Part shown: positions 1-64,000 of the stretch, piece after piece
Layout of the letters: every line of letters begins with the position of its first letter
Position numbering within the stretch: the first letter of the stretch is position 1
Source: Methanomassiliicoccaceae archaeon
GTDB lineage: Archaea > Thermoplasmatota > Thermoplasmata > Methanomassiliicoccales > Methanomassiliicoccaceae
DNA length: 64,000 nucleotides
Assembly: GCA_040776945.1 (NCBI GenBank)
Contig: JAXGZN010000001.1
Span: forward strand, 768,001 to 832,000
Reading direction: 5' to 3'
Notes under the pieces: generated by a model
Databases searched by the model: none
Told to the model about the DNA's origin: nothing
The model's input: only the letters and a program-made list of their open reading frames with translations
Program-made: the position numbers and the translations under genes

Positions 1-8349: not shown

Positions 8350-11300
8350 TTGCCGGCAGAGGGCGATGATGGTTACGACGCGGTGATGAACGGCGTGAGC
8401 GGGGAGGAGCCCCGGGACGAGAAGCTCCATCCAGGCGTGGACGTGAGCGTGGTCTCCAAGTGGGAAGCGTTCTTCCAGGGCACCGAGTACATGCAGAAGG
8501 TGCGCGAGGTGGCCGACCTGTACCCTGAGGTCAGGAGCGTCAACGTCAAGTACGATGATCTGGACAGGTTCGACGCGGACCTTGCCGCCGGGCTGCTGGA
8601 CCATCCCGACCTCTATCTCCTCGCAGGCAAGCAGGCGATGAAGAACCTCATGCACCTGGACATGCGGCGGGCGGGCATCAACCTCCGCATATTGGAGCTT
8701 CCGAGGGACTCGCGGGTGGAGATCAGGGACCTCAGGGCCAAGCACGTCGGGAAGCTGGTCTCCGTGGAAGGCCTGGTTCGCAAGGCCACGGAGGTCCGGC
8801 CTAAGATCACCGATGCGCTGTTCCAGTGCCTGAGGTGCGGCCACGTGATCAAGGAGGTCCAAGAGGGCCTTTTCTTCAAGGAGCCGATGGAGTGCTACAA
8901 GGAGCAGGACGGCTGCGGACGCTCCGCCGGGTCCACCAAGTTCAAGCTTCTGACCGAGGAGTCGCGGTTCGTGGACACGCAGAAGGTCGAGGTGCAGGAG
9001 AGCCCCGAGGGGCTGAGGGGCGGGGCGCAGCCGGAGCGCCTGACAGGCTACCTGGAGGACGACGCCGCCGGTTCGGTGGCGCCGGGCGACCGCATAACCT
9101 TGAACGGCATCCTGCGCTCGGTGCAGAAGGGCCAGCCGGCCAAGTCCACCCTGTTCGACATCAACCTCGACATCATCGCAGCGGAATCGCAGCGCCACGA
9201 GTACGAGGAGATTCAGATCACCGAAGAGGACGAGAGGAGGATAATTGAGACCGCCCGCTCCCCTGACCTGTTCCGGAAGATCGTGGCGTCCATCTCCCCG
9301 ACCATCTTCGGCTACGACACGGAGAAGGAGGCGCTCGCTCTGCAGCTGTTCGGCGGGGTGCCCAAGAACCTCGACGACGGAACTCGCATCAGGGGCGACA
9401 TCCACATCTTATTGATCGGCGACCCAGGGGTCGCCAAGTGCGTGGTCGGGGACACCGACGTCACCCTGCCGGACGGCTCCACCCGCAAGATCAGGGACAT
9501 CGTGGAGGAGGTGCTGGCGACCGGGCCGGTGGAAAGCATCGACGACGGCTTCACCGCACCCGCGGACCTCAAGGTGCTGACCTTCAGCATGAGGGGCCGC
9601 ATGGACACCGGAGAGTGCGTGCGGGTGTGGAAGCGCACCGCCCCGGAGAAGATGATCAAGGTGACCACGGAGAAGGGCCGCACGGTCATCTGCACCCCCA
9701 CGCATCCGCTGTTCGTGCACAACGGACGAGCGATCCGGCCGGTGGAGGTGTCCTGCCTCAAGGTGGGGAGACCGATCGCGGTGAGCACCGGCCTGTTCAA
9801 GCAGTGGGACAACCAGAACTTCGGCTGGGACTGCGGCTTCGACATGGATGCCATCGCCTCCAAGGAGGAGATCGACCCTCCGGAGGAGTGGGTGTACGAC
9901 CTGGAAGTGGACCTGTCGCACAACTACATCGCCAACGGCATAATATCGCATAACAGCCAGATGCTGAGGTACATGTCCCGCCTGGCCCCCCGGGGCATCT
10001 ACGCGTCCGGGAAGTCGTCATCGGCGGCCGGGCTGTGCGTGGCACCGGACACCCAGATAGAGATCGATGGCGCCGAGGTGCCCATCGGAGATTTCGTGGA
10101 GGCCCGCATGCGGTCTCCAGTGGAAGCGAGACCGGGTCAGTGGTGCTGCAGTATAGAGGGCCAGTGCGGCGCGGCAACGGTGTCGGACAGATGCCAGACA
10201 GATAAACAGGTGGAGGCCATATGGCGCATCGACACCCCTTCATTTCTTGTGGAGATCGTGGAATCCTCGGGAAAGCGGCTGACGCTGACCCCAGAGACCA
10301 GGCTTTGGTGCATGCCAGAGTCCTCCCATGATGGGTGGACCAAGGCGTCAGACATCGAGGAGGGCCAGAAGGTCCTCGTGAAGGACGATGCTGCGGGAGG
10401 CTTCCGGTGGAGCGCGGTCTCCGAGGTCAGGATGACCAATGAAGGGCTGCCGCCCGCGGTGTACGACCTCACCGTCAGAGGCGCGCACAGCTTCCTCGCC
10501 AACGGGTTCGTGGTGCACAACACCGCAGCGGCGGTGAAGGACGATTTCGGAGAGGGCCGCTGGACGCTGGAGGCCGGGGCGCTGGTCCTGGCGGACAAGG
10601 GACAGGCCTGCCTCGAGGAGAACGCACCGGTGCTGACGAACCATGGATTCAAGCCCATTCGGGACGTGAGGCCCGGCGACCAGGTGGTCAACTACGACCA
10701 GGGGTATCACTGCGCGACGGTGAAACGGGTCATAAGGAAAGGGGTCAAGCGCACTATCAGGCTCCACACCTACACCGGGGACATCATCGAGTGCACCCCG
10801 GACCATCATGTTCTAACGGGAAGGGGCTGGGTGGAGGCCGGGAGCATCACGCCGAAGGATGCCATAAAGGTGCCCGCCGACCACGCCATCCCGGCCCTCG
10901 TCCGCAGGGACCCCATGGAGAAAGGCTTCCTGCGCGGGTTCGCGATGAGCTGCGTAAGCGGCCGCGGGACCTCGCCGAAGGACCCGGAGCTTGCGGCCGC
11001 GGGCTTGAACGACGACCTTTCCCGCTACATCGCGGGCCTGCTGGAAAGGCATTGCAGGATCGACCACGGCACGGAGGCCCGCTGCCCCCACGGCCGAGCG
11101 TTCATCGGAGGGGGTGAGATGAACAGGTCCCAGAACGTCCTCTGCCAGCTCGGACCCTCCTCTATGGTGGCCGAAGCTTACGCACCGCTCCATCAGGACA
11201 ACATCGACCTGGAGGACCGCGATCACTGCCTCGGCATACTGGCCGGGGCGATAAGCGCAGACTGCCGCATAACCCACAGGCGGGGAGCGCACGGCGAGAG

Positions 11301-13524
11301 GCATATAATCGACGTCGGCATCGGCAGGAGGCACGGCCCTGAGCGGGCCGAGCGGACGCAGCGCCTTCTGATGGCGCTCTTCCAGAGCTTCGGCATACTG
11401 GCGGTGAAGAGGCGCGGAAAGGTCCAGATATCATCGGTCGAGAGCTACAACCGGGCCGCCGACCTCATCGGGCCGTTCGTGGTCGGAAGGAACGCCTCGA
11501 AGCTCTGCCGCGTGAATGCCAAGGGCAGGACAGGCTCGCCCGACGCGCTGCTGGACGACGAATATCTCGATTGGCTCTCGTCCGTGAGGTTCCGAGCCTC
11601 TCGTACGGCGGAGCTAGGGCTTCGCCCCCTCATCCGCCGCGCGGTCAGGAGAAGGAAGGTCTCGGTCACCTTGATGGAGGCCCTCCGGCCGCACTGGAAG
11701 ACCATAACCGACGCTCCGTTCCGTGAGCCGGCCAGAGATTACCTTCTCAATCCGGTCATCAAGATCACGCCCGGTTCGGAGCGTCCCGTTTACGACCTCA
11801 CCATCGACGGGGAGCCCAACTTCCTGGTGTCCGGCGGAATAGTCCACAACTGCGTCGACGAGATGGACAAGATGACCGACCAGGACCGGTCAAGCATGCA
11901 CGAGGCCATGGAATCGCAGTGCTATGACGATCGGACCGAGGTGCTGACCGATAAGGGATGGAAGCTGTTCCGCGATGTGAGCCGCGAGGACCTGGTGGCC
12001 TCCATGGACCCTTCCGGCGGTGTCGAGCTCGTTCGCCCCTCGCTCTACGTTGACAACGAGTACGATGGAGAGATGTATCGCATCCGTTCCGAGCATGTCG
12101 ATCTCCTCGTCACCCCCAACCACAACATGTACGTCTCCACCGCCGGCCAAGACGGCTACGCCCTGGTCCGCATGGACGAGCTTCCGCTCGACCGGACGAT
12201 CAGGTTCAAGAAGAACGCCGCCCGGCCGGTCGAGGGCACCGTGCTCCCAACGGCATCCCGGCAGAAGGCCGGAGGGGCATCCGCCGGAGCGCTCCTTGTG
12301 AACCGTGAGAGGATGAGCGCATCGGCGGAACGGATGCGCGATATGCTCGGGACATCGTCCCTCCGGCAGATGGCGGAGGGGACCCGGACGTTCACGACCC
12401 ATGACCGCGCCCTCGCGGACAACGTTCAGGAGATGGCCTTCAAGGCGGGGCTCGCCGCAGATATCGAGGAGGCGGTCGAGGGCGGACGGGCGCTGTACAC
12501 CATACAAATGATCGATGATGAGGGCGCTGAGCCGGCGATCGATGCGGCCAGAGAGGTCTCCAAGGAGCGCTATCGCGGAAGAGTTTACTGTGTCGAAGTG
12601 CCGAACCACGTCCTCTACGTTCGGCGCAACGGCAAGCCCGTATGGTGCGGCAACACCGTCTCGGTGGCCAAGGCCGGCATCACCGCCACGCTGCAGTGCC
12701 GGTGCTCCCTTCTCGGCGCGGCGAACCCGAAGTACGGCCGCTTCCAGGAGCACCAGTACATCGCCGATCAGATCAACATGCCTCCCGCGCTGCTCTCCAG
12801 GTTCGACCTGATATTCGCGATGACCGACAAGCCGTCCGCGGACAAGGACGCTAACATCACCCAGCACATCCTCAAGGCCCATCGCAGGGGGCAAGTCCGC
12901 AAGTACGAGGACCCCGCGGCCATATCCGGCGTGGACGGGGAGAGGATCCTGAGCGACACCACCGCCATGCTGCCGGCGCTGGAGCGGGACTTCTTCCGCA
13001 AGTACGTCGCGTACTCCAAGAAGATCAATCCCGTGCTCTCCGACGAGGCCATGGCCATCATCTCCCAGTTCTACCTGAAGATCAGGAAGCAGGGCGAGGG
13101 CGAGGGCGCCTCGGTGCCGATCACCGCCCGTCAGCTGGAGGCGTTCGTCAGGCTCTCGGAGGCGAGCGCCCGGGCGAGGCTGTCGAACGTGGTGGAGGCG
13201 GATGACGCGCAGCGAGCAGTGCGCATCGTGGAGTACTATCTCCGACGCATCGCCGGAGAGGGCGACAAGCTCGATTTCGACATCATAGCCACCGGCACCT
13301 CGCATTCGCAGCGCGAGCAGATAGGGATCCTGAAGAAGCTAATCTCCGGGCTGTCCAAGAACGCGGAGTTCAAGAAGGGCGTGCCGTCGGAGGAGATCTT
13401 CAAGTCCGCGATGGCGGAGGGCATCGCCGAGGACCGGGCCAAAACATTGCTCAAGCGCCTGGCGCAGAACGGGGAGATATACTCGCCATCGCCTGGCCAC
13501 TATAGACTGGCATCGGAGGGTTGA
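8350..13524 (+). CDS. mcm: MCM replicative helicase precursor with four inteins (1724 aa precursor, about 731 aa spliced)
   Basis: Zn finger CLRC...CYKEQDGC, RGDIHILLIGDPGVAK|SQ, SSAAGL|TAA, A|CVDEMDKM, HEAMESQ|TVSVAKAG, ALLSRFDL, ITARQLE; TTG start 4 nt after GGTGA. Confidence 0.97.
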   Translation: MPAEGDDGYDAVMNGVSGEEPRDEKLHPGVDVSVVSKWEAFFQGTEYMQKVREVADLYPEVRSVNVKYDDLDRFDADLAAGLLDHPDLYLLAGKQAMKNLMHLDMRRAGINLRILELPRDSRVEIRDLRAKHVGKLVSVEGLVRKATEVRPKITDALFQCLRCGHVIKEVQEGLFFKEPMECYKEQDGCGRSAGSTKFKLLTEESRFVDTQKVEVQESPEGLRGGAQPERLTGYLEDDAAGSVAPGDRITLNGILRSVQKGQPAKSTLFDINLDIIAAESQRHEYEEIQITEEDERRIIETARSPDLFRKIVASISPTIFGYDTEKEALALQLFGGVPKNLDDGTRIRGDIHILLIGDPGVAKCVVGDTDVTLPDGSTRKIRDIVEEVLATGPVESIDDGFTAPADLKVLTFSMRGRMDTGECVRVWKRTAPEKMIKVTTEKGRTVICTPTHPLFVHNGRAIRPVEVSCLKVGRPIAVSTGLFKQWDNQNFGWDCGFDMDAIASKEEIDPPEEWVYDLEVDLSHNYIANGIISHNSQMLRYMSRLAPRGIYASGKSSSAAGLCVAPDTQIEIDGAEVPIGDFVEARMRSPVEARPGQWCCSIEGQCGAATVSDRCQTDKQVEAIWRIDTPSFLVEIVESSGKRLTLTPETRLWCMPESSHDGWTKASDIEEGQKVLVKDDAAGGFRWSAVSEVRMTNEGLPPAVYDLTVRGAHSFLANGFVVHNTAAAVKDDFGEGRWTLEAGALVLADKGQACLEENAPVLTNHGFKPIRDVRPGDQVVNYDQGYHCATVKRVIRKGVKRTIRLHTYTGDIIECTPDHHVLTGRGWVEAGSITPKDAIKVPADHAIPALVRRDPMEKGFLRGFAMSCVSGRGTSPKDPELAAAGLNDDLSRYIAGLLERHCRIDHGTEARCPHGRAFIGGGEMNRSQNVLCQLGPSSMVAEAYAPLHQDNIDLEDRDHCLGILAGAISADCRITHRRGAHGERHIIDVGIGRRHGPERAERTQRLLMALFQSFGILAVKRRGKVQISSVESYNRAADLIGPFVVGRNASKLCRVNAKGRTGSPDALLDDEYLDWLSSVRFRASRTAELGLRPLIRRAVRRRKVSVTLMEALRPHWKTITDAPFREPARDYLLNPVIKITPGSERPVYDLTIDGEPNFLVSGGIVHNCVDEMDKMTDQDRSSMHEAMESQCYDDRTEVLTDKGWKLFRDVSREDLVASMDPSGGVELVRPSLYVDNEYDGEMYRIRSEHVDLLVTPNHNMYVSTAGQDGYALVRMDELPLDRTIRFKKNAARPVEGTVLPTASRQKAGGASAGALLVNRERMSASAERMRDMLGTSSLRQMAEGTRTFTTHDRALADNVQEMAFKAGLAADIEEAVEGGRALYTIQMIDDEGAEPAIDAAREVSKERYRGRVYCVEVPNHVLYVRRNGKPVWCGNTVSVAKAGITATLQCRCSLLGAANPKYGRFQEHQYIADQINMPPALLSRFDLIFAMTDKPSADKDANITQHILKAHRRGQVRKYEDPAAISGVDGERILSDTTAMLPALERDFFRKYVAYSKKINPVLSDEAMAIISQFYLKIRKQGEGEGASVPITARQLEAFVRLSEASARARLSNVVEADDAQRAVRIVEYYLRRIAGEGDKLDFDIIATGTSHSQREQIGILKKLISGLSKNAEFKKGVPSEEIFKSAMAEGIAEDRAKTLLKRLAQNGEIYSPSPGHYRLASEG
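9439..9954 (+). mobile_element. MCM intein 1, mini-intein (172 aa) in Walker A
   Basis: CVVGDT... block B CTPTHPLF ... VYDLEV...NYIANGIISHN|S. Confidence 0.92.
10036..10521 (+). mobile_element. MCM intein 2, mini-intein (162 aa)
   Basis: GL|CVAPDT... block B LTLTPETRL (no His) ...VYDLTV...FLANGFVVHN|T. Confidence 0.92.
10609..11850 (+). mobile_element. MCM intein 3 (414 aa) immediately before Walker B, with a degenerate LAGLIDADG endonuclease region
   Basis: A|CLEENAPVLT...CTPDHHVLT...GFLRGFAMSC...GILAGAISADC...VYDLTI...FLVSGGIVHN|C. Confidence 0.92.
11920..12654 (+). mobile_element. MCM intein 4 (245 aa), Gly-Asn terminus, partial endonuclease remnant
   Basis: Q|CYDDRTEVLT...VTPNHNM...VYCVEVPNHVLYVRRNGKPVWCGN|T. 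Confidence 0.92.
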
Positions 13525-13525
13525 G

Positions 13526-13819
13526 ATGATCACGCTGCGAATGCACCGACACGGGCGCGAGCTCCTGCTCGCCGCGGCGGACAAGGACCTTCTGGGCAGG
13601 GAGCTGAGAGGCGACGGCCTGAGACTGGAGGTATGCCTAGAGTTCTACGAAGGCGAGGACGCCAGCGAGGAGGTTCTGCTGAACCGCCTGTCGATGTGCA
13701 CCGTGGCCAACCTGGTAGGCGAGGAGACGGTCGGTGCGGCGCTGCGCGGCGGCTACCTGCACGAGGACTGCATACTGAGGATCGCTGGGGTCCCCCATGC
13801 CCAGCTGGCGAAGATGTAG
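13526..13819 (+). CDS. DUF424 family protein
   Basis: LLAAADKDLLG...EFYEG...ANLVGEETV...RIAGVPHAQ; typical mcm/nmd3 neighbour. Confidence 0.85.
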   Translation: MITLRMHRHGRELLLAAADKDLLGRELRGDGLRLEVCLEFYEGEDASEEVLLNRLSMCTVANLVGEETVGAALRGGYLHEDCILRIAGVPHAQLAKM

Positions 13820-14848
13820 ATGTTCTGCGTGAAGTGCGGCCGAGAGGGAAGGACGTACAGCGCCCTATGCCCGGAATGCTTCCTCCAGGCCAACCGGTTC
13901 ACGTCAGTGCCGGAGTTCCTGGACCTCAACGTCTGCGCGCACTGCGCCGACTATCTGCTCGGCAGGAGATGGAAGCACTACGATGCCGAGGAGGACGCGG
14001 TGAAGGACCACGCCGCCGATAACATACTCCTTCGGCAGGACGCCATAATGACGGAGCTGGAGGTGGCCGCGGAGAAGATGGACGCCAAGCACTACCGGGT
14101 GACGATGGTCGCCCACCTGCTGCACGAGGACCTCGAGGTCGCCGAGGAGCTGGGGACGACCGTGAGGGTGCGCCGCAGCGTCTGTCCGAAGTGCAACAAG
14201 ATCCAGGGCAATTACTTCGAGTCCATTGTGCAGATCCGCCCATCGGACAAGCGGTTCTCGGAAGAGGAGCGGGAGGCCGTCCTGAAACGCGCCCTGTCCT
14301 ACGTCGAGGGCATGGCCAAGGACAGCCGGGACGCGTTCGTGGCCAAGGTCACCCAGGCCCACGGCGGCTACGACCTCTACGTGAGCACGATAGCGCTGGG
14401 GAAGATGCTGTCCCGGGACCTCGTCTCCACCTACGGCGCCGAGTACAAGGAATCATCGAGCCTGCAGGGACAGAAGGACGGCCACGACATCTATCGGGTC
14501 ACCTACCTGGTACGACTGCCGCCGTACCGCGTCCGAGACATAGTGCTCGTCAACGGCCGCCTGTACATGGTCCACAGCACCGGTCCGCACTCCGCGAAGC
14601 TTAGGGACCTGAAGAGCAACGAGCTCCTCACGGCGATGAACCAGGACCTCAGGGAGGTCAAGGTCGTGGGCACGCCCAGGGACGTGCTGGACGCTGTCGT
14701 TCTCACCGAAACCGACCGTGAGTACCAGATCATGCATCCGGTGAGCTACCGCACCGTGGAGATAAAGCACCCCCGCGGCTTCGTGCGCACCGGGGACACG
14801 GTGAAGGTGTTCCCCTACGAGGGGGAGCTCTACTTCATCGGCAACTAG
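13820..14848 (+). CDS. nmd3: Nmd3-family ribosome biogenesis protein
   Basis: FCVKCG...LCPEC, CAHC, CPKC, YFESIVQIR, YRVTYLVRLP. Confidence 0.9.
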   Translation: MFCVKCGREGRTYSALCPECFLQANRFTSVPEFLDLNVCAHCADYLLGRRWKHYDAEEDAVKDHAADNILLRQDAIMTELEVAAEKMDAKHYRVTMVAHLLHEDLEVAEELGTTVRVRRSVCPKCNKIQGNYFESIVQIRPSDKRFSEEEREAVLKRALSYVEGMAKDSRDAFVAKVTQAHGGYDLYVSTIALGKMLSRDLVSTYGAEYKESSSLQGQKDGHDIYRVTYLVRLPPYRVRDIVLVNGRLYMVHSTGPHSAKLRDLKSNELLTAMNQDLREVKVVGTPRDVLDAVVLTETDREYQIMHPVSYRTVEIKHPRGFVRTGDTVKVFPYEGELYFIGN

Positions 14849-15588
14849 CCCTCGCCGTTCTGCTCCAGCATAAGCTCTTGAAGGCGGCCCAGGGCGGCCT
14901 CGGCGTCCTTCCTCGGGCCGCGTATTATCACGCGGTTCCCCTCCTCCTTCCAGTTCTTGCTGGGCAATGACGCTATGCGCACCGGGAACTCGGTGAACAC
15001 CTGTTCGAACAGCGGCTCCATGGACGACTCGCCGCGCCACACCCTGATCTCCAGCTCGATCTCTCCCGTTCCCTCGATCCTGGGCAGGATGTGCTCGCGG
15101 AACATCGGAAGCATCTCATCGGGAAAGCCTGGCAGCAGGAAGATGGTCATCCCGTCCTTCAGTGCCTCTACCCCGCAGGCCGCTCCAGTTGGATTGCTCA
15201 GGGCCCTGGATCCCCGGGGCACCTGGGCCATGCGGCGCAGCACGTCATTGATCATCATCGGCCGCTGGTGCATCCGGGTCAGGGCGGCGGCCATCTCCCT
15301 CTCTGCCTCCGGGTCCGTCACCAGCTCGGCGCCGAGGTACCGGGCCAGGGCCTCCCGCGTCACGTCGTCCAGCGTCGGGCCCAGCCCGCCGGTGACGATG
15401 AGCATGTCGGCTCCCAGCGCCTTCGCGTGCTCGAACCCCTTGACGATGTCGTCCTCGCGGTCGCCCACCACCTCGATCAGAACTAGCCGGGCGCCCTTCC
15501 TGCGTATGGAAGCGACCATCTCCTTCTGGAAAGGGTCGGTATCCCCGGTCAGCAGCTCGTCGCCGATGTGCAGTATGCCGGTCCTCAT
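14845..15588 (-). CDS. CinA-like molybdopterin-binding-domain protein
   Basis: ATG 15588: IGDELLTG, VGD, TGGLGPTLDDVTREA, NPTGAACG, LPGFPDEM. Confidence 0.85.
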   Translation of the reverse strand: MRTGILHIGDELLTGDTDPFQKEMVASIRRKGARLVLIEVVGDREDDIVKGFEHAKALGADMLIVTGGLGPTLDDVTREALARYLGAELVTDPEAEREMAAALTRMHQRPMMINDVLRRMAQVPRGSRALSNPTGAACGVEALKDGMTIFLLPGFPDEMLPMFREHILPRIEGTGEIELEIRVWRGESSMEPLFEQVFTEFPVRIASLPSKNWKEEGNRVIIRGPRKDAEAALGRLQELMLEQNGEG

Positions 15589-15664
15589 CGGTCCGTGATG
15601 TTGGTCCCAGGGAAAAAGGTTGGGGCGGGGGGCTTGGCCGGGCCCCCTCGTCCCCTCGCTCCGA

Positions 15665-16528
15665 TCAGGCGGCCATCTCACGGCGGCGGAAGAAGATGTA
15701 CGCCAATACCATCGCCGCCACGGCATAGGCCACCATCACCCCGATAGACAGGTACACCTCCGGATAGAACAGGTAGGTGGTGAAGCTCTGCCCCGGAGCG
15801 ATCTCGAACGACATCGTGGTGTCGACCGGGTATGGATCGCTCATGATGTAGCTCAGGGTGCCTCCAGCAAAGTCGATCATGAACCACGGCTTGGTCCCTC
15901 CCAGCTGCCCGATCAGCGAGGTGATGATGTTCAATATCAGGAAGAACAGCGCGAAGGTGAGTATCAGCGCGCCGGTCGACCCCTTCATGATGGAGCTGAT
16001 GAGGAAGGCCACGGCCATGGCCGAAATGCCGTAAAGCAGCGAGAGGCCCAGGGACGCGAAGACCCGGTCGGACAGGCCCCCGTCGCCCATGACCAGTCCG
16101 GCGGCGATCGCCACCGCATAGTAGGTGACCAGCACCAGGCCCATAGCCCCCACCGAAGAGGCGAACTTGCCGGCAAGGATGCTCGATTTTCTCACCGGAT
16201 TGGGGAACAGCAGGAAGCCAGTGCGCGACTGGTACTCGGAAACAATGGCATCCCCGCCGAAGAGCGTAGCGCCCAGGACGATCAGTATGCTCACGAAGCC
16301 GACATACTGCTCGATGACCCCGTCCACGGTATGCGGCCGCTCGCTGGTTCCCACCAGCGCGGTGATCAGCACCAGGACCAGGGCCTCTATGATGAGTATG
16401 CCCAGCAGCCGCCGGCTGCGCAGGTACTTCATGATGTCGTACTTTGCAACGACCACGGTCTGCTGCAGGTCGGAGGGGAGCGCCCTCCCCCCGTTCTTCA
16501 CCGCTTCGACGTTAGCCTCCATCATCAT
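15665..16528 (-). CDS. ABC-2 type transporter permease
   Basis: 6 TM segments; DAIVSEYQSRTGFLLFPNPVRKSSILAGKF; start overlaps the ATPase stop. Confidence 0.85.
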   Translation of the reverse strand: MMMEANVEAVKNGGRALPSDLQQTVVVAKYDIMKYLRSRRLLGILIIEALVLVLITALVGTSERPHTVDGVIEQYVGFVSILIVLGATLFGGDAIVSEYQSRTGFLLFPNPVRKSSILAGKFASSVGAMGLVLVTYYAVAIAAGLVMGDGGLSDRVFASLGLSLLYGISAMAVAFLISSIMKGSTGALILTFALFFLILNIITSLIGQLGGTKPWFMIDFAGGTLSYIMSDPYPVDTTMSFEIAPGQSFTTYLFYPEVYLSIGVMVAYAVAAMVLAYIFFRRREMAA

Positions 16529-17463
16529 CACCTCGAGTCCTTGATCAGCGACATATAGAGCGACTCCAGCGCCAGGCCCGACTCCTTGTAAGAGACGACG
16601 TTCAGTCCGATGGACTGCAGGTCCATCAGCGCCTTGCTTTGGGCCTCGACCCCGCCCTTCAGGGAGAACATGAACTGGTTCTCCCCTGCCGCCCGGAGCT
16701 CGGTGACGCCGTCGAGCTTGGACACCTTGTTCAGCAGCTCTCCGCTGACCTTCTGCAGGACGGCCACCTCGATCCTGCGCACGGACGCTTGGCCCACGAG
16801 GCTGGCCACGGAGCCGGACCGCAGCAGCTTCCCGTGATCTATGAGGACGACGTCTGTGCACACCTCCTGCACCTCGTTCAGCAGGTGGGAGGACATGAAC
16901 ACGGTGTAATCGGCCCTCTTCAACTCGGTGAGGATCTCGCGCACCTCCACCATGCCTCGCGGATCGAGGCCCGAGGTCGGCTCGTCGAGGATGATGACGG
17001 ATGGCTCGTGCAATATCGCTTGGGCGATGGCCACCCGCTGCTTCATGCCCTTGGAGAACTTGCCGATGCGCTTGTCCGCCCAGTCGGTCATCTTGACCGT
17101 CTCCAGGACCTCGCGGCCCCTGCGCTCGATGTCCTGCCTGCTCATCCCCCTGAGCTCTCCCAAGTACGACAGCGTCTCCCGGGGGGTCAGAAAAGGGTAG
17201 AACTCCGGCGTCTCCACCACCGCCCCTACGTTCGCCAGCGCGGCCTTGGGGTCCTTGGTGACATCGACGCCGTTAAGGTACGCCTCTCCTGAGCTCGCAG
17301 AGAGCATGTTCGTCAGGATCTTGATGGTGGTGGTCTTCCCGGCGCCGTTGGGGCCCAGGAAGCCCATGAAAGACCTTCGGGGGACGGTCAGGCTCAGATC
17401 GTCCACGGCCATGAAGCCCCCGAAGTCCTTGGTCAGCTTGTTGATGACGATAGGTTCGGTCAT
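16528..17463 (-). CDS. ABC-2 type transporter ATP-binding protein
   Basis: GPNGAGKTT, FSKGMKQR, ILDEPTSGLDP, SSH. Confidence 0.95.
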   Translation of the reverse strand: MTEPIVINKLTKDFGGFMAVDDLSLTVPRRSFMGFLGPNGAGKTTTIKILTNMLSASSGEAYLNGVDVTKDPKAALANVGAVVETPEFYPFLTPRETLSYLGELRGMSRQDIERRGREVLETVKMTDWADKRIGKFSKGMKQRVAIAQAILHEPSVIILDEPTSGLDPRGMVEVREILTELKRADYTVFMSSHLLNEVQEVCTDVVLIDHGKLLRSGSVASLVGQASVRRIEVAVLQKVSGELLNKVSKLDGVTELRAAGENQFMFSLKGGVEAQSKALMDLQSIGLNVVSYKESGLALESLYMSLIKDSR

Positions 17464-17602
17464 TGGACCCCCTCTTGGATCAAGGTATTGACGGCCCCTG
17501 CGGATATAATCCTTTGCGGAGATTTTTATACAAATAGGCCAGCCTGGCTATAGTTTGCTCCGAGGCGTACACCTGATATAGACGGCGGGGGATACAACGG
17601 AC

Positions 17603-18460
17603 ATGGAGCTCGAGCGAGCGGTGGAGGACGCGGTGGTCGACATGCTCAGGGAGGCCGTGACCACCATACCGCCGGACGTCCAGGATGCGCTGCGCGCGGC
17701 CGAGAGGGCCGAGACCAGCGAGGTCGCCAGGACCCAGCTGGCGACCGTACTGCTCAATATGCGCGAGGCCGAGGAGCGCGGCATACCTCTGTGCCAGGAC
17801 ACGGGGGTGCCGGTGTTCTTCCTCACCGGCCGCATGTTCCCGGGCCTTGAGGAGAGCATCCGCCGTGGCCTGGCCCGCGCGACCGAGGAGATACCCCTGC
17901 GCCCCAATGCCGTTCACCCCCTCACCCGCAGGAACCCGGGCAACAACTTGGGCGAAGGCTCGCCCCGCATCGTGTACCGTCCAACGGACGACGGGTTCTT
18001 GGACGTGACCGTCATGCCCAAGGGCGCAGGGTCGGAGAACATGTCCGCCTTGGCCATGCTCACCCCGGCGCAGGGGCTCAGGGGCGTAAAGGAGTTCGTG
18101 CTCGAAACCGTCGCCCGCGCCGGCGGCAGGCCCTGCCCCCCGACCATCGTTGGCGTGGGCATTGGAGGCACCGCCGACCAGGCCGCTGAACTGGCCAAGG
18201 AATCTCTGCTCCGCCCTCTGGACGTCCCCAACGACGATGAGCAGCTTGACGCGCTTGAGGGCGAACTGGCGGAGGCGCTGAACTGCCTCGGCGTCGGACC
18301 CATGGGCCTCGGCGGCCGAACCACGGTGCTAGGGGTGCGGTGCGCCATGGCCTACTGCCATACGGCCTCGCTCCCGGTCGCGGTCAACCTGCAGTGCTGG
18401 GCCGCCCGCAGGGCGTCCAGGAGGATATTCGCGGACGGCCGGACGGAGAGGAGGCAATGA
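17603..18460 (+). CDS. Fe-S fumarate hydratase/tartrate dehydratase alpha subunit
   Basis: PLCQDTG, KGAGSEN, GGRPCPP, GPMGLGG, CHTASLPVAVNLQCWAAR. Confidence 0.93.
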   Translation: MELERAVEDAVVDMLREAVTTIPPDVQDALRAAERAETSEVARTQLATVLLNMREAEERGIPLCQDTGVPVFFLTGRMFPGLEESIRRGLARATEEIPLRPNAVHPLTRRNPGNNLGEGSPRIVYRPTDDGFLDVTVMPKGAGSENMSALAMLTPAQGLRGVKEFVLETVARAGGRPCPPTIVGVGIGGTADQAAELAKESLLRPLDVPNDDEQLDALEGELAEALNCLGVGPMGLGGRTTVLGVRCAMAYCHTASLPVAVNLQCWAARRASRRIFADGRTERRQ

Positions 18461-19047
18461 ACCTGAGGACACCGCTCTCCGAAAGGACGGTCCGCTCTCT
18501 GCGTCTGGGCGAAGAGGTGGCGATCGACGGCAGGGTCCACATCGGCCGTGACGAGATGCACATCCGGGCCCTGGAGATGAGGGAGCAAGGAAAGGAGATG
18601 CCGTTCGACATGAACGGGGGGGCGCTCTACCATTGCGGCCCCATCGCCCGAAAGAGCGGCGGGGTCTGGGAGATCATCGCCGCTGGGCCGACCACCTCGG
18701 CGCGCATGAACTCGCTGGAGCCGCTGTTCATCCGGGAGTTCGGGGTGCGGGCCATCATAGGCAAGGGCGGCATGTCCGGACCTACGCTGGAGGCAATGCA
18801 GGAGTGCGGCTGCGTCTACCTCGCCTTTACCGGCGGCGCGGCGGTCCTGGCCGCCCGGAGCATCAAGAAGGTGGAGCGGGTGGAATGGCTGGACCTAGGG
18901 ATGCCGGAGGCGCTGTGGATCGTGGAGGCCAGGGGCCTGGGGCCGCTGGTGGTGGCCATGGACGCCCACGGGAACTCGCTGTATGATGAGGTCAGCGCCG
19001 GCGTGGAGGACAACCTGGCAAGGCTCAAGGGAAAGCTCGGCCGCTGA
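18457..19047 (+). CDS. Fe-S fumarate hydratase/tartrate dehydratase beta subunit
   Basis: ATGA overlap at 18457; GRDEMH, YHCGP, AGPTTSARM, IIGKGG, DLGMPEA, MDAHGNSLY. Confidence 0.93.
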   Translation: MNLRTPLSERTVRSLRLGEEVAIDGRVHIGRDEMHIRALEMREQGKEMPFDMNGGALYHCGPIARKSGGVWEIIAAGPTTSARMNSLEPLFIREFGVRAIIGKGGMSGPTLEAMQECGCVYLAFTGGAAVLAARSIKKVERVEWLDLGMPEALWIVEARGLGPLVVAMDAHGNSLYDEVSAGVEDNLARLKGKLGR

Positions 19048-20061
19048 TCACTCCTTGCTCGGCGCCGGCTCCTCCTCCCTCGCCAGCAGGTCGGGGTTGC
19101 GCTTGATGCGCTGCCTCAGGAACAGAGACGCCATGGTCACCAGCAGCGCAAGCCCGAGGCCGACAACCATCATGGAGTGCGACAGGTCATAGTCGAGCAC
19201 GAACCCCGAATTTCCAGGCAAGGTGTTCCGTTTCATCGAGAAGTCCTGCACAATGCTCTTCAGCGGCTCTATGGTCAGGCCTTTGTCTGTGGTGACGAAC
19301 CCGTCCTTGCTGAGGCGAACGGTATATTCCCCAGGGGGGACATGGGAGAAGGTGTAGTTGCCCTTGCTGTCGGTGACGGTCACCAGCTCCGCACCTTCCT
19401 CTGGGGTCAGTACCACCTTCACCCCCTCCATCGGATCCCCGTTATAGGTGACCCGGCCACTGAGCTTGGCGTACTGGGCGATGATCTCGTCCAAGGTGAA
19501 TGGGACCTCCAATACAGTGCCCTTGTTCAAAGATATCAGCACTGGGCTCGATATGTTGTATCCTTCCTTGGTAGCGTAGATCACATACGAGCCTGGGGTG
19601 ACGTTCTCAAAGCGGTACTCGCTCAAAGGCTTGACAGTGTACGCGTAAGAGGTCACGTTAGCGCCGGCCAAGGTCACGGTCGCACCAATGATGGGACGAT
19701 TGCCGTCAGTAACATACCCCTTGACGGTGCCTAGGATCTCGTACATGAAGAAGTCGAGATCGTTGCCGGATGTGGTGACGTTCTCGTAGGTGATATTGGC
19801 CATGTACCCCGTATAGTTGGCCATTATCGAGTAGTTGCCAGCTGCGATCGAGCGGCTGTACCATCCGTTGCTATCGGTCGTAACGTTGTAGGTCGCTTGG
19901 CTCCCAGTGTTGCGGATGACGATGGTCACTCCCGGGAACGGGTCGCCATCGACGTCGGTGACCGTGCCGGACACCACGATCGTGCTGTCGGCCCGCACGC
20001 TGCCTGCGGCCAACGAAACGCCGATCAACAGGAACGCGATCGCCAAGGCGGGCCATCTCAT
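19048..20061 (-). CDS. Membrane-anchored surface protein with three carboxypeptidase-regulatory-like (prealbumin-fold) domains
   Basis: Signal peptide ...VRA|DS; three repeats of GxVT..GxP..GxxV...TDSxGxY...GxY; C-terminal TM followed by a basic tail. Confidence 0.8.
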   Translation of the reverse strand: MRWPALAIAFLLIGVSLAAGSVRADSTIVVSGTVTDVDGDPFPGVTIVIRNTGSQATYNVTTDSNGWYSRSIAAGNYSIMANYTGYMANITYENVTTSGNDLDFFMYEILGTVKGYVTDGNRPIIGATVTLAGANVTSYAYTVKPLSEYRFENVTPGSYVIYATKEGYNISSPVLISLNKGTVLEVPFTLDEIIAQYAKLSGRVTYNGDPMEGVKVVLTPEEGAELVTVTDSKGNYTFSHVPPGEYTVRLSKDGFVTTDKGLTIEPLKSIVQDFSMKRNTLPGNSGFVLDYDLSHSMMVVGLGLALLVTMASLFLRQRIKRNPDLLAREEEPAPSKE

Positions 20062-20253
20062 GGAGGGAGCGAAAGGTCTCCTCGCTAATAATCGTTTTGA
20101 ACTGGATGCTCCAACCGGGAGGGCGCGCCACGCAAGCCATCTGGCCAGGGCGCGGCCGATAGATGCGCCCGGACCCTATTTTCGAACCTCTGCCCGAAAC
20201 CATATAATAGCGGTAGGGGGAATCGAGCGTGATTTCAAAGGGAGATCCACAGG

Positions 20254-23200
20254 ATGCACAAGGTATCAAGGCGATACAAGAAGGATGAGGTCATGGCCCT
20301 ACTGGACCCCCTCATCGCCAAGTGGTTCAGCGGGAAGTTCAAGGATTTCACCGAGCCCCAATCCTACGCCGTCCCCCTGATCCACGAGCGCCAGAGCGTG
20401 CTGGTGTCATCGCCCACCGGCTCAGGGAAGACCCTGACGGCGTTCACCTCGATCATCAACGAGCTGTTCAAGTACTCCAAGGAGGGGAGGCTGGAGGACC
20501 GCGTGTACGCGGTGTACATATCGCCCCTCAAGGCCCTGGCCAACGACATCAACCGCAATCTCGAGGAGCCGCTGCGCGAGATGAGGGAGGTCGCCGACCG
20601 CGAGGGGGAGGCGTTCCCTGAGATCCGCGTGGGAGTGCGCACCGGCGACACCTCGCAGGCCGAAAGGCAGAGGATGCTGAGAAAGCCGCCGCACATCCTG
20701 ATCACCACGCCCGAGTCCCTCGCGCTGGTTCTGGCGGCCCCCAAGTTCCGGGAGAAGCTGTCCCAGGTTGAGTATGTCATCCTGGACGAGATCCACGAGG
20801 TGTGCGACTCCAAGCGCGGAGTGCTGTTGTCCCTCACGCTGGAGCGGCTGCAGGAGATGTGCTCCAGACAGTTCGTGCGCGTCGGCCTGTCCGCCACCCT
20901 GGCGCCGATCCAGGACGTGGCGGAGTATCTGGTCGGATACGAGGGCGGGAAGGCCAGGGACGTCAACGTGGTGGAGATCATGCGGCAGCGGGACCTGGAC
21001 ATAAGGGTGGAGTGCCCCACCGAAGACATGACCGTTCTCCCCTACGAGATCGTGAACTCCAAGATGTACGACCAGCTCTTCGAGATGATCCAGGAGCACC
21101 GCACCACCATCGTGTTCACCAACACCCGGTCGGGCACGGAGCACGTGGTGTACAAGCTGAAGGAGCGGGGCCTGGAGGGCATCGAGGCCCACCACGGATC
21201 GCTGGCCAAGGACATCCGGCTGGACGTGGAGGAGCGGCTGAAGAAGGGCGAGCTGAAGTGCGTGGTGTCGTCCACCTCTCTGGAGCTCGGCATCGACATC
21301 GGCTTCGTAGACCTGGTGGTGCAGATCGGCTCCCCCAAGTCGGTGGCCAAGGGCCTGCAGCGAATAGGGCGCAGCGGGCACGGCCACGGGCTGACGTCCA
21401 AGGGCCGCATGCTGGTGTTCGAGAAGGACGACCTGGTGGAGTGCGCGGTGCTGTGCCGGGCGGCGCACAAGAAGCACATCGACCGGGTGTCCATATCCGA
21501 GGACTGCCTGGATGTGCTGTCGCAGAGCCTGGTGGGCATGTCCCTGGAGCAGCGTTGGGACGTCCAGCACGCCCTGGAGGTCGTCCGCCGCTCCTACTGC
21601 TTCCGCAACCTCAAGCAGGAGAAGTTCATAGAGGTGCTGAGGTACCTGGGCTCCAAGGACGCCTTCGAGGGCGTCTATCCCAAGCTGTGGTACGACGAGG
21701 AGGAGGGGCGCTTCGGCCGCCGGGCCGGCTCGCGGATGATCTATTTCCTCAACCTCGGGACGATACCGGAGGAGGCGAACTACAAGGTGTTCACCGAGAA
21801 GGGGGGGCTCATCGGCGACCTCACCGAGAAGTTCGTGGAGCGACTGTCGCCCCGGGACGTGTTCGTCCTCGGCGGGAAGTCGTACGAGTACGTGAGGACG
21901 AAGGGGATGAAGGCCTTCGTCCGGGAGGCCGCCGGCCGCAAGCCGACGGTGCCCACGTGGAGCGGCGAGATGCTTCCCCGCTCCTTCGACCTGTCGATGA
22001 ACATCGCCACCTTCCGCCGGGAGCTGATGGAGAGGCTCGACCAGAGGGACGACGACATCATCGCCTGGCTGTGCTCGTTCGGCATCGACCGCGGATCGGC
22101 CCGCTCCATCCTCTCGTACTTCCGGGAGCAGAAGGCGGCCTGCGACTTCATACCCAACGACCTCGAGCTGGCCATCGAGGGATACATCGACATGAGCGGG
22201 AACCACAACGTCATCTTCCACTTCCCGTTCGGGCGTCGGGTGAACGACGCCCTCTCGCGGGCGTACGCGTTCATGATGACCCAGCAGCTCGGCAGCAACG
22301 TCTCGGTGTCGGTGACCGACGACACCTTCATGGTATCGTCCCCGAAGCGCATCGAGATCAAGGGGCTGGAACGCATCCTGGGCTCGGCCCAGCTCGAGGA
22401 TGTGCTGATGCGGGCGGTCAAGGACTCGGAGCTGTTCAAGCAGCGGTTCCGCCACACCGCCTCCCGCAGCTTCATGATCCTCCGCAACTACAAGGGCCGT
22501 GAGGTGTCGGTCGGCCGGCAGCAGGTCCGCTCCACATACCTGCTCGAGGCGCTGGAGAACATGGAGGGGGTGCCGGTCATCGACGAGACGTACCGCGAGA
22601 TCATGGAGGACGTCATGGACATCAAGAACGCCCAGGCGGTCCTGAGGTCCATCGAGAGCGGCGATGTGAAGGTCCGGGCCATCGAGTACACCTCGACGCC
22701 CTCGCCGTTCGCGCACAACGCCATCCTTGCAGGCATATCGGACATGGTGCTGATGGAGGACCGCGGGGCGCTGCTGCGCGAGCTCCACCGCCGCGTCCTC
22801 TCCAAGGTCATGGGGTCCGACCTCTCGGAGTTCGAGTTCACCGAGGAGCAGGTGCTTCCGTACTTCAGGCAGCGCATCGGCTTCGTCAATTCCAAGGACG
22901 ATCTCCTGGCCCTCATCCGCCGGGCCGGGCCGATAAGGGTGCTGAAGGAGAAGGGGAGGAGCGTGTACCCTTACACCATTTCCTCCCGCGAGGCGGTGGA
23001 CGTGTGGTCGTCGGAACTCATCCAAGATGGCGCCATATCGTCTGTGTACATCGACGACGCGTACTTCGTCGCGTCCGAGGACCTCCCGGCATACTGCTCG
23101 GTATTGTCCCGAGAACGTTCCCTGGGCGAGCTGGAGCAGCGGGTGCTCGGCGAGATCGCCGAGGCAAGAACGCCCCAGGAGCTAGCGGGGGCCCTGGATG

Positions 23201-25635
23201 CGCCGGGCGACAAGGTCCACCAGGCGCTGAGGAAATTGGAGGCCACCGGTTCGGTGGGCCGGGTGGGCCGACGCGACGGCAAATGGCTGTACCGCGTCCG
23301 GGAGGTGCCGGCCATGCCTAGGCAGGACGCCATGGACGAGGTGCTGGTCAGATATCTGGAATGCTACGCCCCGGCCACTGCGGAGGAGGCCGCCTTCGTC
23401 TTCGGCCTGGACGCCGATGAGGTCCGCCGGACGCTGGACGATCTGGCCCAGGAAGGCCTGGTGACCAGAGGACGCTACCTGATATCGGAGCACGAGCAGT
23501 ACATGCTCAAGCGTGACTACCTGCGCCTGAAGACCAACGACCTCAACGCCTACGACCACCGGACGGTCGAGGCGTACCGCCGCTCCAAGCTCGACCGGAC
23601 GTTCGTCTCGGTGGATGAGCTGTTCGAGAACTTCGGGGACATCGGCATGCCCCTGGACGCCTTCTACAGGGTCGAAGGTTTCAAGCTATCGGATTGGGAG
23701 GAGATGCGCCGGGACGGCAGGCTGCTCCTGGGCCGGTTCGTCAGGGGCCGTGTCCGATATGTCCGGGCCAAGGACGCCCCGGCCTACGTGGCGGCGTACC
23801 GCAACGGCCCCCTGCGCCCGCTGGACCATGCCGTCCTGGACGTGGTCCGGTCCAGCGGCGACGGCATGTCCATGAGACAGGTCGTTGCTGCCATGCCGGG
23901 CCGCACCAGGGACGAGGTCAAGGAGAGCATCGACCGCCTGGACCGCAGCATGATGGTGGTCCGACGCTTCGAGGAGCGCGAGGAGTGGTCATCGGAGAAC
24001 TACTACCTAGCATATGACGCGCCCGAACATCAGGGGGATGCAAGGAGGGAGATAGTGGAGCGCCTGGTCCGTGCCTATGGACCGGTATCCATCTACAACA
24101 TCACCAGCGCCACCCAGTTCCCCATCGCCCAGGTCGCCGGGATGTTGGAGGACATGGACGTGGAGACGATCACGGTGGGCGAGTCAAGGGAGGAGATGTA
24201 CATCTTCCGGGACGAGCTGGAAGCGCTGAACGGCGCGCCGCGGACCGAGCAGGGCTTGCGCATCGTTTCCCTTCACGACCCTGGCGTGCAGTCGATGTGG
24301 GCGGCCATCGCGGCCCGCTACGGCGACAGGTGGATATTCCCCATAGTGGCCGGCGGCCGCCTGGTGGGCGGAGCGGAGAAGTGGAACATGAGCGGATGCA
24401 TCGAGGTCCGCGAGCTGGACCTTGAGGACCCTGCACTGCTCCCGCAGGCGCTGGATGCGCTGGACCGGTTCATGGACCACTATGCGATGATGGGCTATGA
24501 CATCGTGCGGCTTCGCGAGGTGCTTGGCTCGACGCCGGGGGACCTTCCGGAGGAGCAGGCCGCAGTGCTCGAGGCCAAAGGGTACACGCGCATGGGCGAC
24601 ATGCTCGTCAAGGGCAACATGGTGCTGGACCACCATCCCTGGGAGGACGTGATGTCGTACGTGCTGTGGAAGCAGCGCATCGATCCGAAGAGGCGGTTCC
24701 CCAACGTCGTGGAGGCGGTCAAGACCACCGGGGGGCTGCGTTCCGACGCGGCCGCGGCCCTGAGGTGCAAGAACCGCATCCCCCTGAAGAAGATGTACGA
24801 GATGGGATTCCTGATCAAGGCCCAGCCGATACCGGACTATGTGACCTATTGCAGCCTGGAGCATGCCTCGCTGTGTCGGCGGGCCAAGGACCGTCACGTC
24901 ACCGAGGACATGCGGTCGGTGCTGAGGGCGATCGAGGACGGCCGCCCCGTGTCCCGCAACCAGCTGCTTGACCGTTCGGTCCTGGGGCGGAAGGCGACGC
25001 AGGAGGCGCTCAAGGACCTGATGGAGGCGACGATCGTGTACACGGACCAGAACAAGCGCCTTCGCCTGGTGCCGGAGATCGAGATGTCCCCCCGCGAAGC
25101 CAGGCTTGAGATCGTCCGCCACTGCTTCCGCAATTTCGGAACGTTCACCGCGGAGAACCTCTCCCGGTACATGCGCGGGGAGATGCCGATGAAGGAGCTC
25201 AGGAGCACGCTGGCCGAACTGGAGCGGGAAGGGTTCCTGGCCAAGGGCTTCCTGGTGGACGGGGACGAGAGCGTGCACTGGGTGCTCCGGGAGGACCTCG
25301 AGCGCATCGGGAAGGTCCGCTCGTCGGAACAGTTCGTCCTGGGTACGGAGGACGCGTTGCACAACTATCTGGCGGAATGGATCCGGCAACGCCTGGGCGG
25401 AAGCTACTTCTCGCTGATCATGGACGGCCCCCGAACGATAGGCTCCTTCCGAGGGCGGGTCAAGGCATCGGACATCGTGCTGCACGACCTCATCGGCGGG
25501 CCGGAGGCCCGCGCGATCGTCAACAGGCACGTGCGCGCACTCGGCCTGACCATTAGGGTGGATGACGACGCCGACACGATCCCGGACTGGGAGATACAGG
25601 ACTTCTACGAGAAGACCCACCCCGGGGAGGTCTGA
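20254..25635 (+). CDS. lhr: Lhr-family SF2 helicase, long form (1793 aa) with an extended C-terminal region
   Basis: SPTGSGKT, ISPLKAL, RTGDT, ITTPESL, DEIH, GLSAT, HHGSL, SLELGIDIG, QRIGRSGH, TIPEE, VPTWSGE, PSPFA. Confidence 0.92.
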   Translation: MHKVSRRYKKDEVMALLDPLIAKWFSGKFKDFTEPQSYAVPLIHERQSVLVSSPTGSGKTLTAFTSIINELFKYSKEGRLEDRVYAVYISPLKALANDINRNLEEPLREMREVADREGEAFPEIRVGVRTGDTSQAERQRMLRKPPHILITTPESLALVLAAPKFREKLSQVEYVILDEIHEVCDSKRGVLLSLTLERLQEMCSRQFVRVGLSATLAPIQDVAEYLVGYEGGKARDVNVVEIMRQRDLDIRVECPTEDMTVLPYEIVNSKMYDQLFEMIQEHRTTIVFTNTRSGTEHVVYKLKERGLEGIEAHHGSLAKDIRLDVEERLKKGELKCVVSSTSLELGIDIGFVDLVVQIGSPKSVAKGLQRIGRSGHGHGLTSKGRMLVFEKDDLVECAVLCRAAHKKHIDRVSISEDCLDVLSQSLVGMSLEQRWDVQHALEVVRRSYCFRNLKQEKFIEVLRYLGSKDAFEGVYPKLWYDEEEGRFGRRAGSRMIYFLNLGTIPEEANYKVFTEKGGLIGDLTEKFVERLSPRDVFVLGGKSYEYVRTKGMKAFVREAAGRKPTVPTWSGEMLPRSFDLSMNIATFRRELMERLDQRDDDIIAWLCSFGIDRGSARSILSYFREQKAACDFIPNDLELAIEGYIDMSGNHNVIFHFPFGRRVNDALSRAYAFMMTQQLGSNVSVSVTDDTFMVSSPKRIEIKGLERILGSAQLEDVLMRAVKDSELFKQRFRHTASRSFMILRNYKGREVSVGRQQVRSTYLLEALENMEGVPVIDETYREIMEDVMDIKNAQAVLRSIESGDVKVRAIEYTSTPSPFAHNAILAGISDMVLMEDRGALLRELHRRVLSKVMGSDLSEFEFTEEQVLPYFRQRIGFVNSKDDLLALIRRAGPIRVLKEKGRSVYPYTISSREAVDVWSSELIQDGAISSVYIDDAYFVASEDLPAYCSVLSRERSLGELEQRVLGEIAEARTPQELAGALDAPGDKVHQALRKLEATGSVGRVGRRDGKWLYRVREVPAMPRQDAMDEVLVRYLECYAPATAEEAAFVFGLDADEVRRTLDDLAQEGLVTRGRYLISEHEQYMLKRDYLRLKTNDLNAYDHRTVEAYRRSKLDRTFVSVDELFENFGDIGMPLDAFYRVEGFKLSDWEEMRRDGRLLLGRFVRGRVRYVRAKDAPAYVAAYRNGPLRPLDHAVLDVVRSSGDGMSMRQVVAAMPGRTRDEVKESIDRLDRSMMVVRRFEEREEWSSENYYLAYDAPEHQGDARREIVERLVRAYGPVSIYNITSATQFPIAQVAGMLEDMDVETITVGESREEMYIFRDELEALNGAPRTEQGLRIVSLHDPGVQSMWAAIAARYGDRWIFPIVAGGRLVGGAEKWNMSGCIEVRELDLEDPALLPQALDALDRFMDHYAMMGYDIVRLREVLGSTPGDLPEEQAAVLEAKGYTRMGDMLVKGNMVLDHHPWEDVMSYVLWKQRIDPKRRFPNVVEAVKTTGGLRSDAAAALRCKNRIPLKKMYEMGFLIKAQPIPDYVTYCSLEHASLCRRAKDRHVTEDMRSVLRAIEDGRPVSRNQLLDRSVLGRKATQEALKDLMEATIVYTDQNKRLRLVPEIEMSPREARLEIVRHCFRNFGTFTAENLSRYMRGEMPMKELRSTLAELEREGFLAKGFLVDGDESVHWVLREDLERIGKVRSSEQFVLGTEDALHNYLAEWIRQRLGGSYFSLIMDGPRTIGSFRGRVKASDIVLHDLIGGPEARAIVNRHVRALGLTIRVDDDADTIPDWEIQDFYEKTHPGEV

Positions 25636-25667
25636 TGATCGGAGAAGTTTCGGCAAGCTTATTTTCG

Positions 25668-26890
25668 GTGAACTGCCCCGTTAGGACAGGACCTCTCGCT
25701 TCATCCATTGGACGTGCACCTCTTTGCCAAGGGGCATAGCGGTCCGGCGTCCACAAGCGGGTTCAAGGTAGTTCCTGCCCCGCCCTCTTCGATCCTCGTT
25801 GAAGGATATCGATCGAAGTTTATGATCACGTGACCTTGACAGCCCGCACCGCGGGCAGTCGTGCCATCTGTCGTTTAGCGTTTTAAGAACGCACTCACCG
25901 CAGCGCGAACATTCCTGTCTCGTTCCTCTGGCGTCCACTTGAACGAACAGCTTACCAGCCCTTTCAGCCTTGCAAGCCAGTTCATGGTCGAACGAGTTCC
26001 ATGCGGCATCACCAATGCCTCGTGCCTGGTGACCGTTCTCTATCATATCCCTGATGTCAAGCTTCTCGGTGACGATGAGGTCGCAGCTGTCGACGTAACG
26101 GTGAGATAGCTTATGCTGGAAGTTATCTCTCCGATCGCATACTCGTTCGTGCGTTCTGGCGACGGCAATCCGTTGCCAGTTCCAGTTCTGGGAACCTTTC
26201 TGTTTTCTGGAGAGGCGGCGCTGTTCTTTACGCAACTTCTTGAGCGCCTTCTTAAGATTTCACCGGTTCTCAACCTAGATGCCGTCGCTGTCGACCGGGC
26301 AATGCTCGAGGCCAACGTCGATGCCCATGGTTTTTTCAATAACCATCGACTCTCTCAGGCCTCGACCATCGTCGATAAACAGAAAAGCGAACCACTTGCC
26401 TGAGGGCATTTGCTCGATAATGACGCCCTTGACGTCTCCCCCGGCGGCTGTACGCATCCGCATAGGGATGCCGCCTATCTTCGAAAGAGGAAGTGAGCAG
26501 AACCTGTCGTTCTTCGGTTCGAGCCATTTGTCCGTCCGATCGCATGTGAGGGTCTTGAAGCGGGTCTCGCTATTGAAGCGCAGCTTGCCGATCTTGCGGC
26601 CGCGTTCCTTCAGCTCTCGAAGCGCCGTCAGGTTCGAGAATGGACGATGCAGCTCGTACTGGAGCACCTTCGAGTGCACTCCTCGGAGATCGTCGCCCGC
26701 ACTCTTCCACACCGGCGGCAGAGCCTGCAGCTTGAACCGGTCGTGCTCGCCTTCGTTGGACAATTCAAGGAAGCGGTTGTAGACGCGCCTGCACACCTCC
26801 TTGGTCCGAAGAAGCTTCAGCTCTTCCTCCTTGTTCGGATAGAGGCGGAACCTGCAGGCGAGCATCGAGGATCTGGAGAGATCCCATTTT
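25668..26890 (-). mobile_element. IS200/IS605-family, IS1341-type element (tnpB only, no tnpA)
   Basis: Lower-GC insert; minus-strand end ...GAAGCGAGAGGTCCTGTCCTAACGGGGCAGTTCAC at 25668 resembles IS1341-type right ends; left boundary approximate. Confidence 0.75.
25681..26865 (-). pseudogene. tnpB: TnpB RNA-guided nuclease pseudogene
   Basis: ATG 26865 MLACRFRLYP (HTH), MGIDVGL (RuvC-I), IVTEKL (RuvC-II), CSRCG/CPRCG, SRDH. The two ORF-track pieces share a frame but are separated by TAG (26275-77) and TGA (26260-62). Confidence 0.88.
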
Positions 26891-27008
26891 AAAACGCCTT
26901 GAGAGGGGTAGGTGGCCGAAAGCGCGTCCGTGCTTCTTTCGTCAACCGTTCGCGCTGGACGCCCTCTCGCTCGCACCTATTAAATATCGTTTAACCGTTT
27001 TCCAGTCG

Positions 27009-27389
27009 ATGAAGATCCCCTGTGAGCTCATCGTGTGGTATGTGCTCCCGTCGATCAGGCGGGAGCTCGCCAGGGAGCTCGTGGAGAAGCACAAGCTCAC
27101 CCAGGCCGAGGTCGCCCGCCGCTTCGGGGTCACCGACGCGGCGATATCCCAGTACCTGAAGTCCAAGCGGGGCACCAACAAGGAGCTGGAGAACAGCGGC
27201 CGGTATGAGGAGTTCAAGGCCGAGGTGGGAAGGGCCGCGCAGCGCATAATTGACGGCTCGGACATCGTCACCGAGACCTGCCGGGTGTGCGATATGGTAA
27301 AGCGCAGTGGCATGTTGGTCAAGGTCTACGAGACACACACCGGGGTCAAGGCGCCGGCGTGCGTGTGCCCGGACTGCACGCACTTCTAG
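27009..27389 (+). CDS. XRE-like HTH transcriptional regulator with a Cys-rich C-terminus
   Basis: PCE...VLPSIRRELARELV...LTQAEVARRFGVTDAAISQYL; CRVC and CVCPDC. Confidence 0.85.
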   Translation: MKIPCELIVWYVLPSIRRELARELVEKHKLTQAEVARRFGVTDAAISQYLKSKRGTNKELENSGRYEEFKAEVGRAAQRIIDGSDIVTETCRVCDMVKRSGMLVKVYETHTGVKAPACVCPDCTHF

Positions 27390-28188
27390 GGACCTTCCTC
27401 GCCCGGTCCTCGGAAATGTAGAGGTACTCCTGAGCGTAGCCTGCGTACCGTCCGAAGTGCCGGCGGGCATGCTCGCTCACCTTCCTGTAACTACCTTCGA
27501 CGCCGTAGCGTTCCCGCATGGCCCTGGCGATGCGCACGTCCACCGGGCATGCCTGCAGGTGGTCCAGGGAGAACAGGGCGATGCAGTCGGCGACCTTGTC
27601 CCCGATGCCGCGCACCGTCTTCAGGTACCTTACGGCGCTCTCGTAATCTAGCGCCCTAAGCCTCTCCAGGTCGAACTCCCCGTCCCGGACCGACCGAGCG
27701 TAGCATCGAAGCCAGTCGGCGCGGTATCCCAGGCGGCAGGAGGCGATGTCCCCGCCCTCCGCCAGCTCCTCAGGGGTGGGGAAGGCGTGACGCCCGTTCC
27801 TCAGCCGCGCCCCGTGGGTGCGGCAGACCGACTCGATCATCATCTTGATCCTGGGGACATTGGCGTACGATGCCAGGAGGTATGACGCGGAGCACTCCCA
27901 GACATCCTGGCGGATAAGGCGCATCCCGCGGAAGCGGTCGATGACCGAGGCTATGCACTCGTCCCGGGAGACCTCATCGTATATCGTCTCCAGGTCATCG
28001 TCCAGGCGAAAGTACTGTCGGAGGAAGCCCTCATCCGCGTCCCCCCTGGTGATGAGCTCGTCGCCTTCTTGGCGCAGGCGGATGGAGCGGTCGCCGACCA
28101 CACCCTCCCACCAACCCGACCTCAAGGTCCATCGGAACACCTGGCCGCTGTCCAGGGTGTATCCCAGGTGGAACAGCGGGACCTTCAT
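27346..28188 (-). CDS. ogg: 8-oxoguanine DNA glycosylase, OGG1-like (N-terminal domain plus HhH-GPD)
   Basis: TLDSGQVFRW, GMRLIRQDVWEC, LGYRA, RGIGDKVADCIALFSL...PVDV, YAGYAQEYLY. Confidence 0.88.
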   Translation of the reverse strand: MKVPLFHLGYTLDSGQVFRWTLRSGWWEGVVGDRSIRLRQEGDELITRGDADEGFLRQYFRLDDDLETIYDEVSRDECIASVIDRFRGMRLIRQDVWECSASYLLASYANVPRIKMMIESVCRTHGARLRNGRHAFPTPEELAEGGDIASCRLGYRADWLRCYARSVRDGEFDLERLRALDYESAVRYLKTVRGIGDKVADCIALFSLDHLQACPVDVRIARAMRERYGVEGSYRKVSEHARRHFGRYAGYAQEYLYISEDRARKVPRSACSPGTRTPAP

Positions 28189-28970
28189 TGCTTCTTCCGG
28201 GCCACGAACACCATCAGCTCGCTGTTGGCCTTGAACGGCCCGCCGTGATAATCGCCGTACATCTCGATGGTCTCGAAACCACAGCGGTCAAGCAGCTCCA
28301 GAGCCTCGCGGTGGAAAAGGTACCGCAGGGTGAAAACCGAGGTCACCCGGCGCAAGGGCTTGTCCTGCCTTGAGATGTCGTAGAAGTACGTGACCGTGGT
28401 CCTCTGGTTTGGCTGATCGAAGGTCTGGGCCTCGAACCAGGAGATCACCTCGCCCTGCGGGGTGAGCTTCGTCCCGCGGTGCCGCAGGAGCTGCTCCGGC
28501 CGGTCCAAACGGGGCGAGAACACCACGAAGGAGAAGAGGCCGTCATCGTCCAAATGGTCCCTTATCCGCCTCAGGGCCGCCTCCTGGTCCTTGGTGTCCA
28601 GCAGGTGGAGGAACGAGGCATAGGGGACGAACACTAGCTTGAACTTGCGGCCTAGGTCCATCTCCCTGATGTCCGCTTGCACTATGGCCACCCTTGCCTC
28701 CTCTTGGGGGCTGAGGAACGATACCTTGGTGGCGCATACGTCCAGCATCGCCGGGCTGCGGTCGACGCCGGTCACCTCGTAGCCGGCCTCGGCGAAGGGG
28801 ATGAGCACCCGCCCGGTCCCGCTCATGCAGTCCAGGACCGGACCTCCGGTCCTTTCGGCGAGGTCAAGGAAGAACCGGATGTCGTCCTTGTATTCCTCAT
28901 GCCAGATGTCGTAATACCTGGCCGAGCCTTCGTACAGGTCCAGATTCTCCGTCTCAGCGCTTATATCCAA
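28185..28970 (-). CDS. Class I SAM-dependent methyltransferase
   Basis: GGPVLDCMSGTGRV, TGVDRSPAML, QADIREM; probable TTG start at 28970 overlapping the upstream gene end. Confidence 0.85.
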   Translation of the reverse strand: MDISAETENLDLYEGSARYYDIWHEEYKDDIRFFLDLAERTGGPVLDCMSGTGRVLIPFAEAGYEVTGVDRSPAMLDVCATKVSFLSPQEEARVAIVQADIREMDLGRKFKLVFVPYASFLHLLDTKDQEAALRRIRDHLDDDGLFSFVVFSPRLDRPEQLLRHRGTKLTPQGEVISWFEAQTFDQPNQRTTVTYFYDISRQDKPLRRVTSVFTLRYLFHREALELLDRCGFETIEMYGDYHGGPFKANSELMVFVARKKQ

Positions 28971-29436
28971 AGCGCCGGAGGAGCTCCTTCCTCTTCTTGG
29001 CGTCCTCATCGGTCTCCACTCCCTTGGGCGTCTGCCCATCAACGATCCCCACGATCCCCCGGCCCAGGCCCGTCTCGGCCACCAGGACCTCGGCGGGATT
29101 GGCGGTGGCGCAGAAGATCGTGCACACCTCGGAAACCTCCTTCAGGCCCCTGAGCACGTTGATGGGATAGGCGTTGGTGAGCACGACGACGAAGGAGTGG
29201 CCGGCCCCGATGCGCTGCGCGTTCTCCGACGCACAGGCCTTTAGGGCGTCGTCATTGCCCTCCACCCGGACCAGACGGTCCCCGGAGGCCTCGCAGAACG
29301 CCACTCCGAACCTTATGCCCGGCACGGCGTTCACCATCGCCTCGTAGATGTCCTCGGCGGTCTTGATGAAATGGGCCTGCCCGACGATGATGTTGGCCTC
29401 CTCGGGCTTTACCAGCTCCACTGCCTCCGTCCTCAT
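28954..29436 (-). CDS. Adenosine-specific kinase-like protein (DUF355)
   Basis: ATG 29436; NIIVGQAHFIKT, FGVAFCEASG, AGHSF, YPINVL, IFCATANP, RFGYK. Confidence 0.88.
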   Translation of the reverse strand: MRTEAVELVKPEEANIIVGQAHFIKTAEDIYEAMVNAVPGIRFGVAFCEASGDRLVRVEGNDDALKACASENAQRIGAGHSFVVVLTNAYPINVLRGLKEVSEVCTIFCATANPAEVLVAETGLGRGIVGIVDGQTPKGVETDEDAKKRKELLRRFGYKR

Positions 29437-29532
29437 GCTTTCCCACCACAATGAGCCTCTTCCGGCGATAAATAGCCTTGCCATCTTGGTCCGGTGCAAG
29501 GTATTTCTACCGCCCATCACGTTGCTCGGTGC

Positions 29533-30330
29533 ATGTTCTTCGTCGGTCCCGCGGGCTACCCGCCGGGCAGCAAGGGGGCGCTGCAGGCGGTGGAGAACGT
29601 CCGCAAGCTGAACCTCAATGCCCTGGAGCTGCAGTTCGGGCGGAGCGTGAACCTGAGCGTCGAGCGGTCCAGGGAGCTCGCTCCCCGGGCCCGCGAGCTG
29701 GGAGTGGCGCTGTCCTGCCACGCTCCCTACTACATCAACTTCAACTCCGATGAAGAGAACAGGGCCAAGAGCGAGGAACGGCTGCTCAGCTCCCTGCGCT
29801 CCGCCGACGCCATGGACGCACGCATTGTGGTGGTCCACGCCGCATCGTACATGGGCCGCTCGCCGGAGGAAGCCACAGTCGCGGTGATCCGCAGCCTGAA
29901 GCGCATACGCAGGACCGTTGTGGACGAGGGCCTCAGGCCCGCCATCGGCCTGGAGACCATGGGAAAGACCGGCTCCTGGGGCACCTACGAGGAGATCGCG
30001 GAGGTCATGGCCGAGGTAGAAGGAGTGGAGCCGGTTCCGGACTTCGCGCACATCCACGCCCGCGGCCAGGGTTGCCTGCGCACCGAGGAGGACTTCCGGG
30101 CCGCTCTCGAGAAGGCCATGGACCTGCACCCTGGCCGGCTTCACTGCCACTTCAGCGGCATCGAGTACACCGCGAAGGGCGAGAAGCGCCACCTTCCCCT
30201 GGAGTCCAAGGAGCCTGATTTCGCCCTCCTCCGCAATGTGCTCCCGAGGTCGGGGAGGGACTTCACCATCATCTGCGAGTCCCCCGACCCATCGGGGGAC
30301 GCCGTGCTCATGAGACGGATGCTGGAATAA
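29533..30330 (+). CDS. nfo: Endonuclease IV (AP endonuclease family 2)
   Basis: HAPYYINF, VVH, ETMGK, DFAHIHAR, HCHFSGIEY...GEKRH, IICESP. Confidence 0.88.
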   Translation: MFFVGPAGYPPGSKGALQAVENVRKLNLNALELQFGRSVNLSVERSRELAPRARELGVALSCHAPYYINFNSDEENRAKSEERLLSSLRSADAMDARIVVVHAASYMGRSPEEATVAVIRSLKRIRRTVVDEGLRPAIGLETMGKTGSWGTYEEIAEVMAEVEGVEPVPDFAHIHARGQGCLRTEEDFRAALEKAMDLHPGRLHCHFSGIEYTAKGEKRHLPLESKEPDFALLRNVLPRSGRDFTIICESPDPSGDAVLMRRMLE

Positions 30331-30414
30331 CGATGTTCTCAGCTAGCGATGCCAGGACGACAACTATTTATCTCGAAATATATTGATTATCGGAAGCGAC
30401 CCTGGGTGATTATC

Positions 30415-31464
30415 ATGGCGGAACCCGCCGAAAACGGTGCAGAAGGAAGCGATTTCGAGTTCGATTGCCCGGAATGCGGCACTCATATACACGGAGAGGT
30501 GGAGCAATGTCCGAAGTGCGGGGTCGAGTTCGTCATAGAGGAGGTGACCGAGGAGGAATGCCCCGCATGCCATGCCATGATCCCACTGGAAAGCGCCTCC
30601 TGCCCGATGTGCGGGCGCTCGATGACATCGTCCCCGGAGCCTCCCCCAGAGGTCCATGAGGCCGCCAGCGCCGAACCGCCGGGCAAGGCACAGGACGAGC
30701 TGCAGCGCGAGCTGAGGGAGGAGTTCTCCGGCCTGGTGTCCGAGGTCGGCCCCATGATCGCCTTGGCCAAGGAGCACGCCATCGACACCACCGCGCCCCG
30801 CCGGCTGATCGACAAGGCGGTGGCCATGGGCAAGCGCAGGGAGATCGAGCCCGCGGTGCAAACGATGAGGGACTGCAAGGAGATGCTCGAGCGCTCCATA
30901 ACCGACCGGCTGGAAAGGGACATCATGTACCTTGAGAACCTCGCCGAGGTCGCGCGGAAGATGAGCTCCGACCACCAGTCCATAGAGAGGGCCGTCGCCG
31001 AGATCAAGGAGAGGCAGGCGGCCAAGGACCACGCCGGCGCCCTGGAGAGCGTCCGGGCGTCCAAGCGCACCGCCGAGAAGCTCACCGGCAAGTACGTCGA
31101 GGCCCACGAGATGTACGAGGCCTTGGAAAAGATGATACTGAACTCCGAGGCCTTTTACCTGGACGTACGAGAGCCGCGCAAGCTCCTCAACGAGTCCCGG
31201 GAGGCAGGGGAGAGCGGCGATTGGACCACCATGGGGATCCTCGCCCGAAAGGGGCGGGAGGAGATGAGCAAGGTCCTTCCGGAAATGCTATCGGAGGAGC
31301 TGCGAAAGGCCAAGCAGTCATTGTTGGACCTCAAGGCCAAGGGAAAGGACGTCACCTCGATGATCAAGACGCTGAAGGACGCCGGGGTGTCGATGAAGAG
31401 GGATCGGTACGAGGAGGCGCTGGAGCGCCTCACCGAGTTCCGGGACGAGGAGAAGAGGCTGTGA
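30415..31464 (+). CDS. Double zinc-ribbon protein with a helical/coiled-coil C-terminus
   Basis: CPEC, CPKC, CPAC, CPMC followed by a Pro linker and repeated amphipathic helices. Confidence 0.75.
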   Translation: MAEPAENGAEGSDFEFDCPECGTHIHGEVEQCPKCGVEFVIEEVTEEECPACHAMIPLESASCPMCGRSMTSSPEPPPEVHEAASAEPPGKAQDELQRELREEFSGLVSEVGPMIALAKEHAIDTTAPRRLIDKAVAMGKRREIEPAVQTMRDCKEMLERSITDRLERDIMYLENLAEVARKMSSDHQSIERAVAEIKERQAAKDHAGALESVRASKRTAEKLTGKYVEAHEMYEALEKMILNSEAFYLDVREPRKLLNESREAGESGDWTTMGILARKGREEMSKVLPEMLSEELRKAKQSLLDLKAKGKDVTSMIKTLKDAGVSMKRDRYEEALERLTEFRDEEKRL

Positions 31465-33357
31465 TCACGGCCTTACCGGCTCCATCTCCCGCTCAAGCAC
31501 CGACCGCTCCTGCACCTTAAGGCTGTCCGGGCTGACCGAGACCATGAACACCGCCCGCCGCTCCGATACCTGGTCCACCAGGGAGCGTACGAAGCGGATC
31601 ACGCCCTCGAAGCCGGCGTTGCTTATCAGGTAATGAAGATCGTCCAGCAGCACAATCGAAGGGCCGTCGCGGCGCACATGGTCCTCGGCCAGCATCACGA
31701 TCTTCTCCAGCGAAGGGGGCACTGTTCGGGACCCCCTGGACTCATGCTCCGTAAGCCAATATATGTCCGCCTTCCGGCCGCCGAGGCGGTCTCGAACCGT
31801 CCCGGGATTGCTGCGGCTGAACACCAGGGCCCTCATTCCCCGGTCAACCTGCCTTCCCACGAGGTCGTATGCGCGGTCCGGCCGCGGCTCCAGCACTATA
31901 TATGAGCGTCCCTCCCGCACCTCGATCTCCCCGATGGGGGTGACGTTGCCAGGGCCCAGCACCTCCCGGGCCAGCTCTGTGGTTATCTCCGAGCCCATGA
32001 GGGAGGCGAACGCCAGGACGCGGTTCATTCCGCCCTCGAGCTGTCCGGCGGTGTCCGGGCAGGCCTCGGCCACAATCTCCAGGACGTCGTCGCCTACCAC
32101 GCAGCCCCCCCTTGAGGCCACCTTCCTGAGCATGCCGATCCGGGTCGCTTGGTCCAGCGGCCCGATCTCCACCACCAGCCCGGACTCCATCCTCGCCGCC
32201 AAGCGGTCGGCGAGGGAGGGGATCCTTCTAGGCTCGCGGTCGGCGGTCATCACCACCTGCTTCCCGGCGGCGATCAGGCGGTTCACCGCCCGCATGAGGT
32301 CGTCCTGCGCCCCCTCCCTGCCCGACAGCATCTGGACGTCGTCGATCAGCAGCGCATCGGCGGTGTCCAGTTCCTGGCGCAGGGAGGCCCGCGCCGCCTC
32401 CGTGGTGCCGAGGTCCACCGAGTCCAGGGGTAGATAGACGACGTTCAGCTCCCGCCTCAGCCTCTTCATCTCATGCCCCACCGCCTGAAGGAGGTGGCTC
32501 TTGCCCATCCCCTGGCGGGAGTGGATCACCAGCGGGTTGTATCGCCGTCCGGGCTCGGCGGCCACCGCCCGGGCGGCGGCCTCGGCGAAGCGGGAGCCGG
32601 GGCCTCCCACGAACGCCGAGAACGAGGCCCGCGGGTCCATACGAGGTATCGAGGGGCTCTCCTCTTCCCGGGACGCGCAGCGCGGGCAGTAACCCAGAAG
32701 ATCGATGGGACCTCCGCAGTCGCAGCAGACCCCTATGCCCTGGGAATCAGCGCGCATCTTGTGGTACTGGAGAACGAGGTCGTAAACCCCGCGGGCCTGC
32801 TTCTCTGCACGATGGTCGTCAGTCCCCAGGCCGGCAGCGGCCAAGAGGTACCCTCCGGTGTTCTCCGGCTCCGCCCGGCGCAGCTTGTCCGCCCTCACCT
32901 TCTCGGGAGGCAGGACGTTCCGGGGAGCCTCCGCGCGACGGACCTTGGCCCCCGGGAAGAGCTGTTCGAAGTCCTTGAGGTTCACCTCGGAGTGGAGGGA
33001 GACGACCGCCTCAGGACGGCAAGCGTCGTACCACAGGTACTCCGAAGCCTTCTCCCCGAGGAACCACAGCTCGTCCATGCCAATAGGGCGGAAGACATGG
33101 AGGCAAAGCGACGGTGACCCTGCGTACACCGAGAGAATGGACTCCGAGCGCTCGCCTTCGGCGCTGAGGACCACCTTGATGTAGCCGTTCAGGGAGGCCG
33201 AGCGGGCGCTCTCCGCCGCCTGGTCCAAGACGCCATCGCCCCCCTTCCACCGGGAGACGACCAGCCCCTGAGGGATGCCGAGCTCGAGAAGCACACTGAC
33301 CGGCGCAGCATCGCCCGGCGCGCTTAAAGCGTTTATGTCATGGCTCCGTTCCAGCAT
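31465..33357 (-). CDS. Multidomain protein: DUF2226/PATAN-like N-terminus, Zn ribbon, DnaA-type AAA+ domain, DUF835 (inactive KaiC-like) C-terminus
   Basis: FSAFVGGPGSRFA...YNPLVIHSRQGMGKSHLLQAVGH...LLIDDVQML...QVVMTADREP...DRLAARMESGL; C-terminal FSRSNP, IYWLT, VLLDDLHYLISNAGF, ERSVLERE. Confidence 0.8.
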   Translation of the reverse strand: MLERSHDINALSAPGDAAPVSVLLELGIPQGLVVSRWKGGDGVLDQAAESARSASLNGYIKVVLSAEGERSESILSVYAGSPSLCLHVFRPIGMDELWFLGEKASEYLWYDACRPEAVVSLHSEVNLKDFEQLFPGAKVRRAEAPRNVLPPEKVRADKLRRAEPENTGGYLLAAAGLGTDDHRAEKQARGVYDLVLQYHKMRADSQGIGVCCDCGGPIDLLGYCPRCASREEESPSIPRMDPRASFSAFVGGPGSRFAEAAARAVAAEPGRRYNPLVIHSRQGMGKSHLLQAVGHEMKRLRRELNVVYLPLDSVDLGTTEAARASLRQELDTADALLIDDVQMLSGREGAQDDLMRAVNRLIAAGKQVVMTADREPRRIPSLADRLAARMESGLVVEIGPLDQATRIGMLRKVASRGGCVVGDDVLEIVAEACPDTAGQLEGGMNRVLAFASLMGSEITTELAREVLGPGNVTPIGEIEVREGRSYIVLEPRPDRAYDLVGRQVDRGMRALVFSRSNPGTVRDRLGGRKADIYWLTEHESRGSRTVPPSLEKIVMLAEDHVRRDGPSIVLLDDLHYLISNAGFEGVIRFVRSLVDQVSERRAVFMVSVSPDSLKVQERSVLEREMEPVRP

Positions 33358-33412
33358 AACGAGGGCCGAAGAAAAACATTAAATTGGGGAATGGCTTGAT
33401 GGAAACCATCAT

Positions 33413-33514
33413 GCCACTGTAGCTCAGCGGTAGTTCCCGGCCGGCCGGGGACCGCGAAAGAGCGACAGTTTCGTAAACTGTAGGCCGGGGGTTCGAAACC
33501 CCTCAGTGGCTCCA
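33413..33514 (+). tRNA. tRNA-Thr(CGT) with encoded CCA and a 25-nt D-loop intron (33433-33457)
   Basis: Acceptor GCCACTG/CAGTGGC, D stem GCTC/GAGC, anticodon stem ACAGT/ACTGT with loop TTCGTAA, T arm GGGGG-TTCGAAA-CCCCT, U discriminator; BHB with central helix GCGG/CCGC and bulges TAG and GAA. Confidence 0.92.
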
Positions 33515-33515
33515 C

Positions 33516-34790
33516 TCATCCCTTCTTGAGGTAATCGTTGACGATCTTGATGGCGCAGACGTCGCCGCACATCGAGCATCCTTCCTTCTCATCGGTCACT
33601 CCCCGCGAGCGGTACTCTCTGGCCTTGGCCTCGTCTATGGCCTCACGGTACATGCCGTCCCAGTCCAGCGCCTTCCGGGCCAGGGACATCCGCATGTCCC
33701 GGTCCTTGCCCCGGCCCCGGGCGATGTCCGCGGCATGGGCCGCGATCTTCGACGCTATGAGGCCGTCCTTCACATCCTGGGGGGTAGGCAGGGAAAGATG
33801 CTCGGCCGGGGTCACGTAGCACAGGAAGTCAGCTCCGTGGTACGCGGCGAGAGCGCCGCCGATCGCCGCGGTGATGTGGTCGTATCCCGGAGCGATGTCC
33901 GTCACCAGGGGGCCGAGGACGTAGAACGGGGCGCCGTCGCACACGCTCTTCTGCAGCCGGACGTTCGCCTCCACCTGGTCCAGGGGCACGTGCCCTGGCC
34001 CCTCTACCATGGCCTGAACCCCGGCCCGGCGGCATCGGCGGACCAGCTCCCCGAGGTTCAGGAGCTCCTGCACCTGCGGACCGTCGGTGGCGTCATGCAC
34101 GCACCCTGGGCGGAAGCCGTCCCCCAGGGACAGAACGAACCCGTGCTCCCTCGCCAGCTCCAGCAGGTAGTCGAAGTTCTCATACAGCGGGTTCTCCTTT
34201 CCGTTGTGAAGAATCCACGCCACCAGGAAGGAGCCTCCCCGGGAAACCACATCGGTTATCCGGGGGCTCCGCCTCAGCCGCTCCACCGCCTCCCGGGTGA
34301 TGCCGCAGTGCACGGTCATGAAGTCCACGCCGTCCTTGGCATGCTGGACGATCCCGTTGAAGATGTCGTCCTCGTCCATGTCCACCAGGGCCCCCTTCCT
34401 TGCCATCCGCAGCCCGGTCTGGTAGATGGGCACCGTTCCGACCGGGACATCGCATGAAGCGAGCACCTTGCGGCGGATGGCGTCGATGTCCCCGCCGGTG
34501 CTGAGGTCCATTATCGCGTCGGCTCCGTACTGGAGGGAGATGCGGAGCTTCTCCATCTCCTCCTCCACCTCCACCCGGTCGCGGGAGGTCCCGAGGTTGA
34601 CGTTGACCTTGACCCTGAGCCCCTCCCCGATGCCGCAGGCCCGCGGCCGGTGCACGGGATTGCAGGGGATGACAACTCGGCCCTCGCGGAACCTCCTTGT
34701 GAGAACATGCTCATCGACGCCCTCGCTGCGGGCGATCTCCCGGATCCTGTCGCTATACGGTTCGCTTGCCACGACCATCTCGATCGGCAC
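33516..34790 (-). CDS. thiC: Phosphomethylpyrimidine synthase
   Basis: KVNVNLGTS, MDLSTGG, GTVPIYQ, VSRGGS, SLGDGFRPG, EGPGH, YDHI, TPAEHL, CSMCGDVC. Confidence 0.97.
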   Translation of the reverse strand: MPIEMVVASEPYSDRIREIARSEGVDEHVLTRRFREGRVVIPCNPVHRPRACGIGEGLRVKVNVNLGTSRDRVEVEEEMEKLRISLQYGADAIMDLSTGGDIDAIRRKVLASCDVPVGTVPIYQTGLRMARKGALVDMDEDDIFNGIVQHAKDGVDFMTVHCGITREAVERLRRSPRITDVVSRGGSFLVAWILHNGKENPLYENFDYLLELAREHGFVLSLGDGFRPGCVHDATDGPQVQELLNLGELVRRCRRAGVQAMVEGPGHVPLDQVEANVRLQKSVCDGAPFYVLGPLVTDIAPGYDHITAAIGGALAAYHGADFLCYVTPAEHLSLPTPQDVKDGLIASKIAAHAADIARGRGKDRDMRMSLARKALDWDGMYREAIDEAKAREYRSRGVTDEKEGCSMCGDVCAIKIVNDYLKKG

Positions 34791-35030
34791 GGACTAAGCG
34801 CGTCCCCCTAAAAGACCCTTGCTTCGGGGGCGATGGTTTAGGCATGTCTAAATAATCATGTTGGAAGAAGGCATCTTAACAGAGGTTCACAATGTGAGTG
34901 GCCCACTTATATAGCCAGATGCACCTAGAAGGGTATTAATACGTTGAGCCCTTTACCAAAGTCGTCGAGATAGAGGAAGGGATGCACATATTCTGCAATA
35001 TAAAATCGACCGGGTCAGCCCAGATGCTGA

Positions 35031-36962
<1,932 letters not shown>

Positions 36963-36975
36963 GGGGGAACTTACA

Positions 36976-39522
36976 ATGGCGGAAGAGAACAACGATAACA
37001 CAAACAATGCGCCGGCGGGATCGGCGGGCAAGGAGGTCCACCGGCCGATCGAGCAGGAGATGAAGAAGTCGTACATCGACTACGCGATGAGCGTCATCGT
37101 CGGGAGAGCGCTCCCGGACGTCAGGGACGGCCTCAAGCCGGTGCACCGGCGCATCCTATACACAATGTACGAACTGGGTAACACATTCAATAAACCTCAT
37201 AAAAAGTGTGCCAGGATAGTCGGCGACGCACTTGGGAAGCTGCATCCTCACGGCGACACCGCGGTCTACGACGCCCTGGTCCGCATGGCCCAGGACTTCT
37301 CCTTGCGTTACACCTTGGTCGACGGGCACGGCAACTTCGGCAGCGTTGACGGCGACAGCGCGGCGGCGATGCGTTACACCGAGTGCCGGCTGGACAAGAT
37401 AGCCGAGGAGATGCTGCAGGACCTCGAAAAGGAAACGGTCGACTGGGCCGATAACTTCGACGGCACGCTCAAGGAGCCCGTTGTCCTGCCCTCGAAGCTC
37501 CCCAACCTGCTGGTCAACGGCTCCTCGGGCATCGCCGTGGGCATGGCGACCAACATCCCGCCCCATAATCTAAGGGAGGTGTGCGACGCGCTCGTCCATC
37601 TCATAGATGAGCCGTCGGCGGACAGCCTGGACCTTATGGCCTACGTCAGGGGGCCGGACTTCCCCACCGGCGGCATCATCTACGGCACCAACGGGATCGT
37701 CGAGGCCTATTCCACCGGCAAAGGCCGCCTGAAGGTGAGAGCGCGCACGTTCGTGGAGGAACACGAGGGCCGGAAGCGCATCATCGTGTCCGAGATACCA
37801 TACCAGGTGAACAAGTCCAACCTGCTGGAGAGCATCGCTGACCTGGTCAAGGACAAGAAGATCGAGGGCATCACGGACCTCAGGGACGAGAGCGACCGCG
37901 ACGGGATGCGCATCGTCATCGAGGTGCGCAAGGACGCCATGGAAGAGATTGTCCTCAACCAGCTGTTCGCGCACACCCAGATGGAGGTGACCTTCGGGGT
38001 CATCAATCTCGCCCTGGTGAACAACGAGCCGAAGGTCTTGACGCTCAAGGAGATGCTCCAGGCGTACGTCGACTACCGCAAGGAGGTCGTGACCAAGCGC
38101 GTGCAGTACGAGCTCCGGCAGGCGCTGGCCAGGGACCACATACTGCAGGGGCTGATAAAGGCGGTCGATTCCATCGACGAGACCATACGCATCATCAGGG
38201 AAGCGCGCACGACGGACGAGGCGCGGGACTCGCTGATGAAGCGCTTCGAACTGGACGACGTGCAGGCGAAGGCCATATTGGAGATGCGCCTGCGGGCCCT
38301 TACTGGTCTTGAGATCGAGGACCTCAAGGCCGAATACCTCGCCCTGGAGGTCAAGATCAAGGAACTGCAGGACATCCTCGCCGACATCGCCAAGATAATG
38401 GCAATCATCAAGGATGAGCTGGCGGAGGTGCGGGCGGAGTACGGTGATGACCGGAAGACCGAGATCGTCATCGACACCGGCGAACTGGACATCGAGGACC
38501 TCATCCCCAACGAGGAGATGGTGGTCATGATCTCCAGCGACAACTACATCAAGCGGCTGCCGCTCGATACATACAAGCAGCAGCACCGCGGCGGGCAGGG
38601 TCTCCTGGGCATGCAGACCAAGGAGGACGACGAGGTGGTCGATCTCTTCGTGACCATGACCCACAACAACATCATGTTCTTCACCAACAAGGGCCGGGTA
38701 TACCAGCTCAAGGCGTACCGCATCCCGGTCGCCGGGCGTCATTCCAAGGGCAAGCCCATCGTGAACCTGCTGCCCAAGCTCGAGGAGGGGGAGAAGATCG
38801 AGGACAACCTGCCGATCGACTCACTGGACGAGAACCAGGACCTGATGTTCGCCACCCGCAGCGGCATCGTCAAGAGGACGCCGCTCAAGGAGTACCGCAA
38901 CATACGCTCCAGCGGGATAATCGCCATCAGCCTGCAGGAGGGCGACTCGCTCGTGGACACCCAGTTGGTCCGCCCAGGCGACGAGATCGTGCTGGCCACC
39001 CGAAAGGGCCAGGCCGCCAGGTTCGACGCCTCTCAGGTCCGCTCGGTCGGCCGCCCGGCCATTGGGGTCATCGGCATGCGGCCGGACGAGGACGACGAGG
39101 TGGTCAGCATGGCGGTGGTGAGGCCGGAGGACAAGCTGCTGTCGATCACCGAGAACGGCTACGGCAAGATATCGCTGGTGTCGGACTACCGCAAGACCAA
39201 ACGCGGAGGGAAGGGGGTCATCACCATACGGACCACCGAGCGCAACGGCTGGGTGGTCTCGGTGAGCGCCATCCACGACGACGACCAGATCATCCTGACC
39301 ACCGTCCAGGGGAACGTGATACGGACCAGGGCCGAGGAGATCAGGACCATGGGTCGGTCCACCCAGGGCGTGACCATCATGGGGCTGACCAACGGGGACA
39401 AGATAACCGCCGTGGCGCGCCTCGCTGGAGCGCGGGAGGAGATGGCCGTCGTGCACACTGAGGCCAAGGAGGGCGATGACGTCCTTCCGCTGGTCAAGGA
39501 ACCCGATAACCCCGAAGAATAG
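36976..39522 (+). CDS. gyrA: DNA gyrase subunit A
   Basis: [28 protein letters not shown], GyrA-box QHRGGQG, pinwheel repeats. Confidence 0.97.
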
Positions 39523-39617
39523 GCACCGCTGGCCCGCTGCGGGCCTCGGTAATATTTTTTATTATTCAGGTAGATAACTATTTAATTGACAATGAAATTG
39601 AATCCGGGGGTGACATC

Positions 39618-40319
39618 ACGCTCAGGGACTCCATAGCGGGGCTCGATCGGATATTCAGGACAGACATCGACGCTCCCAAGGTGATATTGGTCTCCGGTCC
39701 ACCCGGCTCGATGAAGACCAGCTTCTGTCATTCGGTCATGTCAGGTTATCTGAACAAGGCCGGCGAGATCGGACTGTACGTCACTTTGGAAGAGACCGTG
39801 GCCAGTCATCTCAGCAACATGCGGGGCCTGGGGATAGAGCCAAGCTCCAACATGGAGATCTCGGACATCACCGACCTCCGGGAGCTGGACGAGATCATCG
39901 AGGAGGACCGGCCTACCGATTACATCCAGTTCATTGAACAGACCATCGAGTACTACAAGAAGAAGCACGGCGATCGGTTCACAGTTTTCGCACTGGACTC
40001 TCTGGGGGCCCTGTACTCGCTCATGGACGACAGCGAAAACATGCGAAAGAAGATGTTCTATTTCTTCAAGACGCTGCGCGACCAGAACCTGGTGTCGTTC
40101 ATCGTCATGGAGAGGTCCAGGGGCGGGCCGTCCGACCTCCTCGGCAACGAGGGGTTCCTGGTGGACGGGATCATCGAGCTTGGGCTCGACCGCGCCAGGG
40201 GCAAGCTGGCCCGGTTCATCAGGGTCGAGAAGATGAGGGCCTGCAAGCACAGCATGGAAAAGCACACCGTCGAGGTCGGGGACAAGGGAATGACCATCCT
40301 CGGTCCGACCCTTGGGTAA
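39618..40319 (+). CDS. KaiC/RAD55-family ATPase; probable ACG start at 39618 (first canonical start is GTG 39681)
   Basis: In-frame LRDSIAGLDRIF precedes VILVSGPPGSMKT; VTLEE, FALDSL, FLVDGIIEL, RVEKMRACKH. Confidence 0.85.
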   Translation, partial: TLRDSIAGLDRIFRTDIDAPKVILVSGPPGSMKTSFCHSVMSGYLNKAGEIGLYVTLEETVASHLSNMRGLGIEPSSNMEISDITDLRELDEIIEEDRPTDYIQFIEQTIEYYKKKHGDRFTVFALDSLGALYSLMDDSENMRKKMFYFFKTLRDQNLVSFIVMERSRGGPSDLLGNEGFLVDGIIELGLDRARGKLARFIRVEKMRACKHSMEKHTVEVGDKGMTILGPTLG

Positions 40320-40371
40320 TGACATGACCGCATACACGGCGCAGCCAGCAGAGGAATCCGGAGGATCGCAC

Positions 40372-41433
40372 ATGGCCAATGATGAGACCCCCATATGGGA
40401 GGTCATTGAGGAGTTCAAGGAGAAGGTTAAAAGCCAGGAATACGAGCTCAAGAAGCGCAGGGACAAGCTGGAGAGCACCGAGGAGGAGCTGTCCAGGGTC
40501 CACAAGGAGCTCGAGGAACGGACCGCCCAACTGGATGCCCGGGAGCGGGACATCCAGGGACGGCTTTCCGAACTTGTCCCGCGGGAGAACGCGGTCCAGG
40601 AGGCCGAGCTGGCCCTGCGCGCCCAAGAGAGGGAACTGCGTCTCCGCGAAGAGGAGGTGCAGCGCTCCAGGGTGGAGATCGAGCGCCGCCAGGCGGACCT
40701 CAGTCGCCAGGAGGAGGCCCTGGTCGCTCTGTCGGAGCGCTCAGCGGCATACGAGAGCAGCATCCAGGCAATGAGCGAGCAGATCAAGGAGATGGAGTCC
40801 GGACTTCTCAAGGACCAGGAACGCGCCAGGCAGCTCCTCGAAGAGCTCACCACGGCGAGAGAGGGCCTGCTGGCAAAGGGCAAGGTCCTTGCGGACCAGG
40901 AAGCCCTGCTGGCCGAGGGCCGCAGGATCGTCCTGGAGGAGCAGAAGCGCTTCGTCGGCTGGGAAAGGACCCTGAACGAGAGGGAGGAGAGCATCGCCCG
41001 CCGTTCATCGCTGCCGCCTCTCGAGGCGCCCACCGAAGAGCCCGAGCTGTCAGAGGCCTCACCGCCACATGAGCCTGAGCCAGTTGAGGCCGAGCCGGAG
41101 ATAGAGCCATCCATCGCCGAGCCAGAACCGGTTGCTGAGCCCGAACCGATCGAGGAGGACGAGGCCCCCACACCGGTCTACCGCGCCGAGGAGCCCGAAC
41201 CGATCGAGGAGGACGAGGCCCCCACACCGGTCTACCGCGCCGAGGAGCCGAGGCCGTCCGGGCCGGCATGCCCCAACTGCTCGGAGCCGGTCGCTGAGCA
41301 CGACGATAGATGCGGGCATTGCGATCACGCATTGAAGGAAACGCCCAAGGCAGGGGAAGCGGAGAAGGGGGACACGAAAGAGGACCCGTCGAAGAAGCCG
41401 GTTTCCATCCGCAAGATCATCCGCCGGAAGTAG
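40372..41433 (+). CDS. Long coiled-coil protein with an acidic Pro/Glu linker, Zn ribbon and basic tail
   Basis: GGAGG before ATG 40372; about 200 aa of heptad-rich E/R/L sequence; CPNC...CGHC; ends SIRKIIRRK. Confidence 0.8.
   Translation: MANDETPIWEVIEEFKEKVKSQEYELKKRRDKLESTEEELSRVHKELEERTAQLDARERDIQGRLSELVPRENAVQEAELALRAQERELRLREEEVQRSRVEIERRQADLSRQEEALVALSERSAAYESSIQAMSEQIKEMESGLLKDQERARQLLEELTTAREGLLAKGKVLADQEALLAEGRRIVLEEQKRFVGWERTLNEREESIARRSSLPPLEAPTEEPELSEASPPHEPEPVEAEPEIEPSIAEPEPVAEPEPIEEDEAPTPVYRAEEPEPIEEDEAPTPVYRAEEPRPSGPACPNCSEPVAEHDDRCGHCDHALKETPKAGEAEKGDTKEDPSKKPVSIRKIIRRK
41137..41244 (+). repeat. Perfect 54-bp tandem duplication (EPEPIEEDEAPTPVYRAE x2)
   Basis: 41137-41190 is identical to 41191-41244. 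Confidence 0.95.
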
Positions 41434-41576
41434 GCCAGAAACCTCTTTTTTATTCATTCGTTTTTATCACATTGGATGGGTTCACTTTTTGTTAATTGTA
41501 TGCTCAGATATAAATAAAGAAAATCTGCTGATACAACCAATTTCCAACACAATATATAAAAATGCCAGGTGGGTTC

Positions 41577-44500
41577 ATGAAAGGTCGCATATTGGCCAGT
41601 AGAGCTGCGAGCGTCATGATCGCGATAGGCCTTCTTTTAACGCCGATCGCGAGCGTGGTGTTCCTCATGGGTACGACAGGGGGCGCGGGCCCGCTGCCGT
41701 CTGACTACTCGAACGGCGACCGCGTTATCGGTTCGGACTACGCGGTCGAAACGTGGAGCGTGACGTCCACATACACTATGAACGGGAACCTGACCATCAG
41801 GTCCGGCGGTGTGGTCACGGTCTCCGGCGGAGGCCTTGTGTTCGCTGAGAACACCGGTCCCGATAAGATCGCCGGTACCGCTGATGATCGAGTGTATACG
41901 CTAACGATAGAGGACGGCGGAAAGCTCATACTGAGCAACTCGACGCTCACCACTAACCTGAACCAGCTCAACTCCTTCCCCAGCTTGGGGGTCATCGTCC
42001 GCAACGGAGGCGTCCTGGAGGCATATGACAGCGTGCTGTCCTTCCCGGGCCACCTGGTGGTCGACGATTCCACGCTGACCATGTGGAGGTCCAACATCAC
42101 CGGCAACGATCAGGTCGGCATCTACTGTAATGACACCTTCTTCCCGGAGCAGATATTCCGATACGCCCCGGTCCTGATGTTCATGTCATCTACCGTCAAC
42201 CTGTTCGATTCCTCGCTGCCGAACATCTACCAGACCCCCAACTCCACCGCGTACAACACGACCGAGATGTACACGAGCATGTACAATCACAAGTATCCGT
42301 TCGCGGTCGATGTGAACAACCCAATAACCAAGGCCAGGGAGAGCACGGCCTACTATCTGGAAAGGATGCCCTCCGCCAAGGGCGCCAGCGATAACACCGG
42401 CTCGGTGCTGCGGAACCTCCAGATGTCCGACAGGCTGTATTACAACGTGACGAACGGACAGACCATGGCGCTGGACGGGTTCGACGCCGGCGGCCTAATG
42501 TTCAGCGCCTCCGACAGCGTGGTGGCGAGGCTGAACGTTCAATACTACACCGATATTGGATACTCCAGCCCCTCAACCGTGCAGTACCAGTTCCGCAACG
42601 GAGCTACCGGCTCGACGGCCCTTTCGTTCACCAATACGCCGATCAACCCGGTGACCGGCACGGCGGACGAGGCTACGGCCTCGGCGACCCTGCCTCTCAT
42701 GTCCTCCCTGGACCTGTACGGCCTGAACCTTAGGTTCACAAACAGCGGCGGCCAGACCATCCACATCAACAAGATATGGATAACCTTCGAGATAATCGCA
42801 CCCACCTATACCAGCATCAATCTGGCCGGCAACACTCAGCTGACCGCGGTCAACACCTTCCTTGGCGTGGACTTCTCCAACAAGGAGAACCACAACACCA
42901 TGGTGCTCCGCGACAACTCGATGGCCTACCTGTACGGAGTGTCTCTGGACAACAGCACGGAGAAGACGGTCTCTCCGGCCGATAGGCAGCCCGCCTTCGT
43001 GACCATAGACAAGACCTTGGAGGCCACCGTCTCGTCCAAGTCGGTGAACGACACCACCGGTGAGAACATCGGAAGCCTTACCGCGATAGATACTTCGTAC
43101 TACCAAATAATGCCTGGTAGGGTCATGGAGATCAACGGGTTCAACACAAGCGATCTTAACGGACCCCTGTCTGGAGCGACCATCACTCTGACATATTCGA
43201 CAAGCTCGGGCTACACTCCAGGCAATTACCTACAATGGAGAGCGGACGACGGAACCTTCCATAACACCGCAATCCGGCCCCAATATACGCCAACTGCGGT
43301 ATCTGCCAGCTTTAACCTTTATGGCAATGGCGTTACCGAGGTGTCCGACGTCAGGAACCTAGAGGTCAGGTTCGCGAATGCGCACGCTAGCGCCAACGTG
43401 ATCGTGAGCAAACTATCCGTTGCGATGACCGTCAGTCCGACCATCTACATCTACCGCTGGGCGAACCTGATGGTCACCGACGAGCAGTCCCTGCCGGTCT
43501 ACGGCGCTACCGTGTCGTCAGTGCTCCAGAACTCCGGCGCCCCGGCGTACTACTACACGCCCGGCGGCCTTAGCGCCTATCCGTCCAGCGAGGTGCTCCA
43601 GTACCTCGGCAAGGATCTGACGAGCTACGGCGCCACCGACAACGAGGGAAAGGCCAGCATGCCGTTCCTGTCAGAGGTGCTCAACCAGGCCAACCCCAAC
43701 CCGTACGCGGCCTTCGCCTACGAGCTGACGGTGACCTACCAGAACTCGACCGGTTCAGTGTTCACCAACACAACTGGACTGGCCTTCCGCCCCTACCCGG
43801 ACATGACCCCTGCCAATACTTGGAAGAGGGTCAACATCACCATGCCCTCGCTTGCCCTCGAGCTCCCGGACCTGGTGATGCTGCCGATCAGCCTAGCCCC
43901 GGCGACGATCTATGACGGGGAGAGCGTGCAGATATCGGCGGTCCTTCATAACCGCGGCAGGACCACCGCCACCAGGGTGGAGGTGTCCATCATCGGCTAC
44001 ATCAACGGCTCGATACCTGCGTTCTGGTCCAACCAGACCATCGACACGATAGCGCCCGGCACTGAGAACGATCAGCCGCTTGCTACCGTGACCTGGGCCC
44101 ATATACCTGCGGGCAAGCACATCGTCAGCGTGATAATCGACCCCGCTCGCAAGATATCCGAGGAGAGCAAGGCCAACAACGTGATGTCCAAGCAGTTCAC
44201 CGTCCTGGCGAACCTGCCCGACCTCACGCTCAGCTCGACGGACATCGTCTTCGATCCCCAGCCGGCCAGCTCCAGCGACCTGGTCACCGCCACCATCTAC
44301 GTCAACAACACTGGGCGGGCCTCGGCCGACAATGCCACCATCTCGCTGTATGCCGGTGATGCCAGCCTCGGAGGCCAGTTCATCGGGTCCACGGTGGTGA
44401 CGATATCCGCCGGAAGCTTCGTGAAGACCACCTACAGCTGGAAGCCTTCCCAGATCGGCACCTATCCAGTGTTCGTTTACGTGAACGCCGACCGCTCCAT

Positions 44501-47500
44501 AGTGGAGTACGATTTCGACAACAACGAGGCGTTCAAGTCCATGACCGTCACCATGACCATTGACGGCGAAGACCTGGTGGTCGGAGGGGTGGACTACCCA
44601 ACGCTGACCATAGCCGGTCCCAACGCCTTCAACTGGGCCTACAACGTGGCGGTCATAAACAACGGCGTGCTGACGATCAGCAACACCGCTTTCACCGAGG
44701 TTCAGTCCAGCGCGTACCAGAGCAGGATCGTCGTGCAGGACCACGGCAAACTGGTGCTCACCGACGGGACGATGCTGAACTCCAACTTCAACATGGACAT
44801 GTATCTGATGGACAACGCCAACCTTACGGTGACGAACTCCAAGATATCGAACTCTGTGCGCATCCGGGCGGACGGCGCGAGCTCGGTGAACATAATGTCC
44901 TCGGAGATCGGCGCGGACCTTGTGGCTCCTGAGACCTCGCACGCCCACGTGTTCGTACAGGACACTACCTTCAGCCGCGCGTGGTCCTCCTTCGGAGGGC
45001 ACGCGGTGGCCGATGTTACCAACGTGTCGATAGCTTCGCTCAACGCCCAGGGCTCCGCGGTGATCAACCACTACCGCTGGGTCAAGGTCGTGGCCCTCGA
45101 TGGCACCGGGGAGAGGCTCCCCGGCTCTTACGTCGCCATCAGGCACCTGGTCAATGGGCAGTATGCGAGCGGGATGACCGGCGCGGACGGGTCCATAACC
45201 TTCAGGGTCCTGACCGATGTCCGCACCGCAGGCATGACCGTCCACCAGGGCTTCATTGGGGACTACATCGCCAACACCACCTACACCTATCAGGGCCAGA
45301 GCTTTGCCGGCCAGCACCCCATGAACGTGGGCATAGTCGGCTACTCGGAGCCTCTGGTCAGGTCGGTGCTGCCCCCGGTGACGATCCCTGTCCCCGGCGC
45401 CCTGCCGGACCTGGACCCTCCCATACATGTGTCCACCAGCACCCCGACCCATTATCAGGACGTTACAGTCTCGACCACCGTGTCCAACATCGGCGTGGTG
45501 GCGGCCCATAACGTCCTGGTGATGTTCAACGACACCGGCGTGACGTTCTATCAGTACACCATACCGGTGATCCAGCCGGGCCAGTCGGTGGACATCAGCA
45601 CCATCTGGAACGCCAGGCAGCTAGGGGAGCGCAACATCAGCGTGGTCATCGACCCCTACGGCAGGATCAACGAACTGGACAAGACCAACAACGGCAACTA
45701 CACCATCGTGAACGTCCAGGGCATAGCCGATCTTTCCGTCCAGAGGAACGATGTGACCATAAGTCCGACGACCCCGGCAAGGGGCCAGACCTCCACGATA
45801 TCGGCGAACATATGGAACACCGGCGATGTCTCCGCCAGCAACGTGCTGGTGAGCTTCTACGTCACCGCGCCAGGAGGCACCGTCAGAACATTGCTGGCCG
45901 ACGTCAACGTGGCCTACATCGACGTGAATGAGCACGGCGTGGCCACCACCGCGTGGACCCCTAGCCAGCCGGGCACCTACACCATCGAGGTGATAATCGA
46001 CCGCAACTCGGCGATCACCGAGATATCGGAGGAGAACAACAGCGTGTCGTTCTCCCAGAAGGTGCTGAACTACGCCGACCTGAGGCCCAGCTTCATAGTG
46101 TTCAATCCCGCCAGCCCGGTAAGCGTCGGGCAGAACGTCAATATAGAGGCGGCGGTGAAGAACATCGGTGAGGTGCCGGCGACCAACGTCGTCGTCCACT
46201 TCTACCGCGGCACCACGGCCGGTACCCTGATCGACACCCAGATCATCAGCTCTATCAACCCCGATCAGACGGTCACCGTGACCGGGCGCTGGACGGCCAC
46301 GCTTCTCGGCGGGGGGGTCTCGAGCACCCCGATAACGGTCTCCGTGAACCCCGCCGGCGAGGGCCGCATCAACGAGATCGACTATAACAACAACGCGATC
46401 AGCCAGAACCTGGTGGTCAACGACCTGAGGGCCGACCTCCTGTTCGTTGACGATATAGTCATAACCAGGGGCAGCGAGGCCGTGAGCCACGCAGCGCAGG
46501 GCGAGACGGTCGACATTTCCGTCATCGCCGCGAACGGAGGAAGCACCACCGCGATATCCGCGGCGTTCTACTTCTACGCGGTGAACGAGGATGACGAGCG
46601 GACCCTCATCGGCATCGCCCTGAAGAACCTGGAGGCCGGGGCCGAGGTGAAGGTCAACACCACATGGCAGATCAACCTCACCATGGGCACCTACGGCATC
46701 CTGGTCATAGCTAACGCGGATGGCATAATCGATGACAAGGACGCCACCAACAACGAGGTGGCCGCGCTCTTCACCATCGACGCGCCCAACGCTGCGGTGG
46801 AGATATACACCCTGGACAGCACGTCCTACGCCCCGGGCACCAACATCTTCGTGACCGGCAAGGTCTTCAACAGGAACACCTCGCAGGCCATACCTGGTGC
46901 ATCGGTGTCGGTATGGCTGGAGCGCAACGGCGTGCAGGTGGGCGAGAAGTTCAACGGCAGCACCAACGCCGAAGGCATCTTCGCCATCCCGCTGTATGTG
47001 CCAGAGGGCTCATCGGGCAGCTACCAGATCCATGGCGAATCGGCCATGGGGGACAAGGTGTTCACCTCCTCAAAGAACGTGAGCATCGTTCAGGTCGACG
47101 GTGGCGGCATCCCATGGTACATCTACCTGATGATCCTGGGGGTCATCGCCGCGGCCATCATCCTCTTCTCCGCCTGGCTGTACAAGTATGGTCTGGGAAA
47201 GATGGTGGAGTGCGGGGAGTGCGGGGCCCTGATCCCGGACTCCTCCAAGCGCTGCCCCAAGTGCGGCGTGGAGTTCGAGGTCGGCACCGCGAAGTGCAGC
47301 GAATGCAGCGCATGGATACCGTCGAACTCCACCACCTGTCCGGAGTGCAATGCCCGGTTCATCGGGGACGCCATCGAGGAAGAGGAGGACGCCTACCTCA
47401 AGAAGATGAGGGAACAGTACGAGGCCTACGTGGAAACCTACCGCGAGGAAGCGAAGAAGTCCATGGGCAAGAAGTACTCCGACGGCAAGTTCCAGGATTG

Positions 47501-47840
47501 GTTCAAGAAGCAGCCGAGCTACGTAAGCTTCGAGAACTGGCTGTCCAAGGAGGAGGAGAAGCGGAAGTTCACCGGGGTCTCCTGCCAGAGCTGCGGCACC
47601 CTCAACCCGCGCGGCTCGCCGGTCTGCCATAAGTGCGGCTCGAACCTAGAGGTAAAGAAGCCAGAGGCGCCGGAGGAGCAGTCCAAGCCCGAGGCCCCCA
47701 GGCCGATGAGGCGCATCGTGCGCCGGCCCGTGGAGAAGAGGACGGTCAAGTCCGAAGCTCCGGCGGAGGAGCCCAAGGCCGAGGAACAGCCCAAGGCCGA
47801 GGAACAGCCGAAGGCCGAAGAGGACAAGCCAGCGGAGTGA
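41577..47840 (+). CDS. Giant surface protein (about 2087 aa): beta-helix-like regions, about 6 CARDB domains, a single TM and cytoplasmic zinc ribbons
   Basis: Signal peptide; repeated LPDL...N.G...A..V.V.F...W......G...I.V..D....I.E....NN; TM WYIYLMILGVIAAAIILFSAWLY; six CxxC pairs after the TM; many N-x-S/T sequons. Confidence 0.88.
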   Translation: MKGRILASRAASVMIAIGLLLTPIASVVFLMGTTGGAGPLPSDYSNGDRVIGSDYAVETWSVTSTYTMNGNLTIRSGGVVTVSGGGLVFAENTGPDKIAGTADDRVYTLTIEDGGKLILSNSTLTTNLNQLNSFPSLGVIVRNGGVLEAYDSVLSFPGHLVVDDSTLTMWRSNITGNDQVGIYCNDTFFPEQIFRYAPVLMFMSSTVNLFDSSLPNIYQTPNSTAYNTTEMYTSMYNHKYPFAVDVNNPITKARESTAYYLERMPSAKGASDNTGSVLRNLQMSDRLYYNVTNGQTMALDGFDAGGLMFSASDSVVARLNVQYYTDIGYSSPSTVQYQFRNGATGSTALSFTNTPINPVTGTADEATASATLPLMSSLDLYGLNLRFTNSGGQTIHINKIWITFEIIAPTYTSINLAGNTQLTAVNTFLGVDFSNKENHNTMVLRDNSMAYLYGVSLDNSTEKTVSPADRQPAFVTIDKTLEATVSSKSVNDTTGENIGSLTAIDTSYYQIMPGRVMEINGFNTSDLNGPLSGATITLTYSTSSGYTPGNYLQWRADDGTFHNTAIRPQYTPTAVSASFNLYGNGVTEVSDVRNLEVRFANAHASANVIVSKLSVAMTVSPTIYIYRWANLMVTDEQSLPVYGATVSSVLQNSGAPAYYYTPGGLSAYPSSEVLQYLGKDLTSYGATDNEGKASMPFLSEVLNQANPNPYAAFAYELTVTYQNSTGSVFTNTTGLAFRPYPDMTPANTWKRVNITMPSLALELPDLVMLPISLAPATIYDGESVQISAVLHNRGRTTATRVEVSIIGYINGSIPAFWSNQTIDTIAPGTENDQPLATVTWAHIPAGKHIVSVIIDPARKISEESKANNVMSKQFTVLANLPDLTLSSTDIVFDPQPASSSDLVTATIYVNNTGRASADNATISLYAGDASLGGQFIGSTVVTISAGSFVKTTYSWKPSQIGTYPVFVYVNADRSIVEYDFDNNEAFKSMTVTMTIDGEDLVVGGVDYPTLTIAGPNAFNWAYNVAVINNGVLTISNTAFTEVQSSAYQSRIVVQDHGKLVLTDGTMLNSNFNMDMYLMDNANLTVTNSKISNSVRIRADGASSVNIMSSEIGADLVAPETSHAHVFVQDTTFSRAWSSFGGHAVADVTNVSIASLNAQGSAVINHYRWVKVVALDGTGERLPGSYVAIRHLVNGQYASGMTGADGSITFRVLTDVRTAGMTVHQGFIGDYIANTTYTYQGQSFAGQHPMNVGIVGYSEPLVRSVLPPVTIPVPGALPDLDPPIHVSTSTPTHYQDVTVSTTVSNIGVVAAHNVLVMFNDTGVTFYQYTIPVIQPGQSVDISTIWNARQLGERNISVVIDPYGRINELDKTNNGNYTIVNVQGIADLSVQRNDVTISPTTPARGQTSTISANIWNTGDVSASNVLVSFYVTAPGGTVRTLLADVNVAYIDVNEHGVATTAWTPSQPGTYTIEVIIDRNSAITEISEENNSVSFSQKVLNYADLRPSFIVFNPASPVSVGQNVNIEAAVKNIGEVPATNVVVHFYRGTTAGTLIDTQIISSINPDQTVTVTGRWTATLLGGGVSSTPITVSVNPAGEGRINEIDYNNNAISQNLVVNDLRADLLFVDDIVITRGSEAVSHAAQGETVDISVIAANGGSTTAISAAFYFYAVNEDDERTLIGIALKNLEAGAEVKVNTTWQINLTMGTYGILVIANADGIIDDKDATNNEVAALFTIDAPNAAVEIYTLDSTSYAPGTNIFVTGKVFNRNTSQAIPGASVSVWLERNGVQVGEKFNGSTNAEGIFAIPLYVPEGSSGSYQIHGESAMGDKVFTSSKNVSIVQVDGGGIPWYIYLMILGVIAAAIILFSAWLYKYGLGKMVECGECGALIPDSSKRCPKCGVEFEVGTAKCSECSAWIPSNSTTCPECNARFIGDAIEEEEDAYLKKMREQYEAYVETYREEAKKSMGKKYSDGKFQDWFKKQPSYVSFENWLSKEEEKRKFTGVSCQSCGTLNPRGSPVCHKCGSNLEVKKPEAPEEQSKPEAPRPMRRIVRRPVEKRTVKSEAPAEEPKAEEQPKAEEQPKAEEDKPAE
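47772..47825 (+). repeat. 18-bp tandem repeat x3 (PKAEEQ)
   Basis: cccaaggccgaggaacag twice plus one degenerate copy. Confidence 0.85.
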
Positions 47841-47853
47841 TCCCTGGCCTAAA

Positions 47854-47888
47854 CCTTTTCCTTCCTTTTTATCCGCTAGTGGTTTTTT
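47854..47888 (+). terminator. Oligo-T terminator after the CARDB gene
   Basis: ccttttccttcctttttatccgctagtggtttttt. Confidence 0.55.
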
Positions 47889-47943
47889 GGCCTGTCACGG
47901 CGATGCGTAGCTTTAATCTCACCCTCCGGCATGTCGAGGGCTG

Positions 47944-48531
47944 ATGACCGACAAATGTCCGCGATGCGGCGCCAATGTTCCTGAGGGGGTCGACGCGTGC
48001 GTCATATGCGGGGCCGAGTACAGCAGGGACGCCCAGCCTGCGCAGGCCGCTCCGACAACGAGCGCGGACGTGAACCAGACCGCCAGATGCCAGAACTGCG
48101 GGGCCGTCCTGCAGGGAAGGGAGGTGTTCTGCGGAAGGTGCGGTTTCCTCATCGATGCCCCTTATGAGTGCCGGGACTGCCGGACGCGGATCGGCGCCGA
48201 GGACCGCTACTGTACTGGCTGCGGACGCCTGGTCCGCCCGGCCAAGCTGTTCCGCTCCCCCTCCCGGCCGATAGCCGCCCTGCTGTTGGGGCTGGTGCCC
48301 GGACTGTTCTCGGTATGGGGGCTGGGGCAGCTGTTCTCCGTATCGATCAAGAAGGGAGTGCTGTTCTTCGTGCTGGGCATAGTGATGACGCTGGTGAACC
48401 CGTTCACCATCATAGCCGCCATCAACGGTCTCGGGGACCTTGCCGGCCTGTCCATACTGGGAATGGTGCTGTGGGCCGCGCTATGGATCCTTCAGGCCAT
48501 CGACGCGTACTGGGAAGCGGGCGGGGAGTAG
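47944..48531 (+). CDS. Triple zinc-ribbon membrane protein with a TM2-like C-terminus
   Basis: Six CxxC motifs, then IAALLLGLVPGLFSVWGLGQLF...KKG...WILQAIDAY. Confidence 0.8.
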   Translation: MTDKCPRCGANVPEGVDACVICGAEYSRDAQPAQAAPTTSADVNQTARCQNCGAVLQGREVFCGRCGFLIDAPYECRDCRTRIGAEDRYCTGCGRLVRPAKLFRSPSRPIAALLLGLVPGLFSVWGLGQLFSVSIKKGVLFFVLGIVMTLVNPFTIIAAINGLGDLAGLSILGMVLWAALWILQAIDAYWEAGGE

Positions 48532-48551
48532 AAAAAGGGCGATGGCCGGGC

Positions 48552-50234
48552 TCACTCGGCCATCTTCTCCTTGACCTCTTTCATCACTTTCTCGGGGTCC
48601 TTGTAGTAAGCGGACACGATCTTCGCCACCTGGCGGTAGTTGTTCACCCCGATCTTCTTCATGTACTCCAGGATGTCGATGCGCCTCTTCACCTCCCGCT
48701 CCATCTCCCTGGGTGACCAGTTGCGCACCGCCCTGACCTTCTCGTATATGTAGGAGTGGCCGGAGTAGGTGAACGAGTCGTCGGCGGGGTTCCAGTTGAA
48801 CACCGAGTTGGTGATGAGCTCGCCGGTCTCGGGGTCCATGCCCACTATCTCCGTCAGGCCCTTCACCCGCCGGGTCATCTTCGTCCCGACCTTGACCTGG
48901 CCTTGGAGCAGAACGAGGTTCAGGGCGGTGAGCAGGGCGCGAGGCAGCTCGATCGGCTCGTTCTCCAGCCGATGGACCATCGCCTGAACGTCCTCAGCAT
49001 GGAACGTCGAGTACGATATGTGCCCAGTGGCCATGGCCTGGAAGACCACGTACGCCTCTTTGCCACGGACCTCGCCGACCATCAGGTACTGGGGCCTTTG
49101 CCTCAGCGCGGCGGTCAGCAGGTCGAACATGTTGATGGTCCCGCTCATCGCGCCGGTCTTCCCGCCGAAGCCCTCCCTGGTCAGGCCGGGGATCCAGTTC
49201 TCGTGGGGAAGGTTCAGCTCACGAGTGTCCTCGATGCTGACGATCTTCATCTGCGGAGGGATGAACAGCAGGATGGCGTTGAGCGTGGTGGTCTTCCCGG
49301 ACGCTGTCCCGCCGCATACGAGCATGGAGGAACCGAACTCCACCGAGATCCATAGATAGGCCATCATCTCGGTGGAGAGGGTCTTGAAGCGCAGCAGGTC
49401 CACCGGAGTGAAGGGATTGTCCTTGAAACGCCGGATGGTGAACGACGACCCCCGTTTGGTGACATGCTTTCCCAGGGTCGCATTGAGCCTGGAGCCGTCA
49501 GGGATGGTGGCGTCGAGAAGGGGGTTGGCCACCGATATGTGCTTCCCGCACTTCTGGGCCAGCCACACCACGTAGGCGTCCAGCTCGTCCTCCCGCTCGA
49601 ACTTGATGTTGCTCTTGATGCTGCCGTACTTGCGGTGGTAGATGTAGAGAGGGATATCGACCCCGTCGCAGGAGCAGTCCTCGATGTTGGGGTCTATCAT
49701 CATCACATTGATGACGCCGTAGCCGGTGAAGTCACGGCGGAGATAGTACATGATCCGCTCCTTGGAGATGGGGTTGATCTCGACCCCGAGCTTGTTCAGG
49801 AGCCTTTCGGTCGCGCGGTTCAACACATCCCGCTTCTCCTCCACCTCCTTGGTCTCGGCAAGGTTGAGGGATACGATGAGCGAGCTCTTGAGCACGTCCA
49901 GAAGGGCGCTCTCGTCTGCGGTGAGCTTCGGCTCGATCACCTCGAAAAGGTACTCTCCGGCAGTGCCGTCGTACTTAATGCGCACGAAGGAGTAGGGGTC
50001 CTCGATAGGGATGACCTCGACCTCCTCCATGTCCGGCTCGGTGATCTTCGGCACCTCCGTGATGCAGGTCGAATCGCCGCAGGCGATGGCGCTCGGCAGC
50101 CGTACCCGCACCGGCCTCTTCCGCACCTTGTGAAGGAACGAGAGGTAGCGGGAGGCGATGGACAGCCTTTCCTTCTTCTCCTGCTCATCCTCGAACAGAG
50201 GCTCTATCTCGTCCTGCTGAATAGCTTCGTCCAT
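48552..50234 (-). CDS. Type IV pilus assembly ATPase (ArlI/VirB11/TadA-like), copy 2
   Basis: IEDCSCDG, GSSFTIRRF, GGTASGKTT, SIEDTREL, ALRQRPQYLMVGEVRG, AMATGH, TFHA. Confidence 0.93.
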   Translation of the reverse strand: MDEAIQQDEIEPLFEDEQEKKERLSIASRYLSFLHKVRKRPVRVRLPSAIACGDSTCITEVPKITEPDMEEVEVIPIEDPYSFVRIKYDGTAGEYLFEVIEPKLTADESALLDVLKSSLIVSLNLAETKEVEEKRDVLNRATERLLNKLGVEINPISKERIMYYLRRDFTGYGVINVMMIDPNIEDCSCDGVDIPLYIYHRKYGSIKSNIKFEREDELDAYVVWLAQKCGKHISVANPLLDATIPDGSRLNATLGKHVTKRGSSFTIRRFKDNPFTPVDLLRFKTLSTEMMAYLWISVEFGSSMLVCGGTASGKTTTLNAILLFIPPQMKIVSIEDTRELNLPHENWIPGLTREGFGGKTGAMSGTINMFDLLTAALRQRPQYLMVGEVRGKEAYVVFQAMATGHISYSTFHAEDVQAMVHRLENEPIELPRALLTALNLVLLQGQVKVGTKMTRRVKGLTEIVGMDPETGELITNSVFNWNPADDSFTYSGHSYIYEKVRAVRNWSPREMEREVKRRIDILEYMKKIGVNNYRQVAKIVSAYYKDPEKVMKEVKEKMAE

Positions 50235-50235
50235 A

Positions 50236-51138
50236 TCAGATCAACCTCGTTCCCATGAACCCTATGAGCAGCATGATGAAGGAGTGCTTCAGCCCGGTAG
50301 GGATCTGGCCGTCCGCGAGCACTCCCGCCAATATACCGTCGCCGAAGGCGTGGATAAGCACCGACAAGATGAATATGGTCTGGATCGTGGGGATCGTATC
50401 GACCTTTATGGTCGCCAGGCCAGAGGTGTCCACTCCGGCCCTCTCCGCACCCTCCGCGACCATCTGCCCAGCCTCGGTCATCTTAGGCAGGAAGGTCGAG
50501 TTCAGGATGAAGATGGTGGCTATGAACACCGCGAAGGCAACATAGATGACCACGGTGTAGGTGGACATGGCCAGCTTTCGCTCGGCCTGATTGAGCATGG
50601 ACTCCCTGGCGTCGTGAGCGACCATGGTCAGCACGTCGGAGACCGAGCCCCCGGCGTCATTGGCCTTGATGATGATCGACGTCATCCTCTTGACCAGCGG
50701 GGTGTTAACGCGCTCGGAGAACAGCCTCATGGCCTCCGAGGCCGGCACACCCCAGTCTATCTGGGCGGCCATTCGGTGGATCTCCGGCGTTAGCTTGCCG
50801 TAGCGTCCCCGGGAGGAGACCTTGATCGCCTGCGCCAGGGTCATTCCGAAGCGTCCCGCCTCCGCCACGTCCCGAAGGAACTCCGGCAGGCGGACCTCGA
50901 TGTCGCGGATCTTCTTCATCTGCGCGCTCTTATAGAACCCGTACGGCCCGCTGATGGCCATAAGGCCGAAGAACACGAAGTCGACCCAAATGAACGGCGT
51001 GTCGATGCCTCCGATGGCCTCCAGGAATGCCATGGCGAACAGCAGCGCCGCTATCACCCCGCAGACGATGAGGATGGTCTGGCTGTAGTCGAGCTTTTTC
51101 AGGTCCAGTTGATCCAGGTCAATGATGTCCTCGGCCAT
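50236..51138 (-). CDS. Type IV pilus membrane platform protein (T2SS-F/TadC-like)
   Basis: IEVRLPEFLRDVAEAGRFGMTL, YGKLTPEI, IDWG, AGG; TM helices. Confidence 0.9.
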   Translation of the reverse strand: MAEDIIDLDQLDLKKLDYSQTILIVCGVIAALLFAMAFLEAIGGIDTPFIWVDFVFFGLMAISGPYGFYKSAQMKKIRDIEVRLPEFLRDVAEAGRFGMTLAQAIKVSSRGRYGKLTPEIHRMAAQIDWGVPASEAMRLFSERVNTPLVKRMTSIIIKANDAGGSVSDVLTMVAHDARESMLNQAERKLAMSTYTVVIYVAFAVFIATIFILNSTFLPKMTEAGQMVAEGAERAGVDTSGLATIKVDTIPTIQTIFILSVLIHAFGDGILAGVLADGQIPTGLKHSFIMLLIGFMGTRLI

Positions 51139-51147
51139 GCCATCACC

Positions 51148-52188
51148 TCACATCGACGACTCCTTGGTCATGTTCCAAATAAAGAATATGAATCCGAACT
51201 GGGAGATCGGTATCATCAGCCCCACCACCAGCTCCAACAGTATGATGGTCATGGACGAGTCGTTGCCGCCCCCGGGCACGATGGCCATGATGGCCATGAT
51301 GACCACCAGGAACAGGGGGAACGCCACCACCACGGTGACGAACGTTTCGGCCATAAGCCCCAGGGTCTCCATCTGGGACCGCATCTCCAGCTTGCCCTCC
51401 TTCTCGAACTGCTCGGCCTTCTGCAGGAAGTACGGCTTAAGCTGGCCTCCGGAAGTGGAAGAGGTCACCACGCCCTGCAGGAACTCCTGGAACTTTATGG
51501 ATGGAGTGCGCTGCGCGGCGCGGTTGATCGCCGTAAGGATGTCATATCCCAGGAGCTCGGTGTCCCTGGTGATCCAGGCGGCCTCGTTCTTGATCTCGCC
51601 GTATATGTCCTGCTTGGCCAGCTCCTTGAAGATGACGTCGACGTTTACGTCCGCGGAGGCCATTGCGGAGATGAAGCTCATGGCCGCGCCGATGCGCTTG
51701 TTGATGTCCCGGGCCCGCGTCTTTGCCTTGGAACCGGGAACGGACATGAGGACGACCATGGTCAAGATAGGCGGGATGGCCACCAGCAAGATGAAGAACA
51801 CCAGGACCAGCGCTGGCTCCACATGCAGGAAGGCGATGAGGACCCCTCCGAAGAAGGCGGCGATCCCGGCGCAGGCTATCAGCACCACCATCGCGCTCAT
51901 CCACACATAAGCGACATACTCCTCCGGACGCATCCGCATATGGGCCTGCTGCAGCTGCAGCTCCAGCCTGGGATTGGGCTTGGACTTGAGCTTGACCGCC
52001 TTTCCCATCGCCCGCCAGGCGAACATCTGGAACGGAGTCAGGGATATGTAGTCGGGGAGCGCGCCCTCTTGGAGCTTGATCAGGTGTGGCCCCATCTTCT
52101 CTGTCGGTTCCTGGGTCTTCTTGGTCTTGAGATAGTCCTTCTTCTTCTTGGCATCGAACTGGGTGAACGAATCAGAGATCTCAGGCAT
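51148..52188 (-). CDS. Type IV pilus membrane platform protein (T2SS-F/TadC-like)
   Basis: LQQAHMRMRPEEY, YGEIKNE, ELLGYDIL, RTPSIKFQEFL, SGG, LGLMAETFV. Confidence 0.9.
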   Translation of the reverse strand: MPEISDSFTQFDAKKKKDYLKTKKTQEPTEKMGPHLIKLQEGALPDYISLTPFQMFAWRAMGKAVKLKSKPNPRLELQLQQAHMRMRPEEYVAYVWMSAMVVLIACAGIAAFFGGVLIAFLHVEPALVLVFFILLVAIPPILTMVVLMSVPGSKAKTRARDINKRIGAAMSFISAMASADVNVDVIFKELAKQDIYGEIKNEAAWITRDTELLGYDILTAINRAAQRTPSIKFQEFLQGVVTSSTSGGQLKPYFLQKAEQFEKEGKLEMRSQMETLGLMAETFVTVVVAFPLFLVVIMAIMAIVPGGGNDSSMTIILLELVVGLMIPISQFGFIFFIWNMTKESSM

Positions 52189-53923
52189 GGCCGGCAGCCT
52201 CCTGGAGCTCGCGGCGGACCCGCTTGATGGTCTTCTCCGGGTCCTTGTAGTACTGGTTTATCAGCTCCCAGATCCTGCGATGGTCGGAGAACTGCCGGTA
52301 TACCATGTACTTGATGAGGTCGACCCGGCGGTCGAACTCGTTCATCATCTCCTCATGGGTGAGGTTCTTCATCTCCATGATCTTGTCGAACAGGAAACTG
52401 TGGCCCTTGAAGATGAAGCGGTCCGTGGCCTGGTCCCACTCGTACACAGTGTTGGATATTAGCTCGTTGGTGTCAGGCTCGAAGCCGACGATCTCGATGA
52501 CCTGCTTCATCCGCCGGCAGAGGTCCTGCCCCACCCTGACCTGTGATTGGATTATGACGTTCCTAAGCGCCGTGAGCAGAATCCGCGGGCAGTTGATGGG
52601 CTGGTTCTCCAGCCTGTTGACCATCGACTGCACGGAATCGGCGTGCATCGTCGAGAACGTGGTATGGCCAGTGGCCATGGCTTGGAACATGGTGTACGTC
52701 TCCTTCCCTCGGACCTCTCCGACGATGATGTAGTTCGGCCTCTGACGCAGCGAGGCGCGCATAAGGTCGTACATGTCGATCTCCCCAGGGGCCTTGCCGT
52801 CAGGGCCGCGCTCCCCGACCCCCGATCGGGTGGTGCCGGGAATCCAGTTCATGTGCGGCAAGTTGATCTCCCTGGTATCCTCCATGGTGACGATCTTCGC
52901 CCCGGGAGGTATGAACAGCGCGATGGAGTTCAGTGTCGACGTCTTTCCCGACGCAGTGCCTCCGCAGATGATCATCGACTCGCCGTTCTCCACACCCAGC
53001 CAGAAGTAGGCGACCATTTCTGGACTGGCCGTCTTTGTCCTCACCAGGTCCACGGGTGTCCAGGGAGTGTCCTTGAACCGCCTTATGGTGAAGGTCGAAC
53101 CCCGGGTGGTGACCTCGCGGGCATAGGTCGCCTGTATGCGGTGCCCCTCAGGGGATGTGCCGTCCAGGATGGGTGAGGACACCGAGATCTGCTTCCCCGA
53201 CCTCTGCCCCAGGGCGACCACGTAGGAGTTCAAGGCGTCCTCGTCGTCGAACACCAATCCGGTCTTGATGCTGCCGTACTTGCGGTGGTAGACGAAGAGA
53301 GGCACGCCGACCCCGTCGCAGGAGATGTCCTCGATCTGATTGTCCCGCATCAGGATGTCCATCTTGCCGTAGCCGACGAAGTCCCTGAGTATGTAGTAAT
53401 CGAGCTTCTTCTTCAGAAGGGGGCTGACCTTGACCCCTCGGCTCTTGATGAAGGAGTCCACGCTCTCCACCAGGTACTCCTTCTTGTCCAGCACGGTGAG
53501 CTTGTCCCATTCATAGCCCAGCGTACGCCCCAGAGTGTCCTTGATCAGCAGGAGGAGCTTCTCGTCCTCCGGCGATAGGCTGGGCTCTAGCGCTTCCAGG
53601 AAGTACTCGCTGGTATCGTTGTCATAGGTGATGCGGGTGTAGCTGTACGGTTCCAATATGGGGTAGACCTCGGTGGTCTCCACCGCGGGGTTATCGATCT
53701 TGGGTATCTCAGTGATCACCGAGCCACGGCCCTTGGACCACTCGATCCGCTGCTCCACCTCGGCGGTGGACATCCTGACCCGCGATGCCCGCCTGGGCAC
53801 CATCTTGCGCAGGAACTTCAGGTATCCGTCCCGCATCCTGTCCTTGGCGCTGTCCCTGGGCGAGTCGAACTCGGCAGGCATCAGGCACTCGGCGTTGGTC
53901 TCCTTAGGTTCTGCCTCTTGCAT
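52181..53923 (-). CDS. Type IV pilus assembly ATPase, copy 1
   Basis: IEDISCDG, GSTFTIRRF, GGTASGKTS, TMEDTREI, SLRQRPNYIIVGEVRG, AMATGH, TMHA. Confidence 0.93.
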   Translation of the reverse strand: MQEAEPKETNAECLMPAEFDSPRDSAKDRMRDGYLKFLRKMVPRRASRVRMSTAEVEQRIEWSKGRGSVITEIPKIDNPAVETTEVYPILEPYSYTRITYDNDTSEYFLEALEPSLSPEDEKLLLLIKDTLGRTLGYEWDKLTVLDKKEYLVESVDSFIKSRGVKVSPLLKKKLDYYILRDFVGYGKMDILMRDNQIEDISCDGVGVPLFVYHRKYGSIKTGLVFDDEDALNSYVVALGQRSGKQISVSSPILDGTSPEGHRIQATYAREVTTRGSTFTIRRFKDTPWTPVDLVRTKTASPEMVAYFWLGVENGESMIICGGTASGKTSTLNSIALFIPPGAKIVTMEDTREINLPHMNWIPGTTRSGVGERGPDGKAPGEIDMYDLMRASLRQRPNYIIVGEVRGKETYTMFQAMATGHTTFSTMHADSVQSMVNRLENQPINCPRILLTALRNVIIQSQVRVGQDLCRRMKQVIEIVGFEPDTNELISNTVYEWDQATDRFIFKGHSFLFDKIMEMKNLTHEEMMNEFDRRVDLIKYMVYRQFSDHRRIWELINQYYKDPEKTIKRVRRELQEAAGHA

Positions 53924-53932
53924 CGTCCCACC

Positions 53933-54895
53933 TCAGGACGTCAGCATGGTCATGCTGACGTAGGCGCGGTTATAGTACAGTTCATTGCAGTTCTTCAGAG
54001 TGAGCGTGAGCGTGGTCAGCCCGTTGGTGGAGCCGGCCACGGGGAGGGGCGAGGTCAGCACATAGTCGGTGTCGTTGACCAGCCCATTGGTTCGGCATAG
54101 CTGGGAGAGGTAACCGTACCAGGCATTACCATAGGTCGTGTTGAACCTCAGGCAGAAGGTCCCGTTCTCGGCCCCTATGGAATACTTCTGCGAGTCGATG
54201 TATATCAGGTCCAGGCTGAACCCGACGGTGTCCGAGCCGGTCAGCGACTGAGCGTTGCCGATAAGGTCGACCTGGGTGAACGCGACGTTAAGGGTATGAT
54301 TGTCCTTGCTGATGTCCAGGTTGGGGTAGGCGCGGATGGACTGACCGTCCTCCTGCCCCAGGATGATGGCTCCGTTCTCATAGGCCAGCCACTGTTGGAC
54401 GTAGTAACGGTTAGGGGCGTAAAGCTCCACCTTGCCGCCACCGTCGACGTCCACCGGCACAACGAACGTCTGCCCGCCGGGGCCGGAACCGGTGTAGTTG
54501 AACCGTACGTTGAGGCTGGACGATCCCATGCCTTGCGGATTATATGTGAGCAGGCCTGCGGTCGGCGAGGCGAATATGGGGACGCCCGAGGCCCCCATGG
54601 TCATGGGAGCGTACATCTTGATGGAGGAATCCCCTGTGACCAACTGCTGGGAGATCATGCTGTCCACCTTTCCCTTCAGCTGGCCGAACTGGTCGATGGA
54701 CACGTTCATGTGCGACCGCTCGTTATCAAGCATCCAGGCCGGCACGTAGGAGTTGACGATGAGGGCCATGAACGCGAGGAAGACGAGCAAAGCCATGATC
54801 GTTCCGATGGTGGAGGCCACGCCCTGGCGGTCCCTCCTGAGAAGGGCTGCCCTGCTCGACCTCTTCAGAGCCCTGCTACGCACTGGTACCGCCAT
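53933..54895 (-). CDS. Large minor pilin-like protein with a class III signal peptide
   Basis: RRDRQG|VASTIGTIMALLVFLAFMALIV...VPAW...ERSH; NRYY...AYENGAIILGQ; NAWYGYL. Confidence 0.8.
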   Translation of the reverse strand: MAVPVRSRALKRSSRAALLRRDRQGVASTIGTIMALLVFLAFMALIVNSYVPAWMLDNERSHMNVSIDQFGQLKGKVDSMISQQLVTGDSSIKMYAPMTMGASGVPIFASPTAGLLTYNPQGMGSSSLNVRFNYTGSGPGGQTFVVPVDVDGGGKVELYAPNRYYVQQWLAYENGAIILGQEDGQSIRAYPNLDISKDNHTLNVAFTQVDLIGNAQSLTGSDTVGFSLDLIYIDSQKYSIGAENGTFCLRFNTTYGNAWYGYLSQLCRTNGLVNDTDYVLTSPLPVAGSTNGLTTLTLTLKNCNELYYNRAYVSMTMLTS

Positions 54896-55022
54896 AAGTA
54901 TGATGCACCTCGATTCGTCGAATCAAGCATCGGGTACATCTTAAAGCCTTCGAGCTGGCTTGCAATTATAAACATTAATAATTATCTGAAGATGGTATGG
55001 CTAGATGTTATTGCCGGCGACT

Positions 55023-55038
55023 GAGAAACATTATTATA
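55023..55038 (+). promoter_or_regulatory. BRE/TATA promoter of tRNA-Phe
   Basis: gagaaaca-ttattata ending about 25 nt upstream of the tRNA 5' end. Confidence 0.55.
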
Positions 55039-55063
55039 GCCGGGCCGATTACTCTCTGGCGAA

Positions 55064-55136
55064 GCCGCAGTAACTCAGCTGGGAGAGTGCAAGACTGAAG
55101 ATCTTGAAGTCGCTGGTTCAAGTCCGGCCTGCGGCA
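55064..55136 (+). tRNA. tRNA-Phe(GAA), CCA not encoded
   Basis: GCCGCAG/CTGCGGC acceptor, ACTC/GAGT D stem, CAAGA-CTGAAGA-TCTTG anticodon arm, GCTGG-TTCAAGT-CCGGC T arm. Confidence 0.96.
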
Positions 55137-55223
55137 CTCCGATTCTTAACCAAGACGTTCTGACCGCTCATTGCATGGACAAGTTCTATTAGCGGGACAG
55201 GACATAGCTCGCGGGGCGAAGAC

Positions 55224-55655
55224 ATGAATCTATCGGGTTTCGAGATCAACACCATCGAGGCCAAGCGGTTCTCCAAGACCGGGGAGCACATGGCGAACAT
55301 CCGCATCGATCACAACAGCACTGTTACCCAGATCGGCCGCGCTTCCGAACGTACCGCATCCGTGGAGTTCCGTTTCACCGTCAACTACGTGGGCATGGGC
55401 TTCGTAAAGATCGAGGGCACCGTCCTTCTCGAGGGCCAGGTCGACACGCTGGTCAAGGAATGGGCCGCCACCTCTTCAATGCCCAACGAGGACGCCAACA
55501 TCGTTCACAACGTGGTGGTGTCCAACTGCATCCCCGTCGCCCTGCTCATCGCCCGGGACATCCGCCTGCCGCCGCCGTTCCCTCTCCCCCGCATCAACGT
55601 GGAGAAGAAGGCCGCGCCGGCGCCCCGGTCCGCCCCGGGCCCTGAGTTCGCTTGA
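55224..55655 (+). CDS. Conserved archaeal hypothetical protein, possibly SecB-like fold
   Basis: Host codon usage; four alternating beta strands (VEFRFTVNY, FVKIEGTVLL), then helices and IRLPPPFPLPRI. Confidence 0.65.
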   Translation: MNLSGFEINTIEAKRFSKTGEHMANIRIDHNSTVTQIGRASERTASVEFRFTVNYVGMGFVKIEGTVLLEGQVDTLVKEWAATSSMPNEDANIVHNVVVSNCIPVALLIARDIRLPPPFPLPRINVEKKAAPAPRSAPGPEFA

Positions 55656-55722
55656 GAAGGCTCCAGCGCAAAGGGCCACGCGCGCCAGTGCCGGGCCCTG
55701 GCTTTTTTTCAATTGCCTACCG

Positions 55723-57555
55723 TCACTTGATGTGGTCCAGGGCGAACGAGCCAATGCTCAGCCCGTGCCGGGTGGCGTTGTAGCGGATGTACGATCGGGA
55801 CTGCACGTCGGTGATCCCCCTCACCATGAAGAAGGTCCGGAGCTGGTCTATCTTGAAATCGATCATGCCGTCCATGATGGAGCCGAGCATCTGGATCTCC
55901 TGCTCCCCATGCATGCCCTTCTCGATGGTGTAGAACGAGACGGCCCGATCGCGCTTGCGCCGGCCGCAGAACGGGGTTAGGAAGCGGAAGATCTGCGTGG
56001 GGTCGGAGTACGCGATCAGCGTGGAAAGGGTACGGAACGCCAGTCGGTAGTACTCATGCTTCTCCCTGAACGCCTTGGACGCCTCCTCCACCGCGTCCAT
56101 GATCTGGTCATGGGCGGTGGGCTCCTCGATATAGGTGGTATACTTGTCCATGGTGGTGTCGCCCATCCCTCGGGAGTATGAGTCGACGTACCGGACCAGG
56201 CCCAAAGCCTCATAGTCCTCGTACGAAGGCAGCACCAGCTTCATCTCCTCGCGGAGGTCCGCAGGGGTCTTGTCCGTCGTGACCCAGATAGCGGGTATGC
56301 CCTTCTTCAGCCCCTCGGCGATGAACTGGTCAACCATCGTCTCCTTGCCTACGAACGGCGGACCGTGAACCAGGACGTTGGATCCGAATGGCACGCCGCC
56401 CAGCAGCAGGTCGTCAAGGCGGGGATTGCCGGTCTTGGCCTTTGCCGCCTCGGCCTCCAGGGCGATCTCCTGTTCCTTATGCTTCAGCTCCTCCTCGATC
56501 GCTCCCATCTCCCGCCGGCGGAGGTCGGCCTCCTTGCTGCGAATGTACTCCTCCTTGGCCTTGAGGTCCCGCTCCTTCTTTTCCACCTCGCCTCGGAGCT
56601 CCTCAAGGCGTTTCTTAAGCTCCGCCTCCTCCAGACCTCCGGTGGAGCGCTTGGCCTCTTCCAGCCGCCGCCTCTCCTCGGTCGTCTTCCTCTCCCTGAA
56701 GAGGAGGTCCTCCTCTCGGCGGGACAGTTCTTGCTCCTTGTAACCGATGATCTCCTTAAGGCCCTTCAGCTCGTCCTCCCTCTCGGTCAGGAGGTCCTTC
56801 ATGCGGCCAACGGTCTCCTGCAGCTCCAGGATGCGCTTCTCCTTCTCCTGGAATCCCTTGATCTTCTCGTCGATGGCCTTGTTGGCCTCGGGCTTGGACA
56901 TCCTGGCCAGCTGCAGCTCGTCATCTCGGAGCTTGATCTCTATCTCCCGCGTCCTAAGTTCGGCCTCCAGCTGCTGCACGCGCCCCTTCAGCTCCTCCTC
57001 GCGGCTCCTGGCCTCGGCCTCCTTCTCGCTCAGCTCTGCCCGGTACCTCTCCATGATGATGGCGCTCTCGGCCCCGTTCATCCCCAGGGCCCGCTCCCGC
57101 ATCTCCAGGTCGTTCTCCTTGTCCCTCAAGGCCGCCTCGCGGTCCTTGAGCGATTCCGGCGCTGAGGCCACCGCGCGGTCTCGAAGCTCCGAGTTCACCT
57201 TGGTGAGGCGGGCCACCTCCGCGCTCAGGCGGGCCACCTCCGCGCTCGTACCCGCAGCGTCCCCGCCGCCGGCCGAGGCAAGCTTGCGGAGCTGGGCGAT
57301 CTCCGCCTCGTAATTCGCTATCCGCTCCTTGAGCTCGGGGTCGAGGTCCAGGACGTCAGGGGTATCGCTGTAGAACGTGGTCTGCCGTTCAGGGTCCTCC
57401 TCCAGCCAGGCCATAAGGGTGGACTCACCGGCCATCCAGCGCCGTAGCTCCTCGGCCTGGTCGGCGCTGCCGTCCTCTGGTCCTGAGGGCATTGCCCGAG
57501 AACCTTCCTCGCTCTTCTGAGGTACCCCTTCTTTGGCCTTTTTTCTGCGAGCCAA
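55723..57555 (-). CDS. Coiled-coil protein with a C-terminal degenerate KaiC-family ATPase domain
   Basis: About 300 aa heptad region, then KTGNPRLDDLLLGGVPFGSNVLVHGPPFVGKE, YVDSY, IMDGMIDF. Confidence 0.85.
   Translation of the reverse strand: MARRKKAKEGVPQKSEEGSRAMPSGPEDGSADQAEELRRWMAGESTLMAWLEEDPERQTTFYSDTPDVLDLDPELKERIANYEAEIAQLRKLASAGGGDAAGTSAEVARLSAEVARLTKVNSELRDRAVASAPESLKDREAALRDKENDLEMRERALGMNGAESAIIMERYRAELSEKEAEARSREEELKGRVQQLEAELRTREIEIKLRDDELQLARMSKPEANKAIDEKIKGFQEKEKRILELQETVGRMKDLLTEREDELKGLKEIIGYKEQELSRREEDLLFRERKTTEERRRLEEAKRSTGGLEEAELKKRLEELRGEVEKKERDLKAKEEYIRSKEADLRRREMGAIEEELKHKEQEIALEAEAAKAKTGNPRLDDLLLGGVPFGSNVLVHGPPFVGKETMVDQFIAEGLKKGIPAIWVTTDKTPADLREEMKLVLPSYEDYEALGLVRYVDSYSRGMGDTTMDKYTTYIEEPTAHDQIMDAVEEASKAFREKHEYYRLAFRTLSTLIAYSDPTQIFRFLTPFCGRRKRDRAVSFYTIEKGMHGEQEIQMLGSIMDGMIDFKIDQLRTFFMVRGITDVQSRSYIRYNATRHGLSIGSFALDHIK
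57206..57247 (-). repeat. Perfect 21-bp duplication adding one coiled-coil heptad (SAEVARL x2)
   Basis: aggcgggccacctccgcgctc at 57206-57226 and 57227-57247. Confidence 0.9.
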
Positions 57556-57783
57556 ATTCTACACCATTTATAATAATTAGCCTTGGGACCGCCCATGGAC
57601 TTATTAACGATTTCGCCCTGTATGCTGTTGGGCGAAAACGTCCCGAAGGCATTTTTATTCAATTGGACCATATGGGACTGGAAAGGGAGCCAGTAAGCTT
57701 CACGATACGATTGCCAAAGACAAAGAGATATATACCGACATGATCATTCAATTTGGAGAGCCATTACGGCCAGGTGCCCTTAT

Positions 57784-57954
57784 ATGGAGAAGCAGATACA
57801 TGTCAAGATCGACAAGAAGAGCGACTTGACGCTTCGTGAGGTGCTTCGCAAGATCGAGGAGATCCAGGCCGAGCACCCGGAGTTGGACGTTTTCTTCGAC
57901 GGGGATATCTATGCGATATGCAGCCGGCCCCGGAAGCAGTCCGAGCAGCAATGA
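57784..57954 (+). CDS. Small 56-aa protein (absent from the ORF track)
   Basis: MEKQIHVKIDKKSDLTLREVLRKIEEIQAEHPELDVFFDGDIYAICSRPRKQSEQQ; AGGTG upstream, TATA-like gatatata at about 57727, pyrimidine tract after the stop. Confidence 0.7.
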   Translation: MEKQIHVKIDKKSDLTLREVLRKIEEIQAEHPELDVFFDGDIYAICSRPRKQSEQQ

Positions 57955-58148
57955 TCCTCCCTGCATCTTTCTCTCATCTTCTTTGATGACCTCGCTATAT
58001 CGTGCATTTCAGGCCCGGCTAGGGAACAAGAAGGCTAAACTTAATATCGCCGACCTCATCACAGCAACCACGGCGGGGGTTTCGTCGACCTCGATCGGGC
58101 CGCTGGACGGCCGATCGACGTTCCCGTCGAAATAGCGAGTGAACATCC

Positions 58149-59171
58149 ATGAAAAAGAAGGACCTCTTGAAGAGAGCCGTCAAGCAGGTGGACGCGACCA
58201 AGTTCGATTCCACGCCGATCATCGACAGCATGCGCGAGATGTCGTTCACATCACGTGATGCCGCCCGGGCGGCCGACATCTTCAAGCTGATGCTGGAGGA
58301 CAAGGACTGCACCACCATGCTCACCCTTGCAGGCAGCACCAGCGCCGGCGGGTGTATGAACGTCTACGCGGACATGATCAAGTACAACATGATCGACGTG
58401 GTGGTGGCCACCGGGGCCTCCATAGTGGACATGGACTTCTTCGAGGCCCTTGGCTACAAGCACTACCAGGGCACGCCGTTCGTGGACGACCACATGCTGA
58501 GGGAGAACTACGTCGACCGCATTTATGACACCTACATAGACGAGGAGCAGCTGCAGAAGTGCGATGCCACGGTGAAGGCCATCGCCGACGGCCTGGAGCC
58601 CCGCCCCTATTCATCGAGGGAGTTCATCCGTGAGATGGGCAAATGGCTCACCAAGAACGCAAAGAAGAAGAACTCGCTGGTGGAGCTCGCGTACAAGCAC
58701 AATGTGCCTGTGTTCTGCCCCGCCTTCTCCGACTCCAGCGCTGGATTCGGGCTGGTAATGCACCAGCATGAGAACCCTAAGGAGCACGTCTCCATTGACT
58801 CGGTGAAGGACTTCTACGAGCTCACCAAGATCAAGATGAAGGCGAAGACCTCCGGTCTGTTCATGATCGGCGGCGGAGTGCCCAAGAACTTCGCGCAGGA
58901 CACCGTGGTATGCGCTGAGTGCCTGGGAGTGGAGGTTCCCATGCACCAGTACGCCGTCCAGATAACCGTTGCCGATGTCCGCGATGGCGCCTGCTCCTCC
59001 TCGACCCTTAAAGAGGCCTCCTCCTGGGGAAAGGTGCAGACCACCTACGAACAGATGGTTTATGCTGAAGCGACCACCATTGTCCCGCTGATCTTCAGCT
59101 ACGTGTACCACAACATGGACCTTAAGGCCCGGAAGCGGTTCGCCTGGACCAAGATGCTGGATAAAGAGTAG
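58149..59171 (+). CDS. Deoxyhypusine synthase-like protein, bacterial (SpeY-like) type
   Basis: MSFTSRD, LAGSTSAGG, ATGASIVDMDFFEALG, DRIYDTYI, CPAFSDSSAG, GGGVPKNF, DGACSSSTLKEASSWGKV, EAT. Confidence 0.9.
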   Translation: MKKKDLLKRAVKQVDATKFDSTPIIDSMREMSFTSRDAARAADIFKLMLEDKDCTTMLTLAGSTSAGGCMNVYADMIKYNMIDVVVATGASIVDMDFFEALGYKHYQGTPFVDDHMLRENYVDRIYDTYIDEEQLQKCDATVKAIADGLEPRPYSSREFIREMGKWLTKNAKKKNSLVELAYKHNVPVFCPAFSDSSAGFGLVMHQHENPKEHVSIDSVKDFYELTKIKMKAKTSGLFMIGGGVPKNFAQDTVVCAECLGVEVPMHQYAVQITVADVRDGACSSSTLKEASSWGKVQTTYEQMVYAEATTIVPLIFSYVYHNMDLKARKRFAWTKMLDKE

Positions 59172-59276
59172 GCTCTCAACGGCCTGAGGGCCCCTCTCTT
59201 TCTATCCAATATCGAAAATGATGGCATGGCCAAGGTTTAAGCATGGCACGGGCCTCCGGTGCCATTACGGTGAACT

Positions 59277-59828
59277 ATGCGCCGATCAGGCCGCCTGACC
59301 ATGGCACTGTACAACTCCTATGATCCCAGGAGCTTCCGCGAGGCCCACCGCCGAGCTCTGGCCCGGGCCGGGCCGCTGGCATTGGCATTCGGCTTCAACC
59401 TTGCTACCTTCGGCTTCCCCTTCTCCAAGGACCTTGCCACTCCCCAGGAGGTCGCGGACTGGATAGCCACGACCACGTCCATAGGCGAGCATGGAGGGTT
59501 CTTGAAGGAACTTACCGCGAAGGGGCGCTTCCAGACCTTCGATTATCCAAACCGCGGCTTCCCGCCCCAGATGGGCGAGGCAGTGCTCACCACCAGGAAG
59601 CCGGAGGCGGGGAAAACGACGAGCATCGAGGAGATCGCCTCTGGCCTGAGGAGGGGGCAAAGCGTCATGGTAATCTTCGGTCTAGGGCCGAAGGGCGCCC
59701 CCAAAGAGGTCTTCGAGATGACCAAGAAGCACTTGGACATCACTCCGGGAGGATATTCCTTGGAGACCTGCACCGCCATGGGCGTTGTGGTCGGGGCCAT
59801 CGCCTACCGCCTCGATGAAGAGAGATAG
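59277..59828 (+). CDS. DUF531 family SPOUT-like protein
   Basis: LYNSYD...EAHRRALARAGP...FNL; TTSIG; GFPPQMG; FGLGPKG; HLDIT...SLETCTAMG. Confidence 0.8.
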   Translation: MRRSGRLTMALYNSYDPRSFREAHRRALARAGPLALAFGFNLATFGFPFSKDLATPQEVADWIATTTSIGEHGGFLKELTAKGRFQTFDYPNRGFPPQMGEAVLTTRKPEAGKTTSIEEIASGLRRGQSVMVIFGLGPKGAPKEVFEMTKKHLDITPGGYSLETCTAMGVVVGAIAYRLDEER

Positions 59829-59975
59829 GGCACCCTCCATGTCATTTAGTATTATCGATTTATATTCTCATAATTATCAAAAATAAAAAATCCCAGACTA
59901 AGATTTATATCAAGAAAATTTGTGGTTCTCAATCCCAGGAAACTAGAACGGTCTAGGCCTGGATGAGGGATCGAA

Positions 59976-60560
59976 ATGTTAAGGAAGAGAGCCACCATTG
60001 CAGGAATATTGTTAGTCATGGCCGCCGTGCTCAGCACCGGCGCTATCTATGCGTACTTCAGTGACACCGAGACCAGCAGCGGCAACACGTTCACTGCTGG
60101 TACCCTTGACCTCAAGGTCAACGGGGTCGATAATCCGGTATCCTCGTTCACAGTAGGCAACGTTTATCCCGGAGCCAGCGGCTCCGTGTCCGTCACCCTG
60201 ACCAACTCGGGGACCATCGCCGGCACCCTGACCATGGCCATCGTCTCGGTGGTAAACCTCCCGGGCGTCACAACAGAACCGGAGGCGGCCCTGGGCACCC
60301 CTGACAACGGCGAGCTTGGCGCCAACATGCAGATCACCATCTGGGTGGACAGCGACGGGGACGGGACCCTTGATGCTAGCGAGTCCACGCTGTACAGCGG
60401 CCTGCTCAACGGAGCAGGTGGAGCGCTCAGCGTAGGCAACCTGGCGGGCGGCGAATCTACCCATGTCGGCATAGCGTACAACGTCCCGACCACCGTTGGC
60501 AACGAGATCCAGGGCGACATCTGCACCTTCAGTATCCAGTACACCCTTGTCCAGGCGTGA
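59976..60560 (+). CDS. TasA/camelysin-like protein with a SipW-type signal peptide (probable fibre major subunit)
   Basis: STGAIYA|YFSDTETSSGNTFTAGTLDLKVNG; NVYPG...LTNSGT; GNEIQGD...FSIQYTLVQ. Confidence 0.88.
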   Translation: MLRKRATIAGILLVMAAVLSTGAIYAYFSDTETSSGNTFTAGTLDLKVNGVDNPVSSFTVGNVYPGASGSVSVTLTNSGTIAGTLTMAIVSVVNLPGVTTEPEAALGTPDNGELGANMQITIWVDSDGDGTLDASESTLYSGLLNGAGGALSVGNLAGGESTHVGIAYNVPTTVGNEIQGDICTFSIQYTLVQA

Positions 60561-61078
60561 GCCGGACGGCATGGAGAGGTAGGATGAGGCCACGGCCAGG
60601 TCACCTGGGGGCAGCGTTCCTTGCTGTCTTCCTAGCTCTGGCCCTGGCCAGTGTCCTGGCCCCCACCTTCGGGTGGAGGATGGATGTGGTGCAGAGCGGC
60701 AGCATGTCCCCGGCCATCGGGGTTGGCGACCTGGTGATCATCTCACCATGCGCCCCCTCGGACGTCCGCGTCGGGGACGTGGTCTGCTTTCGATCCGAAG
60801 GCAGATTGGTCTGTCACCGTGTCGTCTCCATCGACCCGATCGACCAGACCATCCTGACCAAGGGGGACGCCAACGCGGCCCCGGACCCGCCTGTCCCGTT
60901 CGGCGACATGGCGGGAAGGGTGAGCGTCAGCCTGCCCCTCCTCGGACATGCGGTCTCGTTCCTCAAGGGCCCGTTCGGGTGGGCCCTGATGATATTGCTC
61001 GCTCTCTTGGTCACGGTTGCCGGGAGGGAGGACGGTACCGAAGATGGAAAGGCTGAGATGAGGGAGGGGAAGACCTGA
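60557..61078 (+). CDS. sipW: SipW-type (S26B, Ser/His) signal peptidase I
   Basis: VVQSGSMSPAIGVGDLV, VGDVVCF, VCHRVV, TKGDANAAPD, PLLG plus TM; start at GTG 60557 or ATG 60584. Confidence 0.88.
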   Translation: MSRTAWRGRMRPRPGHLGAAFLAVFLALALASVLAPTFGWRMDVVQSGSMSPAIGVGDLVIISPCAPSDVRVGDVVCFRSEGRLVCHRVVSIDPIDQTILTKGDANAAPDPPVPFGDMAGRVSVSLPLLGHAVSFLKGPFGWALMILLALLVTVAGREDGTEDGKAEMREGKT

Positions 61079-62436
61079 GGCCCTTCAGAGCCTGGGCGTT
61101 GGTGTTCGCGCTGTTCGCCGTTGCGATCATGGCCACCAGCGACGTTCACTGCGCACTCGTGGACAGGGAGACCGCGGCCTCGAACAGCGTAATCGGCTAC
61201 ATCCCCAGCCTGTGGAGGCAAACCTCTCACGCCGATTTCCTGCAGGGAACGGCGGCCGGAACGCAGGTAAGCGACGACTCGGACAGCGTCCATCTGAGGG
61301 CGCATTACACAGATCCCGGGGTGTATGTCCTGGTCGGCGGACGATCGACCGCCTTCTACCGCTACAACATAACCTCAGGGATATGGTCCGAGATGGCGCC
61401 CATTCCAGCCGCCTTGGCCGACGGCGCGGCGATGGTGTACGACGGCTCGGCACAAGTCTACGCGCTGGCCGGGGGCTCGAGCAGTGCCCTGTTCCGCTAC
61501 GATGTCCTGGCCAATACCTGGTCCTTGTTCGCCACGGTACCCGCCAACGTAGGCAAAGGAGGGGACATCACCTGGGACGGCACCTATTTGTACGTGATGG
61601 GAGGAGCATCCGGCCGACAGGTCTGGAGGCTCGACGTGGCGAGCCTGACGTGGCTCCAGATAACGACGGTGCCGGGAGCCACGGGCACAGGGGCCTCGGT
61701 CCTGTACAACAAAGGCTATCTGTACGTAACCAAGGGAGACGGCACCAAGACCTTCTGGAGGTACGATCTGAGGTCAGGCAGGTGGGCAGCGATGGCGAAT
61801 GCCGGGGGCAAGATCGGGGCCGGATCGGACCTGATCGCCGGCCCGAGAGGCGCACTGTACGTTCTGCAGGGGAACAACGGAAGGCAATTGGCCTCGTACG
61901 ACGCCACTGTCAATGCCTGGTCCCGTCTGTCCAACCTACCCAATGCCGTGAGCTATGGCGGCGGCCTCACCTACGGGGGCTCAGACATCATCTACTCCAT
62001 CAACGGCAACGACCAGAGATACTTCCACTCGTTCAACAGGACGCTCAATTCATGGACCCGGCTGGCCATGGTGCCTTCCGCAGTGAGCGACGGCGGGTGC
62101 TTGGTATACGTGCCTCCGGTGCCGATAGATTTCCCACCGTCGGGAACACTGACCTCGGCAACCTTCGACTCCGGGCAGGCCGGGACGAGATACGTCCATG
62201 CATTCTGGGACCGGACGGTGCAGCCAGAGACCTTGGTGAAGATCGAAGTTCGGGCGTCGGACTCGTTGTCCGAAGGCTCCCCCGCCGCTGAATGGAGGTC
62301 CCTGGGGACGGGAACATCAGGGGCTATGGACGACCTCACCGGCAGGTATGTGCAGTGGAGGGCCACCCTTACCACCTCGGACGCTTCCATGACCCCGGAG
62401 CTGCAGGAGGTGAGGATATACTATTACCACGTTTAG
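61075..62436 (+). CDS. Kelch beta-propeller protein with a SipW-like N-terminus; probable CTG start
   Basis: MRPFRAWALVFALFAVAIMATSDVHC|ALVDRETAASNSVIG; six Kelch repeats (YxxxGG...FxRYD....W); C-terminal SGTLTS...GRYVQWRATL...TPEL sandwich. Confidence 0.82.
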   Translation: MRPFRAWALVFALFAVAIMATSDVHCALVDRETAASNSVIGYIPSLWRQTSHADFLQGTAAGTQVSDDSDSVHLRAHYTDPGVYVLVGGRSTAFYRYNITSGIWSEMAPIPAALADGAAMVYDGSAQVYALAGGSSSALFRYDVLANTWSLFATVPANVGKGGDITWDGTYLYVMGGASGRQVWRLDVASLTWLQITTVPGATGTGASVLYNKGYLYVTKGDGTKTFWRYDLRSGRWAAMANAGGKIGAGSDLIAGPRGALYVLQGNNGRQLASYDATVNAWSRLSNLPNAVSYGGGLTYGGSDIIYSINGNDQRYFHSFNRTLNSWTRLAMVPSAVSDGGCLVYVPPVPIDFPPSGTLTSATFDSGQAGTRYVHAFWDRTVQPETLVKIEVRASDSLSEGSPAAEWRSLGTGTSGAMDDLTGRYVQWRATLTTSDASMTPELQEVRIYYYHV

Positions 62437-64000
62437 GCGCTGCTATCGCGCTCAGCTTCATTTTACTGCTGCCTATTGCCTCGCAGCCGGTCCAAGGGGC
62501 CGGGGCGCCCATCGATCTGGTCATGGGCGAGCGGGGGGGCCTGCCGTGGGCCATCGAGAACATCAGGCCGGGAGACAGGGGGAGCGAGAGCACGGTGATC
62601 AGCAACGTGGGGAGCGGGACAGGTTATCTGAGGATATGGATCAGCGGCATCGAAGGAACCGACCGCGGCGGGGACGGAGCGGCGCTGGCCAAGTACATGA
62701 GGTTCTCACTGGTCTCGGACGGCCTCACCACCACAATGGCCCTGCCCGCGCCCATCGACCGTTTCCCCGCCTCTCCCACCGATCGCGGGCAGCTTGTCAT
62801 CGGACCGATAGCTCCCGGCAGTTCGACCTCCCTTAGGTGGACCTGGGAGTTCACCGACACCGGGGACGACCAGAACGACGCGCAAGGAGACGGACTGAGC
62901 TTCAGCATCAGCTACATGCTCACCGATGCGCCCCCGCCGGCCGCGGCCTACAAGTACGTTGCAGTGGACCTATTTGGCTGGCAGAACGTGGTGGAGACCG
63001 ACAGCGCAGGGGTGGCGCAGCATGACGTCGATGCGGTGGACCCTCTTGGGATACACCATCTCAAGATCCTAGCAGGCACCAGGATGATCGATGAGGAAGG
63101 CACGGTCCCCGCCCGCATAGTGCTTTCGGTCGCTGGGCACGATGGCGGCGCTGCCGGGCCGGCAGGGGCCGTAGCGGTCTCCCCTGCGTACGTTCTGCAG
63201 GGCTTCCTCGCCGACGGTTCGGAGGCAAACCTCACCTTCTCGGCGCCGGTGATCGTCATGATCGGTGTCAACGCCTCGATCGTGCCCGCTGGCTACCTGC
63301 CCATGGGGGTCCATGCGCTAAACGGCGACCGGTGGACCCGCCTGCCATCCGCAGGCCTTGAGATCTCCCGCTGGTCGGCCGCCGGGGCTATTCAGCGTAG
63401 CGGCGTACTGACAGTGTTCGCCGCCCCGGTGATGGGCGACAGCGGCGCGCTGCACGTCACCGATATGGTCGTACGGCCAGACACCAGGAAGAACGGATGG
63501 CCAGTGGCCATTTCCACGACCATCGGACGCTCGATCGAAGTGACCGCCCAGATTATCTGCGGAGGGAACTCTTCTGGCATATGGACGGTGGAGCTGGCCA
63601 TCGACGGCGTGGTGGGCAGCTCGGCCTTGCTGGTCATGGAGCCGGGGGAGCCATCGACGGTGGTCCTGACCGCATCGGGGATCGGGGACGGCGAGCATAC
63701 GGTTACGCTCCTCGATCGCTCCATGGTCTTCCGCGCCGGGACATATGTCGACTGGGCGCTCATAATAATATCCAATATCACGGTGTTCTCCTCGCTGCTG
63801 ATCGTCAGGCAGCGGCACCTCGTGCGCCATCCCCACAGTTCCGGCGGAGAGGCACCGCAGAAGGATGAGGTACCACTCGGGACGACGTCAGAGAGGCCCG
63901 AGGCGGCCGATCTCCAGATCGTCGAATCCATAGGAGAAGTCTGGGAGGCCAGGCGGACCGCGGAGCAGGTGGTGGAGCGCCGGCTCCGCGAGCGGCCGTA
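62418..64000 (+). CDS. Membrane-anchored protein: Sec signal, TasA-like domain, beta-rich domains, TM; probable ATA start; runs to the window edge
   Basis: Manual translation is open from 62418 to 64000: (M)LLPRLGAAIALSFILLLPIASQPVQG|AGAPIDL...NIRPGDRG...ISNVGS...LAKYM...GPIAPGSS...QNDAQGDGLSFSISYML...; TM WALIIISNITVFSSLLIV near 63755-63805. Not in the ORF track. Confidence 0.8.
   Translation, partial: MLLPRLGAAIALSFILLLPIASQPVQGAGAPIDLVMGERGGLPWAIENIRPGDRGSESTVISNVGSGTGYLRIWISGIEGTDRGGDGAALAKYMRFSLVSDGLTTTMALPAPIDRFPASPTDRGQLVIGPIAPGSSTSLRWTWEFTDTGDDQNDAQGDGLSFSISYMLTDAPPPAAAYKYVAVDLFGWQNVVETDSAGVAQHDVDAVDPLGIHHLKILAGTRMIDEEGTVPARIVLSVAGHDGGAAGPAGAVAVSPAYVLQGFLADGSEANLTFSAPVIVMIGVNASIVPAGYLPMGVHALNGDRWTRLPSAGLEISRWSAAGAIQRSGVLTVFAAPVMGDSGALHVTDMVVRPDTRKNGWPVAISTTIGRSIEVTAQIICGGNSSGIWTVELAIDGVVGSSALLVMEPGEPSTVVLTASGIGDGEHTVTLLDRSMVFRAGTYVDWALIIISNITVFSSLLIVRQRHLVRHPHSSGGEAPQKDEVPLGTTSERPEAADLQIVESIGEVWEARRTAEQVVERRLRERP

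Follow-up and report, generated by a model that had tools for sequence, protein, structure and literature searches.

DnaA domain III is presented in textbooks as bacterial and as missing from archaea. Hda, a single-domain protein of about 230 amino acids, acts via protein contacts and not via DnaA boxes, and FlaH/ArlH of the archaellum motor has the role of docking to other motor proteins. To our knowledge, DUF835, or 'iKaiC', and the archaeal KaiC networks are almost untouched experimentally. In Galperin et al. (2018, PMC5847659), DUF835 is the 'iKaiC' output domain of archaeal signalling proteins. The preliminary description of the present locus knew of no characterised protein in which a DnaA-type AAA+ module is joined to DUF835, and we found no published description of such an AAA+/DUF835 family either, the archaeal KaiC-hub literature, which may mention one, being covered in part.

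The locus lies in a 64,000-nucleotide stretch from a Methanomassiliicoccaceae archaeon (contig JAXGZN010000001.1), which is called the window hereafter. Its features are listed in Table 1. The product of gene T belongs to a large family of cytoplasmic proteins of the class Thermoplasmata that has not been described before. From N- to C-terminus, the protein consists of a domain that is PATAN/DUF2226-like in its predicted fold, then a variable coiled coil, the zinc ribbon, the AAA+ core with its lid, and DUF835. Each of the motifs quoted in the preliminary description (FSAFVGGPGSRFA, YNPL, GMGKSHLLQA, LLIDDVQ, TADR, DRLAARMESGL and AGQLEG) is present in the translation. Conservation is strong along the full length: column identity averages 58% across 29 relatives. 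The CxxC-CxxC ribbon named earlier is equally real: C211, C214, C224 and C227 are invariant in all 29 close relatives, and the ribbon is found in 21 of 27 diverse members.

Table 1. Features at the T locus, in positions of the window.
Feature	Position	Strand	Remarks
Gene T	31465..33357	-	630-aa ORF: N-domain, zinc ribbon, DnaA-type AAA+ and lid, DUF835
N-terminal alpha/beta domain	32860..33294	-	residues ~22-166; PATAN/DUF2226-like via predicted fold only
Zinc ribbon	32668..32736	-	CxxC-x9-CxxC; residues ~208-230
DnaA-type AAA+ core	32167..32637	-	residues 241-397; PF00308
AAA+ lid (domain IIIb)	31954..32166	-	residues 398-468; sensor II position is G438, not Arg
DUF835	31474..31908	-	residues ~484-628; RecA/KaiC-like fold without P-loop
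C1	30349..31464	+	double zinc ribbon (Pfam DZR), low-complexity linker, ~255-aa helical repeat domain
tRNA gene	33413..33511	+	99 nt, probably with intron; between thiC and T; Rfam RF00005, 58 bits, E 2.9e-12
Single-domain KaiC-family ATPase	39681..40319	+	PF06745, E 1.2e-30; 6.3 kb from T
C6	40312..41433	+	ORF; coiled-coil protein with C-terminal CxxC...CxxC; no Pfam match
C11	41562..47840	+	2092-aa CARDB-repeat protein; CARDB E 1.2e-68; DZR

Pfam Bac_DnaA matches the AAA+ core with an E-value of 1.8e-41 (142.4 bits, against a cut-off of 23). The DnaA model TIGR00362 yields 205 bits, below its cut-off of 343.9, and only its positions 98-335 of 437 are matched, i.e., domain III and the lid, with the match ending at residue 467 of T. 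Scores below the cut-off were also obtained with the Hda model TIGR03420 (91.4 bits, cut-off 194.8) and with the helicase-loader models IstB NF038214 (26 bits, cut-off 200) and DnaC (12 bits, cut-off 357), and the sole Orc1 match (17.6 bits, cut-off 311) falls on residues 555-614, in the DUF835 part. Among solved structures the top relatives are DnaA proteins, with an E-value of 2.3e-45 for Bacillus subtilis DnaA (8BTG), in comparison with 8.5e-10 for Hda (5X06) and about 1e-3 for helicase loaders. Identity to bacterial DnaA is 33-43% over about 230 residues, and 10 of the 29 close relatives present Hda_lid matches. Neither Bac_DnaA_C (PF08299, domain IV) nor DnaA_N (PF11638, domain I) matched T at E<=1; both are absent from the full match lists of 21 class-wide homologs (E<=0.01) and from the 25 commonest of the 61 families matched in the 29 close relatives. 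PF08299 is carried by the bacterial DnaA proteins found as homologs of T. In place of domain I, residues 22-166 of T make up an alpha/beta domain of another kind. The preliminary description of a DnaA-type AAA+ module lacking domain IV is thus upheld.

Residues of T were mapped against Escherichia coli DnaA and 8BTG. In terms of the E. coli protein, K286 corresponds to the Walker A lysine K178, D339/D340 to the Walker B pair D235/D236, D373 to sensor I D269, R385 to box VII R281, and R389 to the Arg finger R285. The sensor II arginine, R334, is replaced by the glycine at 438, and a further glycine occupies the R245 position. Across 27 diverse members the Walker A lysine and the first Walker B aspartate are present in all, the sensor I aspartate in 26, and the Arg finger and the sensor II arginine in 25 each. 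The latter is found in 22 of the 29 close relatives, and is missing only in the window copy (Gly) and its nearest kin (Ser). The preliminary description, which reported a lost sensor II arginine and a retained Arg finger, is therefore correct for the window copy but not for the family, and the loss is, as judged from the alignments, a recent change rather than a family feature. The family as a whole looks competent for hydrolysis, going by its residues. Given the glycines at both the sensor II and the R245 positions, the window protein is probably slow in hydrolysis and biased towards the ATP state.

In the AAA+ tree, which was obtained by a quick search and has an unreliable root, the bacterial DnaA clade (all 41 bacterial rows, SH-aLRT 96) excludes 45 of 47 archaeal modules, including that of the window. 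A single clade of archaeal modules is not rejected by the AU test. Rooting failed because the outgroup branches are long (length 10 for DnaC, 4 for Hda) and because the genome's two Orc1 proteins, not being matched by the family AAA+ HMM (E<=1e-3), could not be aligned; hence, the tree gives no direction of transfer. The DnaA affinity proposed earlier holds in terms of profile and structure, where DnaA is nearest, although the module lies outside the bacterial DnaA clade. Source annotations of the relatives, such as 'chromosomal replication initiator protein DnaA' or 'DnaA/Hda family protein', are misleading.

The AAA+ module and DUF835 are fused within a single ORF at all 21 fetched loci across the class. 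Of the 149 top library representatives, 55 carry the fusion, and both Pfam domains occur together in about 30 proteins with 39-100% identity. DnaA-type AAA+ modules are common in Thermoplasmata and present across the phylum Thermoplasmatota in several architectures, always without the origin-recognition domain. The repurposing put forward in the preliminary description is accordingly not a one-off: T belongs to a large family, with related modules beyond it. The same survey bears on two other accounts, in which the fusion is a chimera made in assembly, or a bacterial dnaA that was acquired recently and is decaying. Although modules of the DnaA type are known otherwise from bacteria, and the sensor II arginine is lost in the window copy, the single-ORF fusions come from other loci, many families and independent assemblies, their sequences are conserved to the degree given above, and nearly all archaeal modules fall outside the bacterial clade. 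Both versions are refuted by the class-wide fusion and the AAA+ tree, and we assign them practically no probability.

T is near-universal within many families, as one main copy with stable synteny. Two families depart from the full architecture: orthologs in family f3 (335-356 aa) consist of the N-domain and DUF835 only, with unchanged thiC/C1 synteny, and those in family f5 (452-459 aa) have N-domain, coiled coil, zinc ribbon and DUF835 but no AAA+. Given syntenic orthologs without it in two families, the AAA+ module is a cassette, whether gained or lost. It is very unlikely that T is a replication initiator, since two Orc1/Cdc6 genes are present in the genome, T has neither domain I nor domain IV, and its orthologs in these two families are without any AAA+ module. 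On this point the preliminary description, which had already argued for a non-initiator, is reinforced.

Pfam DUF835 (PF05763) matches residues 493-625 of T with an E-value of 6.3e-23 (81.5 bits, cut-off 33.1), and matches all 29 close and all 21 class-wide relatives. A Foldseek search with the AF2 model of the domain (pLDDT 94.3) returned 159 matches at E<=1e-3, headed by FlaH (4YDS, E 5e-6, TM 0.66) and followed by RecA, Elp4/5/6 and KaiC. The domain has no GK[ST] motif; a conserved [ST]-R-x-N-P stretch is found instead, in which R515 and P518 are invariant in 27 diverse members. KaiC PF06745 did not match T, its 16.4 bits in one homolog are below the cut-off of 26.6, and DUF835 has no Walker A. 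Fold model and motifs together point to an inactivated RecA/KaiC-like domain with a degenerate P-loop, in line with the inactive KaiC-like DUF835 of the preliminary description.

The N-terminal domain is conserved class-wide, with G80 and G101 invariant, and its AF2 model has a pLDDT of 85-95 across residues 30-160. The ESM Atlas model of this domain presents TM scores of 0.51/0.61 against a DUF2226 cluster, 0.45-0.49 against PatA_N clusters, and 0.54 against a Thermoplasmatota Atlas cluster of 'N-domain + DUF835' proteins. The HMMs of DUF2226 (PF09987) and PatA_N/DUF4388 (PF14332) matched neither T nor the genome at E<=1, and PF09987 was found in none of the 151 genomes of the phylum. Against solved structures, Foldseek gave no match at E<=1e-3 and the highest VIA-wide Z was 5.3; no named fold emerges from this, which does not make the fold a new one. 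No paralogs of the domain were found in the genome by tblastn below an E-value of 0.36, and a family-built HMM matched T alone. The DUF2226/PATAN label of the preliminary description is thus not borne out by HMMs, yet stands as a predicted resemblance, a lead at the level of the fold.

The most consistent partner of T is C1, which the preliminary description had overlooked, and not KaiC. The likely start of C1 is the ATG at 30415, and its Atlas entry begins at residue 23. It adjoins T convergently at 17 of 22 loci, and also adjoins the short T forms without AAA+. The observed co-occurrence is wide: among 84 genomes with a C1-domain match at E<=2.1e-48, 69 have it within 1.5 kb of an AAA+-bearing T match and 9 more next to a short T form, counts that come from place tables compared by eye. 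T and C1 are both missing in families f2 (0/20) and f20 (0/19) and in genome G166, with f2 presenting only weak T matches (E>=1.5e-7, in 6 of 20). In families f9 and f17 (L092, L093 and L096), T has no adjacent C1, and the top C1-like matches are weaker and on other contigs. Given that the C1 helical domain has up to 17 matches per genome, the co-occurrence is less specific than it appears. The convergent arrangement means that T and C1 are not co-transcribed, and a complex prediction for T (residues 22-630) with C1 (score 0.00, mark 0.32) has no bearing either way.

On the upstream side, the opposite-strand tRNA gene leaves only 55 nt, in keeping with T as its own transcription unit. This tRNA was found with Rfam, whereas ARAGORN reported none in 33000-33800. 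Contigs from RNA libraries match the window at full identity over parts of T and C1 in four runs from three studies, which is weak evidence, since carried-over DNA may be their source; gaps in this cover carry no meaning, and a scan for sigma-70 promoters and terminators is uninformative for an archaeon.

KaiC ATPase genes (PF06745) are located within about 8 kb of T at 9 of the 22 loci, the window included, i.e., at fewer than half of those examined. KaiC homologs adjoin T and C1 in several other lineages. C6 follows KaiC at 7 of the 22 loci, and the observed order of KaiC, C6 and then C11 is shared by the window with L089, L091 and L100. C11 contains one transmembrane segment, and its C-terminal tail bears double zinc ribbons. 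Genes of the archaellum did not turn up in the T neighbourhoods examined. The link to KaiC signalling drawn in the preliminary description gains genomic support from these KaiC genes, although C1 is the steadier companion.

We lean towards the reading in which T serves a KaiC-linked module as an oligomerising switch driven by ATP, and not as an initiator. We infer that it oligomerises, binds partners and has a role in signalling. The N-domain and DUF835 would form a protein-protein scaffold that works with the convergently encoded C1 and, in many lineages, also with the KaiC ATPase, the coiled-coil zinc-ribbon protein and the giant CARDB surface protein. The AAA+ cassette between zinc ribbon and DUF835 would add an ATP-driven oligomerisation switch whose Arg finger works in trans, the way it does in DnaA filaments. 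This switch would set the assembly state of the scaffold.

Another part of the neighbourhood suits a different role. T lies beside thiC-gyrB-gyrA at 8 of the 22 loci (the window, L003 and the f6/f26 loci), an Lhr helicase and an OGG glycosylase are near T in the window and the f6/f26 loci, and an AP endonuclease is present in the window. T could then be a DNA-transaction factor whose AAA+ module polymerises on ssDNA or duplex in replication control, repair or chromosome organisation, e.g., by regulating Orc1 origins or through a function tied to gyrase or repair, with DUF835 and the N-domain as regulatory add-ons only. Zinc ribbons can bind nucleic acid, the AAA+ module is nearest to true DnaA, and most members have a DnaA-like segment where the initiator-specific motif sits (e.g., P0031), which, with the full catalytic set retained by the family, makes a nucleic-acid-dependent mode possible. 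Nonetheless, the DNA-recognition domain IV and domain I are absent, and the gyrase and repair synteny is limited to a few related families and gone elsewhere while C1 persists. The f3 and f5 orthologs retain place and partner without any AAA+ module, and the nearest orc1 gene is about 47 kb from T. The window copy, besides lacking the equivalents of R245 and R334, has a segment at the position of the initiator-specific motif that falls 4-7 residues short of its counterparts in the DnaA proteins of B. subtilis and E. coli. We consider such a DNA role unlikely, although it deserves to be kept in mind.

Fragments of IS605-type OrfB/TnpB located 5 kb from T raise the further idea that T belongs to an anti-virus defence or mobile-element module using AAA+/KaiC-like NTPases. 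Defence islands often contain multi-domain NTPases that bear coiled coils and zinc ribbons, and PADLOC gave weak matches to mad8 (20 bits), LmuB (22.7 bits) and JetC (17-18 bits). However, these scores are low, those of LmuB and JetC fall on the linker and helical part of C1 and on a C6-like coiled coil, and the window alone has the transposase fragments. The near-universal occurrence of T, as noted above, is the pattern of a core gene rather than of a patchy island. A defence function is hence quite improbable.

A bolder form of the switch reading may be entertained, which we hold to be doubtful: the Thermoplasmatota modules would descend from an ancient sister lineage of bacterial DnaA rather than from a recent bacterial import, and would still form ATP-dependent, DnaA-like helical filaments that, via the iKaiC domain and zinc-ribbon partners, gate a KaiC machine linking the cytoplasm to the giant CARDB surface protein. 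If this were true, an initiator-clade AAA+ module would for the first time be seen in a non-replicative role in archaea, and the DnaA ATPase module would be a portable switch independent of origin recognition. The family is also a testable entry to the function of DUF835/'iKaiC' and to archaeal KaiC networks, and its natural variants, which differ in having or lacking the AAA+ cassette and the sensor II arginine, may serve to probe the DnaA ATPase switch away from the origin. It further provides a data point on the evolution and inter-domain movement of initiator-clade AAA+ modules.

In comparison with known systems, T resembles the archaeal iKaiC signalling proteins described in PMC5847659 in its C-terminal DUF835 with a degenerate P-loop, Thermoplasmata being among the taxa given there. 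[quoted passage not shown] FlaH/ArlH is a small RecA/KaiC-like domain and the top structural match of this DUF835, but in 4YDS it has ATP and Mg bound and so is a nucleotide binder, whereas GK[ST] is missing from the DUF835 domain of T. Beyond the T family, the nearest non-archaeal matches (about 40% identity) are Gemmatimonadota-labelled tandem double-DnaA proteins of the 'DnaA/Hda family' (P0033, P0038, P0045 and others), non-initiators that likewise have domain III without domain IV. Unlike T, they are bacterial and have two AAA+ modules, with no DUF835, zinc ribbon or N-domain. Hda and DnaA-related proteins (TIGR03420) share with T a DnaA-derived AAA+ module without domain IV, and some T members present Hda_lid matches; in contrast to the single domain of Hda, T has three further domains, and it matches DnaA better than Hda. 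With domain III of bacterial DnaA (PF00308; 8BTG, 2Z4R, 1L8Q), T shares Walker A and B, sensor I and both box VII arginines, and most of its family, unlike the window copy, also keeps the sensor II arginine. Domains I, II and IV of DnaA are absent from T, in which the module has a PATAN-like N-domain and a zinc ribbon before it and DUF835 after it.

The best-supported reading of the DnaA-DUF835 protein is that of a non-initiator DnaA-type AAA+ switch held within a scaffold of a PATAN-like N-domain and an inactive KaiC domain. The gene lies in a 2.17 Mb genome that is 99.8% complete, of which the window covers contig positions 768001-832000. Its nearest protein relatives are labelled Methanomassiliicoccus sp. 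by their sources, a genus placed by NCBI in the order Methanomassiliicoccales, class Thermoplasmata and phylum Thermoplasmatota; the "class" and "phylum" of the genome-search tool were taken to be the latter two. Pfam recognizes two domains in the protein, listed in the table of features, and matches nothing in residues 1-240. The NCBIfam DnaA equivalog aligns over its positions 98-335 of 437 only, at 205 bits, which is below the cut-off of 343.9. Lower scores were obtained with Hda (91 bits, cut-off 194.8), IstB (26 bits) and DnaC (12 bits), and the sole Orc1 match (NCBIfam, 17.6 bits) falls on the DUF835 part. The nearest solved structures are B. subtilis DnaA 8BTG (E 2.3e-45), T. maritima 2Z4R (1e-37) and Aquifex 1L8Q (2e-26), followed by weaker matches to E. 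coli Hda 5X06 (8.5e-10) and helicase loaders (about 1e-3).

Features of the window discussed in the text, in window coordinates unless given as residues of the DnaA-DUF835 protein
Feature	Position	Strand	Remarks
PF06745 matches	878-1549, 1693-2139	+	
Two adjoining ORFs with IS605 OrfB/TnpB pieces	25684-26976	-	HTH_OrfB_IS605; OrfB_IS605 + Cas12f1-like TNB; between Lhr helicase and OGG glycosylase
Longest ORF	28954-30192	-	412 aa; overlaps AP endonuclease 2 gene
AP endonuclease 2 gene	29494-30330	+	
C1, convergent neighbour	30349-31464	+	clustered ORF; DZR
DnaA-DUF835 gene	31465..33357	-	open frame, 630 codons
Bac_DnaA domain	residues 241-397		Pfam E 1.8e-41, 142 bits, cut-off 23
DUF835 domain	residues 493-625		Pfam E 6.3e-23, 81.5 bits, cut-off 33.1
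tRNA	33413-33511	+	Rfam 58 bits, 99 nt; between thiC and the DnaA-DUF835 gene
KaiC gene	39681-40319	+	PF06745 E 1.2e-30; scan match 39630-40304; starts 6.3 kb from the DnaA-DUF835 gene
Ser/Arg-rich ORF	39741-41171	-	476 aa; no Pfam match; antisense to KaiC and coiled-coil genes
C6-type coiled-coil protein	40312-41433		C-terminal CxxC...CxxC
CARDB giant (C11)	41562-47840		transmembrane segment; double zinc ribbons in tail
PF06745 match in 611-aa ORF	55813-56436	-	

A word-indexed search returned about 30 proteins of 39-100% identity, each with both Pfam domains (Bac_DnaA and DUF835), under source names that include "DnaA/Hda family protein", "DUF835 domain-containing protein", "chromosomal replication initiator protein DnaA" and "archaellum biogenesis ATPase FlaH"; proteins of this type carry automatic names in public databases. 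When 201 genomes of the class were searched in six frames, 166 gave matches, and strong matches across AAA+ and DUF835 were found in most families of the class. Twenty-one loci were fetched, 20 from this search and one from genome_contigs. At each of the 21, one ORF of 549-780 aa carries both Bac_DnaA (E 1e-28 to 1e-71) and DUF835 (E 1e-20 to 1e-31), and its N-terminal 150-360 residues have no Pfam match. The assembly chimera that the preliminary description had considered is thus unsupported, as the fusion stands in one ORF at every fetched locus. In f2, a family of the window's order, the protein query gave only weak matches (E>=1.5e-7, in 6 of 20 genomes) and the family profile none at E<=1e-20 in 19 genomes; the gene was likewise not found in the 19 genomes of f20, nor in G166, which alone represents another genus within the window's family. 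The class tallies of this gene and of the C1 domain include one unpublished genome, G098, on which no claim depends.

The DUF835 part (residues 471-630) was modelled with AlphaFold2 from 40 sequences, at a pLDDT of 94.3. Foldseek against the PDB gave 159 matches at E<=1e-3, and the best 50 of these belong to the RecA/KaiC superfamily or to related P-loop ATPase domains, among them FlaH 4YDS (E 5e-6, TM 0.66), the KaiC structures 8FWJ, 7DY1 and 8DBA, many RecA structures, the inactive RecA-like Elp4/5/6, and PH0250. In the family alignment the P-loop position reads [ST]-R-x-N-P, with R515 and P518 invariant and without GK[ST]. The earlier assignment of DUF835 as an inactive KaiC-like domain is supported by these fold matches together with the altered P-loop position, and agrees with the label "DUF835 (iKaiC)" in Galperin et al. 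(2018, PMC5847659). The N-terminus had been described as DUF2226/PATAN-like, which stands at the level of structural resemblance and not at that of sequence profiles: the ESM Atlas model of the protein resembles a DUF2226 cluster (TM 0.51/0.61) and PatA_N clusters (TM 0.45-0.49), and the Pfam HMMs of DUF2226 and PatA_N match nothing. The same model also resembles a Thermoplasmatota cluster of proteins of about 342 aa, 87% of them with DUF835 (TM 0.54). In our model of residues 1-235, confidence is high between residues 30 and 160 (pLDDT 85-95), and structure searches with it gave no convincing solved relative. Throughout the family in the class this N-domain is conserved, and its residues G80 and G101 do not vary.

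In f3, another family of the window's order, thiC and the convergent neighbour flank a gene that encodes only 335-356 aa. HMMs built from the family detect in it the N-domain (E about 1e-24) and DUF835 (E about 1e-55), and find neither the zinc ribbon nor the AAA+. In f5, the gene adjoining the same neighbour encodes 452-459 aa and likewise lacks the AAA+; its N-domain is followed by a coiled coil and by a zinc ribbon leading directly into DUF835. Given these orthologs, the constant core of the protein is the N-domain and DUF835, with the DnaA-type module inserted between zinc ribbon and DUF835 and dispensed with in some lineages. Such a dispensable cassette counts strongly against an essential role in replication, and favours a regulatory or energising add-on to the scaffold.

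Alignment to E. coli DnaA and Hda from the K-12 record places the catalytic residues as in the table below. The preliminary description, in which the Arg finger was kept and the sensor II Arg lost, is correct for the window's protein according to this mapping. The residue altered at sensor II is required for ATP hydrolysis in E. coli DnaA. By these alignments, its loss is local, being confined to the window's small sub-lineage, and the family as a whole appears to be a functional ATPase. All 29 close relatives keep the zinc-ribbon cysteines C211, C214, C224 and C227.

ATPase residues of the window's protein and their conservation in its family
Motif	E. coli DnaA	Window	27 diverse members	29 close relatives
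Walker A	K178	K286	Lys 27/27	Lys 29/29
Walker B, first Asp	D235	D339	27/27	29/29
Walker B, second Asp	D236	D340	25/27	29/29
Sensor I	D269	D373	Asp 26/27	Asp 28/29
Box VII	R281	R385		
Arg finger	R285	R389	25/27	25/29
Sensor II	R334	G438	Arg 25, Gly in window, Asn in L098	Arg 22, Ser 6, Gly 1 (window)
R245 position	R245	G349	Arg 6/27 (not conserved)	Arg 24, Gly 3

The window's segment that corresponds to the initiator-specific motif is shorter than that of B. subtilis DnaA by 4 residues and than that of E. coli DnaA by 7, and more distant relatives (e.g., P0031) have a DnaA-like length there. An intact DnaA-like ATPase kept by the family, and this DnaA-like segment in most members, speak for the main rival reading, namely that the protein is a factor in DNA transactions. 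However, domain IV is missing, the cassette is dispensable, and the window's own copy is degenerate.

A profile of 27 members was run against 1.84 billion representatives and returned 40,996 proteins at E<=1e-3, mostly ordinary DnaA. The best 149 of these include 55 with AAA+ and DUF835, 44 with two AAA+ and no DUF835, and 34 with a single AAA+. The two-module build is seen in bacterial proteins of about 570-710 aa, labelled Gemmatimonadota and Longimicrobiales (P0033, P0038, P0045, P0063, P0064), with two DnaA domain III modules in tandem and no domain IV, a further case in which the DnaA ATPase serves outside initiation. Further builds in the phylum are ORFs of about 430-470 aa with zinc ribbon and AAA+ but no DUF835 (matched, for example, in 23 of 24 genomes of f45) and ORFs of about 1,250 aa. 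Library representatives add HEAT repeats + DnaA + DUF835 (P0179, 812 aa), coiled coil + DnaA + C-terminal double zinc ribbon (P0131, 1348 aa), and MshEN + two DnaA modules (P0156, 1876 aa). The genome itself has a second, weak Bac_DnaA match (26.8 bits, contig positions 651699-651992) in a 245-aa ORF (1237-1974 of locus L002), scored at 31 bits by the family's AAA+ HMM and probably a different small AAA+ of IstB/DnaC type.

A tree of 110 AAA+ domains was built with IQ-TREE (LG+C20, quick search) from 47 archaeal DnaA-DUF835 modules, 41 bacterial DnaA (every second of 79 bacterial loci, plus E. coli), the 20 modules of 10 tandem proteins, and E. coli Hda and DnaC. One clade (SH-aLRT 96) unites all 41 bacterial DnaA, 10/10 C-terminal and 4/10 N-terminal tandem modules, and, from the archaea, only P0161 and P0179. 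Outside it lie the remaining 45 archaeal modules, that of the window among them; they fall into four supported groups, which form an unresolved comb together with Hda on its long branch. A single clade of these 45 is not rejected by the AU test (p-AU 0.94), a test weakened because the group was set after inspection of the first tree; the constrained tree is better than the free quick tree by 34 log-likelihood units. Given that the DnaC branch has a length of 10 and that the genome's Orc1 proteins are not matched by the family's AAA+ HMM, the tree is effectively unrooted, and no claim is made as to donor or direction of transfer.

Neighbouring ORFs within 9 kb on either side of the gene were clustered at 22 loci. 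At 17 of them the same family, C1, lies directly downstream in convergent orientation, even where nothing else is common. C1 has a double zinc ribbon (Pfam DZR) with invariant Cys, a variable Pro/Ala/Glu-rich linker and a conserved helical repeat domain of about 255 residues; its Atlas neighbours are Thermoplasmatota hypothetical proteins only. The profile of the helical domain, which has many paralogs per genome, matches in 154 of the 201 genomes of the class and in none of 20 f2 genomes, 19 f20 genomes and G166, the groups in which the DnaA-DUF835 gene was not found either. The places of both were compared by eye, and the counts are lower bounds: the C1 domain (E<=2.1e-48) is within 1.5 kb of a match with AAA+ in at least 69 of 84 genomes, adjoins a short form without AAA+ in at least nine (f3: G103, G152, G159, G180; f5: G002, G029, G039, G049, G059) or a DUF835 piece at a contig end in at least two (G139, G170), and is on a different contig from the listed match in at least three (G017, G072, G174); in G006, the DnaA-DUF835 place is absent among the matches listed. 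As relatives are not independent, these counts overstate the statistical weight. In f9 and f17 the gene has no adjoining C1 (L092, L093, L096), the best C1-like matches there being weaker and on other contigs.

At four loci (L089, L091, L100, L101) the order runs from the DnaA-DUF835 gene through convergent C1 to a single-domain KaiC ATPase (PF06745, E 1e-31 to 1e-35) and the zinc-ribbon protein C6, and in the first three the giant CARDB protein C11 then follows. According to tblastn, a KaiC gene is within about 8 kb in 9 of 22 loci, one of them weak at 50 bits, and the KaiC-C6 pair occurs in 7 of 22. The genome has 15 PF06745 matches, four of them in the window, and nine DUF835 matches. The Ser/Arg-rich ORF antisense to the window's KaiC gene is almost certainly spurious, a product of high G+C. 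We propose that the scaffold would act together with C1 and, in many lineages, also with the KaiC ATPase module, which may be connected to the large surface protein.

In the window, L003 and the f6 and f26 loci, the gene is beside thiC, gyrB and gyrA; all of these loci except L003 also have an OGG glycosylase, an Lhr helicase and an adenosine-kinase-like gene nearby. These DNA-metabolism neighbours of some lineages again speak for a factor in DNA transactions, yet the synteny is only local and is lost in the other families. Together with the intact ATPase and the motif segment, they are the reason why this rival remains beside the preferred non-initiator switch. The two IS605-related ORFs of this region resemble a TnpB gene that has been split or has decayed. 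Only the C-terminal 165 or so residues of the 412-aa ORF match the adenosine-specific-kinase family of relatives, so the real minus-strand gene there is much shorter.

The tRNA, which ARAGORN missed, probably has an intron, given its length, and leaves the DnaA-DUF835 gene with 55 nt of upstream DNA of its own. Within these, TTTAAT about 25-30 nt before the ATG is a possible candidate TATA box. Parts of the stretch of this gene and C1 were found in 16 RNA-library runs; in four runs from three studies, of activated sludge and an anaerobic digester, the contigs are identical to the window (one base off in one run) and cover parts of both genes. Given that contigs show neither strand nor level, and that DNA carry-over is possible, they lend weak support to expression.

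A full-text literature search turned up no account of a DnaA-DUF835 protein, nor any of DnaA-type proteins from Thermoplasmatota; 2017 work on archaeal KaiC hubs, outside that search, may bear on the former. A reading as a defence system is unsupported. Galperin et al. (2018, PMC5847659), the one paper in that search to name DUF835, give REC-DUF835 and REC-PAS-PAS-DUF835 as its only architectures. The kinds of parts met here are known, namely AAA+ of DnaA/Hda type and iKaiC output domains.

Follow-up and report, generated by a model that had tools for sequence, protein, structure and literature searches.

A four-gene TasA-type cassette of a Methanomassiliicoccaceae archaeon carries the predicted parts of a membrane-anchored fibre

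We describe a computational analysis of a gene cassette in a stretch of 64,000 nucleotides (the window) from a Methanomassiliicoccaceae archaeon (GCA_040776945.1 JAXGZN010000001.1:768001-832000); throughout, the cassette is known from its sequence and from predicted structures alone. It consists of four overlapping + strand genes at 59976-64001 (Table 1), which encode a pilin (g1), a signal peptidase (g2), a Kelch-bearing donor-strand protein (g3), and a TM-anchored TasA-like protein (g4). A first-pass annotation had recognized four ORFs in one operon-like run spanning 59976..64000. All four were recovered by ORF reading on the + strand, and the gene set stands; the span, however, falls short, as the stop codon of g4 ends at 64001, one base beyond the window.

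Table 1. Features of the cassette (positions in the window unless given as residues)
Feature	Position	Strand	Basis
Intergenic region 5' of g1, AT-rich; likely promoter and short 5' leader	59830..59975	+	sequence reading
g1, TasA-type major pilin, 194 aa	59976..60560	+	PF12389, TIGR04088, PDB profile matches
g1 SipW-class signal peptide	residues 1-26		
g1 predicted N-terminal donor strand, begins YFSDTETSSGN	60054..60095 (residues ~27-40)	+	conservation, TasA alignment
g1 jelly-roll core	residues 41-194		
g1 DxDxDG-like loop	residues 123-132		
g2, archaeal-type (S26B, SipW-like) signal peptidase I, 173 aa	60557..61078	+	TIGR02228
g3, donor-strand-only cap/tip protein (candidate)	61075..62436	+	ORF reading, homologue alignment, model pLDDT 84.3
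g3 start, CTG (overlaps g2 stop; aligned with relatives' GTG/ATG) or TTG	61075 or 61099	+	relatives' alignment
g3 mature N-terminal strand ALVDRETAASNSVIGYIP	61153..61206 (residues 29-46, A5 numbering)	+	monomer and complex models
g3 beta-sandwich, N-terminal half	61213..61305	+	conserved W-x-Q-T and D-F motif; kept in propeller-less relatives
g3 six-bladed Kelch propeller, inserted in sandwich	61306..62121	+	Kelch_6, structural match
g3 beta-sandwich, C-terminal half	62122..62433	+	G-R-Y-V-Q-W-R-A ... E-V-R-I-Y-Y; family's most conserved part
Shine-Dalgarno-like GGAGGTGAGG, then ATA (62418), within g3 3' end	62405..62420	+	sequence reading
g4, acceptor-only membrane anchor/terminator (candidate), ~527 aa	62418..64000	+	stop codon 63999-64001
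g4 D1, TasA-like jelly-roll without donor strand	62499..62942	+	hhalign to g1, PF12389 in family
g4 D2, ZU5-like beta domain	62973..63428	+	structural match to 3ud1_A
g4 D3, CARDB/FN3-like Ig domain	63444..63749	+	structural and profile matches
g4 C-terminal TM helix, then basic residues	63753..63824	+	model helix 446-469
g4 cytoplasmic tail, one predicted helix	63825..63998	+	model helix 499-524

The cassette is present in RNA libraries: contigs with at least 99% identity span g1-g2-g3 (X2, 59971-62103; X3, 59971-62306), and others bridge the g3/g4 junction (X1, 61337-62495; X5, 62287-62565); such contigs may hold DNA, and transcript ends and levels are not readable from them. GC content drops to 0.52 in the 59500-59999 bin, which holds the region 5' of g1, and the metatranscriptome contig starts at 59926 (X1), 59948 (X5), and 59971 (X2, X3) give a weak hint of a promoter and leader there. 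g3 has CTG at 61075 versus GTG or ATG at the aligned position in 10/10 relatives. No ATG, GTG, or TTG lies between GGAGGTGAGG and the g4 signal peptide, and the ATA at 62418 is the probable, non-canonical start of g4; RNA contigs over this site show no sequence differences. As neither gene has a canonical start codon where one would be expected in this genome, how strongly g3 and g4 are expressed is uncertain.

Based on profile searches, g1 is a TasA-type pilin. It matches Pfam Peptidase_M73 (PF12389) with 43.6 bits (cut-off 22.5), TIGR04088 (cognate_SipW) with 30.7 bits (cut-off 19), and, among PDB sequences, 8aur_A (E 8.5e-5) and 5of1_A (E 1.7e-4), consistent with its first description as a SipW-type signal followed by an N-terminal strand and a TasA-like core. 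The PF12389 match is confined to residues 4-81, and beyond residue 81 the core is tied to TasA by profile search alone. In the PDB search, F28 aligns with the second residue of the TasA fibre chain 8aur_A; the donor strand of TasA comprises residues 28-38 (PMC9674648), and A26, Y27, F28, D30, and N37 are invariant among 16 g1 sequences. Within its own genome, the g1 profile matched only g1 and g4. The Pfam name Peptidase_M73 would fit a reading in which these two are monomeric surface proteins or camelysin-like metalloproteases and not fibre subunits; however, g1 has a single, non-conserved His, no His is among the invariant columns, and TasA, the type member of the family, forms a donor-strand fibre (PMC9674648), and we hold this reading to be exceedingly improbable.

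The start of g2 overlaps the stop of g1 by 4 nt. g2 matches TIGR02228 (archaeal signal peptidase I) with 87.4 bits (cut-off 51.85) but reaches only 57 bits against the Bacillus SipW equivalog NF046067 (cut-off 190). Because the latter score is far under its cut-off, g2 is SipW-like and not SipW, and the earlier naming of gene 2 as SipW holds for the type of peptidase but not for SipW itself. g2 is the sole TIGR02228 match over cut-off in its own genome. Such matches are present in 15/41 genomes, in 11 of them (this genome and 10 relatives) inside the cassette; G001 and G007, two cassette-free genomes of the same genus, have no TIGR02228 match at E <= 0.01. Peptidase presence among the relatives tracks the cassette, and g2 is predicted to be its dedicated peptidase.

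The D-x-E-T-x3-N spacing that the first-pass annotation had seen in both g1 and g3 is real and is conserved among g3 relatives. The same annotation had placed a Kelch propeller within a beta-sandwich, and this is borne out by Kelch repeats (Kelch_6, 61.4 bits), by the match of model residues 80-351 to the six-bladed propeller of 6hrl_B (Z 35.6, rmsd 1.7, 263 aligned), and by relatives that lack the propeller and retain both sandwich halves (L016, L017, L018, L020; ~175 aa). The g3 core did not match TapA chains at E <= 10. The g3 family has at least 1,747 cluster representatives at E <= 1e-3, and D-x-[ED]-x(3-5)-N occurs near the N-terminus in 84 of the best 150. Among 60 members scanned for inserts, we found Kelch in 10, DUF2341 and/or Laminin_G_3 in 22, an ice-binding domain in 1, a disaggregatase repeat in 1, and none in 26. 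Such varying inserts would look like those expected of a swappable tip module.

Modelling the g3 N-terminal peptide on g1 had been proposed as a check. In the complex models, the mature N-terminus of g3 forms a strand in the g1 sheet, with an ipSAE of 0.76 in three runs compared with 0.01 for the best of 3 controls; in silico, the predicted interface thus passes a mark reached by 116/157 solved complexes and 2/215 mismatched pairs, with shallow, custom-built input alignments of 16 and 14 rows. Partner pLDDT was 94, and contact agreement among runs was at least 97%. g3 29-46 runs antiparallel to g1 178-193 and also contacts g1 52-64 and 42-48. Resemblance of the g3 strand to the N-terminal strand of g1 itself and to solved TasA fibres may also contribute to the pass. 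We also considered that g3 could be a mere further substrate of g2, i.e., a secreted or surface Kelch protein outside the fibre, with its motif serving g2 recognition and not strand donation. TIGR04088 treats the motif as part of the signal-peptide region and is matched by 3/18 g3-family members, with g3 itself not reaching E 0.1, and recognition by the peptidase could be the sole role of the conserved motif. However, the complex model puts exactly residues 29-46 in the g1 sheet, while the score falls to 0.01 when g1 is swapped for an unrelated protein; the segment is disordered in the g3 monomer model (pLDDT < 50); the family retains the motif while the inserted domain swaps; and TapA and TafC are described precedents (PMC9674648, PMC11821415). 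We regard the substrate-only role as unlikely.

g4 has a plain signal peptide, unlike the SipW-class signal of g1, followed by a TasA-like core without the strand, in line with what had been read from the sequence. In hhalign, D1 aligns with g1 at a probability of 98.4% (E 4.9e-15), pairing g1 41-194 with g4 29-173; the homology therefore begins past g1 segment 27-40, the predicted donor strand. The predicted mature N-terminus lies 4-6 residues ahead of the first core strand in 17/17 g4 sequences. g1 N-E-I-Q-G-D-I-C-T-F-S-I-Q-Y pairs with g4 N-D-A-Q-G-D-G-L-S-F-S-I-S-Y, and this g1 segment is strand 178-193, with which the g3 strand pairs in the modelled complex. PF12389 is matched at E <= 0.1 by 17/17 g4-family members, by g4 itself with 18.2 bits, under the Pfam cut-off of 22.5, and by homologue L016 from model position 41 of 196. 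The g1 profile matches D1 at E 8.2e-9, whereas the D1 profile reaches TasA chains at E 0.2-0.3 only, and when the entire g4 model was compared with known structures, TasA was absent from the top 50 matches, places that were filled by matches to D2 and D3. The extra domains and TM anchor previously ascribed to gene 4 are present in the model. D2 (model residues 186-337) matches 3ud1_A (Z 10.4, rmsd 3.3, 131 aligned), which speaks for the fold only. D3 matches 6sd0_A (Z 9.5) and the CARDB domain 3idu_A (Z 7.7) structurally and 6s6z by PDB profile (E 1.6e-3), and CARDB is matched in L016 with 34.2 bits. The TM region is hydrophobic in 12/12 aligned sequences; the tail has low pLDDT over 470-498 and no Pfam family among the homologues scanned.

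Relatives of g4 were found in 12/40 related genomes, and in 10 of these 12 the four genes are present in the same order; of the two remaining loci, one ends at a contig edge and the other is a broken g4 alone. Five relatives have an empty site, where DUF531 directly adjoins the convergent downstream gene. Related cassettes are present in three further Methanomassiliicoccales MAGs and three Dehalococcoidia/Chloroflexi MAGs, with other g3 inserts or with extra strand-bearing proteins in g3's place, and a fourth Dehalococcoidia/Chloroflexi-type MAG (L041) has g4 only. This synteny survey bears out the suggested co-conservation: the cassette genes are inherited as a block.

We suggest that the product of the cassette is probably a fibre of the TasA superfamily, anchored in the membrane and built by donor-strand exchange, which would need no chaperone or usher. 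According to this model, Sec would export g1 and g3, and g2 would cut both SipW-class signal peptides, after A26 in g1 and between VHC and ALVD, after the Cys, in g3, exposing the N-terminal strands. g3, which has a strand but lacks an acceptor domain of the TasA type, would insert this strand into the g1 sheet beside the g1 C-terminal strand; g1's own N-strand would then be free for the next g1, and the g1 shaft would grow as described for TapA/TasA. g4, with its ordinary signal peptide, conserved acceptor edge strand, and no donor strand, would receive the last g1 strand, ending the chain and tying it to the membrane via the C-terminal TM helix, with the ZU5-like and CARDB-like domains as a stalk. 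Assembly would proceed in the order g3, g1, g4, placing the Kelch propeller at the distal tip as a putative binding module, and we infer that the Kelch domain might mediate adhesion. Three findings agree with the first-pass proposal of such a fibre, i.e., the N-terminal domain of g4 is TasA-type without a donor strand, the g3 N-terminus docks in the model, and the genes are co-conserved. In silico, its division into tip, shaft, and base is well supported, with the docking of g1 onto g4 as a putative step.

Alternatively, the product may be a matrix fibre that resembles TasA and is secreted without an anchor, of the sort described for Bacillus biofilms and P. abyssi AbpX, with g4 as a separate surface protein, assembly platform, or fibre-end receptor and not the base. 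TasA and AbpX are matrix scaffolds, no anchor is reported for P. abyssi AbpX in its preprint (bioRxiv 10.64898/2026.01.04.697558), the authors of the study on Tat-fimbriae (Tafi) too consider unanchored 'nonfinalized' chains (PMC11821415), and g4 carries a cytoplasmic tail and two further domains beyond D1. However, D1 is a g1 homologue lacking specifically the strand segment while keeping the acceptor edge strand, g4 is co-inherited with g1-g3 in 10/12 loci and in both archaea and bacteria, and no other use readily suggests itself for an acceptor-only domain carried by a TM helix; an unanchored fibre therefore seems to us rather unlikely. Another possibility is a TapA-like role for g3, as nucleator or chaperone that starts polymerisation and not as a lasting tip adhesin, with the Kelch domain otherwise used, e.g., in binding S-layer or cell-wall glycans to hold the fibre start at the cell. 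TapA is described both as a nucleator and as an anchoring factor (PMC9245690, PMC9674648), and because insert-free g3 relatives exist, the core g3 function needs no binding module. By contrast, if g4 is the acceptor bound to the membrane, geometry would put g3 at the distal end, and inserts of such variety (lectin-like LamG, Kelch, ice-binding) are typically those of binding modules that face outward, making this alternative very unlikely.

In chaperone-usher pili (FimH/FimA, PapH terminator; also summarised in PMC11821415), donor strand versus groove sets the subunit order, adhesin first and terminator last, and assembly depends on a chaperone in the periplasm and an usher in the outer membrane. 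The subunit-order logic of our anchored-fibre model is alike; however, the proteins are unrelated, the cassette has no chaperone gene, and the cell has no outer membrane. The proposed parts list and logic, known here from genes and models, are the same as those of Tafi in Haloarcula hispanica and Natrinema sp. J7-2 (TafA/TafE pilins, TafC tip, TafF membrane terminator, TafD signal peptidase; PMC11821415, PMC12337348), for which the order TafC-TafE-TafA-TafF is modelled (PMC11821415). As proposed there, Tafi has a two-part tip protein that joins an N-terminal donor strand to a binding domain facing outward, a shaft pilin, a dedicated signal peptidase, and a terminator with a Sec signal peptide, a pilin-like N-terminal domain of ~140 aa, and C-terminal membrane helices. 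In contrast, export is by Tat there and by Sec with a SipW-class signal here; the adapter pilin (TafE), DUF5305 accessory (TafG), and regulator (TafB) are absent from the cassette; the tip is laminin-G-like there and a Kelch propeller in a split sandwich here; the candidate anchor here combines one TM helix with ZU5-like and CARDB-like domains; and g1 is recognisable as PF12389 from sequence. NCBIfam Taf-family models did not match g1-g4 at E <= 0.1.

In tapA-sipW-tasA of B. subtilis (fibre 8AUR), to which g1 is linked by PF12389 and TasA chains, the TapA N-terminus is the first donor strand for TasA, resembling the pilin donor strand and modelled to complement the pilin, and the operon has a dedicated ER/archaeal-type signal peptidase (PMC9674648). 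In the cassette, these two features have their counterparts in g3, as modelled, and in g2. The gene order is unlike that of the cassette, and Bacillus as described there has no acceptor-only, TM-anchored TasA paralogue. For AbpX of Pyrodictium abyssi (PDB 9sj2/9rhp), calcium-linked donor-strand complementation is reported, and most archaeal AbpX loci have predicted tip proteins and minor subunits (bioRxiv 10.64898/2026.01.04.697558). Both systems pair a TasA-superfamily protein with an adjacent TIGR02228-type peptidase, and the DxDxDG-like loop of g1 may be set beside the AbpX calcium link. However, the g1 profile matches AbpX weakly (E 0.013-0.018) and TasA better, and the AbpX-linked peptidase is described with ten TM helices whereas g2 is short; the preprint's main text has 0 occurrences of Methanomassiliicoccales. 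[quoted passage not shown] No peptidase dedicated to AbpA was found close to abpA (Wang et al. 2022, PMC9245690), and the first-pass statement that AbpA is cleaved by a SipW-type peptidase is not upheld. The study describes no acceptor-only anchor, and the PDB matches of the g1 profile at E <= 10 did not include AbpA.

The architecture had initially been noted as one not seen described in this lineage. This holds for the lineage but not in general, as it is proposed for Haloarcula Tafi (PMC11821415) and tip and minor-subunit genes are predicted at AbpX loci (bioRxiv 10.64898/2026.01.04.697558). Judged by analogy to these accounts, the concept is not new: the parts list had already been proposed for Tafi (TafC/TafA/TafF/TafD) and for AbpX loci, and the candidate donor-strand-only initiator matches TapA-TasA. 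Rather, what is new here is the g3 family, which counts at least 1,747 clusters, has inserted domains that can be swapped, and lacks a Pfam model. Altogether, the cassette would be a variant of a known fibre concept in a new lineage.

We conclude that the four overlapping plus-strand genes that close the window, here called the cassette, are real and coherent; their logic is known, and the lineage is new. g1 encodes a TasA-type pilin, g2 a signal peptidase I, g3 a candidate Kelch-bearing cap or tip, and g4 a candidate transmembrane anchor. The cassette directly follows the gene for a DUF531 protein, itself preceded by that for deoxyhypusine synthase, and because the next gene downstream is convergent, the cassette is bounded on both sides. 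In the genome sequence, the g4 stop codon ends one base beyond the window. There is a 4-nt overlap between g1 and g2, and likewise between g2 and g3 if g3 starts at its CTG codon, and the start of the g4 signal peptide lies within the last codons of g3. Further upstream, a minus-strand gene encodes a protein of 610 aa whose N-terminal half is long, charged and coiled-coil-like and which also carries a KaiC/DUF7504 ATPase domain; at two related loci (L022 and L025), a second, divergent deoxyhypusine-synthase-like gene (~40% identity) adjoins the DUF531 gene.

Coordinates of the cassette, its neighbors, matching RNA contigs and related features (unprefixed coordinates are those of the window; G000:C1 is the source genome, in which the window spans 768001-832000, and L-numbers are loci)
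Feature	Coordinates	Strand	Remark
Cassette (g1-g4)	59976-64001	+	
DUF531 gene	59277-59828		
Gene downstream of g4	64023-65054		convergent
Gene for 610-aa protein	55723-57555	-	
g1 acidic loop	60342-60371	+	residues 123-132
g3 CTG codon	61075	+	overlaps g2 stop
g3 TTG codon	61099	+	next canonical start
g4 ATA codon	62418	+	
RNA contig, run X1	59926-61365		g1, g2, beginning of g3
RNA contig, run X2	59971-62103		g1, g2, most of g3
RNA contig, run X3	59971-62306		g1, g2, most of g3
RNA contig, run X1	61337-62495		bridges g3/g4 overlap
RNA contig, run X5	62287-62565		bridges g3/g4 overlap
336-aa ORF	G000:C1:750314-751324		L045:1318-2328
Doubled g3 (G015)	L019:3424-6066		881-aa frame
Two genes in place of g3	L040:5527-6890		
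Response-regulator-type genes	L034:1682-3135; L041:1853-3682		
Second deoxyhypusine-synthase-like gene	L022:7357-8361; L025:5764-6765		

Part of the stretch is present in 21 sequencing runs from 15 studies, 17 of these runs being recorded as RNA. Contigs from four metatranscriptome runs match the window at an identity of at least 99%; none of them covers 59407-59607, a gap that proves nothing. g1, g2 and most of g3 lie within a single contig in each of two runs, the g3/g4 overlap is bridged in two, and g4 is covered by further contigs; RNA libraries may include DNA, and these contigs show neither single transcripts nor levels, nor can their depth rank the genes. RNA contigs from two runs begin 5 nt upstream of the g1 ATG, one of them ending loosely in adapter, which gives a weak hint of a transcript start there.

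Using the window g4 as the query, we found g4 relatives in 12 of the 40 relatives searched (8/10 in the genus, 11/23 in the family, and 1/17 in other families of the order) and none in the remaining 28. The co-conservation on which the first-pass annotation had made its reading depend is borne out: all four genes occur in the same order at 10 of the 12 loci, directly after the DUF531 gene in 9 of these 10. At L023, the contig begins inside g3. L025 (genome G011) holds only a g4 relative, broken by an in-frame TAA and lying beside the DUF531 gene; g1 to g3 and the peptidase were not found there, and the locus looks like a decayed cassette. In five cassette-free genomes the site is empty, the DUF531 gene and the convergent downstream gene being direct neighbors. 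When one genome per species was scanned, 16 loci were returned, nine of which were records of genomes already counted. Among the seven new ones, three are Methanomassiliicoccales MAGs (all four genes in two, a contig starting in g3 in the third) and four are Dehalococcoidia/Chloroflexi MAGs. Two of the latter (L034 and L036) have g1, g2, a gene for a g3-like protein (635 and 1,055 aa) and g4; L040 has g1 and g2, then genes for a second TasA-like protein (195 aa) and for one of 252 aa, then g4; and L041 shows g4 only. The two L040 proteins that stand in place of g3 both carry the g3-type strand motif (S-L-V-D-T-E / S-F-I-D-Q-E) and may, judging from their sequences, represent a minor pilin and a further cap. 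In Dehalococcoidia, the cassette lies behind two or three response-regulator-type genes; the archaeal cassette has no regulator gene.

g1 (194 aa) scores 43.6 bits against PF12389 (Peptidase_M73; gathering score, 22.5), with only residues 4-81 aligned, and 30.7 bits against TIGR04088 (cognate_SipW, a model of the SipW-dependent type of signal peptide and the conserved strand behind the cut; cut-off, 19) over residues 11-44. A profile of 11 g1 orthologues matched the TasA fiber chain 8aur_A (E = 8.5e-5), the TasA monomer 5of1_A (E = 1.7e-4) and AbpX chains (E = 0.013-0.018) in the PDB. F28 of g1 aligned to the second residue of 8aur_A, and the donor strand of TasA, the N-terminal strand inserted into the sheet of the next subunit, comprises residues 28-38 in the part of PMC9674648 available; therefore, residues 27-40 of g1 are the expected donor strand after a cut behind A26. 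g1 also has a DxDxDG-like acidic loop (V-D-S-D-G-D-G-T-L-D), a pattern retained by most orthologues and reminiscent of the calcium-linked assembly reported for AbpX in the accessible part of bioRxiv 10.64898/2026.01.04.697558.

g2 (173 aa) scores 87.4 bits against the archaeal signal peptidase I model TIGR02228 (cut-off, 51.85), and its sequence contains the motifs S-G-S-M, H-R-V and G-D-A-N, which we take to be the catalytic boxes of signal peptidase. The first-pass annotation had named this gene SipW. That name stands in part: g2 is SipW-like by its linkage to the cassette, and it falls below the cut-off of the Bacillus SipW equivalog NF046067 (57.2 versus 190 bits). On the basis of this linkage, g2 works like SipW but is not a SipW equivalog. 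The alternative that g2 is the general signal peptidase of the cell was rejected because most relatives lack it. In the source genome, only g2 passes the TIGR02228 cut-off. Matches over the cut-off occur in 15 of 41 genomes of the order, in 11 of these (the source genome and ten relatives) inside the cassette. In G034, the match is on a separate contig from the cassette, which a contig end truncates; G014, G017 and G039 have a match over the cut-off and no g4 match. The cassette-free G001 and G007, of the same genus, have no TIGR02228 match at E <= 0.01. A 336-aa ORF elsewhere in the source genome has a weak TIGR02228 match (E = 0.03), the motifs S-K-S-M, H-R-A-I and G-D-N-N, and no match in Pfam; relatives have similar weak matches in long ORFs. 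From its motifs, this ORF may encode a divergent housekeeping signal peptidase of Methanomassiliicoccales.

g4 had been described as carrying a TasA-like core without the N-terminal strand, and profile comparison upholds this description. Using hhalign, g1 residues 41-194 were placed on g4 residues 29-173 (probability, 98.4%; E = 4.9e-15), with the C-terminal strand of g1 (N-E-I-Q-G-D-I-C-T-F-S-I-Q-Y) paired with N-D-A-Q-G-D-G-L-S-F-S-I-S-Y in g4. This range argues that mature g4 begins where the g1 core begins and that a counterpart of g1 residues 27-40 is missing. In all 17 sequences of the TasA-like domain of g4 (D1), Dehalococcoidia included, only 4-6 residues separate the likely cleavage site from the first core strand. 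All 17 members of the D1 family match PF12389 at E <= 0.1 (best, 2e-7); D1 of the window scores 18.2 bits (gathering score, 22.5), and in L016 the match begins at model position 41 of 196. A search of the whole source genome with the g1 profile returned g1 and g4 D1 only. The D1 profile ranked TasA chains first in the PDB, at E values (0.21-0.27) not significant alone. According to the part of PMC9674648 available, the TasA monomer is itself self-complemented, its residues 48-61 giving way to the incoming strand, and g4 keeps the aligned segment. A self-filled groove in g4 would therefore not refute the idea that D1 is an acceptor, i.e., a domain receiving such a strand.

The g4 model (pLDDT 79.4) comprises a signal helix, D1 (residues 28-175), a ZU5-like domain D2 (186-337; Z 10.4, rmsd 3.3, 131 residues aligned to 3ud1_A), a CARDB/FN3-like domain D3 (343-444; Z 9.5 to Ig-like domains of glycosidases, 7.7 to 3idu_A, a CARDB domain), a TM helix (446-469) and a tail containing one helix. 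Against CARDB (PF07705; gathering score, 22.7), the window g4 scores 15.2 bits and its homologue at L016 scores 34.2 bits. D2 and D3 fill the VIA list for whole g4, in which residues 28-175 are barely covered, and the absence of TasA there is no evidence. Foldseek hits of whole g4 in the PDB (viral envelope proteins, etc.; TM ~0.1, rmsd ~30) were rejected as a multi-domain artefact. A word-indexed search with g4 returned only 10 proteins, one of them annotated with both PF12389 and PF07705. A Pfam scan of the cytoplasmic tails of g4 homologues returned no family, so that a winged-helix tail is a conjecture; most of L016 to L022 share a conserved tail, A-D-Y-K-K-R-V ... N-L-S ... L-E-E-L (alignment columns ~485-560), which the window g4 does not have.

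The g3 model (pLDDT 84.3) runs from a signal helix through a disordered stretch with the strand motif (pLDDT < 50) to a sandwich into which a six-bladed propeller is inserted (residues 80-351; Z 35.6, rmsd 1.7, 263 residues aligned to 6hrl_B); Kelch_6 scores 61.4 bits (gathering score, 25.3). VIA-align on the whole model is dominated by the propeller and says nothing on the sandwich. Four relatives have a propeller-less version of g3 (~175 aa), and one has a doubled g3 with two Kelch-in-sandwich modules and a signal and strand on the first only. For the complex model, mature g1 (27-194; 16-row alignment) was combined with mature g3 (29-455; 14-row alignment; numbering from a reference start at 61069) as the scored partner. 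Each of three runs gave an ipSAE of 0.76, and the best of three controls gave 0.01; 116 of 157 solved complexes attain the ipSAE mark, as do 2 of 215 mismatched pairs, counts that are rough with own alignments. The partner pLDDT is 94, and at least 97% of contacts agree among runs. The confident interface consists of g3 residues 29-46, the first 18 mature residues, predicted to lie antiparallel to g1 178-193 and also to contact g1 52-64 and 42-48, with a few residues of the g3 sandwich contributing as well. Thus, the docking of the g3 N-terminus to g1 anticipated in the first-pass annotation is reproduced in the model, in which g3 29-46 enters the g1 sheet. The model gives in silico support to g3-g1 binding and no proof of it, and resemblance to solved TasA fibers may have helped it to pass.

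The cassette has a Tafi-like architecture: a candidate donor-only tip, a pilin with both predicted donor and acceptor that would polymerize by N-terminal donor-strand exchange, a dedicated peptidase and an acceptor-only membrane terminator that would accept the g1 strand. In the parts of PMC11821415 and PMC12337348 available, the Tafi model consists of the TafC tip, the TafE adapter, the TafA shaft, TafF as a membrane terminator with a Sec signal, and the TafD peptidase, and the cassette follows the same tip-shaft-terminator logic. However, Tafi pilins have Tat signals, while g1 and g3 have SipW-class signals; no twin-arginine motif precedes the hydrophobic core in either N-terminus. None of the NCBIfam Taf models, including TafC (NF052521), was listed for g1 to g4 at E <= 0.1. 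The step from g3 to g1 resembles that of TapA as the first donor for TasA (in the part of PMC9674648 available), and the cassette logic matches the tip and minor-subunit genes described at AbpX loci in the accessible part of bioRxiv 10.64898/2026.01.04.697558. A sandwich profile from the propeller-less relatives found no TapA chain in the PDB at E <= 10 and nothing credible (best, a cystatin-like DUF at E = 0.28). In the ESM Atlas, the best feature score of the short g3 was 0.83 (lead level, 0.9); structure matches had a TM by query of ~0.7, and all they show is that the g3-type sandwich recurs in many multi-domain proteins. Methanomassiliicoccales are named among the orders with PF12389 homologues, without further study in the part of Wang et al. 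(2022; PMC9245690) available, and a literature search, with the supplements of the cited papers outside its scope, returned nothing further on such fibers in this order. Accordingly, the earlier view of the filament as undescribed holds for the lineage; the same logic had already been described for Tafi, TapA-TasA and AbpX.

Both g3 and g4 have unusual starts. In the window, g3 has CTG at the position where a GGAGG-like box is followed by GTG or ATG in all ten relatives, and a start at the next canonical codon would leave the signal peptide with no charged n-region. For g4, only ATA follows a strong Shine-Dalgarno-like box. ATG (or GTG) precedes a normal n-region at L016, L017, L019, L020, L023, L024 and L025, and no canonical start lies between the box and the hydrophobic core in the window, L014 or L015. 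The canonical starts at L021 are far upstream (codons -82 and -61) or inside the hydrophobic core (-18 and -16), the sole ATG at L018 is inside this core, and L022 has no ATG, GTG or TTG in the whole open frame upstream of the signal peptide. An ATA 3-5 nt after GGAGGTGAGG is shared, but the overlapping g3 codons also constrain it. In the window, a candidate GTG or ATG lies 21-42 codons further upstream. Because the RNA contigs list no difference at 62405-62440, the lack of a canonical start does not stem from an error in the assembly of the window. A fusion of g3 and g4 through a frameshift was also considered and was rejected, as six relatives have their own g4 ATG and a normal signal-peptide n-region. 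The non-canonical starts may reflect coupled re-initiation or a deliberately low output.

Of the by-products of this analysis, the most interesting is the g3 family, which is wide and unnamed. We searched 1.84 billion cluster representatives (clusters at 50% identity) with a profile built from the four propeller-less proteins and found at least 1,747 with E <= 1e-3, of which 386 reach 1e-10 and 25 reach 1e-30. Among the best 150 of the 1,747, lengths range from 156 to 5,142 aa, D-x-[ED]-x(3-5)-N occurs within the first 75 residues in 84, and W-x-Q-[TS] occurs within the first 110 in 90; in many members, the C-terminal sandwich half is at the very end of the protein. A Pfam scan covered 60 of these 150 (56 hand-picked up to 944 aa, leaving out those >1,000 aa, and four of ~180 aa) and identified Kelch inserts in 10, DUF2341 and/or Laminin_G_3 in 22, an ice-binding-like domain in one, a disaggregatase repeat in one, and no domain in 26, the four short ones among them. 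In an NCBIfam scan of 18 members, three match TIGR04088, one over the cut-off, and one LamG-bearing member matches TafC by its LamG part only (25.5 bits; cut-off, 410). Source names, where given, are "hypothetical protein" or follow the insert.

Based on these findings, we tentatively propose, as a possibility that we rate below even, that g3-type proteins constitute a large family, as yet unnamed, of modular caps for fibers of the TasA class in Archaea and Bacteria and, together with g4-type acceptor-only TM anchors, make up a minimal four-gene pilus pathway. Each cap would combine a SipW-class donor strand with a split beta-sandwich able to accept almost any binding domain, including Kelch, DUF2341/LamG, ice-binding-like and other inserts. 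The pathway would need no sortase, usher or chaperone, and the assembly order of tip, shaft and base would be encoded only by whether a protein has the strand, the groove or both. Subunit ratios might partly follow from the weak non-canonical starts (CTG and ATA) coupled to the upstream gene.

The methanogenic Methanomassiliicoccales live in digesters, sediments and guts, and metatranscriptome contigs from digesters and sludge contain the cassette. The cassette is a direct candidate for the attachment of these cells to partners or surfaces, and its occurrence in Dehalococcoidia suggests that archaea and bacteria living in the same anaerobic habitats have exchanged it. It is also the most compact full instance to date of the tip-shaft-terminator logic put forward for Tafi, and because its proteins are recognizably TasA-like, this logic could be tested by reconstituting the cassette in vitro. 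Finally, the g3 family provides a collection of natural tip modules that share a single scaffold.
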